Assembly (NCBI GenBank): GCA_017396365.1 | Contig: JAFQMD010000035.1 | Coordinates: 2,417-66,416, forward strand | Length of the DNA: 64,000 nucleotides | Direction: 5' to 3' | From: Clostridia bacterium | Lineage (GTDB): Bacteria; Bacillota; Clostridia; Christensenellales; Borkfalkiaceae | Part shown: one piece after another, positions 1-64,000 of the stretch | Numbering within the stretch: the stretch's first letter is position 1 | How the letters are laid out: each line of letters starts with the position of its first letter | Notes under the pieces: model-generated | The model's input: only the letters and a program-made list of their open reading frames with translations | What the model was told of the DNA's origin: nothing | Database searches by the model: none | Program-made: the position numbers and the translations under genes

Positions 1-1
1 T

Positions 2-394
2 AACTCGGCGTTTTCAAGTCAAGCAGAGCAAGTTGACGCGAGAAATTATTTAAGTTTTAACGCAAAAAGTCCGTCAAACGAACTTGAAGTTTCGCTTTCA
101 GAAGGCGTAATGACCTTTTCAGGCAAAGGCGCGCTTTATCCCGTTTGCGACGGAAAAGTTTCGTCTATCGTTGAAGAAGACGGTAAATATACTATGACTA
201 TTAGCCATAGCGACTCTTTCAAAACGGTAATTTCAGGCGTTGATTTCGTCTATACCGAAAAGGGAGAAGACGTATTTGGGTATATTCCAGTAGGATATAT
301 CAGCGACGGGAGCGCAAGCGTGTATATGTATGACGAAGAAGTTTTGCTTACAAATTATATCGTTGAAGACGGCGCTATTATATGGGAAAGTTAA
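2..394 (+). CDS. SpoIVFA-like protein with degenerate LytM/M23 fold, C-terminal part (5' end outside window)
   Basis: The frame is open from the window edge, so track ORF 110-394 is only the Met-initiated tail. The segment DGKVSSIVEEDGKYTMTISHSDSFKTVISGV resembles a LytM domain without HxxxD/HxH ligands. It overlaps the SpoIVFB-type gene by 13 nt, as in spoIVFA-spoIVFB. Confidence 0.45.
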   Translation, partial: NSAFSSQAEQVDARNYLSFNAKSPSNELEVSLSEGVMTFSGKGALYPVCDGKVSSIVEEDGKYTMTISHSDSFKTVISGVDFVYTEKGEDVFGYIPVGYISDGSASVYMYDEEVLLTNYIVEDGAIIWES

Positions 395-1212
395 GATTTA
401 AAGTTCATCCACTTTTTATAATTTTAGGAATATACTTTGCTTTTACGGGCAAAGTATTTTCTTTTTTAACCTATACCTTTTCGGCGCTAATTCACGAACT
501 TGGACACTCGTTAAAAGCGCAGAAGTTGGGTTATAGGTTGATTAACGTAACTTTGATGCCTTTTGGCGCGATAATAAAAGGGGATATTTCGGGTATGGGG
601 TATAAAGACGAAATATCCGTTTCGCTTGCAGGGCCTATCGTAAATTTAGCAATAGGAGTAGTTTTGGTTGCGCTTTGGTGGGTTTTCCCTGAGAGTTATC
701 CCTATACCGAACTTGCCGTAGTTTCAAGTTTTGCGCTTTGTTTTATAAATTTAATACCTGCTTTCCCACTTGACGGCGGAAGAATTTTACTTTGCACGTT
801 GTCTTTATTTTTAAAGAGAAAAACCGCGCTTTTAATTTGTAAAGTAGTAGGCTTTTGTTTAGCAATAGTATTTTTTACGCTTTTTATATATTCGTTATTT
901 ATAGGCGTAAATTATTCGCTACTTTTATTTGGAATATTTATGCTTATCGGCGTTTTTGAAAACCATAGCGAAAACAGATTTATTCGCATCTATCAAAGTG
1001 TTTCTTCAAAGTCGCTTAAAGGTGGCAAAAGGGTAAAAACGCTTGCTTTTGACGAGAGCGTAACCGTTAAAAGACTTTACGGGAAAATTGATTCTAACAA
1101 TTTATATAGAATTTTTATATATTCGGATAGCGGAAAGTTAAAAAGAATTTTTGAACCGCACGAGATAGTAAGTATATTGCAAAGCAAGTCGCCGTATGAA
1201 AAGTTAGTATAA
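382..1212 (+). CDS. spoIVFB: Site-2 (M50) intramembrane metalloprotease, SpoIVFB type
   Basis: HELGH motif near the N-terminus, NLIPAFPLDGGR second motif, and several hydrophobic helices. Confidence 0.8.
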   Translation: MGKLRFKVHPLFIILGIYFAFTGKVFSFLTYTFSALIHELGHSLKAQKLGYRLINVTLMPFGAIIKGDISGMGYKDEISVSLAGPIVNLAIGVVLVALWWVFPESYPYTELAVVSSFALCFINLIPAFPLDGGRILLCTLSLFLKRKTALLICKVVGFCLAIVFFTLFIYSLFIGVNYSLLLFGIFMLIGVFENHSENRFIRIYQSVSSKSLKGGKRVKTLAFDESVTVKRLYGKIDSNNLYRIFIYSDSGKLKRIFEPHEIVSILQSKSPYEKLV

Positions 1213-1401
1213 ACTAGGAGTTAAATCTTTTGTTATTTGTAAAATCTTTGCAAAACTGTCGTTTTGCTATAAAAATTGTAGTTTTTATACTTCTTGTTTG
1301 AAATATAGCGAAGTTGTCGTGCCTTGAAAGTATAGCGCTAACTTTTTATATTATAAAAATGATAACGTAACCGCAATTTCCGTATGAATTTTATGCAATG
1401 T

Positions 1402-1440
1402 AAAAGACTAACGAAAAAGTATTCGTTAGTCTTTTTTTTG
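1402..1440 (+). terminator. Rho-independent terminator
   Basis: AAAAGACTAACGAA / TTCGTTAGTCTTTT stem followed by a T-run. Confidence 0.75.
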
Positions 1441-1573
1441 CTTTGAAAAACATACGACTTTCATTTGAAAGAATAGTGTGCTACACTTTTGAAAATTTTT
1501 CCACAAAGAATATCAACTTTATAAATTTGAATTTGTCAGCCTGTATTGTTTAATACACAAAATATAGATTTGT

Positions 1574-2101
1574 CTAGGCAAGATTATTAATATAGTGTTC
1601 AGTAGCATTATCTTTCGGGATTATTTTACATGGATTTCCAATAACTATAGAGTGAGAGGGTACGTTGCAATTAACGTAAGAATTAGGCGCAATCAAAACA
1701 TCATCACCAATAGTGATATTTCCTACAATAGTTGAGTTAATTCCAATCCATACTTCATTTCCTATTGTAGGGGTTCCCTTACGAGTGCCGCGGTTTTCTT
1801 GTCCTATTGTAACACCCTTATGAATGTTAACATTTTTGCCTAAAATTGCGTTTTTGTTTATAGTAATATTATATGGGTGACCTATATACAAGCCTTTTCC
1901 TATCCTTGTATACGGAGAAATTTCTATACCGTGTTTGTTGCAAATTAGACGAAATCTAAGGTGATAATATTTTTGTAACACCTTGTTTTTGCAGGATGAG
2001 GTTTTTCTGAGATAATAGCTAAATTTGCGACAAAATCTTTGTATGCCGTTAGGTCCGTATCTATGCATATCGCCGTCGTACATTTCTTTAAAATTATTCA
2101 T
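1574..2101 (-). CDS. Hexapeptide-repeat O-acetyltransferase (serine acetyltransferase/WcaB-like)
   Basis: Left-handed beta-helix repeats (GKNVNIHKGVTIG, IGNEVWIGINSTIVGNITIGDDVLIAPNS). Confidence 0.7.
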   Translation of the reverse strand: MNNFKEMYDGDMHRYGPNGIQRFCRKFSYYLRKTSSCKNKVLQKYYHLRFRLICNKHGIEISPYTRIGKGLYIGHPYNITINKNAILGKNVNIHKGVTIGQENRGTRKGTPTIGNEVWIGINSTIVGNITIGDDVLIAPNSYVNCNVPSHSIVIGNPCKIIPKDNATEHYINNLA

Positions 2102-2187
2102 ATTTGCCAGGCTCTCTTCAAATTTTTATTTATCGACATCTTTATTGTAACATAAAATTCACTTTAATTCAATCTTTTTTATGTGGG

Positions 2188-2224
2188 TAAAAGAAAACTC
2201 GACTTATTAAAAATCGAGTTTTAT
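2188..2224 (-). terminator. Terminator of the pot operon
   Basis: AAAACTCGA / TCGAGTTTT hairpin. On the minus strand it is followed by CTTTT, directly after the potD stop. Confidence 0.65.
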
Positions 2225-2284
2225 AAATTATTCAATTTAAATATCTAAAAGTAACGCCTTTAGGTTGCTGTTTTTACTTTTAAA

Positions 2285-3904
2285 TTATTTAATTCTCTCG
2301 CTCTTTACAAGCGTGCCTAAATCTTTTTTAGGTAAATTTATTCTTACGCCTTTTTTCTTTAAAATATATAGGGTTATAAAAATTCCTAATAAGACTACGA
2401 CTGCAATAACTATCATAAGCATAGTGGAATATTTCATATATCCAACCTTAACCGAGTCCCACATATTGTTGAGTTTTTTAAGTTCGGCAGTTTCAAGGTG
2501 TTCCATTACCACGCATCTATTCATAGTTTCTGCCGTTGGATACATTGCAACGAGTTGGCGGTTTAAAGAATCCGTATATATAATTCCGTCGCCTGAAATT
2601 TTCTCGCCAAAGAAATGTTTTACGCTATGCGCGTAGATTTCTATCGGCTCGTCCGTTATGATTTCTCCGCTTTCTTCGTCGTAATAAGTAAGGCTATAAG
2701 TCGATTGTCCGCTAAAATTAGGGTCTTGGGATAGTGAAACTTCGCTATAATACTTATCGCCTACTAAAATCAACTCTTCTAAATCGTCGTAGTCGTCTGG
2801 GTTTACTTCGATTAAGGTTGTAAGCCCGTAATTTAAACTTACGTATTCAAAAACTTGTTCGCCGACGATAGGAGAAGAATAGCAAATGTAGTCTAAGTTT
2901 TCTATAGCGTTCGACTCTTCGTACATAAAGTTTAAAAATCTTTGTGCGAGTTCTTTGTCAGCGCCTTTTGGCATAACCCAACCGTCAAAGAAGATGTTGC
3001 TACCTTCGTTTGGAACTACGTATTCAAGATACGTGCCTTCTTCTTCGGCAAGGTCCATTGCGTAAACCGCGTCGCCACTCCAAGCAAAGTTTATCCAAAG
3101 TTTGCCAGTCGCCATATCTTGTTTACCGCTATCTACTTCAAAACCGTAGAGATTTTTTCTCGTTTCAGTTAAAAATACCCTTGATTTTTCAATAGATTCT
3201 TCTGAAAAATCGTTTAGTAGTGCGTGGACTTGCTTATTGTACTCGTCAGATAAAGGATTGTAATTTTCTTGCTTTTGCAAATCGAGTAATTTTTGTCCGT
3301 TTACGTTGCCGAGCGCTAAAACGTAACTGTCTCTAACGCTATCTTTAATGGTTATTTTATTAGCGTATTTGGGGTTTGAAACGACTGACCAAGAAGATAC
3401 GTCGTCAAAATTTACGCCCTTTCCGTCTTCGGTTTCGGGGTAATAGGTAAAGCCCATCGTTCCCCAGTTAAAGCAAGTTGCGTATTTATACCAGTCGTTT
3501 TTTACAAAAAGGTCTTGAATATACGGCGCAACGTTTTTGGTGTAGTTATCAAGTTTAGAATAATCGAATTCTTCACACATTCCTTCGATTATCATTTTTT
3601 GGATCATATACTCGGACGGACAAACTAAGTCGTAACTAAAACTCTCGCCTTTTTGGGTGAGTTTAAGTTCGTTATACATATTTTCGTTAGTTCCGAAAGT
3701 AGAGTAGTTTACCACGATTTTTTCGCCGTAAGTTTGTTCGTGCCACGCTTCAAATTCTGCAATCATATCGAATTCGTCGCACGCAATATAGTCTTCCCAG
3801 TTGTAAACGTTAAGTTCTCTAACCGTTTGTTTTTTGCAAGACGACGTGGGAATTACAAGGGCAAAGATTAAACTGCACAAAATAAGGGATAAAACTTTTT
3901 TCAT
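2285..3904 (-). CDS. potD: Spermidine/putrescine ABC substrate-binding protein, extended form
   Basis: LNVYNWEDYI start typical of PotD/PotF binding proteins. It is the last gene of a potABC-like operon. It has a signal peptide with a possible lipobox (PTSSC) and a C-terminal hydrophobic helix. Confidence 0.75.
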   Translation of the reverse strand: MKKVLSLILCSLIFALVIPTSSCKKQTVRELNVYNWEDYIACDEFDMIAEFEAWHEQTYGEKIVVNYSTFGTNENMYNELKLTQKGESFSYDLVCPSEYMIQKMIIEGMCEEFDYSKLDNYTKNVAPYIQDLFVKNDWYKYATCFNWGTMGFTYYPETEDGKGVNFDDVSSWSVVSNPKYANKITIKDSVRDSYVLALGNVNGQKLLDLQKQENYNPLSDEYNKQVHALLNDFSEESIEKSRVFLTETRKNLYGFEVDSGKQDMATGKLWINFAWSGDAVYAMDLAEEEGTYLEYVVPNEGSNIFFDGWVMPKGADKELAQRFLNFMYEESNAIENLDYICYSSPIVGEQVFEYVSLNYGLTTLIEVNPDDYDDLEELILVGDKYYSEVSLSQDPNFSGQSTYSLTYYDEESGEIITDEPIEIYAHSVKHFFGEKISGDGIIYTDSLNRQLVAMYPTAETMNRCVVMEHLETAELKKLNNMWDSVKVGYMKYSTMLMIVIAVVVLLGIFITLYILKKKGVRINLPKKDLGTLVKSERIK

Positions 3905-4710
3905 TATTTTCTACCCCCGTTTTTTGCTTGACCTTTGCTTGCAATAACGTTTTTAACTATAACCATTATTATAATTACTGCGAAAATTATGGTTGACAAA
4001 GCCCTAAGAGCGGGGACGTCCGCGCTTCTTCCGCCTTTAGCGTAAGCGTCGAAAACGAAAGTTGAAATGGTGTCAAAGGTCGCAGGCTTTGTAAAGGTCG
4101 TAATTATATAATCGTCGAGTGAAAGGGTAATAGCAATCAAAAAGCCCGAAAAAATACCCGGTAAAACCTGTGGAATAATTACTTTAAAAAGGGCTTGGGT
4201 TGGCGTTGCGCCAAGGTCTAACGCCGCTTCGTAAAGGTTTTTATCCATTTGTTTTAACTTTGGCGTTACGTTTAAAACTACGAACGGAAAAGTAAGTATT
4301 ACGTGTCCGATAAGAAGTGACGCGTACGTTCTGCCGAAGACGAACATAGTACATACGAGAGCGGTTGAAATAGCGGTAACGATTTCCGCGTTAATAACGG
4401 GGATTTGAGTTACGGTATTTAAGGTGTTTCTAACCCGTTTTCCGCTGTAAAACATACCTATTGCGCCCATCGTTCCCAAAACAGTTGAAATTATGCTCGA
4501 AACGAACGCTAAAATCAACGTGTTTACAACCGTAGTCATAAGGTCTTTACTTGAAAAAAGTTGTTTGTAAAGGTCAAGCGACCACTCGTCCGACCATTGA
4601 CCTATTATTTGCGAGTTGTTAAAACTGTAAACTGCAAGAAGTATTATCGGGGCGTATAAAAATGCGAGAACAAGCCAAATATAGCCCCTTTGGAAAAATT
4701 TCTTTACCAT
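3904..4710 (-). CDS. potC: Spermidine/putrescine ABC permease
   Basis: Six-TM MalFG-type permease with an EAA-like loop (EAALDLGATPTQALFKVIIP). Overlaps neighbours on both sides. Confidence 0.85.
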   Translation of the reverse strand: MVKKFFQRGYIWLVLAFLYAPIILLAVYSFNNSQIIGQWSDEWSLDLYKQLFSSKDLMTTVVNTLILAFVSSIISTVLGTMGAIGMFYSGKRVRNTLNTVTQIPVINAEIVTAISTALVCTMFVFGRTYASLLIGHVILTFPFVVLNVTPKLKQMDKNLYEAALDLGATPTQALFKVIIPQVLPGIFSGFLIAITLSLDDYIITTFTKPATFDTISTFVFDAYAKGGRSADVPALRALSTIIFAVIIIMVIVKNVIASKGQAKNGGRK

Positions 4711-5519
4711 AATCCACCCCCTCTTGCATCGGAAGAGTCTTCTTCGGAGAATTTACCCGTAACTATCATGGTTGCGAAAATTAAAACGAGAAGAATCATT
4801 GCGATTGCAGAGCCTGCGTTCCAGTTGTACATAACGCTAAACTGATTTTCGATGAGTTTGCCGATAATAGTAACGTTGCCGTTGCCGAGAGTGTCTGAAA
4901 CGACGTAACTCGTCATAGTAGGTAAAAGAACCATCGTAATAGCGCTTACTATTCCGGGCATAGAAAGTGGAATAGTTACTTTAAACATGGTTTGAAAGCC
5001 GTTTGCGCCAAGGTCGGCAGACGCTTCCAAAACGTTTTTATCAAGTTTTTCAAGCACGGTGTAGATAGGTAAAATAGTAAACGGCAAATAGTCGTAAACC
5101 ATACCTATTAAGGTGTTTATAAAACTCATATTGTTAGAACTAAACATTCCGAGTTTGTAGAGAAGTTCTTTCATAGCGGCAGTTCTTAAAACGAAGTTAA
5201 TCCACATAGGAAGAATAAAAAGCAGGAGCATTACGCCGTTTTTATTTACGTTAGTTCTCGCCAAGATATACGCCGCGGGATAGGCAATTAAAAGACATAT
5301 AGTCGTAGTAAGTATTGCAAGGGCAAAACTCATAAACAGCGCGGTAAGGTTTGCGTTACTTGTAAAAAAGTCTATAAAGTTAATAAAACTTAAACCTCCC
5401 GTTTCGGGGTCGGTAAAAGCGTAATAAATAATCAAAAGCAAGGGGAATACAACGAACATAGCCATAAAGAGCGCGTACGGTATTCCAAGATGCTTTCTCG
5501 AGAATTTAAGTGCCGTCAT
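4704..5519 (-). CDS. potB: Spermidine/putrescine ABC permease
   Basis: EAA loop EASADLGANGFQTMFKVTIP. Operon context. Confidence 0.85.
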   Translation of the reverse strand: MTALKFSRKHLGIPYALFMAMFVVFPLLLIIYYAFTDPETGGLSFINFIDFFTSNANLTALFMSFALAILTTTICLLIAYPAAYILARTNVNKNGVMLLLFILPMWINFVLRTAAMKELLYKLGMFSSNNMSFINTLIGMVYDYLPFTILPIYTVLEKLDKNVLEASADLGANGFQTMFKVTIPLSMPGIVSAITMVLLPTMTSYVVSDTLGNGNVTIIGKLIENQFSVMYNWNAGSAIAMILLVLIFATMIVTGKFSEEDSSDARGGGLW

Positions 5520-7021
5520 TTTTGATTTACCGCCTTTAATTTAAGTTTGATCTTATCCTTTGGAATTTTAACCGAAACCCTGTCGTTTTCATTCCAAACG
5601 TATTCGGTATCGACTACGAAATCTTCTTCCTCGTCGTCAGTTCTTATAATGATTTGGTAGTGGTCGCCCTTGTAAACTATTGAAATGATAGTTCCGCAAG
5701 CGTCGCCGTCAACGTCGTTATCTATAATTTCAATATCTTTAAGCCCAACTTCAACTTTTACGTCAACGTCGTTAAGGTCGAGTTTTTCGCCGTTTTCAAG
5801 TACGAGATAGCCTTCTTCGTCAAGGTGAGAATTTTCATAAAGTTGTGTAACGTCGCACTCAAACTCGCCGTCGGCAAAGCATACGTTGTTGCGCTTGTTT
5901 ATATAACCGTCGTATCGGTTGCAGTCGAATTCCTTAGCCATTATATGAATATCGTCAGGGCGGATATGTATCGAACATTTTTCGCCTTCTTTACGCTCGA
6001 TAGTGTCTTGAATTAAAACTTCGGTCTTACCTACTTTAAAGGTCATTTCGTAGTGAACGCCTTTAAAAATCGACGAGATAATAACTCCGTCAACCATACC
6101 TTTGCCTTCGTCGGCTAAAAATACGTCTTCTGGGCGAACGACGACGTCGACTTTTTCGTTTATCGGGAAATCGTCCACGCAGTCGAATACGCGGTTGATA
6201 AATCTTACTTTTCTATTGCCAACCATCGTGCCTGAGAAGATGTTGCTTTCGCCTATAAAGTCGGCAACGAAAGAATTTTTAGGTTCGTTGTAAATGTCCT
6301 TCGGCGTGCCGATTTGCTGAATTGCGCCGTCTTTCATAACGACTATCGTATCGCTCATAGTAAGCGCTTCTTCTTGGTCGTGGGTAACGTAAATAAAGGT
6401 TATTCCAAGTTTTTGGTGCATCTCTTTAAGTTCGAGTTGCATATCCTTTCTCATTTTTAAATCTAAAGCGCCGAGAGGTTCGTCTAAAAGTAAAATTTCA
6501 GGCTCGTTTACGATAGCCCTTGCGATTGCAATACGCTGTTGTTGACCGCCCGAAAGGGTAGTTACGTCTCTCTTTTCAAATTCTTCAAGGTCAACCAGTT
6601 TTAAAACTTTTGAAACTTTTGCGTCGATAACTTCTTTAGAAAGTTTTTCAACCTTAGTTCTTTCCCTGCCTTTTTTGTCAACGTAAGTGTTTTTAAACCT
6701 TTTAAGTTTAAGCCCGTAGGCAATATTGTCGTAAACGTTAAGGTGTGGGAAAAGCGCGTAGCGTTGGAAAACCGTATTTATTGGTCTTTCATAAGGCGGA
6801 AGGTGGGTTATGTCTTTTCCGTTTAAAAGAATTTCACCTTCCGTTGGCATTTCAAACCCTGCAATCATTCTAAGAGTAGTTGACTTTCCGCATCCCGACG
6901 GTCCTAAAAAGGTAACGAATTCGCCTTTCCTTATATATAAATCCATTTTTTCAACGGCGACTTGACCGTTAAATTCTTTAACGACGCCTTTAAGTTCGAT
7001 AATTTTTTCTTTGTTTTCCAT
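5516..7021 (-). CDS. potA: Spermidine/putrescine ABC ATPase, long form
   Basis: Walker A GPSGCGKST, signature LSGGQQQR, Walker B LLLDEPL. The C-terminal TOBE-like region is duplicated or extended. Confidence 0.9.
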   Translation of the reverse strand: MENKEKIIELKGVVKEFNGQVAVEKMDLYIRKGEFVTFLGPSGCGKSTTLRMIAGFEMPTEGEILLNGKDITHLPPYERPINTVFQRYALFPHLNVYDNIAYGLKLKRFKNTYVDKKGRERTKVEKLSKEVIDAKVSKVLKLVDLEEFEKRDVTTLSGGQQQRIAIARAIVNEPEILLLDEPLGALDLKMRKDMQLELKEMHQKLGITFIYVTHDQEEALTMSDTIVVMKDGAIQQIGTPKDIYNEPKNSFVADFIGESNIFSGTMVGNRKVRFINRVFDCVDDFPINEKVDVVVRPEDVFLADEGKGMVDGVIISSIFKGVHYEMTFKVGKTEVLIQDTIERKEGEKCSIHIRPDDIHIMAKEFDCNRYDGYINKRNNVCFADGEFECDVTQLYENSHLDEEGYLVLENGEKLDLNDVDVKVEVGLKDIEIIDNDVDGDACGTIISIVYKGDHYQIIIRTDDEEEDFVVDTEYVWNENDRVSVKIPKDKIKLKLKAVNQK

Positions 7022-7040
7022 TTATCAAATCTCCTTAGTG

Positions 7041-7574
7041 TTAAAAAGTCGGTGGGCAACTTACCCAAATAAATTTTGCGTTTTTGTCCGTGGCGTTTTC
7101 TACGTAATGGTTTTTGCTCGCCGTGATGTAAAAACTTTCGCCCTTTTGACACTTGTGTTTTTTACTTCCGATATGAATAATTACAGTTCCGCTTAAAACG
7201 TAGCCGAATTCTTCGCCTTCGTGAGGGAAATCAAGTTCGGTTGACGAGTGGGGCTTAAGTTCTACCGATATAGGCTCCATCATGTTTTTTTGAGCGTTGG
7301 TAACTAGCCAAGATAAAGTAAAAGCGTCGGTTTGCTTTTCAATAAAGTCGTCGGCTTTAAAGACGATTTTTTCTTCTTGCTCTTCGGCAAAAAAGTCTTT
7401 AAGCGTCGTGCCAAGCGCGGACAAAATGTCTATTAACGTTGCTATAGACGGACTTGTAAGGTCATTTTCAAGTTGACTTATATAACCTTTCGTCAGTTCG
7501 CATCGGTTTGCCAGTTCTTCTTGCGTTAAGTTGTATTGATACCTTAGCGCTCTTATTTTTTTACCTATTTGCAT
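7041..7574 (-). CDS. XRE-family HTH plus cupin transcriptional regulator (PuuR-like)
   Basis: Start moved to MQIGKKIRALR, which has an AAAGGGGGAAAT RBS. The N-terminus has an HTH (LTQEELANRCELTKGYISQLE) and the C-terminus a cupin (GEEFGYVLSG...). It lies 20 nt upstream of potA. Confidence 0.8.
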   Translation of the reverse strand: MQIGKKIRALRYQYNLTQEELANRCELTKGYISQLENDLTSPSIATLIDILSALGTTLKDFFAEEQEEKIVFKADDFIEKQTDAFTLSWLVTNAQKNMMEPISVELKPHSSTELDFPHEGEEFGYVLSGTVIIHIGSKKHKCQKGESFYITASKNHYVENATDKNAKFIWVSCPPTF

Positions 7575-7852
7575 ATTTCCCCCTTTTGCCAAAGTAACCG
7601 TTTGATGATTTTTAGCACGTTGGCATTTAGAAAATTTAAACAAAAAGTTTAATAAAAGTAAACCTATTATACAAATAATGATAGACGATGTCAATCGTTT
7701 TAATATAAATATTTTATTAAATTTTTAATTTAAGTTCTAACTTTAAATTAGTGAAAATAATATTTAGCGTGATAATCTTTAAAATTCGACTTTTTTCTAC
7801 GAAATAAGCCGTTTTTGCTTAAAAAAATAATGATAAAATTAAGGGGTAAAAA

Positions 7853-8611
7853 GTGAAGGGAAAAATTAAAAAAATCATTGCGCTTAGTTGTAGTATTTTA
7901 GCGATTGTTTTATCGTCTGTAGTTTTAAAAACGAGCGGTAGTTATGCAGTTTATACCTTTGCTCAAAAAAATCGAGAGTTGCCTATTTATTGCGTTGATA
8001 GGTCGGACGGAAGGCTGTCTATTTCTTTCGACTGCGCGTGGGGGACGGAATATACCGATAAAATACTCGACGCGTTAGATTTCTACAAGGTTAAATGCAC
8101 TTTTTTTATGACGCAGTTTTGGGTGGAAAAATATCCCGATTACGTCAAAAAAATTTCCGAGCGTGGACACGAGATAGGCACACATTCTAAAACGCACTCG
8201 TATATGTCTAAAATGAACGCTGACGAGATAATGGACGAACTTACAACGTCGAGTTTAGCAATAGAAAAAATTACGGGCAAAAAGGTTACTCTTTTCCGTC
8301 CGCCGTACGGAGATTACGACGATTTACTTATAAAAACTGCAAGGGAAATGGGGATATATACTATTCAATGGAGCGTAGATTCTCTTGACTGGAAAGATTT
8401 GTCTGCAAGTCAAATTGCAAGTAGAATTTTAAAAAAGGCAGAGTCGGGCAGTATAATTCTTTGCCACAACAACGGGCTTCACACCGCCGAAAGTCTATCG
8501 CTTATTTTTTCTGCTTTAATAGAAAAAGGGCTTATTTTTGAACCTATAGGCTCACTTATCTATAAAACGGATTACAAAATAGACCACAGCGGAAAGCAAA
8601 TATTAAATTGA
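7853..8611 (+). CDS. Polysaccharide deacetylase (NodB domain), PdaB-like
   Basis: Motifs SFDCAWG, HEIGTHSKTH, RPPYGDY and LCHNNG. GTG start with an AAGGGG RBS. Confidence 0.75.
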   Translation: MKGKIKKIIALSCSILAIVLSSVVLKTSGSYAVYTFAQKNRELPIYCVDRSDGRLSISFDCAWGTEYTDKILDALDFYKVKCTFFMTQFWVEKYPDYVKKISERGHEIGTHSKTHSYMSKMNADEIMDELTTSSLAIEKITGKKVTLFRPPYGDYDDLLIKTAREMGIYTIQWSVDSLDWKDLSASQIASRILKKAESGSIILCHNNGLHTAESLSLIFSALIEKGLIFEPIGSLIYKTDYKIDHSGKQILN

Positions 8612-8628
8612 AAAACTAAAGGAGTTTT

Positions 8629-9324
8629 ATGATTAACGAAGACAAGCAAAACAACAGAGTATTTTTAAAAGGTGAAATTGTAACGGAAGCAAAGTTTTCT
8701 CACGAAGTGTACGGCGAAGGCTTTTACGAAATGGACGTTTTAGTTAAAAGACTTTCAGGTCAAGCGGACGTGTTGCCCGTAACTATTTCGGAAAGGCTAA
8801 TAGAGAGCAACGATTTAAAAGTAGGCGCGTCTCTTTGCGCGGTCGGACAGTTTAGGAGTTACAATAAGTTAGTTGACGGAAAGAGCAAACTTATGCTTAC
8901 CGTTTTCGTAAGAGAAGTCGTCAAGGATATAGGCGCGAAAAATCCTAATAATATAGTGTTATCGGGATATATTTGTAAACCGCCCGTATATAGAACGACT
9001 CCCTTTTCAAGAGAAATTGCCGACGTTTTAATCGCGGTGAATAGAGCCTACAATAAATCCGACTATATCCCGTGTATAGCGTGGGGAAGAAACGCCCGTT
9101 TTGTAAAAAATCTCGCCGTAGGCGAGAAGATTGCTTTAGCAGGGCGTATTCAAAGTAGGGAATATACGAAGAAGTTGTCTGAAAATCAAACTAAAATAAT
9201 GACGGCTTACGAAGTTTCCATTTGTAAACTTGCCGCATACGATAACGTTGAGTGTTTTGATTTAGACGAAGAATTCGGCGTCAACTTTTTAGAGAGAGAA
9301 ACGCCTTTAACCGATATAGTGTAG
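8629..9324 (+). CDS. SSB-like protein with two tandem OB folds
   Basis: The second half (NNIVLSGYICKPPVYRTTP...IPCIAWGRNARFV...GEKIALAGRIQSREY) follows the SSB OB-fold pattern. The first half repeats that pattern more weakly. Confidence 0.45.
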   Translation: MINEDKQNNRVFLKGEIVTEAKFSHEVYGEGFYEMDVLVKRLSGQADVLPVTISERLIESNDLKVGASLCAVGQFRSYNKLVDGKSKLMLTVFVREVVKDIGAKNPNNIVLSGYICKPPVYRTTPFSREIADVLIAVNRAYNKSDYIPCIAWGRNARFVKNLAVGEKIALAGRIQSREYTKKLSENQTKIMTAYEVSICKLAAYDNVECFDLDEEFGVNFLERETPLTDIV

Positions 9325-9346
9325 TAAAATTTATTCATTGTCCGTA

Positions 9347-9381
9347 GTCCGTACGCGCTTGCGCGTGCGGACGTTTTTTTA
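9347..9381 (+). terminator. Rho-independent terminator
   Basis: GTCCGTACGCGC / GCGTGCGGAC stem followed by T7. Confidence 0.75.
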
Positions 9382-9399
9382 TAAAACGCTAATAATATA

Positions 9400-9428
9400 T
9401 TGAAATTTTAAAATTAGTGTGATATAAT
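9400..9428 (+). promoter_or_regulatory. Sigma-A type promoter
   Basis: TTGAAA, then a 17-nt spacer, then TGaTATAAT (extended -10). Confidence 0.6.
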
Positions 9429-9484
9429 ATTATACAATCTATGATATTCCTTGAAAACAAGGGATGTTTTACGGGAGGTAAATT

Positions 9485-9961
9485 ATGAAAAATATGAAAA
9501 AAAGGCTTTTAATAGGCGCAATAGTTCTTTCTATCGCGGTAGTAGTTTCGGCTGTCGTAGTGTTTATTCTCGCTATGGCTAACGTTTTACCTGCAAAGCC
9601 GTTCAAACTTTGCTTTGCCGTTTTAACTCTCGGTATAGGCGCGATTTTTGCAGTTTACGGCGCAGTCGTAAAGGGAGGATATGAAACGGCCGTAGGCTTT
9701 ATTTTACTTACGATAGGCGTAGTAATAGTTCTCGTAGGCGTTGTTGAGTGGTACGTAATTTTACTCATAGCGTGCGCAATGATCGTCGTTGGGCTTTTGA
9801 TTTTAATGCTTAGCAAAGCGGATAGCATGCAAATTACGACGACCGACCAAGATCCAAATTTCAAGCCGTATTCGGAAGTTTTAGAAGAGAAAAAAGAGCA
9901 GGATAAAATAAAGGAGTCCGAACCACTTCCTGAACTTAAAGATTACTCTAAAAAGGACTGA
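9485..9961 (+). CDS. Small integral membrane protein with charged C-terminal tail
   Basis: About four hydrophobic helices, then a K/E-rich tail. GGAGG RBS. Confidence 0.6.
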   Translation: MKNMKKRLLIGAIVLSIAVVVSAVVVFILAMANVLPAKPFKLCFAVLTLGIGAIFAVYGAVVKGGYETAVGFILLTIGVVIVLVGVVEWYVILLIACAMIVVGLLILMLSKADSMQITTTDQDPNFKPYSEVLEEKKEQDKIKESEPLPELKDYSKKD

Positions 9962-9965
9962 TAGA

Positions 9966-11408
9966 ATGCAAGAAAGAAATCTAACGCTACTGACAGACCT
10001 TTACGAACTTACGATGATGTACGGTTATTTTAAGTCGGGTAAAACCGACGAAATAGCCGTTTTCGACGTGTTTTTTAGGCGTAATAATCTCATAACTTAC
10101 TCACTTTTTGCAGGGCTTGAACAAGCGGTTGATTACGTATTAAACTTAAAGTTCGGAAAGGAAGAAATTGACTATTTGAGAGGATTAAACCTTTTTGGCG
10201 AAGACTTTTTGTCTTATCTTGCCAACTTGAAATTTTCGGGAGATATCTACGCCGTTCCCGAAGGTACGGTAGTTTTCCCGGGAGAGCCGATACTTACGGT
10301 AAAAGCGCCCGTTATGGAAGCGCAACTTATAGAAACCGCCTTACTTAATATATTAAATCACCAAACGCTCATTGCAAGTAAAGCCGCTAAAATTTGCGAC
10401 TCGGCAAAGGGCGACACGGTTATGGAATTCGGTCTTCGCAGAGCGCAAGGACCAGACGCAGGCATTTACGGAACGAGAGCGTCTATTATCGGCGGTTGTA
10501 ATTCGACTTCAAACGTTTTGGCAGGAAAAATGTTCGACGTTCCCGTTGCAGGAACGCACGCTCACAGTTGGGTTATGAATTTCCCGTCGGAATACGAAGC
10601 GTTTAAGGCTTACGCGGACGTTTATCCAAACGCAGTAATACTTTTAGTCGATACTTACGACACTTTAAATAGCGGTATTCCAAACGCTATAAAAGTCTTT
10701 GACGAAATGGTAAAAGAGGGCAAGCGTCCCGTTGGAATTAGAATTGACTCGGGCGACCTTGCTTACCTTACCAAAAAGGCAAGGCAAATGCTTGACGAGG
10801 CAGGCTACGACTACGTAAAAATTTGCGCGTCGGGAGATTTGGACGAAAGGTTAGTGCAAAGCCTTAAACTTCAAGGCGCAAAAATTGACACTTGGGGCAT
10901 AGGAACTAAACTTATAACTAGCGCGGATATGCCGTCGCTCGGTGGGGTTTATAAACTTGCAGGCATAGTTGAAAACGGAAAAATCGTACCGAAGATTAAA
11001 GTTTCGGACAATTCTGCAAAGATAACCAACCCCGGTTTTAAAACTTTTTATAGAATTTACGACAACGCGACGGGTAAGGCTGAGGCTGATTTGATTGCGC
11101 TTAAAGACGAAGAGTTTGATTTTTCAAAACCGCTCACCGTTTATCACCCGATTGAAAGGTGGAAAAAGACGACCTTTACCGATTACACGGTAAGGGAACT
11201 CCCCGTTTGCATAGTTGAAAACGGAAAACTCGTCGCTGATTTACCTAAGGTAAAAGATATAGCGGTGTATGCAAAAGGCGAAATGGAAAGTTTTTGGGAC
11301 GAGTATAAGCGTATAGACCAACCGCACATATACAAGGTTGACTTATCCGACGGTTTATACGAACTTAAAACGACTATGCTTGAAAAAATTAGAAAGGGCG
11401 AAAAATAG
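9966..11408 (+). CDS. pncB: Nicotinate phosphoribosyltransferase
   Basis: LLTDLYELTMMYGYF N-terminus, AGTHAHSWV motif, 480 aa. Confidence 0.9.
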   Translation: MQERNLTLLTDLYELTMMYGYFKSGKTDEIAVFDVFFRRNNLITYSLFAGLEQAVDYVLNLKFGKEEIDYLRGLNLFGEDFLSYLANLKFSGDIYAVPEGTVVFPGEPILTVKAPVMEAQLIETALLNILNHQTLIASKAAKICDSAKGDTVMEFGLRRAQGPDAGIYGTRASIIGGCNSTSNVLAGKMFDVPVAGTHAHSWVMNFPSEYEAFKAYADVYPNAVILLVDTYDTLNSGIPNAIKVFDEMVKEGKRPVGIRIDSGDLAYLTKKARQMLDEAGYDYVKICASGDLDERLVQSLKLQGAKIDTWGIGTKLITSADMPSLGGVYKLAGIVENGKIVPKIKVSDNSAKITNPGFKTFYRIYDNATGKAEADLIALKDEEFDFSKPLTVYHPIERWKKTTFTDYTVRELPVCIVENGKLVADLPKVKDIAVYAKGEMESFWDEYKRIDQPHIYKVDLSDGLYELKTTMLEKIRKGEK

Positions 11409-11488
11409 TCTTAAATTAAATTTTAGCCCGTTAATCGACTTATAAGGGCATATTTTGTATAGAACCGCAAGGTTCGTGGAGGTGTACC

Positions 11489-12037
11489 GTGTGGTACGTT
11501 GTAATATTTATAGCCGTGCTTTTGGTTGACCAAGTAACCAAAATTTTGTGCGCGTATTTTGCAGGTGGCGTTGAGGGAACTACCGTTTTAAAGATAATAG
11601 ACGGATTTTTAGAAATCACTTACGTTGAGAATACCGACGGAATGATGGGGCTTTTCGACAACTTAAAAGGCAGAGAATTTATATTTTTAATAACTACGAG
11701 TTTAATACTTATCGGGCTTTTCCTTTATCTCGGTTTATCCAAAAAAAGGAGCAAATGGAGAAACGTTACTCTTTCGCTTGTATTTTCGGGAGCGTTCGGA
11801 AACTTTATCGATAGGATAATAAACTTTAAGCAAGGCGCGTACGTTCGCGATATGATTCACACTATAATCAGTTTTGGCGGACAGGAATTTTTCCCGTTTA
11901 TTTTCAACGTTGCGGATATGGCGCTCGTTATCGGCGCTATAATGCTCGTCGTTGACCTTTTATTTTTAGATAAAGACGCTATTTTTAAATCTAAGAAAAA
12001 TAAAGAGATTTTGTCAGGCGAAGGGGAAACGAAATAA
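11489..12037 (+). CDS. lspA: Lipoprotein signal peptidase II
   Basis: GAFGNFIDR and FNVADMALVIGA motifs. GTG start. Confidence 0.85.
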   Translation: MWYVVIFIAVLLVDQVTKILCAYFAGGVEGTTVLKIIDGFLEITYVENTDGMMGLFDNLKGREFIFLITTSLILIGLFLYLGLSKKRSKWRNVTLSLVFSGAFGNFIDRIINFKQGAYVRDMIHTIISFGGQEFFPFIFNVADMALVIGAIMLVVDLLFLDKDAIFKSKKNKEILSGEGETK

Positions 12038-12934
12038 ATGGAAATTTTAAAGTTCTCGGCGGAAAAAAGCGTTAGACTTGACGTTTTTCTTACTGAAAAG
12101 ACTGATAAAACGCGTTCTGCAATAAAAAAACTTACCGACGACGGAAAGATTTTAATAAACGGAAAACCAGCCTTAAAAGCGGGCGTAAACTTAAAGGTAG
12201 GCGACGAAATAACCGTTGAAATTCCCGACGCCGTTAAACTTTCTACCGAGGCGGAAAATATCCCTATCGATATAATTTATCAAGATAAAGACATTGCCGT
12301 TATAAATAAACCGCAAGGGCTTACCGTTCATACGGGAAACGGCGTTCACGGCTCAACGCTTGTAAACGCGCTACTTTATCATTTGGATAGTTTAAGCGGT
12401 ATAAACGGGGTGTTGCGACCGGGTATCGTCCATAGAATTGACAAGGATACTTCGGGGCTTTTGGTAGTTGCAAAAAACGACAAAGCACACCTTTCTTTGT
12501 CAAAGCAAATCAAGGATAAAACTTGCGGAAGAATCTATCTTGCTCTCGTTGACGGAAAAATGAAAAGCGACGGCGGAACGGTTGACACTTTTATCGGAAG
12601 AAGTCAAAAAAACCGAACTATGATGGCGGTTACGAGCGACGGTAGGCGCGCTATTACGCACTATGAAGTGGTAAAAAGATATTCTGCGTACACTCTCTGC
12701 AGGTTTAAACTTGAAACGGGAAGAACTCATCAAATAAGGGTACATTGTAAGCATTTAGGACACCCTATAGTTGGAGACCCCGTTTATAATAATAAAAAAG
12801 ACAAATTTGGTCTAAAAGGGCAACTTTTACACGCAACAAAACTTGAACTTACGCACCCAACCACGGGGGAAAGAATGAGTTTTGAAGCCCCACTTCCAGA
12901 TTATTTTGAAAACGTATTAAAAATTTTAAAATGA
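12038..12934 (+). CDS. rluD: RluA-family 23S rRNA pseudouridine synthase
   Basis: S4 domain at the N-terminus, HRIDKDTSGLL catalytic motif, TGRTHQIRVH. Confidence 0.9.
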   Translation: MEILKFSAEKSVRLDVFLTEKTDKTRSAIKKLTDDGKILINGKPALKAGVNLKVGDEITVEIPDAVKLSTEAENIPIDIIYQDKDIAVINKPQGLTVHTGNGVHGSTLVNALLYHLDSLSGINGVLRPGIVHRIDKDTSGLLVVAKNDKAHLSLSKQIKDKTCGRIYLALVDGKMKSDGGTVDTFIGRSQKNRTMMAVTSDGRRAITHYEVVKRYSAYTLCRFKLETGRTHQIRVHCKHLGHPIVGDPVYNNKKDKFGLKGQLLHATKLELTHPTTGERMSFEAPLPDYFENVLKILK

Positions 12935-12936
12935 TT

Positions 12937-12964
12937 AGCCGAGATTTTTCTCGGCTTTTTATTT
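12937..12964 (+). terminator. Rho-independent terminator
   Basis: AGCCGAGA-tttt-TCTCGGCT followed by a T-run. Confidence 0.8.
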
Positions 12965-13015
12965 ACAAAAAATTTAAAAACATGCTTTAAAACAGTAGAA
13001 AAAATCAAGGGAATT

Positions 13016-13024
13016 TGATATAAT
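13016..13024 (+). promoter_or_regulatory. Extended -10 promoter element
   Basis: TGATATAAT about 55 nt upstream of the DUF4116 gene. The -35 is weak. Confidence 0.45.
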
Positions 13025-13077
13025 AATAGATAACATAAAATTTCGCAACTATTAAGCGATTTTTGGAAAAGGACGAG

Positions 13078-14454
13078 ATGGAAAATTACAGCGTAAGACA
13101 ACTTTCGGTCATAGTTGAAAATTACCCAAACGACGAGACTATGCAAAAAGACAGAGAGATTACTTTGGCGGTAGCCAAACGCAGTCCCTCGGTTTTGTCG
13201 TACGCCGATCCTTGCTTTTTGTCCGATAGAGAAATTGCGTTAGAGGCGGTTAAGTCCGACGGGCGCGCGCTTAGATTTTTTAGCGAAAATATAAGAGAAG
13301 ATGAGGAAGTTGCCCTTCTTGCCGTTCAAAATTTTTGCAACAGTTTTGCTTTTGTCGTTGGCAAAGCGCGAAAAAGTCGCCAAGTTGCCGAAGCCGTTGC
13401 AAAAAGGGGTAGCGACGTGATAGAACTTTTAGACGAACGGTTTTTAGACGACGAAGAAATTGCGCTTTTGGCAATTTCGAGAAATCCAAAGTCGCTCAAA
13501 TATTTTTCCGAAAGGGTGAGAGCGCAAGAAAAAGTCGTTTTGACGGCTCTATCAAAAGATAGAACTACCATTGAAATGGTTTCCGACGAGGCGTTTTCAA
13601 ACAAAAAGGTATTTGAAAAGGCGGTTGGTGTCGGTTACGACGGTAAAATTAGAGTTTCAAATTTAACTAATAATTCTCCGCAAGGCGTTTTTGACGAGAT
13701 TGAAAAAAGAGAACTTTCGTTCAACCTTGCAATGCAAAACCTTGATCTTTTGCAAATCGACGAGCAAAAACTTAAGGTTTGCTTAGAGTTCGGCGTAGGC
13801 GTAATAAACAAAAAGAACGAACTTTTAAAAAGGTGTATTTTAAGCGATAATATATCGCTCGTTTCACTCATAGTCAAAAGGGGCAGTTTTACTTCAAAAA
13901 CGATATCAGACAGTATAAAATTCGCCTCGCAAAACAGAAAGGTAAGGGTTTTGCCCGTCCTTTTAAAACTTACGGGTGGGCTTGGTGAAAACGCCGACAA
14001 CGGCAGAAGCGACAGAATGTATTTAATGCGTTCGTTAAGGCGTAAATCCCCAACGGCGATAGTTAGGTTTAAAGAAAATATTAAAGATTATCTTTTAGAT
14101 AAAGAAATTATGCTTTTAGCGGCTTGGGCTGACGGAAGTATTATAAAGTTGCTAACTAACACCGACTACGTTTTAGACGAGAAGTTCGTTACAGAATGTT
14201 TAAAAAGTTACGTAGTTAAAATAAGCGACGGCGCAATTTTAGACGGGCTCAATTTGAATTTGACTTACGAGCAAGCCGAAATCGCTTGTAAAAAAGACGG
14301 TAGAAATTATTTCTATTTAAAAGAAGAATATAAAAAGGATTGCCACTTTGCCAAACTTGCCGTAAGTTCTTGCGAATACGTGTACGACAGCCTTCCCGAA
14401 GAATTTAAGCAAATGCCTGAAATAATAAAGGAGAAAAGGCTATGGATAAGATGA
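13078..14454 (+). CDS. DUF4116-repeat protein
   Basis: At least nine repeats of about 24-25 aa of the form D(R/E)E(I/V)AL.AV...G.AL.(F/Y). Examples are DREIALEAVKSDGRALRFF and DEEIALLAISRNPKSLKYF. I prefer the ATG at 13078 to the TTG at 13063. Confidence 0.7.
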   Translation: MENYSVRQLSVIVENYPNDETMQKDREITLAVAKRSPSVLSYADPCFLSDREIALEAVKSDGRALRFFSENIREDEEVALLAVQNFCNSFAFVVGKARKSRQVAEAVAKRGSDVIELLDERFLDDEEIALLAISRNPKSLKYFSERVRAQEKVVLTALSKDRTTIEMVSDEAFSNKKVFEKAVGVGYDGKIRVSNLTNNSPQGVFDEIEKRELSFNLAMQNLDLLQIDEQKLKVCLEFGVGVINKKNELLKRCILSDNISLVSLIVKRGSFTSKTISDSIKFASQNRKVRVLPVLLKLTGGLGENADNGRSDRMYLMRSLRRKSPTAIVRFKENIKDYLLDKEIMLLAAWADGSIIKLLTNTDYVLDEKFVTECLKSYVVKISDGAILDGLNLNLTYEQAEIACKKDGRNYFYLKEEYKKDCHFAKLAVSSCEYVYDSLPEEFKQMPEIIKEKRLWIR

Positions 14455-15737
14455 TTGAACTTGCAAACGAAATTTTATCCACGGCAATTTTGAATTTAAG
14501 TGGAGAGTTTACCTATTTTGCATACCCCATAGGGCTTATGAATTTTCAAATTGCGGACGGGGCAGAAAGAGTCGTTACAAATGGGAAAACGGCGTATATA
14601 GACAAAAACTACGCTGTGGAAACGACTGCCGAAAAGGGCGTAGTAGGCGTTTATACGGCTATTTTACACGCGACGCTACATTGCTTATTTACTCATCCTT
14701 TTTCGTATGTTGAAAATCAAAAAGAGTACGATTTATCAACGGACATAGTGGTTGGGTATATAACTGACGGGCTTGGCTATCCCTTTGGGGATAAGACAAG
14801 TCAAAACAAACGAAAAGCCGTCTATAAGTCGATTATTGACGCTTACGGCGGTGTAAGTGACGCAAACGCAAGCAAATTTTGCAAAACTTTGCAACTTGAT
14901 GAGATAGAGAGTTTATCGAAGTTTTTTACCGTGTGCGACCACGGGGCGTGGGCTGGTAGGCGTCAAGAGTACTGCAGGGAAGAAAACGGCGAAGATACTC
15001 CGATTTCGATTTCATTTTCATTAGGCGAAGAAGAGAAAGTTGAAGATTTGCTTTCCGCTTGGAAAACTTTATCGCAAACGCTAATTCCGCAAATTGGAAA
15101 ACTAAACCCCGAACTTAAAAGGGCGCTATCGCTAAAAGTTTGTCCAAAAACTAATTATAAAAGTTTTTTAAGGTCGTTTTTAAGGCGAAAGGAAAGGGTT
15201 TTACAAAACGACGAAGAATTTGATTATATTGCATATTATTACGGGCTTAGAGAGTATGGAAATATGCCGCTTATAGAAGGGCTTGAAACTAGCGACGATA
15301 GAGATTATTCTGAAATTGCTTTCGCCGTGGATACGTCTGGCAGTACGGACGGCGAGCCTATAAAAAAACTGCTTGAAGAAGTTTTTTCTATGTTAAAGAG
15401 CATGGAAACTGGGCTTAAAAAATACGCCGTAAGAATTATTCAATGCGATTTAAAAATTCAAAGAGAAGATTTGATAAAAAGTTCTGACGAATTTTCAAAA
15501 ATGCTTGAAAATTATCAACTTTTAGGTGGTGGCGGAACTGATTTTAATCCCGTATTTAAACGCCTTACCGAATTAAAGAAAAAGGGAGTAAAAATCGAAG
15601 GTTTAATCTACTTTACCGACGGCGTGGGCGTGTATCCTAGCGAGATTCCCCCGTTTAAAACTTGTTTTGCTATACTTGGAAATGAAAATGACGTCCAAGT
15701 TCCACACTTTGCTTACAAAATCAATATAGAGGTTTAA
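14442..15737 (+). CDS. DUF2201-type protein: degenerate metallopeptidase-like N-domain plus VWA domain
   Basis: The N-domain has LHATLHCLFTH where the family carries HExxH. The C-domain has a MIDAS motif, DTSGS. It overlaps the upstream gene by 13 nt. Confidence 0.7.
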   Translation: MDKMIELANEILSTAILNLSGEFTYFAYPIGLMNFQIADGAERVVTNGKTAYIDKNYAVETTAEKGVVGVYTAILHATLHCLFTHPFSYVENQKEYDLSTDIVVGYITDGLGYPFGDKTSQNKRKAVYKSIIDAYGGVSDANASKFCKTLQLDEIESLSKFFTVCDHGAWAGRRQEYCREENGEDTPISISFSLGEEEKVEDLLSAWKTLSQTLIPQIGKLNPELKRALSLKVCPKTNYKSFLRSFLRRKERVLQNDEEFDYIAYYYGLREYGNMPLIEGLETSDDRDYSEIAFAVDTSGSTDGEPIKKLLEEVFSMLKSMETGLKKYAVRIIQCDLKIQREDLIKSSDEFSKMLENYQLLGGGGTDFNPVFKRLTELKKKGVKIEGLIYFTDGVGVYPSEIPPFKTCFAILGNENDVQVPHFAYKINIEV

Positions 15738-15738
15738 T

Positions 15739-17154
15739 ATGAATATTTTAGAAGCCAAAAACGAAATAAAATCAGCCGTTAAAATTTATCTTGAAAAGGA
15801 CGAAAACGGCGACTATATCATTCCAGAAGAAAGACAACGTCCCGTATTTTTGATAGGCGCGCCCGGTATCGGTAAAACTGCTATTATGAGCAAAATTGCC
15901 GACGAACTCGGTATAGGATATATAGGTTATACGATAACTCATCACACTCGTCAGTCGGCGATAGGACTCCCGTATATTACCCAAAAGGAATACGGTGGAA
16001 AGAGTTATTCGGTAACCGAATATACTATGAGCGAAATAGTTGCGTCCGTTTACGACGCCATTGAAAAGCAAGGCAAAAAAGAAGGAATTTTGTTTATCGA
16101 CGAAATAAACTGCGTTTCCGAAACGTTAGCGCCTGCAATGCTCGAACTTCTGCAAAGAAAGAGATTTGGCCCGCATAAAATTCCCGACGGGTGGATATTG
16201 ACCGCCGCGGGTAACCCCGAAGAGTACAATAAGTCGGTAAACGAACTCGATATGGTAACGCTCGACCGTGTAAAAAAGATTGTCGTAGAACCCGATTACG
16301 ACGCGTTTAAAGTCTATGCGTACAATAGCGGATTACACGATTCTATAATATCTTTTTTATCTCTTCACAACGAGTTTTTGTTTAAAGTTGAAAGGTCTGA
16401 AAACGGTCTTTATTTCGTAACGCCGAGAGGTTGGGAAGACTTATCTACGGCAATAAAAGAGTACGAAAGGCTTGGAATTAAGGTTACCGAGCAATTCGTT
16501 TCGCAATACGTTCAATATCCGCAAGCGTCGTCCGAGTATATGAGATTTTACAAAATTTACACTCGTTTTGAAGAACTTAAAAGCGGTGAAAAAATTGAAA
16601 ACGGAGAGGTCGAAAGCACCGATTTGACGGGTGATAATTTTGAAGTTAGATACGCGCTTTCTGAAATTTTAAGGGCAAAGGCTATAAAACTTTCTGAAAA
16701 AGCCGAGTCTAAAATTCAGGCTTTAGAATACGTTGAAAGCGTTTTGAAAAAGGCTGAAAAAGACGGGCAAATTCTCATTACTGAAACGGAAAGTTTGATT
16801 AAAAATCTTCACGGAAACAAACTTAGTAGATATCAAAAGATTGCCTATAAGCCGATTATCGACGTTTTTCAAAGCCAAAATCCGCAGCGAGAAGGCGAGA
16901 AGTTTAAAGAGCAATGCTTAAATTACTGTAAGGATAAAATGGGACAGATTGCAAACGTCTTGCGCTTTGCTGAAAATTCTTTGTCAAAAGGTCAAGAGTT
17001 TGCGTCGCTTACCGCAGGTATGATTGCAAACGAAAGTTTTATAACCCTTATAACCAAAAACGGATGGGAAGAAATTTTTCATTATTTTGACGGGCTTACG
17101 GATAGCCAAACTGACAAACTTAAAGAAAAGGCAAGCAGGCTTTTAAAAGGTTGA
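15739..17154 (+). CDS. MoxR-like AAA+ ATPase with long C-terminal helical extension
   Basis: Walker A GAPGIGKT, Walker B ILFIDEIN, sensor LTAAGNPEEY. About 170 extra C-terminal residues. Confidence 0.8.
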   Translation: MNILEAKNEIKSAVKIYLEKDENGDYIIPEERQRPVFLIGAPGIGKTAIMSKIADELGIGYIGYTITHHTRQSAIGLPYITQKEYGGKSYSVTEYTMSEIVASVYDAIEKQGKKEGILFIDEINCVSETLAPAMLELLQRKRFGPHKIPDGWILTAAGNPEEYNKSVNELDMVTLDRVKKIVVEPDYDAFKVYAYNSGLHDSIISFLSLHNEFLFKVERSENGLYFVTPRGWEDLSTAIKEYERLGIKVTEQFVSQYVQYPQASSEYMRFYKIYTRFEELKSGEKIENGEVESTDLTGDNFEVRYALSEILRAKAIKLSEKAESKIQALEYVESVLKKAEKDGQILITETESLIKNLHGNKLSRYQKIAYKPIIDVFQSQNPQREGEKFKEQCLNYCKDKMGQIANVLRFAENSLSKGQEFASLTAGMIANESFITLITKNGWEEIFHYFDGLTDSQTDKLKEKASRLLKG

Positions 17155-17155
17155 T

Positions 17156-18862
17156 ATGAAGATATTTAAATATTTCTCAAGATATAAAGCGGGGTGTGTT
17201 CTCGCTCCGCTTTTTAAACTTGTCGAAGCCTTGCTCGAACTTTTTATTCCTATAATCGTTGCTAAAATAATAGACGACGGCGTTGTCGGCGGTAACGGAC
17301 AAGCCATAACTTACGGCGTTTTAATAATGGTTGCGCTCGGAGTGTTAGGGCTAGGGTTTTCTATCGCAGGACAATATTTTTCGGCAAAGACGGCGGTTTC
17401 GTATTCGTCCGATTTAAGAGAGTCGATATACAAAAAACTAATGGGACTGTCCCTTTTACAGACTGAAAAACTCGGTACGGCAAAGATGATAACGACTATG
17501 ACGAGCGACGTTCAAAAAGTCCAAAGCGGTGTAAATTTGGCGCTTAGGCTTTTGCTTAGGTCTCCGTTCGTCGTGCTCGGCGCGTTTATTGCGGCGCTTA
17601 TTATTAACGTAGAAATCGCAATTATATTCGCCACTATAATAATCGTGCTTTCGATTGTCGTAGTTTTGATTATGAAAATTACTATGCCAAAATTTTCTTC
17701 GGCGCAAAGAACGCTTGACGAGGTGTCTTTAGTCGCCCGTGAAAATTTGACGGGAACAAGAGTTATTAGGGCGTTTGGCGTTGAAAATAAAGAAAAAGAC
17801 GACTATTTAAAAAAGATTAGCGCCTTAGAAAAAATGCAAAACAACGCGGGTAAAATTTCCGCGCTTTTAAACCCTTTGACCTTTTGCGTGATAAACCTTG
17901 GAATAATCGCCCTTTTGTATTTTGGCGGTGTAAAAGTTGAAGTCGGCGCGCTAACTTGTGGGGCGGTAATCGCCTTATACGACTACATGTCGCAAATTTT
18001 AGTCGAACTTATTAAGTTTGCAAACTTAGTAGTTAGCATTTCAAAAGCGCTTTCGTCAGGCAAGAGAATAGATGAAATTTTATCGATTGAAGAAGAAAAA
18101 ATCGACGCAAAAAAAGACGTAAAAAACAGTGCTTTTATTGAATTTAAATCTGTAAGCGCTTCTTACGGTGGCGGAGAAGTCTTATCTAATATAGATATAA
18201 AGATTGAAAAAGGGCAAACGGTTGGAATAATCGGCGGAACGGGTAGTGGTAAAAGCACGCTAATAAATTTAATCGGCGGACTTTATACCCCGAAAGACGG
18301 CGCAATTTATATAGACGGAAAAGACGTATCTTCTATGACTGACGGAGATAGAAAAAGTTACGTTTCAATCGCGTTGCAAAAGCCCGTTCTATTTAAAGGA
18401 ACGATAAAGAGTAATTTGTTATCTGCAAACCCAAACGCAACCGAAAGCGATATGAAAAGGGCTATTGAAATTGCGCAGGCGGTTGACGTTGTAAAGGGTA
18501 AAGAAAACGCCTTAAATTCGGTAGTGGAACAAGGCGGTAGGAATTTTTCGGGTGGTCAAAGACAAAGGTTGTCCCTTGCAAGAGCAATAGTTTGCAATTC
18601 GCAAATTTTAATTTTAGACGATTCGTCGTCGGCGCTTGACTATATAACCGATTTAAATTTAAGGCGCGCTATAAAAAATCAAGGCGAAAATCAAACTGTT
18701 ATAATAGTATCTCAGCGAACGGCGTCTTTAAAGGACGCGGATAAAATTATAGTTCTCGACGACGGTAAAATCGTCGGCGAAGGAACGCACCAAACTCTTT
18801 ATGAAACTTGCGAAGTGTATAGAGAAATTGAAGATTCGCAAAAGATGGAGGACGGAGAATGA
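17156..18862 (+). CDS. ABC exporter half-transporter (TMD-NBD), degenerate-site subunit
   Basis: Walker A GGTGSGKST, signature FSGGQRQR. Walker B ILILDD is followed by S instead of the catalytic E. Confidence 0.9.
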   Translation: MKIFKYFSRYKAGCVLAPLFKLVEALLELFIPIIVAKIIDDGVVGGNGQAITYGVLIMVALGVLGLGFSIAGQYFSAKTAVSYSSDLRESIYKKLMGLSLLQTEKLGTAKMITTMTSDVQKVQSGVNLALRLLLRSPFVVLGAFIAALIINVEIAIIFATIIIVLSIVVVLIMKITMPKFSSAQRTLDEVSLVARENLTGTRVIRAFGVENKEKDDYLKKISALEKMQNNAGKISALLNPLTFCVINLGIIALLYFGGVKVEVGALTCGAVIALYDYMSQILVELIKFANLVVSISKALSSGKRIDEILSIEEEKIDAKKDVKNSAFIEFKSVSASYGGGEVLSNIDIKIEKGQTVGIIGGTGSGKSTLINLIGGLYTPKDGAIYIDGKDVSSMTDGDRKSYVSIALQKPVLFKGTIKSNLLSANPNATESDMKRAIEIAQAVDVVKGKENALNSVVEQGGRNFSGGQRQRLSLARAIVCNSQILILDDSSSALDYITDLNLRRAIKNQGENQTVIIVSQRTASLKDADKIIVLDDGKIVGEGTHQTLYETCEVYREIEDSQKMEDGE

Positions 18863-20595
18863 AAAAAGGCGTTATAAAAAGACTTTGGGCTTACGTCGGG
18901 AAATACCGTTTTGCATTTATAATTTCTCTGTTTACGTCGCTAATTTGCGTTGCGGGGCAGTTGTATCTTCCAATACTTTTTGGAAAGGCAACCGACCTTA
19001 TAGTTGGAAAGGGGCAAGTGGACTTAGCAGGCATTGTTAAAATCGGAATAACTGGGGCTATAAGCGCTTTAATCGCAGGTTTTGCGCAATGGATAACCGA
19101 CGCTATATGTACGGTAATTGCTAACGGAGTAGTTAAAAATTTAAGAAAAGACGCGTTTGAAAAGTTGCAAAAAGTCAAACTTTCGTATTTAGATAAGAGG
19201 GCTGTAGGCGACGTTTTAAGCGTTGAAATAAGTGATACCGAAAAGATTTCCGAAGGTTTACTTTTGGGTTTTTCAAAACTTTTTACAGGTGTTATGACTA
19301 TCGTAGGAACTTTAATTTTTATGATAACCATAAATCCTATAATAGCGTTAGTCGTAGTCGTTTTAACCCCCGTTTCTCTTTTCGTTGCAAAGTTTATTAC
19401 CGGTAAGACGTATAAATTTTTTAAAAGGCAGTCCGAAATATCGGGTAGTCAAACGGGCTTGATTGAAGAGAGCATAAGCAATCTTCAAACGGTAAAAGCC
19501 TATTCTATGGAAGAAGAGTTTACTAAAAAATTTAGTGGAATAAACGACGATTTAAAAAAGACGTCGTTTAAGGCGGTCTTTTTCTCGTCGCTAACTAACC
19601 CGTGTACGAGATTTGTAAACTCGCTCGTTTATTCAGCGGTAGCCTTTTCAGGCGCTATGCTCGCCCTATATTTTGGGCAAGGACTTTTCGCAGTTACGGC
19701 AGGTTCAATTTTGGCTTTGCTTAGTTACGCGAATAGATATACAAAGCCGTTTAACGAAATATCTTCGGTTATGACCGAACTTAGCGGAGCGACCGCTTGC
19801 GCCCAACGAACGTTTGAACTTATGGATGCCGAGAGTGAAGTTGACGACGGTAAAATTACACTAAAAAGCGCGTGTGGAAACGTTAAAATTAAAGACGTAA
19901 GTTTTTCATATTCGCCCGATAAACGACTTATAGAGGGGTTTAACTTAAACGTTTCAAAAGGTCAAAAGGTTGCAATCGTCGGACCTACGGGGTGTGGAAA
20001 AACTACGCTTATAAATCTTTTAATGAGATTTTATGAGATTGACGACGGGCTAATTTCGGTTGACGGAATAGACGTTAAAGATATTTCAAAGTCGTCGCTT
20101 AGAACTTCTTACGGTATGGTTTTACAAGACACTTGGATAAGAAACGCAACCGTAAAAGACAATATAAAAATCGGCAATCCAAGCGCGACGGATGAAGATA
20201 TTATTACTGCAAGTAAAAAAGCGCACGCGCACGGTTTTATAAAAAGATTAGAAAAAGGTTACGATACAAAAATAAGTGAAAATTCGCTTTCGCAAGGACA
20301 AAAGCAACTTTTGTGCATTGCAAGAGTTATGCTTTCACTTCCAGAAATGCTCATATTAGACGAGGCGACTTCTTCGATTGATACGAGAACTGAAATGAAA
20401 ATACAAAGCGCCTTTGACGAACTTACCAAAGATAAGACTTCATTTATCGTTGCGCACCGCCTTTCCACAATCAAAAAAGCAGACGTAATTTTGGTTATGA
20501 AAGACGGAAACGTAATAGAACAAGGCTCTCACGAACAATTATTAAAACAGAAAGGAGTTTATTATCAACTTTACCACAGTCAGTTTGCAAGTTGA
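18859..20595 (+). CDS. ABC exporter half-transporter (TMD-NBD), consensus-site subunit
   Basis: Walker A GPTGCGKTT, Walker B MLILDEATS, atypical signature LSQGQKQ. ATGA overlap with the partner gene. Confidence 0.9.
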   Translation: MKKGVIKRLWAYVGKYRFAFIISLFTSLICVAGQLYLPILFGKATDLIVGKGQVDLAGIVKIGITGAISALIAGFAQWITDAICTVIANGVVKNLRKDAFEKLQKVKLSYLDKRAVGDVLSVEISDTEKISEGLLLGFSKLFTGVMTIVGTLIFMITINPIIALVVVVLTPVSLFVAKFITGKTYKFFKRQSEISGSQTGLIEESISNLQTVKAYSMEEEFTKKFSGINDDLKKTSFKAVFFSSLTNPCTRFVNSLVYSAVAFSGAMLALYFGQGLFAVTAGSILALLSYANRYTKPFNEISSVMTELSGATACAQRTFELMDAESEVDDGKITLKSACGNVKIKDVSFSYSPDKRLIEGFNLNVSKGQKVAIVGPTGCGKTTLINLLMRFYEIDDGLISVDGIDVKDISKSSLRTSYGMVLQDTWIRNATVKDNIKIGNPSATDEDIITASKKAHAHGFIKRLEKGYDTKISENSLSQGQKQLLCIARVMLSLPEMLILDEATSSIDTRTEMKIQSAFDELTKDKTSFIVAHRLSTIKKADVILVMKDGNVIEQGSHEQLLKQKGVYYQLYHSQFAS

Positions 20596-20607
20596 TAACC
20601 ATTTAAA

Positions 20608-21423
20608 ATGAATTACGATCAAAATTTGCACACCCACACGGCGTTTAGCGACGGAAAAGACCAAATGGAAGATATGGTAAAACACGCTATAAAACTTGGG
20701 TTTAAAAGCATAGGTTTTTCTGACCACGCAAATATGGGGTTTGAAGTTACAGGCGCAATGACGAGAGAAAACGTTGCAAAAAGTTTACAGACTTCAAAGG
20801 CTTTAAAAGAAAAGTATAAAGGGCAAATATCCGTCTTTTGCGGACTTGAAAACGACCTGTTCTCAACTCAAGATTTATCGCCTTACGACTACGTTATAGG
20901 CTCTTGCCATTGCCTTATAAAAGACGGGGAAATTATAGAGTTTGACGGCAAGAAAGACCACGTTAAAGGGGTTATAGACAGACTTTTTAACGGAAACGGT
21001 ATGGACTTTGCCGAGTGTTATTACTCTACTTTTTCTCGCCTTGCGGAAACTTCTCGCATAGATATAGTAGGACACGCAGATTTGGTTACTAAGCACTCGG
21101 AGAGAGAGCAGTTTTTCGATTGCGACGGTAAAGCGTATAAAGAGTTTGCTTTAAAAGCGATAAAAAAAGTGTTTGAAAGGTGTCAAGTTTTTGAGATAAA
21201 CACGGGCGCTATTGCAAGGGGATATAAAACTGCGCCGTATCCCGCGCCGTTTATTATGCAAGAATTGAAAAGGTTGGGCGCGAAAATGGTAATTTCATCC
21301 GATTGCCACGATAAAAATTTTTTGGACTGCCAGTTTGATAGCGCGCTATCGTACGCTAAGAGTTTTGGTTTTGACAAAATCTATAAATTCGACGGAAAAT
21401 TCTTCGTAGGATTTGATTTGTAA
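20608..21423 (+). CDS. PHP-family phosphoesterase (histidinol-phosphatase HisJ/HisK-like)
   Basis: N-terminal NLHTHTAFSDGK metal motif, later GFSDH, SCH and GHADL motifs. Confidence 0.7.
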   Translation: MNYDQNLHTHTAFSDGKDQMEDMVKHAIKLGFKSIGFSDHANMGFEVTGAMTRENVAKSLQTSKALKEKYKGQISVFCGLENDLFSTQDLSPYDYVIGSCHCLIKDGEIIEFDGKKDHVKGVIDRLFNGNGMDFAECYYSTFSRLAETSRIDIVGHADLVTKHSEREQFFDCDGKAYKEFALKAIKKVFERCQVFEINTGAIARGYKTAPYPAPFIMQELKRLGAKMVISSDCHDKNFLDCQFDSALSYAKSFGFDKIYKFDGKFFVGFDL

Positions 21424-21443
21424 ATTGAAAAATTACAATCGAA

Positions 21444-21473
21444 TTGACAAAAAGGTCGTTCCTATGATAAAAT
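21444..21473 (+). promoter_or_regulatory. Sigma-A type promoter
   Basis: TTGACA, then an 18-nt spacer, then TGaTAAAAT. Confidence 0.6.
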
Positions 21474-21493
21474 AAAGAAAAAGAGGTAAAAAT

Positions 21494-22135
21494 ATGCCTG
21501 TAGAAAACGTAAAGAAAGTTGCATCAAAAAATTCAAATTTAATGCTTAGAGTTGCTGAAGGTCACTTTGCAACCAGCCATAGCCATATCAATTACTATAT
21601 TGACGTTACTATGCAAAAGACGAGATTGTCAGAAGCAAAAGCCGTTGCCACCGCTTTGGTGTCTTATTATAGAGCGAATACCGTAATCGACACTATTTTA
21701 TGTCTTGACGGAATGCAAGTAGTAGGCACTTGCGTAGCCGACGAACTTACACGTAGCAATTTTATGAATATAAACGCGCACAACACTATTTACGTAATTA
21801 CTCCCGAGCATACTTCGGGCAGTCAACTTCTTTTAAGAGATAACATTGCCCAAGCGGTAAGGGGTAAAAACGTTCTCATTTTGGCGGCGTCGGTTACGAC
21901 GGGTTATACGGCAAGTTCGGCAATCGAAGCCGTTAAATACTACGGTGGAAACGTCGCTGGAGTAAGCGCAATTTTCGCAACGGTTGACGAGTGTATGGGT
22001 TATGAAGTTCATTCAGTTTTCGACCCCAAAGATTTAGGCGAATACGCGTCTTACCCCGCTCATCAATGTCCGCTTTGTAAACAAGGTAAAAAAATAGATG
22101 CGCTTGTGAATAGTTTTGGCTACTCCAAAATTTAA
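21494..22135 (+). CDS. Phosphoribosyltransferase-fold protein with degenerate PRPP loop
   Basis: Type-I PRT layout, but the PRPP loop reads VLILAASVTTGYTA, with no acidic pair. Compare [13 protein letters not shown] in this window's PyrE. There is a C-terminal CPLC. Confidence 0.65.
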   Translation: MPVENVKKVASKNSNLMLRVAEGHFATSHSHINYYIDVTMQKTRLSEAKAVATALVSYYRANTVIDTILCLDGMQVVGTCVADELTRSNFMNINAHNTIYVITPEHTSGSQLLLRDNIAQAVRGKNVLILAASVTTGYTASSAIEAVKYYGGNVAGVSAIFATVDECMGYEVHSVFDPKDLGEYASYPAHQCPLCKQGKKIDALVNSFGYSKI

Positions 22136-22257
22136 AGGCTTATATACTTCGGTATGCTTTGTTTCTACTTTAAGCCCCAAACCACAATGACCAACAAGGT
22201 CTATTGTGCCTTGTGTCTTAAAGTGAGCCTTGCCTACCTCGCATCTAAGCCTTTAAA
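22131..22257 (+). repeat. 127-nt long-hairpin element, copy A1
   Basis: 12-bp terminal inverted repeat TTTAAAGGCTTA / TAAGCCTTTAAA. Nested helices: GGTATGC/GCCTACC, ACTTTAAG/CTTAAAGT, CACAAT/ATTGTG, GACC-aacaa-GGTC. The TAA stop of the upstream gene lies inside the left repeat. Confidence 0.9.
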
Positions 22258-22320
22258 TGCTACTCGATAGGGGTATGAAAAAAACGGATGCAACGTCACG
22301 TTGCTCTATCCCATCCGTAA

Positions 22321-22362
22321 AAGTCTTACGAGCCTTGGCTAACTCGCATCTAAGCCTTTAAA
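22321..22362 (+). repeat. 3'-arm remnant of the hairpin element
   Basis: AAGTCTTACGAGCCTTGGCTAACTCGCATCTAAGCCTTTAAA matches the 3' arm of the 32008 copy. Confidence 0.75.
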
Positions 22363-22365
22363 TAC

Positions 22366-22492
22366 TTTAAAGTCTTATATACTTCGGTATGCTTTGTTTC
22401 TACTTTAAGCCCCAAACCACAATGACCAACAAGGTCTATTGTGCCTTGTGTCTTAAAGTGAGCCTCGCCTACCTCGCATCTAAGCCTTTAAA
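22366..22492 (+). repeat. 127-nt long-hairpin element, copy A2
   Basis: Differs from A1 at 2 of 127 positions. It lies 235 nt downstream of A1. Confidence 0.9.
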
Positions 22493-22600
22493 TGCTACTC
22501 GATAGGGGTATAGAAAAACACGTCTGCAACGTCACGTTGCTCAATCAAACCCTTGTCAATAAAATTGTCCTATCCTAACTCATTTCAAATATTAACCATA

Positions 22601-22632
22601 ATAAAAGCGTTGGCACTAAAAATTGCCAACGC
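22601..22632 (-). terminator. Terminator of the small Zn-ribbon gene
   Basis: GCGTTGGCA / TGCCAACGC hairpin, followed by TTTTAT on the minus strand. Confidence 0.7.
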
Positions 22633-22650
22633 CTTTAAATTTATGTGATT

Positions 22651-22887
22651 TTATTCGTGAATTTCCCAGTCGTACCCACTCCAAGTCATATACCGTATCT
22701 TTTTACTACAAGCGGGGCATTTTATTACGAAATAATCGTCGTCAAAGCCTGGAACTATATGGTATTCAATTCTACCCTTTCCGCAAAGACATTTATACTC
22801 CGTAACGCGTGTCGCCACGTTTGCTCCTTTTGGTAAATCTTCTCTTCTGTCTATCTTTTCAGTAGGTTGAATAGTTCTGCTAGCCAT
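22651..22887 (-). CDS. Small four-cysteine (zinc-ribbon-like) protein
   Basis: CLCG ... CPAC pairs, AAAGGAGAAA RBS, own terminator. Confidence 0.5.
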   Translation of the reverse strand: MASRTIQPTEKIDRREDLPKGANVATRVTEYKCLCGKGRIEYHIVPGFDDDYFVIKCPACSKKIRYMTWSGYDWEIHE

Positions 22888-22988
22888 ATGTTTCTCCTTT
22901 GACCTAATTTAAGCAAATTATATCATTTAAAAGTTGTTAAGTCAACGCAAAAAGGTTAAAAATTTTGACTTATATATGAAATATATAA

Positions 22989-23017
22989 TTGACAAGACGG
23001 CTTATATTTGCTATAAT
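22989..23017 (+). promoter_or_regulatory. Sigma-A type promoter of the pyr operon
   Basis: TTGACA, then a 17-nt spacer, then TATAAT, about 33 nt before the pyrC ATG. Confidence 0.7.
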
Positions 23018-23049
23018 ATCCCCAATAACCAAAGAAAGAGGTAGCCAAA

Positions 23050-24273
23050 ATGGGAACTTTTGTATCAAAGGTAACTGCAAACAAGTCTGCATTACAAGCT
23101 TTAAACGGTTGTTACAAAGGTTTTTCTTTTGATTTTGGCGCATTATCTTCTAAAATTGACGATTTAGTTATTTTTCCCGGTTTTTGCGACGTGCACGTGC
23201 ATTTTCGTGAGCCGGGTTTTTTTTATAAAGAAAGCATTGAAACGGGTTCAAAATGTGGCGCAAGGGGCGGTTATACGGCGGTTTGCACTATGCCAAATTT
23301 AAACCCCGTACCAGACAGCGTTGAAAATTTAAAAATTCAGTTAGACCTTATAGAAAAATCTTCGGTAATAAACGTCTATCCGTACGGCTCGATAACCGTA
23401 GGGCAAAAGGGCGAAATTCTTGCCGATTTAGACGGGATGAAAGATTTAGCGATTGCTTTTTCGGACGACGGGCGAGGCGTTCAGTCTGACGAAATGATGC
23501 AAACTGCAATGAAAAAGGCAAAGGCTCTCGGTAAAATGATAGTTGCCCATTGCGAAGTCAACTCGCTTTTAAAGGGCGGATATATTCACGACGGGGAGTA
23601 TTGCAAAACCCACGGACATAAAGGTATATGTTCTGCAAGCGAATACGAACAAATTGCTCGCGACTTAAAACTCGTTGAAAAAATCGGTTGTTCGTACCAC
23701 GTTTGCCACATATCGACAAAGGAAAGCGTCGAACTTATAAGGCAGGCAAAAGCGCGTGGGCTTGACGTGAGTTGTGAAACCGCGCCACACTATCTCGTTT
23801 TAGACGACGGCGACTTGCAAGAGGACGGCAAGTTTAAAATGAATCCGCCACTTCGAGGAGTAGAAGACAGGCTTGCGTTAATCGAAGGGATAAAAGACGG
23901 AACGATAGATATGATTGCAACCGACCACGCCCCTCACTCGAAAGAAGAGAAGTCTAGAGGGCTTTCGGGTAGCGCGTTTGGAATAGTAGGGCTTGAAACG
24001 GCGTTTGCGGTATGCTATACGAAACTTGTAAAAACGGGCGTGATTACGCTTGAAAAACTTATAGATTTACTTGCTATAAATCCGAGAAAACGCTTTAATA
24101 TCCCACTTGGAAACGATTTTTCGGTTTGGGATTTAAATAGATGTTTCACGGTAAACCCTGAAGAATTTTTATCAAAAGGTAGGGCGACTCCGTTTGAGGG
24201 TGAAGAACTTTTCGGCGTGAATTTAATGACGGTAGTAGATGGAAAAACCGTATATTTAGAAAAGAAAATTTGA
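23050..24273 (+). CDS. pyrC: Dihydroorotase
   Basis: DVHVHFREPG metal motif and DHAPH near the C-terminus. pyr operon context. Confidence 0.9.
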   Translation: MGTFVSKVTANKSALQALNGCYKGFSFDFGALSSKIDDLVIFPGFCDVHVHFREPGFFYKESIETGSKCGARGGYTAVCTMPNLNPVPDSVENLKIQLDLIEKSSVINVYPYGSITVGQKGEILADLDGMKDLAIAFSDDGRGVQSDEMMQTAMKKAKALGKMIVAHCEVNSLLKGGYIHDGEYCKTHGHKGICSASEYEQIARDLKLVEKIGCSYHVCHISTKESVELIRQAKARGLDVSCETAPHYLVLDDGDLQEDGKFKMNPPLRGVEDRLALIEGIKDGTIDMIATDHAPHSKEEKSRGLSGSAFGIVGLETAFAVCYTKLVKTGVITLEKLIDLLAINPRKRFNIPLGNDFSVWDLNRCFTVNPEEFLSKGRATPFEGEELFGVNLMTVVDGKTVYLEKKI

Positions 24274-24298
24274 TTTTTATATAAACAGGAGACGAAAA

Positions 24299-27200
24299 AT
24301 GGCAAAGAGAACAGACTTAAAAAAGATTTTGATAATCGGTTCAGGTCCTATAGTTATAGGACAGGCGGCGGAATTCGACTATGCTGGAACTCAAGCGTGT
24401 CTTGCGCTGAAAGAAGAAGGTTACGAAGTCGTACTCGTAAACTCTAACCCCGCTACGATTATGACCGACACAACCATTGCCGACAAGGTATATATGGAAC
24501 CTTTGACGCTTGAATACATTGCGAAAATTCTCCGCTTTGAAAGACCTGACGCAATAGTTCCGGGTATCGGCGGACAGACGGGGCTTAACCTTGCAATGCA
24601 ACTTGAAAAGAAGGGCGTTTTAAAAGAATGTAGAGTAGAACTTTTAGGTACGAGTAGTGAGAGTATCGAAAGGGCTGAAGATAGAGAGTTGTTTAAAGAA
24701 CTTTGTCAATCTATCGGCGAGCCTACTATTCCGTCTGAGATAACCTACGATTTAGAAGAGGCTAAAAAGGCTGCTAAAAAAATCGGTTATCCCGTAGTTC
24801 TTCGTCCTGCGTTTACTCTCGGTGGAACGGGTGGCGGTTTTGCAAACGACGAAAAAGAACTTGTCGAAATCGGTCGCAACGCCTTTAAACTTTCTCCGGT
24901 TCATCAAGTTCTTATTGAGAAGAGCGTAAAGGGTTATAAAGAAATTGAATTTGAAGTTATGCGTGACGGAGCGGACAAAGCCATCACCATTTGCGGTATG
25001 GAAAACGTTGATCCCGTAGGCGTTCACACGGGCGATTCGGTAGTAGTTGCTCCTATTCTTTCCTTAAGCGATAAAGACCTTAAAATGCTTAACGACAGCG
25101 CGATTAAGATTATTAGGGAACTTAAAATCGAGGGCGGATGTAACGTTCAATTTGCATTGAATCCAACCACGAGCGAATATTATCTTATTGAAGTAAACCC
25201 AAGAGTTTCACGTTCGTCGGCTCTTGCGTCGAAAGCCAGCGGATATCCTATTGCAAGGGTAACTGCAAAAATCGCCGTAGGTATGACTTTAGATGAAATT
25301 CAAGTTGCAGGCACGACCGCAGATCACGAGCCAAGGCTTGATTATATAGTTGCAAAATTCCCAAGATTCCCGTTTGATAAATTTACGCAAGCGTCAAATC
25401 AACTCGGCACGCAAATGAAAGCGACGGGTGAAGTTATGGGTATCGGTTCGACCTTAGACGAGTGTATGCTTAAGTCTGTTCGTTCACTCGAAATAGGCGT
25501 AAACCACCTTTACCTTGCAAAATTCGACTCCTATTCAACAGAAGAACTTTTAGAATATTTAGCGGAGTTTAAGTCGGATAATATCTTTGCCGTTACCGAA
25601 CTTTTACGCCGTGGCGTATCAATCGAAAAACTACACGAAGTTACAAAAATTACCGAACTTTTCTTAGAGTGCTTTAAGCGTATCGTAGATATGGAAAACG
25701 TCTTAAAAGATAAAAAAGGCGATTTAGGTGCTCTCCGCTTAGCAAAACAACTCGGTTTTTCAGACCCGTATATTGCAAAACTTTGGGGTGTTAAAGAAAT
25801 TGAAATTTACAATTTAAGAAAGCAAAACGGCATAAAACCCGTATTCAGAATGGTTGATACTCTTTATAGCGGAGCGTATATTCCGTATTTCTACTCTTCG
25901 TATATGGGTGAAAACGCGTCTATTCTTACCGATAAGCAAAAGGCGGTCGTTTTGGGCGCAGGTCCTATTAGAATAGGTCAAGGCGTAGAGTTTGACTATT
26001 CTACCGTTCACTCCGTTCAAACGATTAAAAAATCGGGCTATGAGGCGATTATCATCAATAATAACCCAGAAACCGTTTCTACCGACTATACGACAGCGGA
26101 CAAACTTTACTTCGAGCCGTTAACGCCTGAAGACGTTATGAACATAATAGAATTTGAAAATCCCGAAGGCGTAATCGCATCTCTCGGTGGTCAAACTGCA
26201 ATAAATTTGGCTCAACCGCTTATGGATAGGGGCGTTAAAATTATCGGAACGGATTGCGACGCTATTGACAAGGCTGAAAATAGAGACAGATTTGAAAAAT
26301 TATTAAAAGATTTAAATATTCCACAACCAGAGGGAAGAGCGGTTACCAAGATTGAAGACGGCGTTGCCGCTGCGGCAAAAATCGGATATCCCGTACTCGT
26401 AAGACCTAGTTTCGTTTTAGGTGGTAGAGCAATGCAAATCGTTTCTAACGAGGCTCAACTTCGCCACTACTTAAAAACCGCCGTTGAAATCGACGAAGAT
26501 AAACCCGTTTTGGTTGACAAATACATAATCGGTAAAGAAGTGGAAATCGACGCAATTTGCGACGGTAGGGACGTTTTCGTTCCGGGTATTATGGAACTCG
26601 TTGAAAGAACGGGTATTCACTCGGGCGACTCGATAAGCGTATATCCAACCTTTAGTATTTCCAACAAAGTTAAAGGCACTATACTTCAATACGCTAAAAA
26701 ACTCGGCGTAGGTATCGGCATAAAAGGTCTTTACAATATTCAGTTTATCGTAGATAAAGACGACAAAGTGTTTATTATCGAAGTTAATCCGAGATCTTCA
26801 AGAACAGTTCCGTTCCTTTCAAAAGCAACGGGATACAGTTTAGCCGATATTGCGACGGAAGTTATTATGGGAAAAACCTTAAAAGAACAAGGTATTTTCG
26901 ATATCTATCCCGAAGAAAAGAAGAGATGGTACGTAAAAGTTCCAGTTTTCTCTTTCAACAAAATTAGAGGACTTGACGCATACCTTTCACCTGAAATGAA
27001 ATCGACGGGTGAGGCTATCGGCTACGACGACAAGTTAAACAGAGCGCTTTACAAGGCGTTGCAAGCGTCGGGAATGCATCTTCAAAATTACGGAACTGTA
27101 TTCGCTACTATTGCAGACAAAGATAAAGAAGAGGCTCTTCCGCTTATTCGCCGTTTCTACAATCTCGGTTTTAACATTGAGGCGACTGAAGGAACTGCAA

Positions 27201-27469
27201 AATTCTTAAAGCAAAACGGAATAAGAACGCACGTTCTTAAAAAGATTGAAGAAAGCGACGAAATTTTCGATTCTATTCGTCAAGGTCATATTGCTTACGT
27301 TATCAACACGAGTAACGTCGGCTCTACTGCATCTCAATCTGACGGCTATCAAATAAGAAAATACGCAATCGAATCCAACGTAACTCTTTTCTCGTCGCTC
27401 GATACCGTAAAGGTTTTACTCGACGTATTAGAAGAGACTACGCTTTGTATTTCGACTATAGATTCTTGA
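24299..27469 (+). CDS. carB: Carbamoyl-phosphate synthase large subunit
   Basis: 1056 aa with duplicated ATP-grasp halves (IIGSGPIVIGQAAEFDYAG and VLGAGPIRIGQGVEFDY) and a C-terminal MGS-like domain. Confidence 0.95.
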   Translation: MAKRTDLKKILIIGSGPIVIGQAAEFDYAGTQACLALKEEGYEVVLVNSNPATIMTDTTIADKVYMEPLTLEYIAKILRFERPDAIVPGIGGQTGLNLAMQLEKKGVLKECRVELLGTSSESIERAEDRELFKELCQSIGEPTIPSEITYDLEEAKKAAKKIGYPVVLRPAFTLGGTGGGFANDEKELVEIGRNAFKLSPVHQVLIEKSVKGYKEIEFEVMRDGADKAITICGMENVDPVGVHTGDSVVVAPILSLSDKDLKMLNDSAIKIIRELKIEGGCNVQFALNPTTSEYYLIEVNPRVSRSSALASKASGYPIARVTAKIAVGMTLDEIQVAGTTADHEPRLDYIVAKFPRFPFDKFTQASNQLGTQMKATGEVMGIGSTLDECMLKSVRSLEIGVNHLYLAKFDSYSTEELLEYLAEFKSDNIFAVTELLRRGVSIEKLHEVTKITELFLECFKRIVDMENVLKDKKGDLGALRLAKQLGFSDPYIAKLWGVKEIEIYNLRKQNGIKPVFRMVDTLYSGAYIPYFYSSYMGENASILTDKQKAVVLGAGPIRIGQGVEFDYSTVHSVQTIKKSGYEAIIINNNPETVSTDYTTADKLYFEPLTPEDVMNIIEFENPEGVIASLGGQTAINLAQPLMDRGVKIIGTDCDAIDKAENRDRFEKLLKDLNIPQPEGRAVTKIEDGVAAAAKIGYPVLVRPSFVLGGRAMQIVSNEAQLRHYLKTAVEIDEDKPVLVDKYIIGKEVEIDAICDGRDVFVPGIMELVERTGIHSGDSISVYPTFSISNKVKGTILQYAKKLGVGIGIKGLYNIQFIVDKDDKVFIIEVNPRSSRTVPFLSKATGYSLADIATEVIMGKTLKEQGIFDIYPEEKKRWYVKVPVFSFNKIRGLDAYLSPEMKSTGEAIGYDDKLNRALYKALQASGMHLQNYGTVFATIADKDKEEALPLIRRFYNLGFNIEATEGTAKFLKQNGIRTHVLKKIEESDEIFDSIRQGHIAYVINTSNVGSTASQSDGYQIRKYAIESNVTLFSSLDTVKVLLDVLEETTLCISTIDS

Positions 27470-27480
27470 TTTGGTGAAAA

Positions 27481-28215
27481 ATGAAACAAATTATTTATGA
27501 AATAATTGATACTCGCCAACTTACCGAAACGGTTTTTGAAATGAAACTTCGTGGCGACGTATCGGGAATAAAATGCGGACAGTTCGTCAATCTTTTAATT
27601 GACGGATTGTACCTTCGTCGTCCTATTTCCGTTTGCGATTTAAACGGAGATACGCTTACTTTGGTTTACAAAGTAGTGGGCAAAGGTACGCAAAAAATGT
27701 CCGAAATGAAAGTCGGTGAAAAACTCGACGTTTTGACTCAACTCGGCAACGGTTACGACTTGTCTTTAAGTGGTAAAAGCCCCCTTTTAATCGGTGGTGG
27801 AGTTGGCGTTCCACCTATGTTTTTGTGCGCTAAACGACTTATAGGCGGGGGCAAATCGGTTACCGTCGTGCTTGGTTTTAATACGAAAGAAGAAATTTTT
27901 TACGAAGAAGAGTTTAAAAAACTCGGCGCAAAAGTTATCGTCACTACGGTTGACGGCTCTTACGGTGTCAAGGGTTTTGTAATCGACGCAATGAAAGATT
28001 TAGAATATACTTATTTCTATACTTGCGGACCTGAACCGATGTTAAAGGCTGTATATAACGCGAGTAAAACGAGCGGACAGTTTAGTTTTGAAGAGAGAAT
28101 GGGTTGTGGTTTTGGCGCGTGCATGGGATGTTCGTGCAAAACTCTTTACGGCAATAAGAGAATATGTAAAGACGGCCCCGTTCTTGTAAAGGAGGAGATT
28201 ATATGGGAGAAATGA
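27481..28215 (+). CDS. pyrK: Dihydroorotate dehydrogenase electron-transfer subunit
   Basis: FAD/NAD-binding fold. C-terminal 2Fe-2S cysteines CGFGACMGCSC...C. Confidence 0.9.
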   Translation: MKQIIYEIIDTRQLTETVFEMKLRGDVSGIKCGQFVNLLIDGLYLRRPISVCDLNGDTLTLVYKVVGKGTQKMSEMKVGEKLDVLTQLGNGYDLSLSGKSPLLIGGGVGVPPMFLCAKRLIGGGKSVTVVLGFNTKEEIFYEEEFKKLGAKVIVTTVDGSYGVKGFVIDAMKDLEYTYFYTCGPEPMLKAVYNASKTSGQFSFEERMGCGFGACMGCSCKTLYGNKRICKDGPVLVKEEIIWEK

Positions 28216-29114
28216 AAGTAAATCTATGTGGCATAGAAATAGACAATCCCGTAATCCCTGCGAGCGGAACTTTTGGCTACGGCTACGAGTTCGCTGAATT
28301 TTACGATATAAATTGTCTTGGAACTTTCTCGTTTAAAGGCACTACGAAAGAGCCGAGATTTGGAAACCCAACGCCGAGAATTGCCGAGTGCTACGCAGGT
28401 ATGATAAACGCCGTAGGACTTCAAAACCCTGGAGTAGATAAAGTTATAGAAGAAGAACTCCCACGCCTTGCCAAGTGTTTTAGTAAAAAAGTAATGGCAA
28501 ACGTCGGTGGTTTTTCTGTTGAAGAGTACGTTCACACGGCAACTCTTTTAGACAAACAAGAACAAGTCGGTTGGCTTGAAATCAACATAAGTTGCCCTAA
28601 CGTTCACGCGGGTGGAGTAAACTTCGGCTCGTCTGAAAAAGGCGCTTATGAAATTATTAGCGCGGTAAAAAAGTCGGTCAATAAGCCCGTTATCGCCAAA
28701 CTTTCGCCAAACGTAACCGATATTACGGCGATTGCAAAAGCCGTGGAAGACGCAGGCGCTGACGGCGTAAGTTTGATAAATACTTTACTTGGTATGAGAA
28801 TTGACTTAAGGACGAGAAAGCCCGTCATTGCAAATAAAATGGGCGGTTTTTCAGGTCCTGCAATTTTCCCTGTGGCTGTAAGAATGGTTTATCAAGTTGC
28901 AAACGCGGTAAAAATACCCGTAATCGGCATGGGGGGCATTTCTTCTGCCGAAGACGTAATTGAAATGATGCTCGCAGGCGCAACTGCGGTTGAAGTCGGC
29001 GCGGCAAACCTTATAAACCCGTATGCAAGTAAGCAAATAATTGAAGATTTGCCTGCGGTTATGAAAAAGTATAAAATCGAAAATTTAAAAGATATAATCA
29101 AAGGAGTTAAGTAA
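28203..29114 (+). CDS. pyrD: Dihydroorotate dehydrogenase 1B catalytic subunit
   Basis: ASGTFGYG motif, NISCPN with the active-site Cys, GGISSAEDV. Confidence 0.9.
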   Translation: MGEMKVNLCGIEIDNPVIPASGTFGYGYEFAEFYDINCLGTFSFKGTTKEPRFGNPTPRIAECYAGMINAVGLQNPGVDKVIEEELPRLAKCFSKKVMANVGGFSVEEYVHTATLLDKQEQVGWLEINISCPNVHAGGVNFGSSEKGAYEIISAVKKSVNKPVIAKLSPNVTDITAIAKAVEDAGADGVSLINTLLGMRIDLRTRKPVIANKMGGFSGPAIFPVAVRMVYQVANAVKIPVIGMGGISSAEDVIEMMLAGATAVEVGAANLINPYASKQIIEDLPAVMKKYKIENLKDIIKGVK

Positions 29115-29812
29115 TGGGTAAAGACGTTATTATCGCTTGCGATTTTGACAGTAAGCAAAAGACTTTGGATTTTTTAGACAAGTTTACGGGCAGAAAGCCG
29201 TTTGTAAAAATCGGTATGGAACTTTTTTATGCCGAAGGTCCTGCTATCGTAAAGGAAATCAAGGCAAGGGGACATAAAATATTCCTTGACCTTAAACTTC
29301 ACGATATTCCAAACACCGTAAAAAAATCAATGGCGGTTTTGTCCCGTCTTGACGTTGATATGACCAACCTTCACGCCGGCGGAACTATCCGTATGATGCA
29401 AGGCGCTATCGAAGGATTGACAAGACCTGACGGAACTCGTCCGCTTTTAATTGCCGTAACTCAACTTACTTCTACCGACGAAGAGAGTATGAGAAAAGAT
29501 CTTTTAATTGAAAAGCCTATTGACGAAGTAGTTATGCACTACGCTCACAACGCTAAAATCGCAGGGCTTGACGGAGTAGTTTGTTCTCCGCTTGAGGCTG
29601 GCAAAGTTCACGGCGTTTGCGGTGAAAAGTTCTTGACCGTTACCCCAGGCGTAAGATTTGCAGACGGAGACGTAGGTGACCAAAAGAGAGTTATGACTCC
29701 TGCCGAAGCAAAGAAAATCGGCTCGGACTATATCGTAGTAGGTCGTCCTATTACTGCAGCAGAAGATCCTGTTGCGGCTTACGAAAGATGTATTGCCGAG
29801 TTCGTCGGCTAA
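29114..29812 (+). CDS. pyrF: Orotidine-5'-phosphate decarboxylase
   Basis: DLKLHDIPNTV and IVVGRPIT motifs. Confidence 0.9.
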   Translation: MGKDVIIACDFDSKQKTLDFLDKFTGRKPFVKIGMELFYAEGPAIVKEIKARGHKIFLDLKLHDIPNTVKKSMAVLSRLDVDMTNLHAGGTIRMMQGAIEGLTRPDGTRPLLIAVTQLTSTDEESMRKDLLIEKPIDEVVMHYAHNAKIAGLDGVVCSPLEAGKVHGVCGEKFLTVTPGVRFADGDVGDQKRVMTPAEAKKIGSDYIVVGRPITAAEDPVAAYERCIAEFVG

Positions 29813-29934
29813 AAAAGTTTATAAGCGTCGCAATACTGTGTTTCTACTTTAAAGGCTAAACCCCGATGACCAAAGAGGTCTATCGTGTCTTATCCTTTAA
29901 AGTGAGCCTTGTCTTGCTCGCTTCTAACCTTTTT
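29811..29934 (+). repeat. Long-hairpin element, copy C (124 nt)
   Basis: Same architecture as A1, with compensated helices GCAATAC/GTCTTGC and CGAT-GACCaaagaGGTC-t-ATCG. It fills the pyrF-pyrE spacer. Confidence 0.85.
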
Positions 29935-29971
29935 AAGCATAAATTATAAAAACCTTATGAGGAGTAATAAG

Positions 29972-30628
29972 ATGGAAAATTATAAGAGAGAGTTTATACA
30001 ATTTTTGCAAAATGCAGGTGTTTTAAAGTTTGGCGATTTTACTGCAAAAAGCGGTAGAAAAATCCCATACTTTATCAATGCTGGCGAAATTAAAACGGGC
30101 GAAAATATAGCAAAACTCGGCGAGTTCTACGCTAAGAGTTATCTTGATAAAATGGGCGAGAAAAAGGCAGTTTTATACGGACCTGCTTATAAGGGAATTT
30201 CTATTGCCGTTTCTGCATCTATCGCTCTTTCTAAAAACGGGCTTAACGTTCCTTTCTTCTTTAACAGAAAAGAGGCGAAAGACCATGGCGAAGGCGGTGT
30301 TTTTGTAGGTTATAAGCCAACTTTAGGGGAAGAAGTAGTTATCGTTGAAGACGTAATAACGGCAGGCACTGCGATAAGAGAAACTATGGAAATTATGAAA
30401 GGATTACAAGGCGTAAAGGTATGCGCGACTTTCGTAATGGTTGACCGTAAAGAAAAAGGACAAACTGAAAAGAGCGCAATGGCTGAAGTCGGCGAAGAAT
30501 TTGGTTTCCCTGTATATTCGGTAGTTGACGTTTACGACATTATCGAATACTTAGAAGAAGATAAAGCAAACGAAGAAAACGTAAACAGAATTAAAAAATA
30601 TCTCGAAGTTTACGGCGCGAAGGCTTAA
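29972..30628 (+). CDS. pyrE: Orotate phosphoribosyltransferase
   Basis: Start moved to MENYKREF (GAGGAG RBS), because the longer track ORF would run into the repeat. PRPP loop [13 protein letters not shown]. Confidence 0.85.
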
Positions 30629-30629
30629 T

Positions 30630-31718
30630 ATGAAAAGAAGTGTAATTGACACCGTTGATTTGACCGTAGAAGAACTCGACGGAATTATTCAAACTGCGTG
30701 TGATATAAGTGAAAATCCACAAAAGTATGCCGACAGATGTAAGGGCAAAAAACTCGCTACGCTTTTTTTTGAGCCGTCAACAAGAACTCGTCTTTCATTT
30801 GAGGCGGCAATGCTCGAACTCGGCGGTAGTGTAATCGGTTTTTCCGAGGCGAGCAGTTCTTCCGCGGCAAAGGGCGAAAGCGTTGCCGATACGGCAAAGG
30901 TTATAAGTTGCTACGCGGATATTATCGCAATGCGCCATCCCAAAGAAGGCGCTGCTTACGTCGCTGCTAAAAACGCGACTATTCCGCTTATAAACGCTGG
31001 CGACGGAAGTCATTGTCATCCAACTCAAACGCTTGCCGATCTACTTACCATTTACAGAGAAAAAGGTCGATTAAATAACTTATCGGTAGGCTTTTGCGGT
31101 GATTTGAAGTACGGAAGAACAGTTCATTCGCTTATAAACGCCCTTTCTAGATATGAAGGAATTAAAATCGTTTTAATTTCTCCCGAAGAACTTAAACTTC
31201 CAAAATATATCAAAGAAGACGTGCTTGAAAAGAATAAAATGCCTTACGTTGAAACCGCCGATTTAGAAGGTTCTTTAAAGGATTTAGATATTCTTTATAT
31301 GACGAGAATTCAACGCGAGAGATTTTTTGATGCCGAAGAATACGAAAGACTTAAAGACAGTTACGTTTTAACTGCTGAAAAAATGCAGTTTGCAAAAGAT
31401 GATACTTGCGTTTTGCACCCACTCCCGAGAGTAAACGAAATTAGCGTTAAAGTTGACGACGACAAAAGGGCGTGCTATTTTAAACAAGTATTAAACGGCA
31501 AATATATGCGTATGGCGCTCATATTGAAACTTTTAGAAGACGAAAAGAACGGAGTTTTGCCAACCCATACCGAAGACGGCGTCGTGGTTAATAAAATCAA
31601 ATGCAAAAACCCGAGATGTATAACTTCGGTAGAACAAGAATTAGACCATAAATTTATCCCGACCGAAAAGGACGGAGTTTATAAATGTATCTATTGCGAA
31701 AGCGAAGAAAAATTATAA
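30630..31718 (+). CDS. pyrB: Aspartate carbamoyltransferase catalytic chain fused to a PyrI-type zinc domain
   Basis: STRTR, HPTQ and HPLPR motifs of ATCase. The last 45 or so aa, [13 protein letters not shown]...[10 protein letters not shown], match the Cx4C...CxxC zinc domain of the regulatory chain. Confidence 0.85.
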
Positions 31719-31720
31719 AA

Positions 31721-31765
31721 TAGAGTAGTAAAATGCGGTTTTTTTAGACCGCATTCTCTATTTTT
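31721..31765 (+). terminator. Rho-independent terminator of the pyr operon
   Basis: TAGAG..AATGCGGT / ACCGCATT..CTCTA stem followed by T5. Confidence 0.8.
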
Positions 31766-31842
31766 AAAAAGGCTCGTAAGGGAAAGTATTACGACGACTT
31801 ATTATTTTATAATAAAAATAGAAAAAGCACCCTTTTCTTGCT

Positions 31843-31870
31843 TGACAACTTTTGAGTAATTTGATATTAT
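31843..31870 (+). promoter_or_regulatory. Sigma-A type promoter of the pur operon
   Basis: TTGACA, then a 16-nt spacer, then TGaTATTAT. Confidence 0.65.
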
Positions 31871-31885
31871 ATTGTCGTAAAAGGT

Positions 31886-31975
31886 TTTCTGCGACTGACG
31901 GATTACGTGGTACACCACGGTGAAACGGAAAACCGTTCGGGTTAAAACCCATTTTGCCGACCGTCTGGGCGCACT
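31886..31975 (+). promoter_or_regulatory. ZTP (pfl-motif) riboswitch aptamer
   Basis: GACUGACGGA, CGUGGuaCACCACGG, a linker with two small hairpins, then CCGACCGUCUGGGCG. This matches my recollection of the pfl consensus (ACUGGCG / GUGG..CCAC.GG / CCGCCUGGGC). It lies upstream of purine genes. Confidence 0.8.
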
Positions 31976-32007
31976 GAGTTCTTTGCAGAACGAGTGCGCC
32001 CTTTTTG
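31967..32007 (+). terminator. Riboswitch expression-platform terminator
   Basis: GGGCGCACT / AGTGCGCCC stem followed by TTTTTGTTT. The 5' strand overlaps the aptamer's CUGGGCG. Confidence 0.8.
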
Positions 32008-32134
32008 TTTAAAGGCTTATATACTTCGTTAGCCGTCGTTTACTGTTTCGTTCTCAAAACCTTGGTGACCAACAAGGTCAACCAAGTCTTTTCAAACTCA
32101 CGAGCCTTGGCTAACTCGTATCTAACCCTTTAAA
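32008..32134 (+). repeat. 127-nt long-hairpin element, copy D1
   Basis: TTTAAAGGCTTA...TAACCCTTTAAA ends. Helices GTTAGCC/GGCTAAC and CTTGGT-GACCaacaaGGTC-a-ACCAAG. Confidence 0.9.
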
Positions 32135-32266
32135 CGTTTATATATGGCTTATAAACTGCGTTATGCGTCGTTTCTGCAAAGTAAAACCGATTGGGATGAC
32201 CAAAGAGGTCTATCCCACCCGCTTTTTCTTTGCGAGCCTTGCCTAACTTGTTTCTAATCCTTTAAA
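32129..32266 (+). repeat. Long-hairpin element, copy D2 (138 nt, small 5' insertion)
   Basis: Helices GTTATGC/GCCTAAC, GCAAAG/CTTTGC and TGGGAT-GACCaaagaGGTC-t-ATCCCA. It shares its TTTAAA end with D1. Confidence 0.85.
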
Positions 32267-32347
32267 CGTTTATATATGGCGTATGCGTCGTTTCTGCAAG
32301 TGTTTGCCGACTAAGATGACCAATAACGAGCCTTGGCTAACTCTTAA
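32261..32347 (+). repeat. Decayed copy D3 of the hairpin element
   Basis: The 5' arm and GATGACCAA are retained. The apical 3' half is deleted and joined to CGAGCCTTGGCTAACTC. Confidence 0.7.
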
Positions 32348-32407
32348 CTGACCAAGAGAAAGATTATTAAGCCCAAAAGAAAAATTATTAAGGAGTTTAC
32401 ATAAATT

Positions 32408-32899
32408 ATGAAAAAAGTAGGAATTGTAATGGGTAGCGATAGCGACCTTCCAATTGTAGAAAAAGCAATTAACACTTTAAAGTCTTTCGATATTCCTTAC
32501 GAAGTTCACGTATATTCCGCTCATAGAACGCCTGACGAAGCAGGCGATTTTGCCGCAAATGCAAAAAAGAACGGATTTGGTGCGATCATTGCCGCAGCAG
32601 GTATGGCTGCTCACCTTGCTGGAGCAATCGCTGCAAGAACAACACTCCCTGTAATTGGTATACCTTGTAAATCAACTAATTTAGACGGCGTAGACGCTCT
32701 TTTGTCAACTGTACAAATGCCATCGGGCATTCCCGTTGCGACGGTTGCAATAAACGGGGCGGTAAACGCCGCTTTAATTTGCGCGCAAATCTTTGCTCTT
32801 TCGGATGAAAATTTGGCTAAAAAACTTGAAGACAAGCGCGTTCAAGACGCTAAAAAAGTTCTTGAAAAAGACGCTGAGATATCAGCGAGATTTAACTGA
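32408..32899 (+). CDS. purE: Phosphoribosylaminoimidazole carboxylase/mutase PurE
   Basis: GSDSDLP, SAHRTP and [10 protein letters not shown] motifs. Confidence 0.9.
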
Positions 32900-32962
32900 A
32901 ATTTAATCAGTTAATTTTTAAATTACGTAAATAAATTTTTATAACATAAAGGAGAAACAAAA

Positions 32963-33655
32963 ATGGCAAAGACTCTTGTTTATACTGGTAAAACCAAGGA
33001 CGTATTCGCATTAGATAACGGAAATTATCTTCTTAAGTTTAAAGACGACTGTACTGGAAAAGACGGCGTTTTTGATCCGGGTGAAAATTCGGTAGGTCTT
33101 ACTATCGACGGCGTTGGCGACGTAAATCTTCGTATGTCAATCTATTTCTTTGAAAAAGTAAACGCTGCGGGTATTAAAACCCACTACATAAGCGCAGACC
33201 TTGCAAATACGACTATGGAAGTAGTTCCTGCAAAGCCTTTCGGTAAGGGATTAGAAGTAATTTGTCGTCATAAAGCAGTTGGAAGTTTCTACAGAAGATA
33301 TAGCGATTATATTGAAGAGGGAGCAGACCTTCCAGAATACGTAGAAACTACTTTTAAAAACGATGCAAAGGGCGATCCGCTCGTAACTAAAGACGGTCTT
33401 GTTGACCTTGGCGTTATGACTGCAGAGCAATACGACGACGTTAAGTCTATGACTCAAAAAATTACTCGTATCGTAGCCGACGACCTCAAAGAAAAGGGTC
33501 TTGATCTTTACGATATAAAGTTTGAGTTTGGTTATGACAAAGATGGAAAGGTTATTTTAATCGACGAAATTGCGTCTGGAAATATGAGAGTATATAAAGA
33601 CGGACAATATATCGACCCTATGACTTTATCTAAACTTTTCTTTGAAGCAAAATAA
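32963..33655 (+). CDS. purC: SAICAR synthetase
   Basis: [10 protein letters not shown]-terminus and 230 aa. Operon context. Confidence 0.85.
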
Positions 33656-33683
33656 TATACTTAGCGCTTAAACAGGAGGAACA

Positions 33684-35108
33684 ATGGGCGGTTTTTTTGG
33701 AATAACATCTAAAAAAGAATGCCTTGTCGACGTTTTTTTTGGAGTAGATTACCATTCCCATCTCGGTACGAGAAGGGGTGGGCTTGCTGCTTACGATAAA
33801 ACTATCGGCTTGCAAAGAAAAATACATAATATAGAGAATTCGCCGTTTAGAACGAAGTTTGATCAGGATTTAAACGAAATGCAAGGTACGGCAGGTATAG
33901 GTTGCATAAGCGATAGTGATCCGCAACCTATGCTCATACGCTCTCGTCACGGAACTTACGCTATATCTACGATAGGAATAATCAACAATTCGGCAGAACT
34001 TATTGATGAAAACGTAGTAGGCGGTAACCATTTTGACGCAATGACGGGCGGAGCGGTTAATTCAACCGAACTTGCCGCGGCGCTTATAAACGGTAAAGAC
34101 TCTTTCGTTGAAGGAATAAAATACGCTCAAGAGAGAGTTGAAGGCACGCTTTCTATACTCATATTAAAAGATAACGGGCATTTAATTGCTGCGAGAGACA
34201 AAAAAGGAAGGATACCCGTAATAATAGGTAAAAACGACGATGGATATAGCGTAACTTTCGAGTCTTTTGCAAATTATAAATTAGGCTATTCAAACGTCAA
34301 AGAACTTGGAGCGGGTGAAATCGTTGAAATATCCCCAGAGGACGGAATCGTTCAACTTGCGCCCCCTCAAAAAGAAATGAAAGTTTGCGCCTTTCTTTGG
34401 TCCTACTACGGATTCCCAACGTCAACGTACGAGGGGGTAAATGTAGAGATGATGCGTTATCGAAACGGTCAAATTCTTGCAAAGTACGACGCAGTTAAGA
34501 AAAAAGCAGATGGGCTCGATTTTGTAGGAGGTGTTCCAGATTCAGGCACACCGCACGCGATAGGCTATGCAAACGAAAGCGGAGTTCCCTTTGCAAGGCC
34601 GTATATAAAATACTCTCCAACTTGGTCGAGAAGTTTTACTCCGTCAACTCAAATTGAGAGAAGTAAAGTTGCAAAGATGAAACAAATCCCCGTTCACGAC
34701 CTTATAGAAGGTAAAAATCTTTTGTTCGTGGACGACTCAATCGTTCGAGGAACTCAACTTAAAGAAACGGTTGATTTTCTTTACGCAAACGGCGCAAAAG
34801 CCGTTCATATGAGATCGGCTTGTCCACCTATAATGTACGGTTGTAAGTTTTTGAATTTTACAAGAGCAACGAGCGATATGGAACTTATCACAAGACGAAC
34901 TATTTTAGAACTTGAAGGACAAGAAGGGTTCAATCACTTAGAAGAATACGCCGACGCTGAAACCGAGCGCGGAAGAAGAATGAGAGACGCTATTTGTAAA
35001 AAATTTAACTTTTCTTCACTTGAATTTCAGTCGCTTGAAGGTCTTATAAAATCAATCGGCATCGAGCCGTGTAAACTTTGTACTTATTGCTGGAACGGCA
35101 AAGAGTAA
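33684..35108 (+). CDS. purF: Amidophosphoribosyltransferase homologue lacking the N-terminal Cys nucleophile
   Basis: PRT loop [13 protein letters not shown]. The Ntn-domain homology begins MGGFFGI instead of MCG. An in-frame TAA lies 15 nt upstream, so no longer N-terminus is possible. Confidence 0.8.
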
Positions 35109-35127
35109 ACTTAAGGAGAATATAATT

Positions 35128-36174
35128 ATGCATAAAAATTCAAAATCTGACAGTTACGCAGCAGCGGGCGTAGATATTACCGCAGGATACAAAGCAGTAG
35201 AACTTATGAAAAAACACGTGGCTCGTACCATAGTTGACGGAACGGACACGGATATCGGCGGTTTTGGCGGTCTTTTCCCACTTGATATTACGGGTATGAA
35301 AAATCCCGTACTCGTTTCGGGAACTGACGGCGTCGGTACGAAACTTAAAATTGCTTTTTTGATGGACAAGCACGACACGGTTGGTATCGACTGCGTGGCA
35401 ATGTGCGTAAACGACGTAATTTGTTGTGGAGCAAAACCCCTTTTCTTCCTTGACTATATCGCTTGCGGAAAGAACGTTCCGGAAAAAATTGCAGATATCG
35501 TAGCAGGCGTTGCTGAAGGTTGCGTTCAATCGGGAAGTAGGCTTATAGGTGGCGAAACTGCCGAAATGCCGGGATTTTATCCTATCGACGAATACGATTT
35601 GGCAGGTTTTTCAGTCGGCGTTGTTGACCGTGACAAAGTAATAGATAAAAACTCAATGAAAGAGGGCGACGTTATGTTGGCTCTTCCATCGTCTGGCGTT
35701 CACTCTAACGGATTTTCGCTTGTAAGAAAGGTTTTCGACGTTGAAAATTGCGACCTTAAAACCCCTATGGAAGAACTCGGTGGAAAATCGCTTGGCGAAA
35801 CCTTGCTCACTCCTACTAAAATTTACGTTAAGCCTATGCTCGCTCTTTTTGAACAAGTTAAAGTTAAAGGCGTTTCGCATATTACGGGCGGTGGATTTTA
35901 TGAAAATATGCCACGTTCAATCCCAGCGGGACTCGGCGTAAAAATTAAGAAAGAAGACGTAAAAGTTCTTCCTATTTTCAAACTCTTACAAAAGGTTGGA
36001 AATATTGACGAGAGAGATATGTTCAACACCTTCAATATGGGCGTTGGTATGTGCGTGGTAGTTGCTAAAGAAGACGCGGACAAAGCCCTTGAAATTTTAA
36101 AGGCTCACGGCGAAGACGCTTACCGTATAGGCGAAATCGTAAAGAGTGAAGACGAAGGCGTTATCTTATGTTAA
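35128..36174 (+). CDS. purM: AIR synthetase
   Basis: [19 protein letters not shown] and GGETAEMPG motifs. Confidence 0.9.
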
Positions 36175-36797
36175 AAATAGCCGTGCTCGTTTCCGGTGGG
36201 GGAACTAATCTTCAAGCCCTTATCGACGCTGAAAAAAGGGGAGAACTTGGCAACGGAAAAATATCCTTAGTGCTATCTTCAAAACCCGACGTTTACGCTT
36301 TGGAAAGGGCGAAAAACAACGGTATTGACTCGGAGGTTTTATCTCGTAAAGATTATCAAAGCGTAACCGAGTATTCAAAGGCTATTGCTAACGTTCTTAC
36401 CGAAAACGGCATAGATTTAGTTGTTTTGGCAGGATTTTTGACTATTATTGACGAACAAGTTTATCAAAAATTCCCAAACAAGATAATAAACGTTCACCCT
36501 GCGCTTATTCCGTCTTTTTGCGGAAAGGGTTATTACGGTTTAAAAGTTCACGAAGCGGCGCTTGAAAAAGGCGTAAAGGTTTCTGGCGCAACCGTACATA
36601 TCGTAACACCAGAGTGCGACGCAGGTCCTATCATACTTCAAAAAGCAGTTGAAGTAAAACAAGGGGACACCCCCGAAACTTTGCAAAGAAGAATTATGGA
36701 AGAGGCGGAATGGCAACTTCTTCCAAAAGCAGTAAGGCTTTTTTGCGACGGAAAAATTACAGTAGAAAACAATAGAGTTTTTATAAAAGGAGAATAA
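36168..36797 (+). CDS. purN: GAR formyltransferase
   Basis: [21 protein letters not shown] and GATVH motifs. Confidence 0.9.
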
Positions 36798-36798
36798 A

Positions 36799-37515
36799 AT
36801 GAAGGTTTCAACCATTGCAAACGAACTCAATTCTTTGGCATACCACGGTAGAGGTATTATAATCGGCAAGAGCGCCGACGGGAAAAATGCGGTAACCGCT
36901 TACTTTATTATGGGCAGAAGCGTAAACAGCCGTAACCGCGTATTTTGTTTAGAAGGCGACGCTATGCGTACCAAAGCGTTTGACGAATCAAAGATGGTCG
37001 ATCCCCATCTTATTATCTATTATCCCGTAAGAGTTTTAGGCAATAAAACTATCGTTACAAACGGCGACCAAACCGACACGATTTATAATCTTATGGACAA
37101 GCAAATGACTTTTGAACAAGCCCTTAGAACTCGTGAATTTGAAGACGACAAGCCAAACTTTACTCCGAGAATTTCGGGTATTATACACCGTGAAAACGGC
37201 GATATAAACTACGCTATGTCGATTTTAAAGAGCGCCGAAGGGGACGATAGCAGTTGCGAGAGATTTACTTACGCATATTCAACTCCGATTGCAGGTAGAG
37301 CAAAGTTTATTCACACTTACGCTTGCGACGGAAATCCGCTCCCGTCTTTCGAGGGAGAACCTAAAACTTTGGAACTTCCAAACGTTTCTATCGACGAACT
37401 TACCGATTTAATTTGGACGAATTTAAACCAAGACAATAAAGTTTCACTTTTCGTTAGATACATAGATATTGCAACGGGCGAAACTCAAACGAGAATAGTT
37501 AATAAGAATCAATAA
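36799..37515 (+). CDS. purO: PurO-type (archaeal-like) IMP cyclohydrolase
   Basis: YHGRGIIIGKS...YFIMGRSVNSRNR signature as I recall it for the IMP_cyclohyd family. It lies immediately before an AICARFT-only purH. Confidence 0.7.
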   Translation: MKVSTIANELNSLAYHGRGIIIGKSADGKNAVTAYFIMGRSVNSRNRVFCLEGDAMRTKAFDESKMVDPHLIIYYPVRVLGNKTIVTNGDQTDTIYNLMDKQMTFEQALRTREFEDDKPNFTPRISGIIHRENGDINYAMSILKSAEGDDSSCERFTYAYSTPIAGRAKFIHTYACDGNPLPSFEGEPKTLELPNVSIDELTDLIWTNLNQDNKVSLFVRYIDIATGETQTRIVNKNQ

Positions 37516-37526
37516 GGAGAAAAACA

Positions 37527-38711
37527 GTGAAAGAATTTGCATTAAAATACGGTTGTAACCCAAATCAAAAACCATCGAGAATATATATGGCTGACGGCAC
37601 CGAACTTCCAGTAGAAATTTTGAACGGAAGACCGGGATATATCAATTTCCTTGACGCGTTCAACTCTTGGCAACTCGTCAAAGAACTTAAAGAGGCTACG
37701 GGAATGGTATGCGCAACGAGTTTCAAGCACGTTTCCCCGACGTCTGCGGCAGTAGGTAAAAAACTTTCTGAAAAACTTAAAAAATCGTGCTTTGTTGACG
37801 ATATCGAAGGATTAGACGACTCTCCGCTCGCTTGCGCTTACGCAAGGGCAAGGGGAACTGACAGAATGTCGTCTTTCGGCGACTGGATTGCTTTATCCGA
37901 CGAGTGCGACGTAGTAACTGCTAAAATAATCGCTCGTGAAGTTTCCGACGGCGTAATTGCTCCGTCTTATTCTAAAGAAGCGCTTGAAATTCTTTGCGCT
38001 AAGAGAAAGGGAACTTACAACGTAGTTAAAATCGATCCTAATTTCGTTCCTGCCGAAATCGAAACTAAGCAAGTTTACGGCATTACTTTCGAGCAAGGTA
38101 GAAACAACTTTAAAATTGATAGAGAACTTTTACAAAATATCGTAACTGCAAACAAGAATTTACCCGAAGATAAGGCAATCGACCTTATTATTTCTCTCAT
38201 CACTTTAAAATACACTCAGTCAAATTCAGTATGTTTTGCCACCGACGGACAAGCAATCGGCGTAGGCGCAGGTCAACAGTCGAGAATACATTGTACTCGT
38301 CTTGCAGCGCAAAAGGCTGACCTTTGGCATCTCCGTATGCACGATAAGGTTTTAAATCTTCAATTTGCCGACGGCGTAGGCAGACCTGAAAAGAACAACA
38401 TTATCGACATTTATCTTTCTGACGACTGCGACGAAGTTTTAGCAGAAGGTAAGTGGCAACAATATTTTGCAGTAAAACCAGAAGAATTTACGAGAGAAGA
38501 AAAAGCAGAATACCTTAAAACCATTACTGGAGTTTCCTTAGGTTCTGACGCGTTTTTCCCATTCTCAGACAATATAGAAAGAGCATTCCGTAGCGGAGTA
38601 TCCTACGTAGCCGAACCAGGTGGTTCAGTTCGTGACGATTTAGTTATCAAAGCGGCTGATGATCACGATATGGTAATGGCATTTACTGGGATGCGTTTGT
38701 TCCACCACTAA
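37527..38711 (+). CDS. purH: AICAR formyltransferase (PurH without the MGS-like cyclohydrolase domain)
   Basis: 394 aa. It begins in the AICARFT region (ALKYGCNPNQ) and ends MRLFHH. GTG start. Confidence 0.85.
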   Translation: MKEFALKYGCNPNQKPSRIYMADGTELPVEILNGRPGYINFLDAFNSWQLVKELKEATGMVCATSFKHVSPTSAAVGKKLSEKLKKSCFVDDIEGLDDSPLACAYARARGTDRMSSFGDWIALSDECDVVTAKIIAREVSDGVIAPSYSKEALEILCAKRKGTYNVVKIDPNFVPAEIETKQVYGITFEQGRNNFKIDRELLQNIVTANKNLPEDKAIDLIISLITLKYTQSNSVCFATDGQAIGVGAGQQSRIHCTRLAAQKADLWHLRMHDKVLNLQFADGVGRPEKNNIIDIYLSDDCDEVLAEGKWQQYFAVKPEEFTREEKAEYLKTITGVSLGSDAFFPFSDNIERAFRSGVSYVAEPGGSVRDDLVIKAADDHDMVMAFTGMRLFHH

Positions 38712-38712
38712 T

Positions 38713-38839
38713 TTTAAAGGCTTATATACTTCGCACACCTTCGTTTACTGTTTCGCCCTCAAAATCTTGGTGAACGAAAAGTTCTACCAAGTCTTTTCGG
38801 GCTCACGAGCCTCGGTGTGCTCGCATCTAAACCTTTAAA
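38713..38839 (+). repeat. 127-nt long-hairpin element, copy E1
   Basis: TTTAAAGGCTTA...TAAACCTTTAAA ends. Helices GCACACC/GGTGTGC and CTTGGT-GAACgaaaaGTTC-t-ACCAAG. It starts 2 nt after the purH stop. Confidence 0.9.
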
Positions 38840-38840
38840 C

Positions 38841-38946
38841 ACATAAAACTTTGCAAAAGGGCGTTTCTGCATTGTTTTTCAAACCCCGATGACCTCGTCG
38901 CAAATCGACTTTTTGTCAGCAAGTTTTCTAACTTGCAAGACCTTTC
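38841..38946 (+). repeat. Decayed copy E2 of the hairpin element
   Basis: GCGTTTCTGCATTGTTTTTCAAACCCCGATGACC matches 5'-arm sequences of copies C and D2. The 3' part has diverged. Confidence 0.5.
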
Positions 38947-39089
38947 AGTCGTTTGCTCCTCTTTCCAAAAATTCTTGACTACGCAATTATTTTTGGAATC
39001 ATTTAACGGATGCAACGAAAGTTGCCAAATATAGATAATCAATAAGGGAAAATGATGTTAAAATCTCAAAATTAAACAGGAGAATTAAA

Positions 39090-40328
39090 ATGAACTTTTT
39101 TGAAGAACTTGAATGCTTTGATAAAGAAGTCCACGAAGCCTGCATGGCTGAACTTAAAAGACAACAAGACAACATTGAACTTATAGCGTCTGAAAATATC
39201 GTTTCCAAAGGCGTGCTTTTGGCTGCTGGTACGGTACTTACAAACAAATATGCCGAAGGTTTCCCCGCGCACAGATATTACGGTGGATGTCAATGTGTTG
39301 ACGTCGTTGAAAATATCGCAAGAGAAAGGGCTAAAAAACTCTTTGGCGCGGAACACGCTAACGTTCAACCCCACTCGGGCGCAAGCGCAAACCTTGCCGT
39401 TTGCTTTGCCTTTTTAAACCCAGGCGATACCATTATGGGACTTAGCCTTGCCCACGGCGGACACTTAACACACGGCTCTCCCGTAAATATTTCGGGTAAG
39501 TATTTTAATATCGTTCCTTACGAAGTAAATCCCGAAAGCGAAGTATTAGATTACGAAGAGATGAGAAGAGTGGCAATCGAACATAAACCAAAACTCATTA
39601 TCGCAGGCGCAAGCGCGTATTCAAGGACTATTGACTTTGCAAAAATAAGAGAAATTGCCGACGAAGTTGGCGCTTATTATATGGTTGATATGGCGCACAT
39701 TGCAGGGCTTGTAGCCGCAGGACTTCATCCAAGTCCTATTCCTTACGCAGACGTCGTTACTACTACGACTCACAAGACTTTGCGTGGTCCAAGGGGCGGT
39801 CTTATTCTTTGTAAAGAAAAGTTTGCAAAGCAAATTGATAAAGCAGTTTTCCCAGGAACTCAAGGTGGTCCGCTCATGCATATAATCGCTGCAAAGGCAG
39901 TTGCGTTTGGCGAGGCTCTTACCGAAGAATTTAAAAATTATCAAAGACAAATCGTTAAAAATGCAGAGGCGCTTTGCTCGGCTATGAAAGAAGAAGGATT
40001 TAGAATAGTGTCGGGCGGTACGGACAATCACTTGATGCTAGTCGACCTTCGCAATTTCAATATCACGGGTAAAGATTTTGAAAAACGCCTTGACGAAGTT
40101 CATATCACGGCCAACAAAAACACTATTCCTAACGACCCACAATCTCCGTTTGTAACGAGCGGATTGAGAATAGGTACGCCAGCAATAACTTCAAGGGGCT
40201 TTAAAGAAGAAGAGATGAAACTCATTGCGAAGTGGCTCAAGTTAATTGCTGTTGACTTTGAAGGCAATAAACAGCAAGTTTTAGCCGAAGTTTCCGCGCT
40301 TTGTAAAAAATTCCCCATTTACGCTTAA
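39090..40328 (+). CDS. glyA: Serine hydroxymethyltransferase
   Basis: [10 protein letters not shown] and [14 protein letters not shown] (PLP lysine) motifs. Confidence 0.95.
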
Positions 40329-40340
40329 AGGAGAAAGGTT

Positions 40341-41615
40341 TTGAAAATACTCGTAATAGGTGGTGGCGGTAGAGAACACGCCGTTATAAAAGCCTTAAAA
40401 AACAATAAAACGGTAGAAAAAATTTACGCTCTTCCTGGAAACGGGGGAATTTCTGCCGACGCCGAATGCGTTGCTATCGGCGCGAAAGATATACAAAAAA
40501 TCGTGCAATTTGCAGTTGAAAATAAAATAGATTACGCAGTCGTTACTCCCGACGACCCGTTGGTGCTCGGCGCTGTTGACGCTTTAAACGAAAAGGGCAT
40601 TCCTTGTTTCGGACCAAGCAAATCGGCGGCGATTATCGAGGGTAGTAAGGCTTTTTCAAAAGACCTTATGAAAAAGTACGGCATACCTACTGCGACCTAC
40701 GAAATTTTTAACGACGAGCAAAAGGCTATAGATTATTTAAAAACACAAAAATTTCCTATCGTTATAAAAGCCGACGGTTTAGCGCTCGGAAAAGGCGTTA
40801 TCATTGCCAAAGATTACGACGAAGCGGTTGACGCCGTAAAGTCTATGATGAGCGACAAAGTTTTTGGCGCAAGTGGCGATAACGTTGTTATAGAAGAGTT
40901 TTTAGTCGGTCCTGAAGTCTCAGTTTTGGCGTTTACAGACGGTAAAACTGTCGTACCTATGGTTTCTTCTATGGATCATAAAAGGGCAAAAGATAACGAC
41001 GAGGGCTTAAATACGGGCGGTATGGGTACGGTTGCTCCAAACCCTTATTACACCGAAGATATTGCAAAGGTTTGTATGGAAAAGATTTTCCTTCCAACCG
41101 TAAATGCAATGAATAGTGAAGGAAGAACTTTTAAAGGCTGTCTTTACTTTGGACTTATGATTACTCAAAACGGACCTAAAGTTATAGAGTATAACTGCCG
41201 TTTTGGAGATCCTGAAACGCAAGTAGTTCTTCCGTTACTTGAGAGCGACCTTTTAACCGTAATGCAAGCGGTAACAAACGAAACTCTCTCAGAAGTTGAA
41301 GTAAAATTTAGTCAAAAGAGCGCTTGCTGTGTAATTATGGCGTCCGACGGTTATCCTAAATCGTACGGCAAGGGCTATCAAATAGATATTCCAGAGCATT
41401 TGACAAGTTCAGTATTCGTTGCTGGGGCTACTAAAAAAGACGGAAAACTCTTGACGAGTGGCGGTAGAGTGCTTGGAGTTACTGCTGTTGAAGACGATTT
41501 GCAAACTGCAGTAAAACGCGCGTATGAAAAGGTAGAACAAATTACTTTTGAAAACGCTTATTACCGTAAAGATATCGGACAAAGGGCGCTTAAAGCCTTA
41601 ACGGAGGACAAATAA
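40341..41615 (+). CDS. purD: GAR synthetase
   Basis: KILVIGGGGREHA N-terminus and an ATP-grasp core. TTG start with an AAGGAG RBS. Confidence 0.9.
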   Translation: MKILVIGGGGREHAVIKALKNNKTVEKIYALPGNGGISADAECVAIGAKDIQKIVQFAVENKIDYAVVTPDDPLVLGAVDALNEKGIPCFGPSKSAAIIEGSKAFSKDLMKKYGIPTATYEIFNDEQKAIDYLKTQKFPIVIKADGLALGKGVIIAKDYDEAVDAVKSMMSDKVFGASGDNVVIEEFLVGPEVSVLAFTDGKTVVPMVSSMDHKRAKDNDEGLNTGGMGTVAPNPYYTEDIAKVCMEKIFLPTVNAMNSEGRTFKGCLYFGLMITQNGPKVIEYNCRFGDPETQVVLPLLESDLLTVMQAVTNETLSEVEVKFSQKSACCVIMASDGYPKSYGKGYQIDIPEHLTSSVFVAGATKKDGKLLTSGGRVLGVTAVEDDLQTAVKRAYEKVEQITFENAYYRKDIGQRALKALTEDK

Positions 41616-44600
41616 TGGTATATAGAATTTTCGTTGAAAAGAAAGACGGACTTGCGCACGAAGCGGACTCGCTTTTTAGCGAACTCGTAAACTTAGTTGG
41701 AATAAAAAACCTTGAAAGCGTTAGAATTTTAAACCGTTACGATGCCGAGCGCATTAGTGAAGAACTCTTCAATAAGTCGATTAGCACCGTTTTTTCCGAA
41801 CCTCAATTAGACGTGGCGACTTCTAATCCCGACTATAAAGGTTGCAAGGTTTTTGCAGTCGAATATCTCCCCGGTCAATTTGACCAAAGGGCTGATAGCG
41901 CAGCGCAATGTATTCAAATTGCGTCGCTTGGCGAAAGACCTATTATTCGTTCGGCAAAGGTTTACGTGTTAGGTGGAAAACTTACTGACGAAGACGTCGA
42001 AGCGGTTAAAAAATACGTAATCAATCCCGTTGAAGCAAGGGAAGCGTCTTTGGAAAAACCCGAAACTTTGGTTGCCGTTTACGATATTCCCGAAAGCGTT
42101 GCTACCTTAGACGGATTTATTGATTTAAGCGAAATAGGGCTTGCCGACTTTATTAAAAAGCACGGTCTTGCCATGGATATAGACGACATTAAATTTTGTC
42201 AAAAATACTTTATTTCAGAAAATAGAAACCCGACCATAACCGAAATAAAGATGATAGATACTTACTGGTCGGATCACTGTAGGCACACGACCTTTTTAAC
42301 CACTATTGATAACGTTCGTTTTGAAGACGAACTTTTAGAAAAAACCTATCAAGATTACTTGGCGGTTAGAAAGGAACTTGGAAGAACTAAGCCTATAAAC
42401 CTTATGGACGTTGCTACGTTGGCCGTAAAATATCTTAAAAAGCACGGCAAACTCGACAAACTTGACGAGTCTGAAGAAATCAACGCCTGCACGGTTAAAA
42501 TCGAAGTTGAAGCGGACGGTGTAAAAGAGCCTTGGCTTTTACTTTTCAAAAACGAAACTCACAATCACCCGACTGAAATAGAGCCGTTCGGTGGCGCGGC
42601 TACCTGTATCGGTGGCGCTATAAGAGATCCACTCTCGGGTAGGTCTTACGTTTACGGCGCAATGAGAGTAACGGGCGCGGCAAACCCGTTAAAGCCTATC
42701 GACCAAACGATAAAGGGCAAACTCCCACAGAGAAAAATCGTTCAGACCGCAGCTGCAGGATATTCTTCTTACGGCAACCAAATAGGCTTAGCAACGGGTA
42801 TAGTAAACGAACTCTATCACGACGGTTACGCGGCAAAGCGTATGGAAATCGGCGCGGTAATCGCTGCCGCTCCTGAGAAAAACGTTAGGCGCGAACGCCC
42901 TGAAGACGGCGATATAGTAATTTTATTAGGTGGTAGAACGGGTAGAGACGGTTGCGGTGGAGCAACTGGTTCTTCTAAAAAACACACCGTAGAATCGCTC
43001 GAAACTTGTGGCGCGGAAGTTCAAAAGGGCAACGCTCCTGAAGAGAGAAAACTTCAAAGATTATTTAGAAACGAAGAGGCAAGTAGGCTTATAAAAAGGT
43101 GTAACGACTTCGGCGCAGGCGGTGTGTCGGTTGCAGTTGGAGAACTTGCCGACGGACTTGATATCAATCTCAACGCAGTTCCTAAAAAATACGACGGCTT
43201 AGACGGAACGGAACTTGCAATAAGCGAATCGCAAGAGCGTATGGCTGTTGTCGTTGAAGAAAAAGACGTTGAAAGATTTATGCAACTTGCTCTTTTAGAA
43301 AACTTAGAAGCGACCGTAGTTGCAAAGGTTACTAAAGAGCCAAGACTTAAAATGCGTTGGAACGGCAAGACAATCGTAGATATTTCGAGAGAGTTTTTGA
43401 ATTCCAACGGCGCTGAAAAACACGTGGATATCACGCTTGCAAAACCAGAAGAATATCAAAGACAAATCCCAGAAGATTTCGTGTCGGGATATAAAGCGCT
43501 TTCAAACGACCTTAACGTTTGTTCAACGAGGGGCTTATCAGAAAGATTCGACTCAACCATAGGCGCAGGCACGGTACTTATGCCTTTCGGCGGTAAAAAT
43601 CAACTTACGCCGATTCAAGCAATGGTACATAAAATCTCAATGGAGAAAAAACACACCGACGATTGTTCGTATATGTCTTGGGGTTATAACCCTTATATTG
43701 CAGAAAAGAGCCCTTATCACAGCGCGTATCTTGCAGTTGTCGAATCGGTTGCAAAACTCATAGCGACGGGCGCGGAATTTAAAGACGTTTACCTTACTTT
43801 CCAAGAATATTTTGAAAAACCTAATAAAGACGCAAAGAGATGGGGCAAACCGCTCTCAGCTCTGCTCGGAGCGTTCAAAGCGCAACTTGACTACGGCATA
43901 GGTTCAATCGGTGGAAAGGACTCTATGAGCGGTTCTTTTGAAGATTTAGACGTTCCGCCGACTCTCGTATCGTTCGCAGTTACGACGGGCAAAACCGACG
44001 ACGTAATTTCAAACGATTTTAAAAAGGCGGGAAGTAACGTTTATCTTTTAAAACCTGAAAAGGACGAAAACGGATTGCCGAAAGCCGAGAGCGTTATCGC
44101 TAATTTCCACACTCTTACCAAGTGGATGAGAGAAGGAAAGGTTTTATCTTGTTGGACTCCGACTTACGGTGGCGTTGCTGAAGGCGTACTCAAAATGTGT
44201 ATGGGTAACGGCTTAGGTTTTGCTTTTGACGATAAAGTTTGCAACAAGTGTATTTTCGGTTACAATTACGGAGCGTTTATAATAGAATCTACCGAAGATT
44301 TACAAATTAAGAAAATAGGTAGAGTAACGGACGACGGATATATTTCAAGAAACGGCGAAAGAGTTTCTCTTGCAGAACTTTCTAAAGATTACGAGTCAAA
44401 ACTCGAAAGTGTGTTCCCCGTTAAAGAAAACGGTGGGGGTAAACTCGAAAACTTCTCGTTTAGCGCAACTGAAAGGGTTACGCCTAAAATTGCCGTTGCA
44501 AGACCAAAGGTTTTAATTCCTGTATTCCCCGGCACGAACTGCGAGTTCGATACTGCAAAAGTAATGGAAGACGCAGGCGCAAAGGCCGAGATATTCGTAA

Positions 44601-45298
44601 TAAACAACCTTACTCAAGACGGAATTAAGCGTAGTGTTGAAGAATTTAGCAAAAAACTTGCCGAGTCGCAAATGGTATTCGTTCCGGGCGGTTTCTCAGG
44701 TGGCGACGAACCCGACGGCTCAGGTAAATTTATAATGGCGTTCTTTAGAAACGCGCAAGTTAAGGAAGAAGTTGAAAAATTGCTCGGTCAAAGAGACGGT
44801 CTTATGGCAGGTATTTGCAATGGTTTCCAAGCGCTTGTAAAACTCGGACTCGTTCCGTTTGGTAAAATAGTTGACGCCGACGAAAACAATCCTACGTTAA
44901 CTTACAACACGATAGCCCGTCACCAGTCGAAACTCGTAAGAGTAAGAATTGCGTCTAATAAGTCGCCGTGGCTTTCTCAAACTAACGTAGGCGACGTGTT
45001 CACCGTTCCTATTTCTCACGGCGAAGGAAGATTTTTAGCCGACGAAAAGACGGTTAGACTTCTCGCTGCAAACGGTCAAATTGCTACTCAATACGTAGAT
45101 TTTGACGGCGACGCAACGTCTGACGTTCGCTTTAATCCAAACGATTCAGTATATGCAATCGAAGGTATTACGTCCCCTGACGGCAGAGTGTTCGGTAAGA
45201 TGGGACACAGCGAAAGAATAGGTAGAAACCTTTATAAAAACGTTATCGGCGAGTACGACATGAAGATGTTTGAAAGCGCGGTAAAATACTTTAAGTAG
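41615..45298 (+). CDS. purL: FGAM synthase, single-chain large form with glutaminase domain
   Basis: 1227 aa. Contains HNHPTEIEPFGGAATCIGG and a C-terminal triad GATase (GICNGFQ, HGEGRF, GHSER). Confidence 0.9.
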   Translation: MVYRIFVEKKDGLAHEADSLFSELVNLVGIKNLESVRILNRYDAERISEELFNKSISTVFSEPQLDVATSNPDYKGCKVFAVEYLPGQFDQRADSAAQCIQIASLGERPIIRSAKVYVLGGKLTDEDVEAVKKYVINPVEAREASLEKPETLVAVYDIPESVATLDGFIDLSEIGLADFIKKHGLAMDIDDIKFCQKYFISENRNPTITEIKMIDTYWSDHCRHTTFLTTIDNVRFEDELLEKTYQDYLAVRKELGRTKPINLMDVATLAVKYLKKHGKLDKLDESEEINACTVKIEVEADGVKEPWLLLFKNETHNHPTEIEPFGGAATCIGGAIRDPLSGRSYVYGAMRVTGAANPLKPIDQTIKGKLPQRKIVQTAAAGYSSYGNQIGLATGIVNELYHDGYAAKRMEIGAVIAAAPEKNVRRERPEDGDIVILLGGRTGRDGCGGATGSSKKHTVESLETCGAEVQKGNAPEERKLQRLFRNEEASRLIKRCNDFGAGGVSVAVGELADGLDINLNAVPKKYDGLDGTELAISESQERMAVVVEEKDVERFMQLALLENLEATVVAKVTKEPRLKMRWNGKTIVDISREFLNSNGAEKHVDITLAKPEEYQRQIPEDFVSGYKALSNDLNVCSTRGLSERFDSTIGAGTVLMPFGGKNQLTPIQAMVHKISMEKKHTDDCSYMSWGYNPYIAEKSPYHSAYLAVVESVAKLIATGAEFKDVYLTFQEYFEKPNKDAKRWGKPLSALLGAFKAQLDYGIGSIGGKDSMSGSFEDLDVPPTLVSFAVTTGKTDDVISNDFKKAGSNVYLLKPEKDENGLPKAESVIANFHTLTKWMREGKVLSCWTPTYGGVAEGVLKMCMGNGLGFAFDDKVCNKCIFGYNYGAFIIESTEDLQIKKIGRVTDDGYISRNGERVSLAELSKDYESKLESVFPVKENGGGKLENFSFSATERVTPKIAVARPKVLIPVFPGTNCEFDTAKVMEDAGAKAEIFVINNLTQDGIKRSVEEFSKKLAESQMVFVPGGFSGGDEPDGSGKFIMAFFRNAQVKEEVEKLLGQRDGLMAGICNGFQALVKLGLVPFGKIVDADENNPTLTYNTIARHQSKLVRVRIASNKSPWLSQTNVGDVFTVPISHGEGRFLADEKTVRLLAANGQIATQYVDFDGDATSDVRFNPNDSVYAIEGITSPDGRVFGKMGHSERIGRNLYKNVIGEYDMKMFESAVKYFK

Positions 45299-45360
45299 TC
45301 ACTTAATAAAACTTTTTAACAAACAAAATAAATAATTCTAAGTTTAGGAGAAAATATAAA

Positions 45361-47034
45361 ATGGCATATTTAAGCGATATTGAAATTGCTCAGGCAACCC
45401 CAATGAAACCTATTACCGAGATTGCAAAAGTAGTAGGAATTCACGACGATTACCTTGAACCGTACGGAAAATATAAGGCTAAGATTGATTACAACGTACT
45501 TGGCACTACGGGTAGAAAAAACGGTAAACTCGTTTTAGTAACGGCAATAACCCCAACCCCTGCGGGCGAAGGTAAAACGACCACGACTATCGGTCTTGCA
45601 GACGGTCTTAGAAAAATCGGTAAAAATTCCGTAGTTGCTCTTCGCGAGCCGTCGCTTGGTCCGGTATTCGGCGTTAAAGGTGGCGCTGCGGGCGGTGGAT
45701 ACGCTCAAGTAGTTCCTATGGAAGATATCAACCTTCACTTTACGGGCGACTTCCATGCAATCGGCGCTGCAAACAATCTTCTCGCAGCAATGCTTGACAA
45801 CCATATTTATCAAGGAAACAAATTAAATATTGACCCAAGAAGAATTACTTGGAGAAGATGCGTTGATATGAACGACCGTCAACTTCGTTTCGTTACCGAC
45901 GGTTTAGGCGGTAGAGTAAACGGCGTTCCTCGTGAAGACGGATACGATATCACCGTTGCGTCTGAAATTATGGCGGTATTCTGCTTAGCAAGCGATATCG
46001 ACGACTTAAAGGCAAGGCTTTCGAGAATTGTAGTCGGCTATACTTATGACGAAAAGCCTGTTACTGCAGGACAGCTTAACGCAGTCGGCGCAATGGCTGC
46101 TTTACTTAAAGACGCGTTAAAGCCAAATCTCGTTCAAACGTTAGAGGGAACTCCTGCTTTCGTTCACGGTGGACCTTTCGCAAATATCGCTCACGGCTGT
46201 AACTCTGTAATTGCTACTAAAATGGCAATGGAATTTGGTGATTACGCTATCACCGAAGCAGGTTTCGGCGCAGATCTCGGCGCGGAAAAATTCCTTGATA
46301 TTAAATGTAGATATGCAGGTTTAAATCCAGACGCAGTAGTTATGGTCGCTACCGTAAGAGCATTAAAAATGCACGGTGGAATGCTTAAAACCGAACTCGG
46401 AAACGAAAATCTCGAAGCCCTTGAAAAAGGTATTCCAAACCTTCTTCGTCACGTTTCTAACATTAAAAACGTATATAAACTTCCTTGCGTAGTTGCAGTT
46501 AACAGATTCCCAACCGATACGGATGCGGAAATCAATCTCGTCATTGAAAAATGTAAAACTCTCGGCGTAAACGTAGTTCTTTCTACCGTTTGGGCTGACG
46601 GTGGCGAGGGTGGAAAGGCTATGGCAGAGGCTGTCGTTAAACTTTGCGAAGAGAAAAACGACTTTACTTTCAGTTACGAACTCGACGAAACTATCGAAAA
46701 GAAAATTGAAAACGTAGTAACTAAGGTTTACGGTGGAAGTGGGGTAAACTTTACTCCTGCCGCTAAAAAACAAATTGCTACTTTAAAAGAACTCGGATAC
46801 GATAAAATCCCCGTATGTATGGCTAAAACACAATACAGTTTCTCAGACGACCCGTCAAAACTCGGCGCTCCCGAAGATTTTGTCGTTACGGTTAGAAACG
46901 TAAAAGTTTCCGCAGGCGCAGGATTTATCGTCGTACTCACGGGCGATATAATGACTATGCCGGGACTTCCAAAAGTCCCTGCCGCTGAAAAAATTGACGT
47001 TGATTCAAGCGGTAAGATTTCAGGCTTGTTCTAA
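45361..47034 (+). CDS. fhs: Formate-tetrahydrofolate ligase
   Basis: LSDIEIAQ N-terminus, [17 protein letters not shown]-loop, 557 aa. Confidence 0.95.
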
Positions 47035-47043
47035 AATAAATAT

Positions 47044-47077
47044 GGACAAGCGCCTCAAAAAAGGTGCTTGTCTATTT
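47044..47077 (+). terminator. Probable terminator after fhs
   Basis: GGACAAGCGCC / GGTGCTTGTCT stem with G-T wobbles. The T-tract is weak. Confidence 0.45.
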
Positions 47078-47117
47078 GCATATTTTGAATTAGACTATAT
47101 AAAGGAGAATAGATAAA

Positions 47118-48623
47118 ATGGCAAAATTTATTAACGAACCATCACATACTTTTAACGAATACTTACTTATCCCTGGTTATTCTTCTGCAGAGTGTATTCC
47201 TGCAAACGTCAGTTTAAAAACTCCGCTCGTAAGATTTAAAAAGGGCGAAAAGCCGTCTATCGAAATGAATATTCCTATGGTTTCTGCTATAATGCAAGCG
47301 GTTTCAGGCGATAGACTTGCCGTTGCTCTTGCAACTGAGGGTGGCGTTTCATTTATCTACGGTTCACAATCAATTGAAGACCAAGCAGCAATGGTTAAGA
47401 GAGCAAAGATGCACAAAGCAGGTTTTGTAAGGAGTGATTCTAACGTATGCCCAGAAACAACTTTGGCTGAAGTTGTAGCGTTAAAAGAAAAGACTGGGCA
47501 CTCTACCATAGCAGTTACAGAAGACGGAACTCCTGAAGGAAAACTCTTAGGTATTGTAACGAGCAGAGATTATAGAGTTTCCAGAATGAGCCCTGAAACT
47601 CTCGTTAAAGATTTTATGACTCCGTTTGAAAAACTCGTTACCGCTCCCGAAGGAACGTCTTTAAAAGAAGCAAACGATATCATTTGGGATCACAAATTAA
47701 ACTCTCTCCCTATCGTTTCTAAAGACCAAAGACTTTGCTATTTCGTATTTAGAAAAGACTATGATACTCATAAGCAAAATCCAAACGAACTCTTAGATTC
47801 TTCTAAGCGTTACGTCGTAGGCGCAGGTATTAACACGAGAGACTATGCAGAGAGAATTCCTGCACTTTTAGAGGCTGGTGTTGACGTTTTGTGTATTGAC
47901 TCTTCAGAAGGTTTTTCAGAGTGGCAAAAGCGCACTATTGCTTGGGTTAGAGAAAAATACGGCAATAGCGTAAAAATCGGTGCAGGTAACGTTGTTGACG
48001 CCGCAGGTTTTAGATTTTTAGCAGAATGTGGCGCGGACTTTATTAAAGTTGGTATCGGTGGCGGTTCTATTTGTATCACTCGTGAAACAAAGGGTATTGG
48101 TCGCGGTCAAGCAACTGCACTTATTGACGTTTGCGCAGAGAGAGATAGATATTTTGAAGAAACTGGAATTTACGTTCCCGTTTGTTCAGACGGCGGTATC
48201 GTTTACGACCACCACATTACTTTATCACTTGCTATGGGTGCAGATTTCGTAATGCTCGGCAGATATTTTGCTCGTTTTGACGAAAGTCCGTCAAATAAAG
48301 TTTCTATTGGCGGAACGTATTATAAAGAATATTGGGGCGAAGGTTCTGCAAGAGCAAGAAACTGGCAAAGATACGACCTTGGCGGAGATAAGAAGCTTTC
48401 TTTTGAAGAAGGGGTTGACTCTTACGTTCCTTATGCCGGCTCGCTTAAAGATAACGTTGCAATGACTCTTGCAAAAGTTCGTTCAACAATGTGTAACTGT
48501 GGAGCGCTTTCAATTCCTGAACTTCAAGAAAAGGCAGTTTTAACTCTTGTTTCGGCAACGAGTATTGTAGAAGGTGGCGCACACGACGTTATTCAAAAAG
48601 ATAAAACTAATACTGTTAAATAA
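47118..48623 (+). CDS. guaB: IMP dehydrogenase
   Basis: [12 protein letters not shown] catalytic loop and an internal CBS pair. 501 aa. Confidence 0.9.
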
Positions 48624-48683
48624 GTAAAATCGCGCTATAAGTCGATTATTGATATAAAATTTTTATTCGGAGGACAATATATT

Positions 48684-49685
48684 ATGCAATCTAACAAACG
48701 TCCTGACGATATGCAAAGGATTACCACGAAAGAACTTGCCGATGCATTTATCGCCGAACAGGTAAAATTAGTAAGAGAACAAGTAGGGGACAAAAAAGTT
48801 CTTCTTGCTCTCTCAGGTGGAGTTGACTCGTCGGTTGTTGCCGCTCTTTTAATAAAGGCAATCGGCAAGCAACTCGTATGCGTGCACGTAAATCACGGTC
48901 TTATGAGAAAGGACGAGTCGGAAAACGTTATCGAAATTTTCCGCAACAAACTCGACGCAAATTTAGTTTACGTTGACGCTACCGACAGATTTTTAAATCT
49001 ACTCGCAGGTGTTTCAGATCCCGAAACCAAGAGAAAGATTATCGGTAAAGAATTTATTAACGTTTTCGCCGACGAGGCGAGAAAACTCGAAGGCGTTGAA
49101 TTTTTAGCGCAAGGAACTATCTATCCCGACATTTTAGAAAGTGTTAAACAAGCCGAAGGTAAAAAGGCGGTTAAGTCGCACCACAACGTTGGCGGACTTC
49201 CTGACGACCTTCAATTTGAACTCGTTGAACCTGTAAAACTTCTTTTCAAAGACGAAGTAAGAGTAGTTGGAGAGGCGCTTGGTCTTCCACACGCTATGGT
49301 TTATCGTCAACCGTTCCCAGGTCCAGGTCTTGGCGTAAGATGTTTAGGCGCAATCACTCGCGATAGACTTCACGCTTTAAGAGAGGCTGACGCAATACTT
49401 CGCGACGAGTTTGACAAATGCGGGCTTGCTGAAAAAGTATGGCAGTATTTCGTAATTCTTCCCGATATTAAGAGCGTTGGCGTAAAAGACGACAGTAGAT
49501 TTGAAGGTTGGCCTGCAATTATTAGAGCGGTCAACACTAAAGACGCTATGAGCGCGACGATAGAAGAAATTCCATATTCTGTTTTAGCAAAGATTACCGC
49601 TCGTATAACTTCTGAAGTTGACGGTATAAACAGAGTATTATACGATATAACTCCAAAGCCAACCGGCACTATCGAATGGGAGTAA
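48684..49685 (+). CDS. guaA: GMP synthase ATP-pyrophosphatase/dimerisation subunit only (no GATase domain)
   Basis: The SGGVDSSV PP-loop sits at about residue 45. The C-terminus is KPTGTIEWE. 333 aa, versus roughly 510-525 for the fused enzyme. Confidence 0.85.
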   Translation: MQSNKRPDDMQRITTKELADAFIAEQVKLVREQVGDKKVLLALSGGVDSSVVAALLIKAIGKQLVCVHVNHGLMRKDESENVIEIFRNKLDANLVYVDATDRFLNLLAGVSDPETKRKIIGKEFINVFADEARKLEGVEFLAQGTIYPDILESVKQAEGKKAVKSHHNVGGLPDDLQFELVEPVKLLFKDEVRVVGEALGLPHAMVYRQPFPGPGLGVRCLGAITRDRLHALREADAILRDEFDKCGLAEKVWQYFVILPDIKSVGVKDDSRFEGWPAIIRAVNTKDAMSATIEEIPYSVLAKITARITSEVDGINRVLYDITPKPTGTIEWE

Positions 49686-49740
49686 TAAAAGAATTAAACG
49701 CTTATAGGCGAAAATTTTTTATAAATAGGAAGGAAATATT

Positions 49741-50292
49741 ATGAAGAAAGTAACGTTGTTAGGCGATTCTATTAGACAAATCGGTTACGGAACTAAAGTT
49801 CCTGAAATGCTCGGCGAAGATTACGAAGTGTTTCAACCTGAAGACAATTGCCGTTTCGTTAAATATACTTTGCGTTTGATATTCGATTTCAAGGCGCAAA
49901 TCGAAGGGAGCGACGTTATTCATTGGAACAATGGGCTTTGGGATATTCCCACCGCGCTTTTTGACGACGAAGAGCCGTTTACGAGTGAAGAAGAATACGT
50001 TGAAAATATGCTTCGCGTTGCAAAAGAACTCAAAAAACTTGGCAAGCGCGTTATCTTTGCGACGACCACGCCCGTGCATTATGAGCATCCGTATAACGAC
50101 AATGAAGTTATCAAGCGTTATAACGATTTAATCGTGCCTAAACTTATTGAAATGGGCGTAGAAATTAACGACTTACACGCGACGGTTGCGCAAGATATTT
50201 ATAAGTATATTTGCGAAGACCAAATTCATTTGTCTAAAGAAGGGATTGCCGTTTGCTCTAAGCAGGTGGTAAAAGCCATTAAAGGAAAGTAA
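49741..50292 (+). CDS. SGNH/GDSL-family hydrolase
   Basis: LLGDSI block I, NNGLWD block, DQIHLS (DxxH) block V. Confidence 0.7.
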   Translation: MKKVTLLGDSIRQIGYGTKVPEMLGEDYEVFQPEDNCRFVKYTLRLIFDFKAQIEGSDVIHWNNGLWDIPTALFDDEEPFTSEEEYVENMLRVAKELKKLGKRVIFATTTPVHYEHPYNDNEVIKRYNDLIVPKLIEMGVEINDLHATVAQDIYKYICEDQIHLSKEGIAVCSKQVVKAIKGK

Positions 50293-50627
50293 TTTAATAC
50301 TTATTTAAGTGAAAATGAGTAGTTTTTGCTTAATTTTGTCATGCGGGGGCTTTTGCTGGCGCAACGAAAGCATTTGTTTAATCTTCCGTATCCGTTTACG
50401 CTACTTTCTTTTCCTTTTGACCAAACGGGAATTTCTATCGTAGAAATTAGTGGAAAAGAAGGATATTTAACACTTCCAACGCTACGTTGTTTAAGAAACG
50501 TCGACCATTTGATAAATAGCGGTATAGAGATAACTTAACCGTTAGAATTTAGTATGGTAAATTTACCAAATAATGCTTTTTGTATGGTAAAAGTATAAAA
50601 ACAAGTAAAAATATATAAAAGCAAAGC

Positions 50628-50655
50628 AAATCGGCAATTTTTCGTTGCCGATTTT
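50628..50655 (+). terminator. Terminator/attenuator-like hairpin directly upstream of the ygjV-like RBS
   Basis: AAATCGGCAA / TTGCCGATTT stem followed by TTTT. It lies 8 nt before AAGGAGA. Confidence 0.5.
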
Positions 50656-50674
50656 GGCGTATAAGGAGAAAGTA

Positions 50675-51226
50675 ATGAAAGAGATAATAGCGCAAATAAT
50701 AGGTATATTTGCAATGTCTTTTAACGTCCTGTCTTACCAACAAAAAAGCCAACGGGGAGTTATTTTATTTCAACTTTTCGGCTCGGCGCTATTTTCAATA
50801 AATTTCTTTATGATAAACGCGCTAATGGGTGGGATTTTAAATTTAGTCGGAATAGCGAGAGCAGTCGTTTTTTTATACAAAGATAAATTAAAAGCAAGAA
50901 ATATCTGTTGGGTAATAGGTTTTATTGCTATTTACTTGGTTTCTTACGGATTGACTTTTACCGTCTTTCAAAAACCCGTTAATGCAACGAATTTATTAGT
51001 AGAATTTTTGCCGATAATAGGTATGGTTGCAACGACGGTTGCATTTAGACACGACGAGTCTAAAATTACGAGAAAACTCGGCTTTATAAGTAGCCCTGCT
51101 TGGCTTATTTATAACGTAGTTAATTTTTCTATAGGCGCAATTTGTTGCGAAACGTTAAGTTTAATATCAATAATCGTCGGAACTTTAAGACTTGATAGCA
51201 ATAAGGAGAAAAGTGATGAAAAATAA
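50675..51226 (+). CDS. YgjV-family inner membrane protein
   Basis: Start moved to MKEIIAQIIG (AAGGAGA RBS). About 6 TM helices in two similar halves. Confidence 0.6.
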   Translation: MKEIIAQIIGIFAMSFNVLSYQQKSQRGVILFQLFGSALFSINFFMINALMGGILNLVGIARAVVFLYKDKLKARNICWVIGFIAIYLVSYGLTFTVFQKPVNATNLLVEFLPIIGMVATTVAFRHDESKITRKLGFISSPAWLIYNVVNFSIGAICCETLSLISIIVGTLRLDSNKEKSDEK

Positions 51227-53222
51227 AGAATTTTTACATTGTCTTAGAATTCAGTTTCCGCCAAACCATTATGAAGACGAGAGAATTGAAGAAGTAGTAG
51301 AATATTGCGTTAAATACGGCTTTAAAAACGTAATGCTGTTTATAAACGCCGAAGAATATTGCGTAGGGCATATGACTAAAGACGAAGCGTTGCCTTGGCT
51401 TAAAACAATGAAAAAGGCAAAGCGGGCGTTGACAGAAAAAGGTATTTCGGTAAGTTTAAATCCTTGGATGGAACTTGGGCATTTAGACCGTTGTCGACCG
51501 TTAAAACAAGGTCAAAATTTTACTACGCAGGTAGATTACGACGGAAACGAGTGCGAGATGGTCGCTTGTCCACTTTGCAAAAACTGGAAAGAATATTTTT
51601 TAGATTTTTATAAATTCATTATAAAAGAAATAGAACCCGACACGGTATGGATAGAAGACGATTTTAGATTGCACAATCACGGCGATTTAAAATACGGCGG
51701 ATGTTTTTGCAAACTTCATATGCAAAAATTTAACGAAAAGTTAAATACTAATTATTCGAGAGAAGAAATTACCGATAGATTATTCCGCAAAACCGCCGAT
51801 TTAAAGGTAAGGCGCGCTTGGCTTGACGTAAACAGAGAATGTATGGTGTCGCTTGCTCAAGACGTAGGAAAAGCCGTAAAAGAATTAGGGTTCGGTACGA
51901 AAGTAGGGCTTATGTCTTCAATGCACCAAAAACACGCCTTAGAAGGTAGAGATTGGCATAAAATACACGAAGGTTTCGCCTGTGACGGAGAAATAATTGA
52001 CAGGTTGCATTTGCCTTGTTATCACGAAATTTCGGGTAAAACCTATTATTACGAATTTAATCGAATTCCTTTTGCTTGTAGGGCGCTTTTACCTACGAAA
52101 ACGGTAATTTATCCAGAACTTGAAAACGGCTCTTTTAGTTCGTTTACAAAAGACGCAAGGTTTTTGCAGTTTCAGTTAGAATCAGCAATTTCCCTTTGCA
52201 TTTTAGGTATGACTTACGATATTTACGATTTCGTCGGTAACGGTATCGTTCACGAATTAAAGTACGGAGAAGCGGTAAAGAAAATAACGCCGTATTTAAA
52301 CGGAGTTACAAAACTCAATTTAAAATATTCCCAATTAGAAGGAATAATTATTCCTATAGATGAAAAAACGGTTTATAAAAGAAATTGTAAGGTTGAAAGT
52401 TTTGACGGTTTATCCCCAGACGAGAGTTGGTTTGGCGCGTATATAGCGTCGGTAGGCTTTGCAACTAAAGTAAGCGATAAAAAAAGATTTTACAATAAAA
52501 TAGTTGCATTAGGTTGCGGTAACGCTTATAATTTTGCCGATAATCAACTTATAGACCTATTTAATAACAATTTTGTTGTCGTAGACGGCGGAGCGTCGAG
52601 AATTTTGATAGATAGGGGCTTGGGCTGGTTAATCGGCGCGAAAGGATATAAAAATTTCGTAGGCGAACACGACGTTCATAGTTACGAACAAATAATAGAC
52701 GGCGAAGAAATTAACGGTAAAAAAGGGTACAGGGCCACAGCTTTTGGAAAAGCGGGAGATTACGTAAAAATTGATTATGAAAATAGCGACGGTGTAAAAT
52801 CTTTCGTTTACGACTATCTCGGCAACGTAATGGGTGTTGGAGATAAACTCGGCAAAAACCATTTCGTTATTCCTTACGTTATAAACGGACTTTATTACGA
52901 ACAGTATAACGCGCTAAGAGTAGAACTTTTAAAATCGGCTATAAAAAATTGTGGAAAAGAGTTTGCAATTACAAATCATTTAGGCGTTTACGCTTACAAG
53001 TATAAGCAAAAAAACAAGACCGTTATTATCGTTGTAAACAGTACTGAAGAAGATTTTGAAAGTATAGCGTTAGAAATAAAGGGTGTTGAATTTAACGAGA
53101 TTTACGCCGTTAGTAAAACAACGGGCAGACGAAAAAAAGTAAAGTTTACAAAACGTGGCGACAAATTAGAAATTGCAGTAAAAAACGAACGATTATCGAC
53201 GCAAACTTTTATTTTAAAATAA
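51216..53222 (+). CDS. Hypothetical 668-aa protein (possibly TIM-barrel hydrolase-like N-domain)
   Basis: Long ORF with an AAGGAGA RBS and an 11-nt overlap with the upstream gene. I recognise no diagnostic motif. Confidence 0.5.
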   Translation: MKNKEFLHCLRIQFPPNHYEDERIEEVVEYCVKYGFKNVMLFINAEEYCVGHMTKDEALPWLKTMKKAKRALTEKGISVSLNPWMELGHLDRCRPLKQGQNFTTQVDYDGNECEMVACPLCKNWKEYFLDFYKFIIKEIEPDTVWIEDDFRLHNHGDLKYGGCFCKLHMQKFNEKLNTNYSREEITDRLFRKTADLKVRRAWLDVNRECMVSLAQDVGKAVKELGFGTKVGLMSSMHQKHALEGRDWHKIHEGFACDGEIIDRLHLPCYHEISGKTYYYEFNRIPFACRALLPTKTVIYPELENGSFSSFTKDARFLQFQLESAISLCILGMTYDIYDFVGNGIVHELKYGEAVKKITPYLNGVTKLNLKYSQLEGIIIPIDEKTVYKRNCKVESFDGLSPDESWFGAYIASVGFATKVSDKKRFYNKIVALGCGNAYNFADNQLIDLFNNNFVVVDGGASRILIDRGLGWLIGAKGYKNFVGEHDVHSYEQIIDGEEINGKKGYRATAFGKAGDYVKIDYENSDGVKSFVYDYLGNVMGVGDKLGKNHFVIPYVINGLYYEQYNALRVELLKSAIKNCGKEFAITNHLGVYAYKYKQKNKTVIIVVNSTEEDFESIALEIKGVEFNEIYAVSKTTGRRKKVKFTKRGDKLEIAVKNERLSTQTFILK

Positions 53223-53232
53223 CGATATTTTG

Positions 53233-53273
53233 CCAAAAACCCCTTGACAAGTTGATTGTCAAGGGGTTTTTGG
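53233..53273. terminator. Bidirectional terminator
   Basis: 18-bp stem CCAAAAACCCCTTGACAA / TTGTCAAGGGGTTTTTGG between convergent genes. Confidence 0.8.
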
Positions 53274-53304
53274 TTGGCTATAGAAAAAACATGCAATAAA
53301 CTAT

Positions 53305-54579
53305 TTAGTTTTGTTTAAATTTCGTAGATTTTGCAACGCTTGGATTAAAGCCTACTTCGGTGTTGTCTTTAGTCCTACAACGCAAAACTTCAATGGGGTT
53401 TTCGCTCGTTTCGTAGCGGTAGTCGTTGCCGTTTTTCTTTATATATTCTTCAATCACTTTATGCGACGGGGCGTCTTTTATAGGGCAGTTTATTTTTGGA
53501 TTATATTCAAAATATCTATGGTCGTTTGGTAGAGTGGAAATATCCTTATAATCTTCTAAATCGCCAGTATATTGAACTGTGTTTGCAATGATGTCTTTGA
53601 CGTAATCAATATTAGAATGCAATGAAAGTGGCTGTGGGAATTCGGGGTCTAAAATAACTTCCGAGTAATCTTTTTTAGAGTATCTCTTGAGTAGGTCCAC
53701 AGCGCCGTGAAGATGAGCAATTTCCATTTCAAAAAATCTTTGCCACATCTTTTTAATTTTTTCGTCCGTTTCGGTCATATAGTTAGACCAGTAAACGTAG
53801 CACTCAGTATATTCGTGCCAAAGGTTACACTCGAGCCAGTCGGGAGAAGTGTCTATCAAAGCGCCGTACTGTGTTACGTGTTCTTCTTCAACTAGGCAAA
53901 TTTCTTCAAAGAGTTTACGCCCCAAATCGTTTATATAAAACGCCGACTGATTCATATAATAGTTCATAGTTTGTTGTTCTGCGGCTGTGATAATCATAGT
54001 GTTTAAAACCGTTTGCGTTGACGCTTTTTTGCCGTTTATATCTCGCTTTACGTTGTCGAACGGGTGGCGATGGTGCGACACGGTAGGTCTTGCAGGGGTG
54101 ATTTCGGTGTAACCGCCAACGAGCCTTTCTGCGTGAACGCCATAGTCCATATCGAGCAGGTTAGAATAGCGGTATAGGTGGTCAAAGTCTTCCAAAAGGG
54201 CAAAATCGAGCGCTTTTTTTACGTAAAAATCGCTTTCCCTTTGAGCCATTTCGGCCGTTAGGTCAACTGCTAACTGTTCGTAAGAAATAGTAGTTTCAAG
54301 CACGGTTTCGTCGGCGGGTTTTAGCATCATTATTTTTTGTTGTTGCTGTTTTTCTAAAAACCTTGTAAGAGCAACTTCTCTTCTTAAATCGGTGTTAGAA
54401 ATATGTCTGTGCATTTGGTGCGAAAACCAGTTTGCCTCCCACTCTGCGCCGGCTGCTAAAATAACTCTCGTTTTAGTGTAGGGGTCAACTTGGTTTTTGT
54501 CGTAGGCTTTTGGATAGATATCTTTAAAACTTTCAAGATAACTTTCCGCAGGGTTTACTTTCTCTTTAAATGGATTCAT
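53305..54579 (-). CDS. Ferritin-like/di-iron four-helix-bundle domain protein (hypothetical)
   Basis: Two ExxH motifs (LVEEEHVTQY and FEMEIAHLH), each preceded by a Glu-containing helix. Confidence 0.5.
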   Translation of the reverse strand: MNPFKEKVNPAESYLESFKDIYPKAYDKNQVDPYTKTRVILAAGAEWEANWFSHQMHRHISNTDLRREVALTRFLEKQQQQKIMMLKPADETVLETTISYEQLAVDLTAEMAQRESDFYVKKALDFALLEDFDHLYRYSNLLDMDYGVHAERLVGGYTEITPARPTVSHHRHPFDNVKRDINGKKASTQTVLNTMIITAAEQQTMNYYMNQSAFYINDLGRKLFEEICLVEEEHVTQYGALIDTSPDWLECNLWHEYTECYVYWSNYMTETDEKIKKMWQRFFEMEIAHLHGAVDLLKRYSKKDYSEVILDPEFPQPLSLHSNIDYVKDIIANTVQYTGDLEDYKDISTLPNDHRYFEYNPKINCPIKDAPSHKVIEEYIKKNGNDYRYETSENPIEVLRCRTKDNTEVGFNPSVAKSTKFKQN

Positions 54580-54650
54580 AAATAATCTCCTTATGCGCCA
54601 TTTTGGCGTTTGAGAGAATTATTGCCATAAAAAAATTTTTTAAACTAAAA

Positions 54651-54690
54651 ATATAAAACCCTGCAATAATCGACTTATTGCAGGGTTTTT
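54651..54690 (-). terminator. Terminator of the CNNM/CorC gene
   Basis: AAAACCCTGCAATAA / TTATTGCAGGGTTTT stem with a T-run on the minus strand. Confidence 0.75.
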
Positions 54691-54698
54691 GATAAGTT

Positions 54699-56009
54699 TT
54701 ATTCTTCTTTTTCTTCGACGTTTTCCATATCTTCGGGGTTTAATATTAAAACCTTAACTTCTAAAACCTTTCTTAAATTGCGTTTTACAACGGTGATTTC
54801 AAGGTTGTTAAAGTTTATGGTAGCGCCGATAGGCGGTATATCGCCGTACTGTTCGATTACCCAACCGGATACGGTGTTTGAGTCAATATCTTCGTCTTCG
54901 TCTTGGTCGAAAAGTTCAAAAAAGTCAACCATTTCGGCGTTGCCGTCAACGAGATAAACGTCCTCGTCAACTTTGGTGAAGTAGTTTACGACTTCGTCGT
55001 GTTCGTCCCAAATTTCGCCTACTAATTCTTCTAAGATGTCTTCAAGAGTAACTATACCGAGCGTTCCGCCGTATTCGTCTAAAACGGTTGCCATATGCAC
55101 TTTTTGTTTTTGAAGAGTGCGGAGTAGTACGGAAATTTTCATATGCTCGGTAGCGATTGCCATCGAAGTGATAAGACCTTTTATGTTTTTCGTGCCGTTT
55201 AGGTAGGCGTTGAAAAAGTCTTTTTCGTGAATCATACCGACAATGGTATCAATGGAGTTTTTATAAACGGGAACTCTTGAAAAACCGTTTTTCAAAAATA
55301 CGTCTTTAATCTCGTCCATAGGCGTGTCGATATCAATTGCAACTACGTTTACTCTCGGAACTAAAATGTCTCCGACTTCAACGTCGTTAAATTCGATTGC
55401 GCCTGAGATAAGTTCGGTTTCGCTTTCGTTAAGCGTACCGTCCTCGCTGGCTTCTTCAACGTAAGTTAAGAGTTCTTCTTCAGTAATAATATCGTTGTCT
55501 TTAAACTTGAATACTGCTTTTAAGAGCAATTTCCAACCCGTAAAAATCATATTTAGCGGGTAGAGCGCTATTATAAAGAAAGAAATGGGATAACTCATAA
55601 AACTCGCTACTTTTTCGGGCGAAGTTTTCGCAAGCATTTTGGGAGTGATTTCGCCAAAGATCAAGACGATTACCGTCGTAACTGCCGTTGACATAATTTC
55701 CGCAAGCGTTGCGTTTGAAGAAATTAAAATTGCAAACATAAGACCTGCTATCGTCGTCATTACGATATTTACAATATTGTTACCGATTAGTATGGTAAAC
55801 AAAAGTCTGTCGTAATTTTCGGTTAAGTCAAGCGCTTTTTTTGCTGATTTTTTGCCGTCTTCGGCAAGGAGTTTTAACCTTGCTTTGTTGACAGAAGTAA
55901 AGGCGGTTTCGGTTGACGAAAAGAACGCCGAGAGTATGACGAGTACGATAAAGACTATAATATAACCTGTTAAAAACGTACTGTCAGGAGGGGGTTGGTC
56001 TGCTTCCAT
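54699..56009 (-). CDS. CNNM/HlyC-CorC family transporter (DUF21-CBS pair-CorC_HlyC)
   Basis: N-terminal TM domain with GEITPK, a CBS pair, and a C-terminal transporter-associated domain. Confidence 0.85.
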   Translation of the reverse strand: MEADQPPPDSTFLTGYIIVFIVLVILSAFFSSTETAFTSVNKARLKLLAEDGKKSAKKALDLTENYDRLLFTILIGNNIVNIVMTTIAGLMFAILISSNATLAEIMSTAVTTVIVLIFGEITPKMLAKTSPEKVASFMSYPISFFIIALYPLNMIFTGWKLLLKAVFKFKDNDIITEEELLTYVEEASEDGTLNESETELISGAIEFNDVEVGDILVPRVNVVAIDIDTPMDEIKDVFLKNGFSRVPVYKNSIDTIVGMIHEKDFFNAYLNGTKNIKGLITSMAIATEHMKISVLLRTLQKQKVHMATVLDEYGGTLGIVTLEDILEELVGEIWDEHDEVVNYFTKVDEDVYLVDGNAEMVDFFELFDQDEDEDIDSNTVSGWVIEQYGDIPPIGATINFNNLEITVVKRNLRKVLEVKVLILNPEDMENVEEKEE

Positions 56010-56217
56010 ATTAGTCTCCTTAAGTAATTTTATTTGCCCTTTGACAAATAATGGTAAATATTATAGCACAAAAAATCGCCATTGTAAACTGTTTTTAAAG
56101 AAATTTGAATTGTTTTAGTGTTAAGATGATGAAAATCAGCCTAAGTATCTTTACAAAATTGACAAACGAAAATTATAGGTTTATAATCTATTTAATAGAA
56201 TTTTTTTGGAGGGGAAT

Positions 56218-57609
56218 ATGCCTTTTTCTAAATATTTAGAGTCAAAAAGAGCCGATTTAAAAAGGCTCGTTGGCTATCTCGGAGAAAAGTTTAGTTACGT
56301 TTCCGTGCTCGGAACGGACGTAAAGGCTACCGTTTATATGGCAAATCGCAACGCGCAGTCGGTTCGCGACGGCTCGGGCGAGTGTGGTTTCGTTGCAAAA
56401 ATGCACGACGGCAACGCTTTTTACGAATATTCTTTTAGCGAGATAGGTAGTTCCGTTAAAGACTTAGCGGATAAAATTTTAAGTCAAGTTAAATTAGCAG
56501 ACGGAGTTAAAACGGTAGATAAAACAACTGTAAACGACGAAAAACTCGTTCAGTCTTTTTTACGAGAAAGCGATTTTGAAAAATATAGCGACGGAGACCT
56601 TTTGACTTTTTGCGTTGAACTTAAAGATAGCATAATGGCAAAAGATAAAAAGGCGGTAAACGCAGCGGTAATGCTTCAGCCTTACACCGTTTCAAAAATC
56701 TTTATTTCTAAAAATAGAGAACTCGACCAACATTACGGTTGGGTAAACGGAATTTGTACGGTAACTTACGCCGACGGAAAAATCGTCCAGCCAAGGGAAG
56801 GACACCACTATTATCTTCTTTCCGAAGTTCTGGAAAATCTACCCAAAAAAGTAGATAAACTCTTGGATAAGGCTCGCCACTTAGCAAAAGCAACGCCTAT
56901 AAAACCCGGCGTGTACGACGTTATTACAGACAGTTCTATAACGGGGCTTATCGCTCACGAAGCGTTTGGGCACGGCGTAGAAATGGATCAGTTTGTAAAA
57001 GAAAGAGCGCTTGCTAAAGAATACGTTGGCAAATACGTAGCGTCGCCTATTACTAATATGCGCGACGGGGCGGGGGCAACTCTTTCGGCTGCGTCATACT
57101 TTTTTGACGACGACGGCGTTTTGGCTCACGACACGCAAATTATCAAAAACGGCGTACTCGTAACGGGTATTTCCGATTTGGTTTCTGCGTCCGTACTCGG
57201 CACAGAGCCAACGGGCAACGGCAGAAGAGAGTCTTACAAGAGAAAGGCTTATTCGCGTATGACAAACACCTTCTTTGAAAGGGGAACGGATAAACTCGAA
57301 GATATGATAAAGTCAATAAAGCACGGCTATATGCTCTTTGAAACCAACAACGGAATGGAAGATCCTAAAAACTGGCAAATTCAATGTACTGCGGAATACG
57401 GTATTGAAATAGTTGACGGCAAACTTACCGAAAATTACGTTTCTCCAGTAGTTATGAGCGGTAGCGTACCCGAACTTTTAAAGTCTATCACTATGATTTC
57501 GGACGATTTTGAAGTTATAGGCGCAGGTAGTTGCGGAAAAGGTTATAAAGAATGGGTTAGAGTGTCCGACGGCGGACCGTGTTTAAAGGTTAAGGTGAAA
57601 CTCGCATGA
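56218..57609 (+). CDS. tldD: TldD-family metallopeptidase
   Basis: HEAFGH motif. I prefer the ATG at 56218 (GGAGGGG RBS) to the TTG at 56206. Confidence 0.8.
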   Translation: MPFSKYLESKRADLKRLVGYLGEKFSYVSVLGTDVKATVYMANRNAQSVRDGSGECGFVAKMHDGNAFYEYSFSEIGSSVKDLADKILSQVKLADGVKTVDKTTVNDEKLVQSFLRESDFEKYSDGDLLTFCVELKDSIMAKDKKAVNAAVMLQPYTVSKIFISKNRELDQHYGWVNGICTVTYADGKIVQPREGHHYYLLSEVLENLPKKVDKLLDKARHLAKATPIKPGVYDVITDSSITGLIAHEAFGHGVEMDQFVKERALAKEYVGKYVASPITNMRDGAGATLSAASYFFDDDGVLAHDTQIIKNGVLVTGISDLVSASVLGTEPTGNGRRESYKRKAYSRMTNTFFERGTDKLEDMIKSIKHGYMLFETNNGMEDPKNWQIQCTAEYGIEIVDGKLTENYVSPVVMSGSVPELLKSITMISDDFEVIGAGSCGKGYKEWVRVSDGGPCLKVKVKLA

Positions 57610-58877
57610 TTGATATCGTTAAATTATTAAAAGAAAATAAGGATATAACCGACTATAAAGTAAATATGACTGCCGTTTCTTCGTACGAAACTTTTTTCGT
57701 TCGTGGAAAACTTGAAACTGTCAGAGCGACCGACGTTGAAGACGCTACCGTTACCGTTTACGTGGATGGCGACGGGGTTAAAGGCGATTCGTCTTTTTCG
57801 GTTTATTCGTCAATGACCGAAGAAGAAGTTTCGGCAAAAATCGCATCTGCTTATCAAAGGGCAAAACTCGTTAAAAATCAAACGTACGATTTGCCGAGAG
57901 GAGATTTTCTCTCCGTGGAAATTCCGTCAAACTTTGAGGAGTACGAACTCCCCGTTTTAGCCGATAAAATTGCAAAGGCGGTTGAAAAAGCCGAATGCTT
58001 TGAAAACGGTTCGATAAACGCTCTTGAGATTTTTATCTATAAAGAAAAAATTTCGGTTGTAAACAGTAGGGGAATTGACAAGACGCAAACGCGTTATAGA
58101 GCAATGATAGAGGCTATACCAACGTGGACGGAAAACGGCGAGTCTGTCGAACTTTACGAGGCTTACCATTTTACTAATTTTGACGCCGAACAAATAACCC
58201 AAGAAATCGACGAAAAAATGAGAGAAGTTAGGGATAGGCAAATTGCTAAAAAACTCTCTCCGCAAAAAATTGACGTAGTTCTTCCTGCGAGAGAAGTTTC
58301 TCGACTTATGGGTGAAATTTGCGACAGTTTAGATTTTGTTGCGGTGTATTCTCACGCAAACGTTTTTAAAAAGGGCGATAAAGTTCAAAAACAAAGAACG
58401 GGCGATAAAATTGACCTTACTATGCGCCACGAAGTTAAAGGCAGTAGATTTTCGGCGATTTTCGACGGCGACGGCGTAACGCTTAAAGATAAAAAAATTA
58501 TAGAAGACGGGGTTGCCGTTGCGTATTACGGCTCGCATAGATTCGGTTCGTATTTGGGCGAAGATATTACGGGTAATTTGTCTTGTATCGGGCTTGAAAA
58601 AGGCACGCTTACAGAAGATGAAATTGCTAAAAAACCCTACGTGCAATGCGTTTCACTCTCTGGTCTTCAACTCGACCTTTACAACGATTATATAGGCGGA
58701 GAAATTCGCCTTGCGTATCTTGTTGACGGGGGCGAAAAAACTCCTATCACGGGAATATCAATGAGTGGTAAATTATCCGAAGTTTTAAACGCAATTCGCC
58801 TTAGCGAAAACGTAGTTGCAAAGGATAATTACGAAGGTCCTTGCAAAGCGCTTTTAAAGGATATGGAAATAATTTAA
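57606..58877 (+). CDS. pmbA: PmbA/TldE-family partner protein
   Basis: Same fold family without HExxxH. ATGA overlap with tldD. Confidence 0.7.
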   Translation: MIDIVKLLKENKDITDYKVNMTAVSSYETFFVRGKLETVRATDVEDATVTVYVDGDGVKGDSSFSVYSSMTEEEVSAKIASAYQRAKLVKNQTYDLPRGDFLSVEIPSNFEEYELPVLADKIAKAVEKAECFENGSINALEIFIYKEKISVVNSRGIDKTQTRYRAMIEAIPTWTENGESVELYEAYHFTNFDAEQITQEIDEKMREVRDRQIAKKLSPQKIDVVLPAREVSRLMGEICDSLDFVAVYSHANVFKKGDKVQKQRTGDKIDLTMRHEVKGSRFSAIFDGDGVTLKDKKIIEDGVAVAYYGSHRFGSYLGEDITGNLSCIGLEKGTLTEDEIAKKPYVQCVSLSGLQLDLYNDYIGGEIRLAYLVDGGEKTPITGISMSGKLSEVLNAIRLSENVVAKDNYEGPCKALLKDMEII

Positions 58878-58890
58878 GTATGCAAAATTT

Positions 58891-58934
58891 GACGGCGGAG
58901 TTTTTTTGAAAAACCAAAACTCCGCCGTCTTTTT
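58891..58934 (+). terminator. Rho-independent terminator
   Basis: GACGGCGGAGTTTT / AAAACTCCGCCGTC stem followed by T5. Confidence 0.8.
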
Positions 58935-59034
58935 ACGTTATTTTTTTAAAAGGTATTGCAATGTCTAAAAAGACGTAGTATAATGATAAGTGAGAAATAT
59001 TACAAGAGAATTCTATTCTCTTAAAGGAGTAAAG

Positions 59035-60441
59035 ATGAGAAAGATTTTTAGTTCTTTGTTTGCAATAGTTATTTGTGCTATATTGTCCTTGTCAGTTTTG
59101 GCGTGTAATCCAAATGACCCTTCTAAAGAAGACCCACAACCAAAACCAGAACCTATCGTTGCGGTTGACGGCGTAAACGTTCAAAACGTCATTGATGCCT
59201 TTGGCCCAATTAACCAAAGTGAATATTTAACCGTTAACGTTGAATTTGGCATGGAAAGTGGAGAAGAAATAGTTTATGGCGACTGTGAAAGCGACGCTTA
59301 TAGTGAATTAACGCTTTTATCTGCCGAAATCAAAATTAAAAAGACGAATAGAGGTTATGATTTCATTGCAACAGTCGTTGACGCGTCAATGGATACCTAC
59401 GACCTTATAAATAATGATAGGTGCGTTGTTTTATACTACGTAGACGGTCAAATGGTCGTTGCGTACAAAGTGGCAGACGAGGTAATTTCTGTTGAAAGTG
59501 ATGAAACGTCAAAGACCTTTAACGCAATGATTAACCAATTAAATAAAGAAATTGCCCAGAACCCTGAAATGCGCAAAATTTATGAAAAGGTGCTTGTGAT
59601 GTCTGAAGAAATTAAGTCGTTATTCAGTCAAGGCGTTTTTGCAAATTTAAACGAAACGCTTGATATCGACCTTAAAGAAACTGTAAACAATGCACTTGCA
59701 TATTTAAAGGCGAATAACGAAAAAACTTTGTACGAGATAGTTGTTACAGCGTTTGACATAACACAAACTGAAGAAGAAATTGAAGAAATAATTTTATCGA
59801 CTGTAGAAGAATTTTGTGCCGATAACCCAACATTAATTGAACTTATCGACAGAATAGTTGAAGTTATAAACCAAGACCTTGGCACAGATGAACAAATTGA
59901 CCTTCGTGAAATATGTAATTTTATAGAGGAAAGCGGTTTAAGTACAACTGTATTTTGCGAATTAGTGAATTATCTTGCAGGCGACGAAATTTTGATTATT
60001 CCGCAAGTTAGCGTTTCCTTATACGACTACTTAACAAGTTTAATTGATGGCATAAGAGTAAACGACGTTGCGCAAATGATTCTTGGTACAAATGGCAATA
60101 CTGTTACAGAATTAGTTGCATATATTTTAGAAACCGCAAAGCAAACTACAGTTGGCGACGTTGTATATAGTATAATTGGTATGGATTTTTCAACGTTGGC
60201 AATTACGTTTGAAGATTTATATACAAACGCTACTTTAAAGACGGATAGTAGTAGCAGGCTTACTAATTTTTCTGCGGAATACAACGTAACGTACACTCTT
60301 TTAGATGAGTACGAGGGTTCACTCGGTTTGTATGATAGGGCTTGCCTTGCAGTTGAAATTTCTTACAAAAAGTTTGATACTGAAATGGTTATTCCGGAAG
60401 AACTCATTGATATGTTAGAAGTACAATCTAAAGACGAATAA
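59035..60441 (+). CDS. Acidic lipoprotein, function unknown
   Basis: Start moved to MRKIFSS (AAAGGAG RBS). Lipobox LSVLAC. Confidence 0.6.
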   Translation: MRKIFSSLFAIVICAILSLSVLACNPNDPSKEDPQPKPEPIVAVDGVNVQNVIDAFGPINQSEYLTVNVEFGMESGEEIVYGDCESDAYSELTLLSAEIKIKKTNRGYDFIATVVDASMDTYDLINNDRCVVLYYVDGQMVVAYKVADEVISVESDETSKTFNAMINQLNKEIAQNPEMRKIYEKVLVMSEEIKSLFSQGVFANLNETLDIDLKETVNNALAYLKANNEKTLYEIVVTAFDITQTEEEIEEIILSTVEEFCADNPTLIELIDRIVEVINQDLGTDEQIDLREICNFIEESGLSTTVFCELVNYLAGDEILIIPQVSVSLYDYLTSLIDGIRVNDVAQMILGTNGNTVTELVAYILETAKQTTVGDVVYSIIGMDFSTLAITFEDLYTNATLKTDSSSRLTNFSAEYNVTYTLLDEYEGSLGLYDRACLAVEISYKKFDTEMVIPEELIDMLEVQSKDE

Positions 60442-60470
60442 TAAATTTATTCAATGAAGATAAAGACAAG

Positions 60471-60507
60471 GCGCGTTGCTTTTCGCTTGAAAAGCAACGC
60501 GCTTTTT
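60471..60507 (+). terminator. Rho-independent terminator
   Basis: GCGCGTTGCTTTT / AAAAGCAACGCGC stem followed by T5. Confidence 0.85.
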
Positions 60508-60601
60508 ACACTATAATAACGTAAAATATAAATAAAAACAAAATTCTCTAATAAATTTTAAAAAATAATGATTAAATCCTAATATAACCTGTCAAAAATG
60601 G

Positions 60602-60630
60602 TTGACGAAGGGTTTTAAAAATGTTAAAAT
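60602..60630 (+). promoter_or_regulatory. str-operon promoter
   Basis: TTGACG, then a 17-nt spacer, then TGtTAAAAT. Confidence 0.65.
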
Positions 60631-60761
60631 AGCATAGAAAATGGTATCACTATGTAAGGGGGAATTATGCCCTTTTGGTGAAAACCGATTTTTTAAAACG
60701 CTTTCTTTAAACGGGTTAGGGTCCGTTTTCAGAATATTCCACTATTATAAGGAGGTAAAAA

Positions 60762-61133
60762 ATGCCAACCATTAACCAGCTCATTAAGCAGGGAAGAGTT
60801 ACGGCAAAGGAAAAGAGCAAAGCTCCGATTATGAACAGTTGCCCACAAAAACGTGGCGTATGTCTTTCGGTTACTACTACTTCTCCTAAAAAGCCTAACT
60901 CAGCTTTACGTAAGATTGCGAGAGTACGTCTTACCAACAAGCAAGAAGGTACTGTGTATATCCCAGGTGAAGGTCACAACCTTCAAGAGCACAGTTCAGT
61001 TCTCATTCGTGGCGGAAGAGTTAGAGATTTGCCCGGTGTTAGATATCACATCATCCGTGGCGCGCTCGATACTGCAGGCGTAGCGAAGAGAAAGCAAGCA
61101 AGAAGCAAATACGGCGCAAAGCGTCCTAAATAA
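60762..61133 (+). CDS. rpsL: 30S ribosomal protein S12
   Basis: [12 protein letters not shown] ... [10 protein letters not shown]. Confidence 0.98.
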
Positions 61134-61324
61134 TTAGTGTAATTGCTTTTTGAAAGTTTATTTACTCAACATTCCTACTTATGGCGGAAATTCTGAGACG
61201 CCCGAAAAGTAGGCAGTACGACAGTTTGACTGTCGGAAGGTTCGCTCCCGTGGCGATGGTTTAAGAGCGATAGCTGTACACGGGTTTTAAAACCCTATCA
61301 AAAATTTAAAGGAGGACATATAAA

Positions 61325-61795
61325 ATGCCAAGAAGAGGTAACGTTCCTAAAAGAGACGTTTTGCCCGATCCTATTTACGGCAACAAAGTACTTACTAAAC
61401 TTATCAACCAAGTAATGCTTGACGGTAAAAAGGGAACGGCGCAAACCATCGTTTACGACGCTTTGGCAAAAGCACAAGAAAAGCTCGGCGTTGAACCGAT
61501 GGATATATTTAATCAGGCTATGAACAACGTAATGCCACTTCTCGAAGTTAAAGCGAGAAGAGTAGGTGGTTCAAACTATCAGGTTCCTATCGAAATCAGA
61601 CCTGAAAGAAGACAAACTCTTGCAATTCGTTGGATAGTAGCAAGCGCAAGAAAGAGAAGTGATAGAGAGATGAGCGGTAAGCTTGCAAGCGAGCTCATGG
61701 ATGCATACAACAATACTGGCGGCGCTGTTAAGAAGAAGGAAGACACGCATAGAATGGCTGAAGCAAATAAAGCATTTGCTCACTATCGTTGGTAA
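61325..61795 (+). CDS. rpsG: 30S ribosomal protein S7
   Basis: MPRRG ... PDPIYGN ... AFAHYRW. Confidence 0.98.
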
Positions 61796-61807
61796 TAGGA
61801 GAAAGTT

Positions 61808-63895
61808 ATGCCAAGACAATATGACTTACAACATACCAGAAACATCGGAATTATGGCGCATATCGACGCAGGTAAGACGACTACCACGGAAAGAATTTTA
61901 TTCTATACTGGTAAGACTCATAAACTCGGCGAAACGCACGAAGGTTCCGCAACTATGGACTGGATGGAACAAGAAAAGGAAAGGGGTATTACCATTTGTT
62001 CTGCTGCAACCACTTGTATTTGGAAAGGCAACAGAATTAACATTATAGATACTCCCGGACACGTTGACTTTACCGTAGAAGTTGAAAGATCTTTGAGAGT
62101 TTTAGACGGCGCGGTTGCAACGTTCTGCGCGAAGGGTGGTGTTGAACCTCAATCTGAAACCGTCTGGAGACAGGCTGATAAGTATCGCGTTCCACGTATC
62201 GCATACGTAAACAAGATGGATATCAACGGCGCTAACTTTGATAACGCTATCAACATGATGAAGGAAAGACTTAAGACTAATGCAATGCCTATTTGTCTTC
62301 CTATCGGTAAAGAAGATACCTTCTGCGGTATTATCGACCTTGTTGAAAACAACGCTATCATTTATCACGACGACCTTGGTAAAGATTTCACGGTTGGTGA
62401 AATTCCTGCTGAATACAAAGAGTCTGCTGAACTTGCAAGAATGAATCTTATGGAAGTTTGCGCAGAGCAGGACGAAGAATTAACTATGAAATTCCTCGAA
62501 GGTGAAGAACTCACTATCGACGAATTAAAATACGCTATTAGAAAGGCAACTATTGCAATGGCAATAACTCCCGTACTTTGCGGATCAAGTTATAAAAACA
62601 GAGGTGTTCAACACCTTCTCGACGCAATCGTTGACTATCTTCCAAGCCCAATCGACGTTGACCACGTTAGAGGCGTAAACCCAGACACCGACGTTGAAGA
62701 AGAAAGAAAGACTTCTGACGAAGAACCGTTTGCAGGTCTTGCATTCAAGATGGTAGCAGACCCATTCGTTGGAAAACTTGCTTACTTTAGAGCATATTCG
62801 GGTACTTTATCTTCGGGTTCTTACGTTTATAACTCAACTAAGGGCAAAAAAGAAAGAGTTGGTCGTATTCTTATGATGCACGCAAACCACAGAGAAGAAA
62901 TCGAAGAGATTTATTCTGGTGATATTTGCGCTATCGTAGGTCTTAAAGATACCACTACCGGTGATACTCTTTGCGTACAAGATCACCCGATTATATTAGA
63001 AAAGATGGAATTCCCAGAGCCGGTTATTCAAGTTGCAATCGAGCCTAAGACTAAGGCTGGTCAAGAAAAGATGACTCTTGCGCTTTTAAAACTTGCTGAA
63101 GAAGACCCAACTTTCAAATTCTATACCGATAAAGAAACTGGACAAACTATTATCGCAGGTATGGGTGAACTTCACCTTGAAATTATCGTTGACAGACTTC
63201 TTCGTGAATTCAAGGTAGAGGCAACCGTTGGTAGACCTCAAGTTTCTTACAAAGAAACGTTTAGAAAGACCGTTGACGCAGAAGGTATGTACAAGCGTCA
63301 ATCAGGTGGTAAAGGTCAATACGGTCACTGTAAAGTTACTTTCGAACCTTTGGAACCGGGTTCAGGTTTCGTATTTGAAGACGTAACCGTAGGCGGATCT
63401 ATTCCAAAAGAATATATCGAACCTATTAGAAAGGGTATTGAAGAAGCGTCTAAGAACGGTTTCTTAGCAGGATATGAAATGGTTGACTTTAAAGCAACCG
63501 TAAGAGACGGTTCTTACCACGAAGTTGACTCTTCTGAAATGGCGTTCAAGATTGCAGGTTCTCTTGCATTCAAAGACGGTATGAAGAAGGCTAACCCCGT
63601 ACTTTTAGAGCCTATCATGAAAGTAGAAATCGTAACGCCTGAAGATTATTTCGGCGACCTTATGGGTAACGTATCTTCTCGTCGTGGTACTATCCTTGGA
63701 ACTGAAGATAGAAACGGTTCAAAGGTTATTGACTCTTACATTCCACTTTCTGAAATGTTCGGTTACGCTACTGAACTTCGTTCAAGAACTCAAGGTCGTG
63801 GTCAATTCACTATGCAGTTCGATCACTTCGACGAATGTCCTAAGTCAATTTCTGAAAAAATTATCGGACAACGCGCAGTTAAAAACGACGACTAA
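61808..63895 (+). CDS. fusA: Elongation factor G
   Basis: [12 protein letters not shown] and DTPGHVDF motifs, 695 aa. Confidence 0.98.
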
Positions 63896-63946
63896 TATCG
63901 CCTAAATAGGCAAAAGTAAGGCAATAAGCCGATTATTAGGTTATTT

Positions 63947-63981
63947 TACCGCCGTTTCTTTCACGGCGACGGCGGTATTTT
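63947..63981 (+). terminator. Hairpin with T-run after fusA
   Basis: TACCGCCGT / ACGGCGGTA stem followed by TTTT. Confidence 0.6.
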
Positions 63982-64000
63982 AATACAAAAACAAATAAAA

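Follow-up and report, generated by a model that had tools for sequence, protein, structure and literature searches.

The window, meaning the whole 64,000-nucleotide stretch of a Clostridia bacterium contig that was analyzed, carries six consecutive forward-strand genes (Table 1). They encode a protein built of DUF4116 repeats (the binder), a VWA protein, a MoxR-class AAA+ ATPase, the two subunits of an ABC exporter, and a PHP phosphatase. The junctions agree with the preliminary description (a 13-nucleotide overlap, two successive 1-nucleotide gaps, a 4-nucleotide ATGA overlap, and a 12-nucleotide gap), and the rluD terminator and extended −10 promoter that it placed ahead of the block were both located. 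No convincing forward-strand terminator was detected inside the six-gene block, and the next gene after it has its own promoter-like site (positions 21444 to 21473). The first reading frame can be opened at TTG 13063 or ATG 13078; the ATG is most likely the start, since orthologous sequences begin with MENxSVRQL.

Table 1. Features of the six-gene block, in positions of the window. Pfam cutoffs were 24.9 (DUF4116), 26.4 (DUF2201), 22 (AAA_5), and 26.4 (PHP) bits.
Feature	Position	Strand	Evidence or remarks
rluD intrinsic terminator (upstream boundary)	12937..12956	+	8-bp stem with 5 GC pairs, then TTTTTATTT
Promoter-like site, extended −10	12996..13024	+	TAGAAA-17-TATAAT with TG; consensus match only
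Binder gene, 458-aa cytoplasmic alpha-solenoid	13078..14454	+	Pfam DUF4116, 120.8 bits; AlphaFold pLDDT 90
Conserved binder core with ankyrin-like handle, residues 184-305 (handle about 246-297)	13627..13992	+	Orthologue alignment, profile matches
VWA adaptor gene, 431 aa, zincin-like N-domain and DUF2201 VWA domain	14442..15737	+	PF09967, 49.2 bits
Degenerate zincin motif HATLHCLFTH	14667..14696	+	H76, H80, and H85 kept; catalytic Glu replaced by Ala
MIDAS motif DTSGS (D297, S299, S301)	15330..15344	+	Invariant, with T366 and D393, in alignment A1
MoxR-class AAA+ ATPase gene, 471 aa	15739..17154	+	AAA_5, 35.3 bits
AAA+ C-terminal all-helical domain, residues 301-471	16639..17151	+	Structure model
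Predicted handle-docking surface, AAA+ residues 426-454	17014-17100	+	Complex model
ABC exporter subunit 1, neighbor, not component	17156..18862	+	ABC_membrane and ABC_tran; Walker B ILILDDSSS; H-loop His replaced by Gln (VSQR)
ABC exporter subunit 2, neighbor, not component	18859..20595	+	ABC_membrane and ABC_tran; LILDEATS and AHR canonical; signature LSQGQ
HisJ-family PHP phosphatase, neighbor, not component	20608..21423	+	PHP, 71.4 bits; TIGR01856, 108.5 bits (cutoff 90.2)

DUF4116 repeats occupy residues 26 to 183 and about 342 to 457 of the binder, flanking a nonrepeat core, and no hydrophobic segment was found in the protein. The 49-aa Pfam DUF4116 model picks up four stretches, and a repeat-unit HMM trained on the binder itself recovered its six training units and one independent unit (residues 343 to 359). 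In the AlphaFold model, 25-residue helix triads start at residues 26, 51, 76, 101, 126, 151, and 176 (partial), with a second block at about 342, 368, 397, 422, and 447. Because this model shows about ten to twelve units, the earlier count of at least nine repeats was fair. P201, Q220, A283, P293, and L295 are invariant in 28 orthologues. The repeats appear to be movable around the handle, since the orthologues of one genus (g23) lack the N-terminal repeats and begin at the core. Within the window's genus, the binder is evolving no faster than the VWA protein (34 to 54% versus 35 to 54% identity). Neither protein was given a name by PADLOC or NCBIfam.

Homologues of the VWA protein carry PF13203 and PF09967. 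Among 83 relatives having the zincin motif, none keeps the catalytic Glu and 73 have a Cys after the second His; to judge from these motifs, the zincin-like N-domain is catalytically dead. In the AAA+ protein, Walker A (G40 to T47), D121-E122, N159, R177, and R230 are invariant in 78 sequences, and the best solved folds are NorQ chains (E value of 1e-6; TM to target, 0.49 to 0.61). PADLOC returned only subthreshold matches for this ATPase, and the bpMoxR match (E value of 0.0011) was below the bpMoxR cutoff. The helical extension of about 170 aa noticed earlier was recovered as an all-helical region in the structure model (residues about 301 to 470).

The AAA+ gene is present in 21 of 151 family genomes (4 of 23 genera). 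The proposed co-conservation of the triplet held up, with 17 of the 20 other family genomes holding the AAA+ gene keeping the DUF4116-VWA-AAA+ order; two of the remaining three had contigs too short to tell, and one had a different, 857-aa partner bearing the same handle. Three genera of the family keep genes 1 to 3 together. In the window's genus, all 11 small genomes (1.5 to 2.2 Mb) have inherited them vertically in single copy, with the VWA and AAA+ genes at most 21 nucleotides apart in nine of these (spacing extrapolated from tblastn). The VWA alignment was used to fetch 80 loci; in 75, no more than about 2.6 kb separated the AAA+ and VWA genes, and in the other 5 the sequence ended within 2.4 kb after the VWA gene. 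The two genes adjoin directly in most loci, a handle-bearing gene intervenes in some, and the pair also occurs in a few gut archaea.

The handle is an ankyrin-like segment of about 75 aa that is common to DUF4116 and leucine-rich repeat (LRR) partners. The third-gene neighbor cluster comprised 61 proteins in 55 loci (53 with LRR_5, 2 with DUF4132 only, and 6 without a family). An iterative profile seeded with a 165-aa Blautia neighbor converged on 68 of 1,142 ORFs and matched the window's DUF4116 protein at residues about 246 to 297 with an E value of 1.1e-5, when it contained LRR-type and small partners only, before any DUF4116-type sequence had entered. Searched against the 6,365 frames of the window's own genome, the same preinclusion profile had the binder as its sole match up to an E value of 10 (5.5e-5). 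A handle-bearing ORF was located within 1.5 kb of the AAA+/VWA pair in 61 of the 80 loci and 5 kb away in 3; none was found in 14 (three archaeal loci among them, and about half of the 14 being short contigs), and no core ORF was called in 2. Of 82 handle proteins, 79 had no hydrophobic segment. The part of the third gene that varies was LRR_5, DUF4116, DUF4132, ankyrin, BRCT, or none, and no Pfam family could be assigned to 16 of 85 representatives. Part of the handle similarity may be generic ankyrin likeness, because genuine ankyrin-repeat proteins also match the profile (7 of the 85 top representatives). DUF4116, which the preliminary description listed among the unrecognized features, is not the defining one; the conserved element is the handle, which the far commoner LRR_5 partners also have. 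The window's version, with DUF4116, is a rare one; the cassette itself is widespread in gut Clostridia and occurs in a few gut archaea.

The two ABC genes are of an ordinary, well-known type and not, as had been suggested, an unusual feature. Heterodimeric ABC exporters with one degenerate ATP site include the TM287/288, BmrCD, and LmrCD type; these likewise consist of two half-transporters, one with a Walker B Asp and an H-loop Gln, the other with a deviant signature, and motif comparison with this type revealed nothing unusual in genes 4 and 5. The single degenerate site itself was borne out, because the Walker B and H-loop of subunit 1 and the signature of subunit 2 deviate. Subunit 2 has orthologues (46 to 57% identity) in 21 of the family's 23 genera, some of which lack the triplet; by genome, the count is 100 of 151. 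In genus g23, triplet and exporter are on different contigs, and genus g21 has the triplet but no exporter orthologue at an E value of ≤1e-120. The exporter adjoins the cassette only in the window's genus and was directly beside the AAA+/VWA pair in none of the other 76 loci. At one locus (L023), an unrelated ABC pair (23 to 34% identity) lies about 4 kb downstream. Genes 4 and 5 are the family's housekeeping heterodimeric ABC exporter, and gene 6 is a HisJ-family phosphatase that is beside the block here only in the window's genome. The six genes are probably a mosaic, in which genes 1 to 3 form a self-contained cassette and the exporter and phosphatase are neighbors; the cassette probably came to lie upstream of the exporter in the ancestor of the genus and is probably cotranscribed with it.

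The prediction of a three-protein complex, which the preliminary description had proposed, gave a score of 0.76, versus 0.00 for the best of three controls. Of 157 solved complexes, 116 scored at least this high, as did 2 of 215 mismatched pairs, in a calibration that, unlike the present run, did not use three chains and custom alignments. The runs agreed in at least 88% of contacts, with a partner pLDDT of at least 73. The predicted interface of the binder spans residues 258 to 306, with the lowest-error contacts joining residues 277 to 306 to AAA+ residues 426 to 454 and further contacts to VWA residues 22 to 24, 112, and 219 to 221. Interface columns of the AAA+ protein were more conserved than the rest of its domain (0.53 versus 0.38; rank 18 of 142 windows), and those of the binder were no more conserved than the rest (0.49 versus 0.52). 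Replacing the VWA chain reduced the score to 0.00; the docking score therefore depends on that chain, though most contacts are with the AAA+ domain. A sequence search returned no solved related complex. In the model, the handle is thus predicted to dock on the C-terminal helical extension of the AAA+ protein, next to the VWA protein.

We predict that genes 1 to 3 encode a conserved, uncharacterized ATP-driven protein machine of gut anaerobes. Its repeat surface would hold a cytoplasmic client, the binder would be plugged through its handle onto the AAA+ ring, at the C-terminal domain and next to the VWA adaptor, and ATP hydrolysis would remodel or release the held client. Co-conservation, homology, and motif states are observed, the handle docking is supported by the model only, and client capture and remodeling are what we infer here; the last step follows the general logic of MoxR/VWA pairs (NorQ/NorD, CbbQ/CbbO, and RavA/ViaA).

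A serious, though less probable, alternative is that the cassette acts in immunity or conflict as a MoxR-vWA "ternary" system, in which swappable LRR or DUF4116 binders would sense invader proteins and the AAA+/VWA pair would set the threshold or dismantle the target. The variable part of the third gene has been displaced repeatedly within a preserved operon, several binders occur at some loci (three handle genes at locus L058), distribution is patchy at 4 of 23 genera and extends to gut archaea, and the pair has phage ancestry. Conflict-type neighbors were occasional among 84 flanking proteins (Macro twice; SIR2, TIR-TPR, PLD, FRG, and JAB once each). The cassette also fits the criteria quoted in Kaur et al. 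2020 (PMC7159879). However, the operon encodes no effector domain, whether fused to the VWA protein or separate, and PADLOC offered nothing beyond the subthreshold AAA+ matches. Flanking genes vary between loci and most are housekeeping genes; the 84 proteins include no integrases or phage genes. Vertical, single-copy inheritance in the small genomes of the genus, the unremarkable rate of binder evolution, and the common handle-only partners (80 to 165 aa), which have no sensor repeats, also argue against this reading.

Some of the same observations bear on a housekeeping maturation or repair chaperone for one enzyme or complex, with the binder as client-specific adaptor, which we regard as unlikely. 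The NorQ fold as closest match, the intact MIDAS and ATPase motifs, the stable single copy in streamlined genomes, and the position among housekeeping genes are in its favor; yet no conserved client gene is linked, the absence from 19 of 23 family genera argues against a core function, and a single client sits poorly with so many kinds of binder.

That all six genes, or the triplet and the ABC exporter, form one system, in which the MoxR-VWA pair, for example, assembles, regulates, or loads the exporter, is improbable. The 1-nucleotide gap between the AAA+ and first ABC genes and the uninterrupted block are what such a system would predict, as is the five-gene order, which all 11 other genomes of the genus retain at AAA+ identities as low as 53% and with different flanking genes; these points also mean that a genus-specific functional link of the cassette with the ABC pair may exist. 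However, the distance from the AAA+ gene to the first ABC gene varies from about 5 to about 320 nucleotides among the genus's 11 genomes (extrapolated from tblastn), no tblastn match placed a PHP gene beside the block in any of the 11 other genomes, and the exporter is far more widespread than the cassette, so the initial assignment of exporter and PHP gene to the system was not supported.

Slightly less probable still is that the cassette is left over from a phage or mobile element, in which case an N4 gp24/gp25-like pair and its passenger would serve the element and not the cell: PHROG profiles match (the VWA protein to phrog_1314 over its whole length, E value of 6e-28; the AAA+ core to phrog_1297, E value of 3e-44) and 554 phage records hold a distant AAA+ homologue, but the phage proteins are only about 25% identical, neither the surroundings of the window's block nor the 84 flanking proteins scanned include phage or integrase genes, all three frames are intact across three genera, and both the dead zincin motif and the extra C-terminal domain are traits fixed in the cellular form.

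The mosaic reading, with genes 1 to 3 as the cassette, leaves a triplet that maps onto no characterized MoxR-VWA system, and literature searches found no description of the cassette. NorQ/NorD, CbbQ/CbbO, CoxD/E, and RavA/ViaA are maturation or remodeling pairs for specific enzymes or complexes. The cassette has in common with NorQ/NorD and CbbQ/CbbO an AAA_5-type ATPase encoded beside a VWA protein with an intact MIDAS; it differs from them in having no linked client enzyme, a DUF2201-type VWA protein with a zincin-like N-domain, the extra AAA+ helical domain of about 170 aa, and a handle-bearing third gene. RavA is a MoxR ATPase in which a domain C-terminal to the AAA+ core holds a partner protein, and it works with the VWA cofactor ViaA. 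We know of no detectable sequence relation between RavA and the C-terminal domain of the cassette's AAA+ protein, and the cassette's partner is a solenoid or LRR protein, docked via an ankyrin-like handle in the model only.

The AAA+/VWA pair is distantly, anciently related to the phage N4 gp24/gp25-type pair. Pectobacterium phage CB1 carries gp24-like and gp25-like genes close together, in reversed and interrupted order. The profile of the phage ATPase (356 positions) ends at about residue 349 of the AAA+ protein and lacks the C-terminal docking region. N4 gp24 and gp25 are called middle genes (PMC4193335).

MoxR-vWA ternary conflict systems include VMAP, iSTAND, FtsH, and beta-propeller types (Kaur et al. 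2020, PMC7159879), and iSTAND2 and TERNS3 were added later (Kaur et al. 2021, PMC8195603). They resemble the cassette in combining a MoxR and vWA core with a system-specific third protein of varying architecture. The cassette's third component is none of those described there, its vWA protein is of the DUF2201/pseudo-zincin type and bears no effector domain, and its hosts are gut anaerobes, not multicellular bacteria. The common LRR form of the cassette, in gut Clostridia, likewise combines a MoxR ATPase with a VWA adaptor whose peptidase motif is dead, and its repeat protein is also cytoplasmic. Its binder is a BspA-type LRR_5 protein with a C-terminal handle, whereas in the window the repeats are DUF4116 solenoid units, the handle is internal, and the cassette has been kept vertically beside a housekeeping exporter.

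Pfam agreed with the preliminary description on the domain content of the six genes (DUF4116, DUF2201 VWA, AAA_5, the ABC pair, and PHP), and the ORF listing confirmed that they are co-directional and reproduced exactly the junctions given for the proposed operon. The two signals placed before the block, a terminator following rluD and then a TG-extended -10 promoter, were both seen as well, the latter as a promoter-like site. TTG was dropped as the start codon of gene 1 in favor of a downstream ATG. NAPRTase, lspA, and rluD lie upstream of the block, and a PRT-like gene and pyrC lie downstream (Pfam and NCBIfam). The PRT-like gene probably starts its own transcript, because a promoter-like site close to consensus (TTGACA-18-TAAAAT with TG) lies ahead of it. 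The genome is represented by 1.70 Mb in 36 contigs (91% completeness). NCBIfam named no family for the DUF4116 protein (here called the binder) or the VWA protein and provided nothing useful for genes 1 to 3 (the triplet, or cassette).

Features of the six-gene block and its borders (window coordinates)
Feature	Position	Strand	Description
Hairpin	12937-12956		Terminator following rluD
Promoter-like site	12996-13024		TG-extended -10
Gene 1 (binder)	13063-14454	+	463 aa from TTG, 458 aa from ATG at 13078 (ORF listing); DUF4116
Gene 2 (VWA protein)	14442-15737	+	431 aa; DUF2201 (VWA-like) by Pfam
Dead zincin motif (in gene 2)	14667-14696		H-x3-H-C-x-F-x-H
Gene 3 (AAA+)	15739-17154	+	471 aa; AAA_5 by Pfam
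Gene 4 (ABC1)	17156-18862	+	568 aa; ABC_membrane + ABC_tran half-transporter
Gene 5 (ABC2)	18859-20595	+	578 aa; ABC_membrane + ABC_tran half-transporter
Gene 6	20608-21423	+	271 aa; PHP by Pfam, HisJ family by NCBIfam
Promoter-like site	21444-21473		Upstream of the PRT-like gene
PRT-like gene	21494 (start)

The triplet, rather than the six-gene block, is the unit of conservation. Loci were fetched from species-representative genomes with a 16-sequence alignment of VWA homologues; 572 relatives were confirmed, and the loci of the best 80 were analyzed. These originated mostly from gut Clostridia (Lachnospiraceae, Blautia, Ruminococcus, Oscillospiraceae, and Anaerovoracaceae), with a few from Eggerthellaceae, Erysipelotrichaceae, and gut archaea. 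In tblastn searches with the window proteins, 75 of the 80 loci had an AAA+ gene no more than about 2.6 kb from the VWA gene, mostly adjacent to it, and the remaining 5 loci stop within 2.4 kb past the VWA gene. Matches to the DUF4116 protein and the ABC pair were confined to the four closest loci, and the PHP gene was matched in none of the 80. Among the 151 genomes of the window's family (Borkfalkiaceae), the AAA+ gene was present in 21, representing 4 of 23 genera (11/11 genomes in the window's genus and 3/3, 1/7, and 5/5 in genera g21, g22, and g23, respectively). Besides the window's own genome, each of the 11 genomes in its genus had the order DUF4116-VWA-AAA+-ABC1-ABC2, and none had the PHP gene at the block. 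The triplets of g21 and g23 lack the exporter. Of the 151 family genomes, 100 have an ABC2 orthologue, which in g23 resides on contigs other than those of the triplet. Within the window's genus, spacing extrapolated from tblastn coordinates ranged from about 5 to about 320 nt between the AAA+ and ABC1 genes and was at most 21 nt between the VWA and AAA+ genes in 9 of 11 genomes.

On the basis of the family-wide distribution, the contig separation in g23, and the spacing, the exporter belongs to the housekeeping genes of the whole family, and the triplet ended up ahead of it in a single genus; the phosphatase is peculiar to the window's genome. The suggested DUF4116-VWA-AAA+ linkage withstood the neighborhood comparison, being kept with the exporter in the window's genus and without it in g21 and g23. 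The inclusion of the exporter in the system did not (ABC2 in 21/23 genera versus AAA+ in 4/23), nor did that of the PHP gene. For annotation, the products of genes 1 to 3 (DUF4116, DUF2201, and "AAA family ATPase") belong together, and the adjoining exporter and phosphatase do not belong with them. A fourth conserved cassette gene was considered and rejected, as 84 flanking proteins were of mixed Pfam content (four MatE, three GDPD, three NAD_binding_7, and others). Conflict-type proteins (TIR-TPR, SIR2, and Macro-domain proteins) are encoded in the same orientation at four places in the fetched loci (L033:13194-15734, L031:13494-14243, L051:15075-15857, and L033:6635-7513).

The exporter has the asymmetry first ascribed to it, with two TMD-NBD half-transporters forming one consensus site and one degenerate site. 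The degenerate site follows from the motifs, since ILILDDSSS and an H-loop Gln occur in subunit 1, and subunit 2 is canonical apart from an LSQGQ signature. Gene 6 probably encodes a HisJ-family PHP histidinol phosphatase (TIGR01856, 108.5 bits versus a cutoff of 90.2). Compared with the closest relative (locus L103), this gene is inserted, as the PRT-like gene and pyrC come right after ABC2 there.

The VWA protein (DUF2201 [PF09967], 49.2 bits versus a cutoff of 26.4) combines a VWA domain that has an intact MIDAS site with what is, by its sequence, a pseudo-peptidase. The VWA domain spans residues 292 to 430 of 431, i.e., to the C-terminal end, and its MIDAS residues (D297, S299, S301, T366, and D393) are invariant in the alignment of VWA homologues. 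The N-domain aligns with DUF2201_N zincin-like domains (PF13203), with HExxH replaced by HATLH in the window protein; none of 83 relatives from the fetched loci kept the Glu, and the distant relatives P0050, P0060, and P0062 retain HExxH. The dead motif is fixed in form: all three His residues are retained, and in 73 of the 83 relatives the second His is followed by a Cys, a pattern suggesting that the site still binds a metal or ligand. A PDB sequence search with the VWA profile yielded only weak VWA-domain matches (best E value, 0.0018).

The AAA+ protein (AAA_5, 35.3 bits versus a cutoff of 22) has the full set of ATPase motifs, at G40-T47 (Walker A), D121-E122 (Walker B), N159 (sensor 1), R177 (Arg finger), and R230 (sensor 2), all invariant in 78 sequences. 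A PDB sequence search gave no match for this protein. In a search with its structural model (pLDDT, 83.8), NorQ chains were the nearest solved folds and made up 7 of the first 10 matches (lowest E value, 1e-6), with other AAA+ clades close behind. Beta-hairpin inserts in helix 2 and before sensor 1 characterize the MoxR class; as candidates for these, the model contains strands at residues 80 to 85 and 88 to 93 after a helix at 68 to 75, along with short strands at about 142 to 148, although residues 68 to 79 have a pLDDT below 50. The helical extension of about 170 aa, previously noted from the sequence, appears in the model as an all-helical region at residues ~301 to 470. The occurrence of PF09967 in the control genomes of Thermotoga maritima and Deinococcus radiodurans hints that the ATPase may belong to the TM0930 MoxR subfamily, which is one of nine subfamilies listed in PMC11432383.

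Both proteins of the pair have phage relatives. The VWA protein matched phrog_1314 over its full length (E value, 6e-28), and the AAA+ protein matched phrog_1297 over residues 32 to 349 only (E value, 3e-44); a distant AAA+ homologue was present in 554 phage records. In Pectobacterium phage CB1, both genes are annotated, as N4 gp24-like and gp25-like, and N4 gp24 and gp25 are described solely as middle genes in the part of the N4 literature that we drew on (PMC4193335). Several unannotated human-fecal "Bacteriophage sp." contigs of 4 to 15 kb (MT836813.1, MT837836.1, MT835935.1, and others) encode an AAA+ protein 42 to 55% identical to that of the window and far closer to it than that of any cultured phage. 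These contigs may be real carriers, or they may be pieces of bacterial DNA deposited as phage.

The third component varies among loci. In the window, it is a DUF4116 protein (PF13475, 120.8 bits versus a cutoff of 24.9, in four stretches). Its AlphaFold model (pLDDT, 90) comprises a solenoid of 25-residue helix triads at residues 26 to 183, a mixed core at 184 to 300, a disordered loop at 301 to 309, and then a second run of repeats; a Foldseek search with the model retrieved only generic ARM/HEAT-like solenoids, none at an E value of ≤0.001. An alignment of 28 DUF4116-type orthologues indicated that the repeats are movable: the g23 orthologues lack the N-terminal repeats, start at the core, and have more C-terminal ones. 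The sole invariant residues (P201, Q220, A283, P293, and L295) all lie in the core. When neighbors were clustered for the 76 loci that have no DUF4116 gene, they yielded one large family of 61 proteins in 55 loci, encoded just before the VWA gene, between the genes of the pair, or just after the AAA+ gene. By Pfam, 53 of these have BspA-type LRR_5, 2 have DUF4132 alone, and 6, including Blautia proteins of 113 to 165 aa, have no family.

These dissimilar partners have in common an ankyrin-like stretch of about 75 residues, which we call the handle. An iterative profile seeded from the C-terminal part of one small family-less partner converged on 68 of 1,142 ORFs, and it found the window binder (residues ~246 to 297; E value, 1.1e-5) one round before any DUF4116-type sequence entered. 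The pre-inclusion profile of 24 sequences had a single match up to an E value of 10, the window binder (E value, 5.5e-5); the search of the window's own genome covered all 6,365 frames of at least 60 aa. In 61 of the 80 loci, the pair has a handle gene no farther than 1.5 kb away. No hydrophobic segment fit for a signal peptide or membrane span was detected in 79 of 82 handle proteins, which are therefore cytoplasmic.

Against 1.84 billion representatives, the handle profile matched 3,905 clusters at an E value of ≤0.001 (395 at ≤1e-10). Pfam was scanned for 85 of the best 150 representatives, of which 62 had LRR_5 (12 of them also BRCT), 7 had plain ankyrin repeats, and 16 had no family; a minority of the 3,905 clusters are true ankyrin proteins. 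These cross-matches, together with the ESM Atlas clusters nearest the binder core (mostly ankyrin families at 0.88 to 0.90, taken as a lead only), suggest that the handle is ankyrin-like. BspA-type LRR proteins are usually taken as surface adhesins, yet most of the scanned top handle matches are cytoplasmic proteins of this type.

In many LRR-type partners with a C-terminal handle, the last residues are F/Y-D/E-L preceded by a basic stretch, as in KKFEL or KSFDL (e.g., L013:9407-9904, L029:3982-5007, and L043:8730-9911). A C-terminal [FYW][DE]L was found in 18 of 49 C-terminal-handle proteins versus 3 of the 1,065 remaining ORFs in these loci; among the best 150 handle representatives, 47 have it. 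This tail might act as a peptide that docks at the MIDAS site or on the AAA+ ring. At the equivalent place, the window binder has its disordered loop, which is acidic. In one clostridial locus (L058:7164-17367), three handle-bearing LRR genes around the pair and a fourth LRR gene form an expanded binder array.

A complex prediction placed the handle against the helical extension of the ATPase. One complex of three chains was predicted, with the whole VWA protein, AAA+ residues 280 to 471, and binder residues 184 to 340 as the partner. It scored 0.76 (best of three controls, 0.00); in the calibration, 116 of 157 solved complexes scored that high, as did 2 of 215 mismatched pairs. The score is a model confidence and, unlike the calibration, involved three chains and alignments that we made ourselves. 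Three runs shared at least 88% of contacts, with a partner pLDDT of at least 73. The lowest-error contacts joined binder residues 277 to 306 (the most conserved handle helix and the next loop) to AAA+ residues 426 to 454, with fewer predicted contacts to VWA residues 22 to 24, 112, and 219 to 221. Replacing the VWA chain reduced the score to 0.00; the model therefore has the handle sitting at a three-way junction. On the AAA+ side, conservation at the interface exceeds that of the remainder of the domain (mean top-residue frequency, 0.53 versus 0.38; rank 18 of 142 windows); on the binder side, it is not enriched (0.49 versus 0.52). The idea that the C-terminal helical domain of the AAA+ protein may be the dock for the third component also fits the phage ATPase profile, which ends before this region.

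To our knowledge, few AAA+ machines are as poorly understood as MoxR/VWA pairs, of which only a handful have a known client. In NorQ/NorD, CbbQ/CbbO, and RavA/ViaA, the VWA protein bridges the ring and the client, and ATP hydrolysis remodels the client. The best-supported picture of the cassette is an ATP-driven remodeling machine of this MoxR/VWA type with a plug-in binder. By analogy, the repeat protein would supply client recognition, and ATP hydrolysis would remodel the client once captured.

The machine may serve as an immune or conflict sensor, a possibility that falls somewhat short of an even chance. The exchange of the variable part in an operon that is otherwise kept, the several binders of some loci, the patchy distribution with spread to gut archaea, the phage ancestry of the pair, and occasional Macro, SIR2, or TIR neighbors all speak for such a role. 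However, no effector domain was found, the flanks are mostly housekeeping genes, handle-only partners exist, and inheritance in the window's genus is stable and single copy. There was also no PADLOC match to a known anti-phage defense system: PADLOC-DB 2.0 had no families for the binder and the VWA protein, and AAA+ matches appeared only at E values of 0.0036 to 0.006. A more elaborate version, which we offer as speculation and consider rather doubtful, is that gut anaerobes harbor a very large undescribed class of MoxR-VWA machines, in which interchangeable cytoplasmic binders (BspA-type LRR, DUF4116 solenoid, DUF4132, or ankyrin, some with BRCT) plug into the ATPase C-terminal domain via the common ankyrin-like handle. 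Such machines would be innate-immune-like, the binder recognizing invader proteins and the machine mechanically dismantling or sequestering them without a separate toxin; the window would hold the DUF4116 form, fixed in a streamlined genome. A dedicated housekeeping chaperone would account for the stable inheritance but is unlikely, given the absence of the cassette from 19 of 23 genera and the lack of a linked client.

As a remodeling machine with a plug-in binder, the cassette presents a concrete and testable architecture in its common handle and predicted ATPase docking site, and the handle offers a route to pulling out clients. The system could be studied through its LRR version in cultured species from the gut, including Blautia schinkii, Blautia luti, and Anaerocolumna.

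Our literature search, which covered main texts, returned no description of a cassette of DUF2201-VWA, AAA+, and LRR or DUF4116 proteins, and the titles and abstracts of the DUF2201 and DUF4116 literature included none on it. Among the nearest known systems are the MoxR-vWA ternary conflict systems of Kaur et al. In the portions of those reports that we drew on (PMC7159879 and PMC8195603), such systems work alike, with a MoxR and vWA core and a conserved third component, as here. Their third components, as listed there (VMAP, iSTAND, FtsH, beta-propeller, iSTAND2, and TERNS3), have no counterpart in the cassette, for which Pfam gives only DUF4116, LRR_5, DUF4132, Ank, and BRCT. The window VWA protein also carries no effector fused C-terminal to its vWA domain of the kind described there. 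Because of these two differences, the cassette lacks the features of membership in the Kaur-type systems. To the known MoxR-vWA systems, the window adds a DUF4116 variant of the cassette, a shared handle that unites partners of the DUF4116, LRR, DUF4132, and minimal types, a predicted site on the AAA+ extension for that handle to dock, and the separation of the cassette from an exporter and a phosphatase that are its neighbors only.

Follow-up and report, generated by a model that had tools for sequence, protein, structure and literature searches.

We describe a family of 127-nt hairpin units found in a 64-kb window (the whole stretch of DNA that was analysed), which is probably a lineage-specific, non-autonomous composite interspersed repeat of the MITE-like kind represented by the BOX, REPIN, ERIC and Correia elements. 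The repeat is apparently genome-wide and mobile in uncultured gut Christensenellaceae, where it stands behind the stop codons of many unrelated genes; it is not a regulator specific to nucleotide-synthesis operons.

Copies of the unit in the window

Direct-repeat search, covariance model and nhmmer agreed on six full 127-nt units in the window, all of them on the + strand (Table 1). The initial annotation had described five full copies; the family is real, the five become six, and the start of C2, previously set at 32129, was 11 nt early, the true one being 32140. Its statement that all copies lie on the + strand held for the full units and the fragments alike, the six units scoring 124-145 bits on this strand and 25-47 bits on the - strand with the covariance model. 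The occupancy of only four spacers (PRT-like gene/pyrC, pyrF/pyrE, ZTP riboswitch/purE and purH/glyA) was likewise confirmed: with filters off, the covariance model found no further copies elsewhere in the 64 kb. A 21-base pattern taken from the 3' part of the unit gave seven matches against 0.00 expected.

At the first of these spacers the TTTAAA of unit A1 provides the TAA stop (22133-22135) of the upstream PRT-like gene, whose ORF ends at 22135. The tandem pair A1/A2 reported there was recovered with its two differences, A2 being a recent 235-nt segmental duplicate, and the 3'-arm remnant between the two units was found again by nhmmer; the nested hairpin at 22284-22318 reads, as had been described, ACGGATG-GCAACGtcaCGTTGC-CATCCGT. 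The array is bounded by the stop codon on one side and by a terminator-like hairpin on the other, and because the latter closes the transcription unit of the PRT-like gene the whole A array lies in its 3' UTR. The module GTCGCAAATCGACTTTTTGTCA, which follows the fragment behind unit D, recurs behind arrays at many loci among the matches listed.

Table 1. Units, companion modules and neighbouring signals in the window.
Feature	Position	Strand	Remarks
Promoter of PRT-like gene	21444-21473		
Unit A1	22131-22257	+	covariance model 144.8 bits; fold -42.6 kcal/mol, z -7.05
Tail after A1	22258-22283	+	small hairpin TACTC-GATAG-GGGTA at 22261-22275
REP-like palindrome GCAACG-TCA-CGTTGC	22290-22304	+	within outer stem ACGGATG/CATCCGT, 22284-22318
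3'-arm remnant (half unit)	22304-22362	+	nhmmer, model positions 69-127; joined directly to REP-like palindrome
Unit A2	22366-22492	+	full; 98% identity to A1
Second tail and second REP-like palindrome	22493-22540	+	palindrome at 22526-22540
Terminator-like hairpin	22602-22637		behind the A array
pyrC promoter	22989-23017		
Unit B	29810-29936	+	between pyrF and pyrE; overlaps pyrF TAA stop
Unit C1	32008-32134	+	begins right behind T-run of ZTP riboswitch terminator
Unit C2	32140-32266	+	5' end degenerate, ATATAT replacing TTTAAA
Decayed unit C3	32267-32360	+	covariance model 13.6 bits; internal deletion; upstream of purE (32408); ends approximate, nhmmer giving 32261-32349 (overlapping end of C2) and the covariance model 32267-32360
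Unit D	38713-38839	+	first base 1 nt past purH TAA stop
5'-half fragment	38861-38894	+	truncated by module GTCGCAAATCGACTTTTTGTCA at 38897-38918; whole feature 38861-38918

Architecture and fold

The unit is an imperfect palindrome with a 12-nt terminal inverted repeat, TTTAAAGGCTTA...TAAGCCTTTAAA, which is conserved at 90% or more across 148 copies, bearing out the MITE-like ends that had been noted. The junctions CGTTTCT and GAGCCTTG and the tip ATGACC-AACAA-GGTCTAT are also conserved, while three helices are variable; AACAA is the commonest tip loop, and copies B and C2 have the tip variant GACCAAAGAGGUC. The strong conservation of the loop, the junctions and several mismatches fits recognition by a protein, of either DNA or RNA. 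The fold computed for each window copy is a long imperfect hairpin with an energy of -35 to -43 kcal/mol (z -5.0 to -7.1), and none of 200 shuffles folded as well. A terminator scan (GC-rich stem plus T-run) flagged none of the six window units, which end in CCTTTAAA.

On the 3' side a small-hairpin tail of ~22 nt is usual, often followed by a 15-nt REP-like palindrome of the form GG[A/G]T + GCAACG-TCA-CGTTGC, that is, GG[A/G]T-GCAACGTCACGTTGC. Among the matches listed, 43 of the 94 array ends carry a tail of the ACTY...RGT type, which dispersed near-identical copies share too; the loci hold 117 REP-like palindromes, of which 109 share the strand of the units, as judged by the TCA loop; and 62 of the 87 internal partial copies are 3' parts, mostly with a REP-like palindrome immediately in front. 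Arrays run head-to-tail with 1-5 units. Half units, incapable of the long hairpin, are found in tandem as well, thus the long hairpin is dispensable for local amplification, a point against the reading that we favour.

Covariation within the hairpin

The helices change sequence and yet keep pairing, as had been claimed. RNAalifold assigned 44 pairs to the six window copies, of which 24 show compensated double changes, and over 148 distinct copies 91.6% of cells pair versus 71.9% in shuffles, with double-sided changes outnumbering one-sided ones by ~1290 to 30. Outside two invariant U.G pairs we counted 32 G.U cells versus 58 A.C cells; the covariation is thus very strong and Watson-Crick only. 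The variation consists of discrete helix haplotypes inherited by copies, and the covariation is largely explained by subfamily inheritance together with the exchange of contiguous blocks: because strains swap the whole contiguous central tract, the arms remain complementary without selection. For these reasons the argument that compensation implies selection on an RNA is weaker than it appears.

This bears on another account of the family, in which the unit would be a host-selected cis-acting RNA module and mobility merely its means of distribution. As part of the mRNA such a module would serve one or several ends: shielding the upstream cistron from 3' exonucleases, giving an RNase III-type processing site between cistrons, or modulating termination or ribosome recycling at the adjacent stop codon, and we consider the account possible but rather unlikely. 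The conservation of the unpaired bases and of the two invariant U.G pairs, which are C.A mismatches on the other strand, speaks for it, whereas the pairs outside those two lack a wobble signal, and chimeras and half units that do not pair persist.

Distribution and neighbouring genes

A pattern scan placed the repeat at a minimum of 105 loci in 13 Christensenellaceae/Clostridia gut MAGs, with ~160 full copies there; in those loci the covariance model gave ~165 copies and nhmmer 254 matches, among the matches listed. The 78 upstream genes from related genomes match 122 Pfam families, with at most four members in any family among the matches listed, and these families include SRP54/FtsY, SecA, SecDF, EngA, rubrerythrin, radical SAM and NifU. 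The neighbours are therefore diverse housekeeping genes, and the restriction to nucleotide-biosynthesis operons does not hold; it appeared because the initial annotation generalised from one window. A lack of common function among neighbours also counts against a host-selected module.

A search of Rfam at gathering thresholds returned only the ZTP riboswitch (31881-31977) in the whole window, and nothing relevant over 21400-23100 at E up to 10, in line with the earlier remark that the unit fits no known RNA family. We sought carriers of the repeat in phage and plasmid collections and found none; blastn with 11-base words gave no match to the unit in 5,426 E. coli genomes, and a paper search on Christensenellaceae repeats found no earlier description of the family. 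Since no Rfam, plasmid, phage, E. coli or literature match was found, we regard it as a new repeat family of a poorly studied uncultured gut lineage.

These results leave next to no likelihood to a nucleotide-biosynthesis regulatory RNA, for example a site for a PyrR-like or purine-responsive factor. All six window copies do lie in pyr/pur spacers, and the tip variant GACCAAAGAGGUC of B and C2 is, as we presume, somewhat like the PyrR binding loop. However, the genome-wide neighbours are unrelated housekeeping genes, no Rfam model, that of PyrR included, matched the unit even with E relaxed to 10, close relatives retain the same operons with the pyr/pur sites unoccupied, and AACAA, not the PyrR-like variant, is the commonest tip loop. 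A PyrR site, suggested by that tip, was accordingly rejected on the genome-wide distribution and the absence of a model match.

Mobility and turnover

Within a genome the repeat reaches new sites, and between related genomes copies are gained and lost. Among the matches listed, 51 of 1309 same-genome pairs are 95% identical or more, against 20 of 9866 between-genome pairs. These pairs have unrelated 5' flanks, with copies 95-99% identical standing at unrelated loci in one genome and copies 98-99% identical, again with unrelated 5' flanks, on different contigs. The region shared among dispersed copies has a sharp 5' edge at TTTAAAGG and extends 3' through the tail.

Comparison of orthologous sites gave the same picture. 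Between pyrF and pyrE, L039 and L002 have an empty spacer of 12-20 nt, L040 has an insertion, and L009 retains ~50 nt of a copy with an internal deletion; L039 also lacks a copy at the ZTP/purE site. Between carB and the gene that follows it, the window, L002 and L085 lack a copy, whereas L009, L066 and L039 carry an insertion. Empty orthologous sites are clean, measuring 9-20 nt. An empty within-species site was sought at unit B, and 6/6 strains with identical PyrF carry the unit. L008, L056 and L035 likewise carry 2-3 copies at purH/glyA, and these belong to differing subfamilies. Variable presence in close relatives, inside essential operons, argues against a host-selected module, while occupancy of the purH/glyA site in 4/4 genomes compared argues for one.

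Copies also grow into head-to-tail arrays and recombine with one another. Contigs with an identical 213-aa upstream protein and nearly identical flanks have two or three copies with the central block swapped, and one copy among those strains is a chimera with mismatched arms. Compensated double changes between orthologous copies were seen for C1 versus L002/L009 and for D versus L056/L035; as the L002 copy is 98-99% identical to same-genome copies elsewhere, in-situ compensation is inseparable from replacement.

It could be argued that the sequence is not mobile, being an old one whose copies arose only through tandem duplication in place and through ectopic recombination or gene conversion. 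The strains' arrays do change through unequal recombination and block conversion, half units are amplified in tandem, and no transposase was found (~780 kb; 670 ORFs). Even so, we hold this to be highly improbable in view of the 98-99% identical copies with unrelated 5' flanks on different contigs, the filled sites set against clean 9-20-nt empty sites in relatives, and the shared insertion point at TAA.

Polarity and position at stop codons

Orientation was tabulated relative to the flanking genes. Between co-directional genes there were 133 sense versus 0 antisense units among the matches listed, so the strict orientation noticed in the window is general, and among the same matches no 8-kb locus has units on both strands. 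In 62 of 96 arrays the start is no more than 5 nt to either side of the upstream stop codon, and 9 of 12 arrays in convergent spacers still start that near a stop; the stops at array starts comprise 59 TAA and 2 TAG, with TGA never seen, compared with background frequencies of 77% TAA, 6% TAG and 17% TGA (all among the matches listed). Since units are placed at stop codons with the 5' end facing the upstream gene, they fall within the transcription unit, either in a 3' UTR or in an intercistronic spacer, as judged from the positions of stop codons, promoters and terminators. In L092, L079, L018 and L082 the arrays are followed by terminator-like GC hairpins with T-runs.

A frameshift signal (a UUUAAAG slippery heptamer plus the hairpin) was considered and rejected: the gene frame reads TT/TAA and stops in 20 arrays, and by inspection few ORFs continue into the unit.

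An orientation that is always sense between co-directional genes, among the matches listed, favours a host-selected module, as does placement at most 5 nt from the stop (62/96 arrays) and upstream of terminators, thus inside transcripts. In L012 and L099, however, a unit precedes a divergently oriented gene, 11 nt from the start codon, and would be antisense within that gene's leader, which tells against it.

An attC-like site, folded as a single strand and used by a site-specific recombinase, would also stand behind ORFs in gene orientation, and we presume a resemblance in architecture and polarity to integron attC sites and the 123-126-nt VCRs. The size, the imperfect palindrome with conserved unpaired bases and the variable stems agree with this reading, and Watson-Crick-only pairing is expected for DNA. 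It is nevertheless very unlikely: the ends are TTTAAAGGCTTA/TAAGCCTTTAAA and not RYYYAAC...GTTRRRY, core neighbours (purH, carB, secA, ftsY) stay put with or without the unit, units stack head-to-tail without intervening genes, and no integrase occurs among the window ORFs examined. On account of the end sequences and the immobile core neighbours we rejected an attC-like site.

Absolute polarity is unusual for cut-and-paste MITEs and an extra cause is needed. GC skew is positive on the unit strand in 100 of 106 loci, yet it tracks each gene's own strand and so cannot part replication from transcription; the 37 opposite-strand spacers within the loci, with ~1 unit expected and 0 seen, are too few to part them either. 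Polarity and stop-codon position might themselves be part of the mechanism and no by-product of selection, the element being directed, in sense, to the 3' boundary of TAA-terminated ORFs, or else being a module domesticated by the host throughout the genome to tune the stability of mRNA 3' ends or the efficiency of termination at possibly hundreds of genes, a figure extrapolated from six copies in the 64-kb window; we think this unlikely. Directed insertion could follow from integration that is strand-specific, into DNA left single-stranded during transcription or replication, or from a step that involves the transcript itself.

Ends, target site and candidate mobilising enzyme

The unit ends hold a palindromic TTAA/TTTAAA, a possible target duplication, and the empty sites place the insertion directly after TAA. 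In L009, where unit, tail and REP-like palindrome were inserted as a block, no repeat stands at the 3' junction. The initial annotation had foreseen that a plain MITE would come with a parent IS sharing its ends: near-identical dispersed copies and empty sites agree with a MITE, but we found no such parent, that is, no terminal repeat beside an ORF, in ~780 kb of element-adjacent loci and the window. The element-adjacent DNA (~780 kb) held no multi-copy ORF, 0/670 ORFs, covering 2-3% of each genome, had an HUH...Y motif, and none of the loci listed showed a gene flanked by inverted units in a RAYT-like layout. The ten window ORFs checked at 382-9961 proved to be ordinary housekeeping genes.

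For the interspersed repeat that we favour, we propose that insertion takes place at a (T)TTAA(A)/TAA site by means of an enzyme encoded elsewhere, possibly a TA/TTAA-duplicating DDE transposase or, as an alternative candidate, a strand-specific enzyme acting on a folded single strand (Y1/RAYT-like). The hairpin might persist because only foldable copies propagate, and also because exchange of the central tract between copies would automatically match both arms. A stable hairpin of ~50 bp behind a stop codon could alter 3' stability, processing or termination efficiency in the host; under this scheme such an effect would be a side effect and not the reason why the family exists.

Implications

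Units break or confuse MAG assemblies, with many loci ending within arrays, and masking them is advisable before riboswitch or small-RNA searches in these genomes. As strains whose flanks are nearly identical vary in their number of copies, the units are usable as strain markers. Polarity and attachment to TAA make the family a clean natural system for site choice by interspersed hairpin repeats, and because pyr, pur and car operons occur naturally both with a unit and lacking one, they offer a test of what a stop-abutting 50-bp hairpin does to mRNA fate. The family opens no new class of nucleotide-metabolism regulation.

Comparison with known repeat families

Palindrome-associated elements derived from IS200/IS605, which move by single-strand "peel and paste", share with the unit polar insertion without demonstrable target duplication, a TTAA directly 5' of the left end and a hairpin at the right end; they differ in that the body here is one long palindrome and not two small subterminal hairpins, and no Y1 was found in 670 ORFs. 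According to PMC5027513, orientation in the IS200/IS605 family follows the replication fork, and by analogy unit orientation could do the same. The BIMEs of E. coli resemble our arrays in that modules pile up in a fixed order, here unit, tail, REP-like palindrome, GTCGCAAATCGGCTTTTTGTCA and GAACTATGGCGGTAGCAAT; their REPs alternate in orientation, whereas the modules here keep one, and the module sequences are unrelated.

The ERIC/IRU ("RU-1") elements of enterobacteria and the Correia/NEMIS elements of Neisseria are alike in size, in being imperfect palindromes with terminal inverted repeats, and in being intergenic and co-transcribed. They insert at AT-rich targets, TA in the case of Correia, as is proposed for the unit. 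The unit has no sequence similarity to ERIC/IRU by blastn against 5,426 E. coli genomes, and unlike ERIC and Correia, which occur in both orientations and seldom in head-to-tail arrays, it is polar. ERIC is also given as 127 bp in PMC2759123. In PMC3049150, ERIC and Correia are reported to alter mRNA stability via RNase E or RNase III and, with BOX, to affect co-transcribed mRNAs, a precedent for the host-selected module considered above.

REPINs, mobilised through RAYT/TnpA-REP, form long hairpins in which changes are compensated, and they cluster in tandem (PMC3116915). They share with our unit conserved ends, a less conserved, compensated middle and persistence within a lineage (PMC3116915), as well as insertion next to existing copies, and here a small REP-like palindrome accompanies the units. 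The 127-nt unit is, however, not made of two inverted REP palindromes: its ends are non-palindromic, the REP-like palindrome lies outside it, tip and junction motifs are conserved as much as the ends, and no RAYT was found in 670 ORFs.

The BOX elements of S. pneumoniae (boxA-(boxB)n-boxC) differ in that the repeated module here is itself a 127-nt hairpin, the host is an uncultured Christensenellaceae-like gut bacterium, and no antisense copy occurs between co-directional genes among the matches listed; a relationship in sequence is not expected. In PMC3049150 BOX is described as modular and co-transcribed, with 36 genes whose stop codon it encodes. With the family described here they share a Gram-positive host, a composite build with a variable number of tandem internal modules, extensive secondary structure, co-transcription, a dedicated transposase not firmly assigned, and frequent overlap with the extreme 3' end of genes, to which they supply the stop.

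Copies of the repeat in the window

Three methods (a search for direct repeats, nhmmer, and a covariance model derived from the copies) agreed on six full 127-nt units in the window, all on the + strand, each of which is predicted to fold into a single long irregular hairpin (-35 to -43 kcal/mol, z between -5 and -7); the repeat family proposed in the initial annotation is therefore real. A 21-base pattern of the 3' part of the unit gave 7 matches where 0.00 were expected. Covariance-model scores of 124-145 bits on the + strand versus 25-47 bits on the - strand make the strand call robust despite the near-palindromic nature of the unit. The genes flanking the four unit-bearing spacers are as initially inferred, and the model, run with filters off, found no further copies in the whole 64 kb, so that the reported lack of copies in other spacers also stands. 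An Rfam scan returned no match, in agreement with the earlier failure to place the unit in a known RNA family, and the compensatory changes described there were recovered, with a compensated double change at 24 of 44 predicted pairs in the six window copies alone.

Repeat units and associated features of the window
Feature	Position	Strand	Spacer
SSB-family gene	8629-9324	+	
Promoter-like site of PRT-like gene	21444-21473		
PRT-like gene	21494-22135	+	
Full unit A1	22131-22257	+	phosphoribosyltransferase-like gene / pyrC
REP-like palindrome	22290-22304		
Unit fragment	22304-22362		
Full unit A2	22366-22492	+	phosphoribosyltransferase-like gene / pyrC
REP-like palindrome	22526-22540		
Terminator-like hairpin, 3' of locus A array	22602-22637		
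78-aa ORF	about 22652-22888	-	
pyrC promoter	22989-23017		
Full unit B	29810-29936	+	pyrF / pyrE
Aspartate carbamoyltransferase catalytic-chain ORF	30630-31718	+	
ZTP riboswitch (terminator to about 32007)	31881-31977		
Full unit C1	32008-32134	+	pyrB - ZTP riboswitch / purE
Full unit C2	32140-32266	+	pyrB - ZTP riboswitch / purE
Unit fragment	about 32267-32360		
purH	37527-38711	+	
Full unit D	38713-38839	+	purH / glyA
Unit fragment	38861-38894		
GTCGCAA module	38897-38918		

Some other genes of the window deserve mention. The catalytic-chain ORF (362 aa) looks like a PyrB-PyrI(C-domain) fusion from its sequence, residues 319-360 matching the regulatory subunit PyrI and PF02748 PyrI_C also being on record. 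The purH ORF contains the AICAR formyltransferase part only (394 aa, end-to-end match to PRK07106), the IMP cyclohydrolase part being absent from this ORF. In the 231-aa SSB-family protein the SSB domain is found only at residues 107-189, leaving an N-terminal extension of about 100 residues.

Anatomy of the unit and its companion modules

The consensus of 148 distinct copies reads tTTAAAggcTTATataCttCG-nnann-ctnCGTTtCTg-(variable 5' arm)-ACnnngaTGACC-aanaA-GGTCTAtcnnntC-(variable 3' arm)-gcGAGCCTtg-nctnn-CTcGnaTCTAanCCTTTAAA. Conservation covers both ends, the junctions CGTTTCT and GAGCCTTG, the tip and certain unpaired bases; helices P2, P3 and P4 vary in sequence, as initially described.

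The surroundings are asymmetric. Among the matches listed, a small-hairpin tail (consensus about ACTYGAWMAAGRGT) follows the last unit in 43/94 arrays, and 33/94 also have a REP-like palindrome or the module GCGTCGCAA... within 60 nt. The palindrome consists of GG[A/G]T, which usually precedes, and GCAACG-TCA-CGTTGC or the compensated variant GGAGCG-TCA-CGCTCC; its loop reads TCA on the strand of the hairpin unit in 109 of 117 palindromes of the 8-kb pieces taken around pattern matches in related genomes (L001-L105, among the matches listed), and short tandem runs occur (CGTCACGTTGCCGTCACGTTGCCGTCA in L016). A half unit (palindrome, 3' arm and tail) is the second common form, with a repeat period of about 119 nt; 3' parts of this type make up 62 of the 87 internal partial copies among the matches listed, most of them directly preceded by the palindrome.

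Several repeat families pile up in the same spacers of these genomes. The module GTCGCAA(A/C)(T/A)CG(G/A)(C/T)TTTTTGTCA, seen downstream of unit D and at many other loci (such as L030, L003, L002 and L031), often has a CCGTTTGCC...GGCAAACGG-type hairpin after it. Many REP-like palindromes in SVIB loci come just after another module, GAACTATGGCGGTAGCAAT.

Locus A, the array upstream of pyrC, is a mosaic in the order A1, tail, palindrome, 3' arm, A2, tail, palindrome, which bears out the tandem pair with a 3'-arm remnant between its members. The PRT-like gene, just upstream of the pyr operon, encodes a phosphoribosyltransferase-like protein of 213 aa, for which PyrE and adenine PRT models give only weak matches (E 1e-9 to 1e-5) and no Pfam hit is recorded. 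The gene appears to be monocistronic and has a strong promoter-like site as well as the terminator-like hairpin. Between this terminator and the pyrC promoter lies a 78-aa ORF without a family hit, which was called in strain contigs L106 and L107 and is conserved between strains.

Distribution beyond the window

An exact-pattern scan of a collection of species-representative genomes gave at least 105 loci from at least 13 assemblies. Among the matches listed, all hosts are MAGs from the gut of ruminants and humans that carry the label Christensenellaceae, Clostridiales or Clostridia; the covariance model of the window copies found about 165 units in the 8-kb pieces, and nhmmer gave 254 hits, fragments included, which group into 122 arrays holding 1-5 units each. 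Proteins encoded next to the arrays share 83-98% identity with their window counterparts among the matches listed, which indicates close relatives at roughly genus level. Exact-protein look-up placed the window locus on contigs of several gut metagenomes and on MAG contig JAZSGO010000043.1 (GCA_045532785.1), where a different array marks a different strain of the same organism. No similar repeats were found in viral contigs, a phage collection, a plasmid collection or E. coli genomes.

Neighbouring genes, polarity and stop codons

The initial annotation held the units to be confined to pyr and pur spacers, which proved an accident of the window: among the matches listed, the 78 complete upstream genes fall into 122 Pfam families with at most 4 members each, including SRP54/FtsY, EngA, SecA, SecDF, rubrerythrin, radical SAM, NifU and FakA. 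The 127-nt repeat is not a regulator of nucleotide metabolism.

Orientation is as strict as had been claimed. Between co-directional genes 133 unit hits are sense and 0 antisense, and no locus has units on both strands (among the matches listed); polarity is absolute in the informative cases. Four arrays among the matches listed lie between divergent genes (L012, L099, L031, L082). In the orthologous L012 (1285-1411) and L099 (1900-2163) the start of the unit and the start codon of the opposite-strand gene are 11 nt apart; either the leader of that gene crosses the unit in antisense or the unit supplies its promoter.

Polarity could follow replication instead of transcription. About 85% of the window coding sequence is on one strand (ORF list), and GC skew follows the gene strand and does not separate the two. 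If replication alone set the orientation, antisense units would be expected in lagging-strand operons, approximately 10-20 of the 133 if lagging-strand spacers amount to roughly 8-15% of co-directional ones; since none was seen among the matches listed, a transcription-linked rule, or added selection against antisense copies, is the simpler account.

Among the matches listed, 62 of 96 arrays with a same-strand upstream gene start -5 to +5 nt from the end of its stop codon; in 20 of these 62 the TAA stop is bases 3-5 of the unit's TTTAAA, and unit bases 13-15 provide the stop of six more ORFs. Convergent spacers, which offer more room, behave likewise (9/12 arrays among the matches listed). The adjoining stops are TAA in 59 cases, TAG in 2 and TGA in 0, versus a background of 77%, 6% and 17% (among the matches listed). 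Terminator-like GC hairpins with T-runs lie 3' of the arrays in L092, L079, L018, L082 and locus A, indicating that units are inside transcription units. This position fits well the main rival reading, that the hairpin is retained because it serves the host within the mRNA (by protecting the 3' end, offering a processing site or affecting termination at the stop codon it abuts), which we consider rather unlikely overall.

Signs of mobility and turnover

Among the matches listed, copy pairs at least 95% identical are 51 of 1309 within genomes versus 20 of 9866 between genomes, and the 5' flanks of such within-genome pairs are unrelated. Alignments of near-identical groups show a sharp 5' boundary at TTTAAAGG, and 3' sharing extends through the tail. 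Orthologous sites also differ between related genomes. The pyrF/pyrE site is empty (12-20 nt) in L039 and L002, filled in the window and L040, and reduced in L009 to a ~50-nt remnant with an internal deletion; between carB and the next gene the site is empty (9-12 nt) in the window, L002 and L085, whereas in L009 it holds one unit with its tail and palindrome, and L066 and L039 have arrays there. In filled alleles the last codon is followed by TAA and the unit body (GC-T-TAA-AGGCTTAT and GAT-TAA-AGTCTTAT), which places the insertion point right after (T)TAA.

The spacer upstream of purE varies as well. There C1, C2 and the decayed copy C3 lie between the terminator of the ZTP riboswitch (55.4 bits) and the ribosome-binding site of purE. 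In the window, L002 and L009, about 400-900 nt of inserted sequence, made up of hairpin units and other repeats, separates the terminator T-run from this ribosome-binding site; in L039 the spacer is empty and purE directly follows the riboswitch.

Contigs with an identical 213-aa upstream protein and nearly identical flanking DNA differ in their arrays, which consist of two copies set apart (the window arrangement), of two directly adjoining copies that belong to other subtypes, or of three copies. One strain copy is identical to A1 but for its central tract, which is swapped, as one contiguous stretch and in full, for that of another subtype. In a chimeric unit (L106 3769-3895, L109 2680-2806) 5' and 3' arms of different subtypes are joined in the conserved tip; long-hairpin pairing is lost and the score falls to 55 bits versus about 110 for its neighbours. 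This unit is direct evidence of unequal recombination within arrays.

Meaning of the covariation

Pairing in the 148 copies is far beyond chance, with 91.6% of cells paired versus 71.9% in shuffles and 30-47% with slid partners, and 1290 cells changed on both sides. Changes on one side only (wobble) hardly occur (about 30 cells), and with two invariant U.G pairs set aside, G.U cells number 32 and A.C cells 58: Watson-Crick-only pairing, as expected of DNA or of inherited blocks. Perfectly complementary haplotypes are common to many copies (12 in P2, at least 19 in P3, 8 in P4); linkage is tight between P3 and P4, and P2 is partly reshuffled against both. As the helices are nested, replacement of a contiguous central tract from another copy brings in both arms together, as was observed between strains. 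The lack of wobble, the discrete haplotypes and the nested geometry caution against reading the compensation as selection at the RNA level; the initial annotation had used it, among other features, to argue for selection on an RNA or ssDNA structure. The compensatory changes do not make a good case for a functional RNA. Some selection is still needed, since crossovers in the tip yield mismatched chimeras, yet most copies pair well; it could bear on whether a unit can be copied, and not on what the unit does for the host. Recognition by a protein, of either DNA or RNA, is what the fixed mismatches and the conservation of unpaired bases point to.

A probable mobile composite repeat

The account we favour, and think reasonably probable, is that of a non-autonomous mobile composite repeat. 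The unit would insert after (T)TTAA/TAA, with TAA stop codons as the most visible targets; arrays would expand through tandem duplication and unequal recombination, related copies would exchange blocks, and units would ride within the mRNAs of host genes. The data demonstrate dispersal, polymorphism, arrays, polarity and placement at stop codons; we infer the insertion chemistry and the mobilising enzyme, for which there are two candidate classes. A DDE transposase duplicating TA or TTAA would fit the terminal inverted repeats and the TTAA palindrome present at each end. A strand-specific, Y1/RAYT-like enzyme acting on folded single strands would suit the module-wide polarity, the conserved TTAA just 5' of the body, the hairpin at the 3' end and the inserted block of L009, which has no repeat at its 3' junction. 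No gene for either class was found in about 780 kb, a small part of these genomes.

Comparison with known repeat families

The family is real and apparently undescribed. Defining tests for an attC site, a terminator and an Rfam family member were negative. From the classical MITE it has the terminal repeats and the evidence of movement; the palindromic TTAA of its ends could represent a target-site duplication, though the inserted block of L009 has no repeat at its 3' junction, and no parent element was found in about 780 kb. ERIC/IRU elements share with it the size, 127 bp (PMC2759123), but not the sequence, blastn against 5,426 E. coli genomes being negative; as in BIMEs, several modules are stacked in the same spacers. 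REPINs likewise have a long hairpin with a compensated middle, tandem clusters and persistence in a lineage (PMC3116915), but the unit is not a doublet of a small palindrome and was rejected as a REPIN. Closest in behaviour is BOX of pneumococcus, which is modular with variable tandem modules, is co-transcribed and supplies the stop codon of 36 genes (PMC3049150). The 127-nt repeat thus belongs to a known kind, the small interspersed structured repeats, for which its polarity and its attachment to TAA stop codons are unusually strict.
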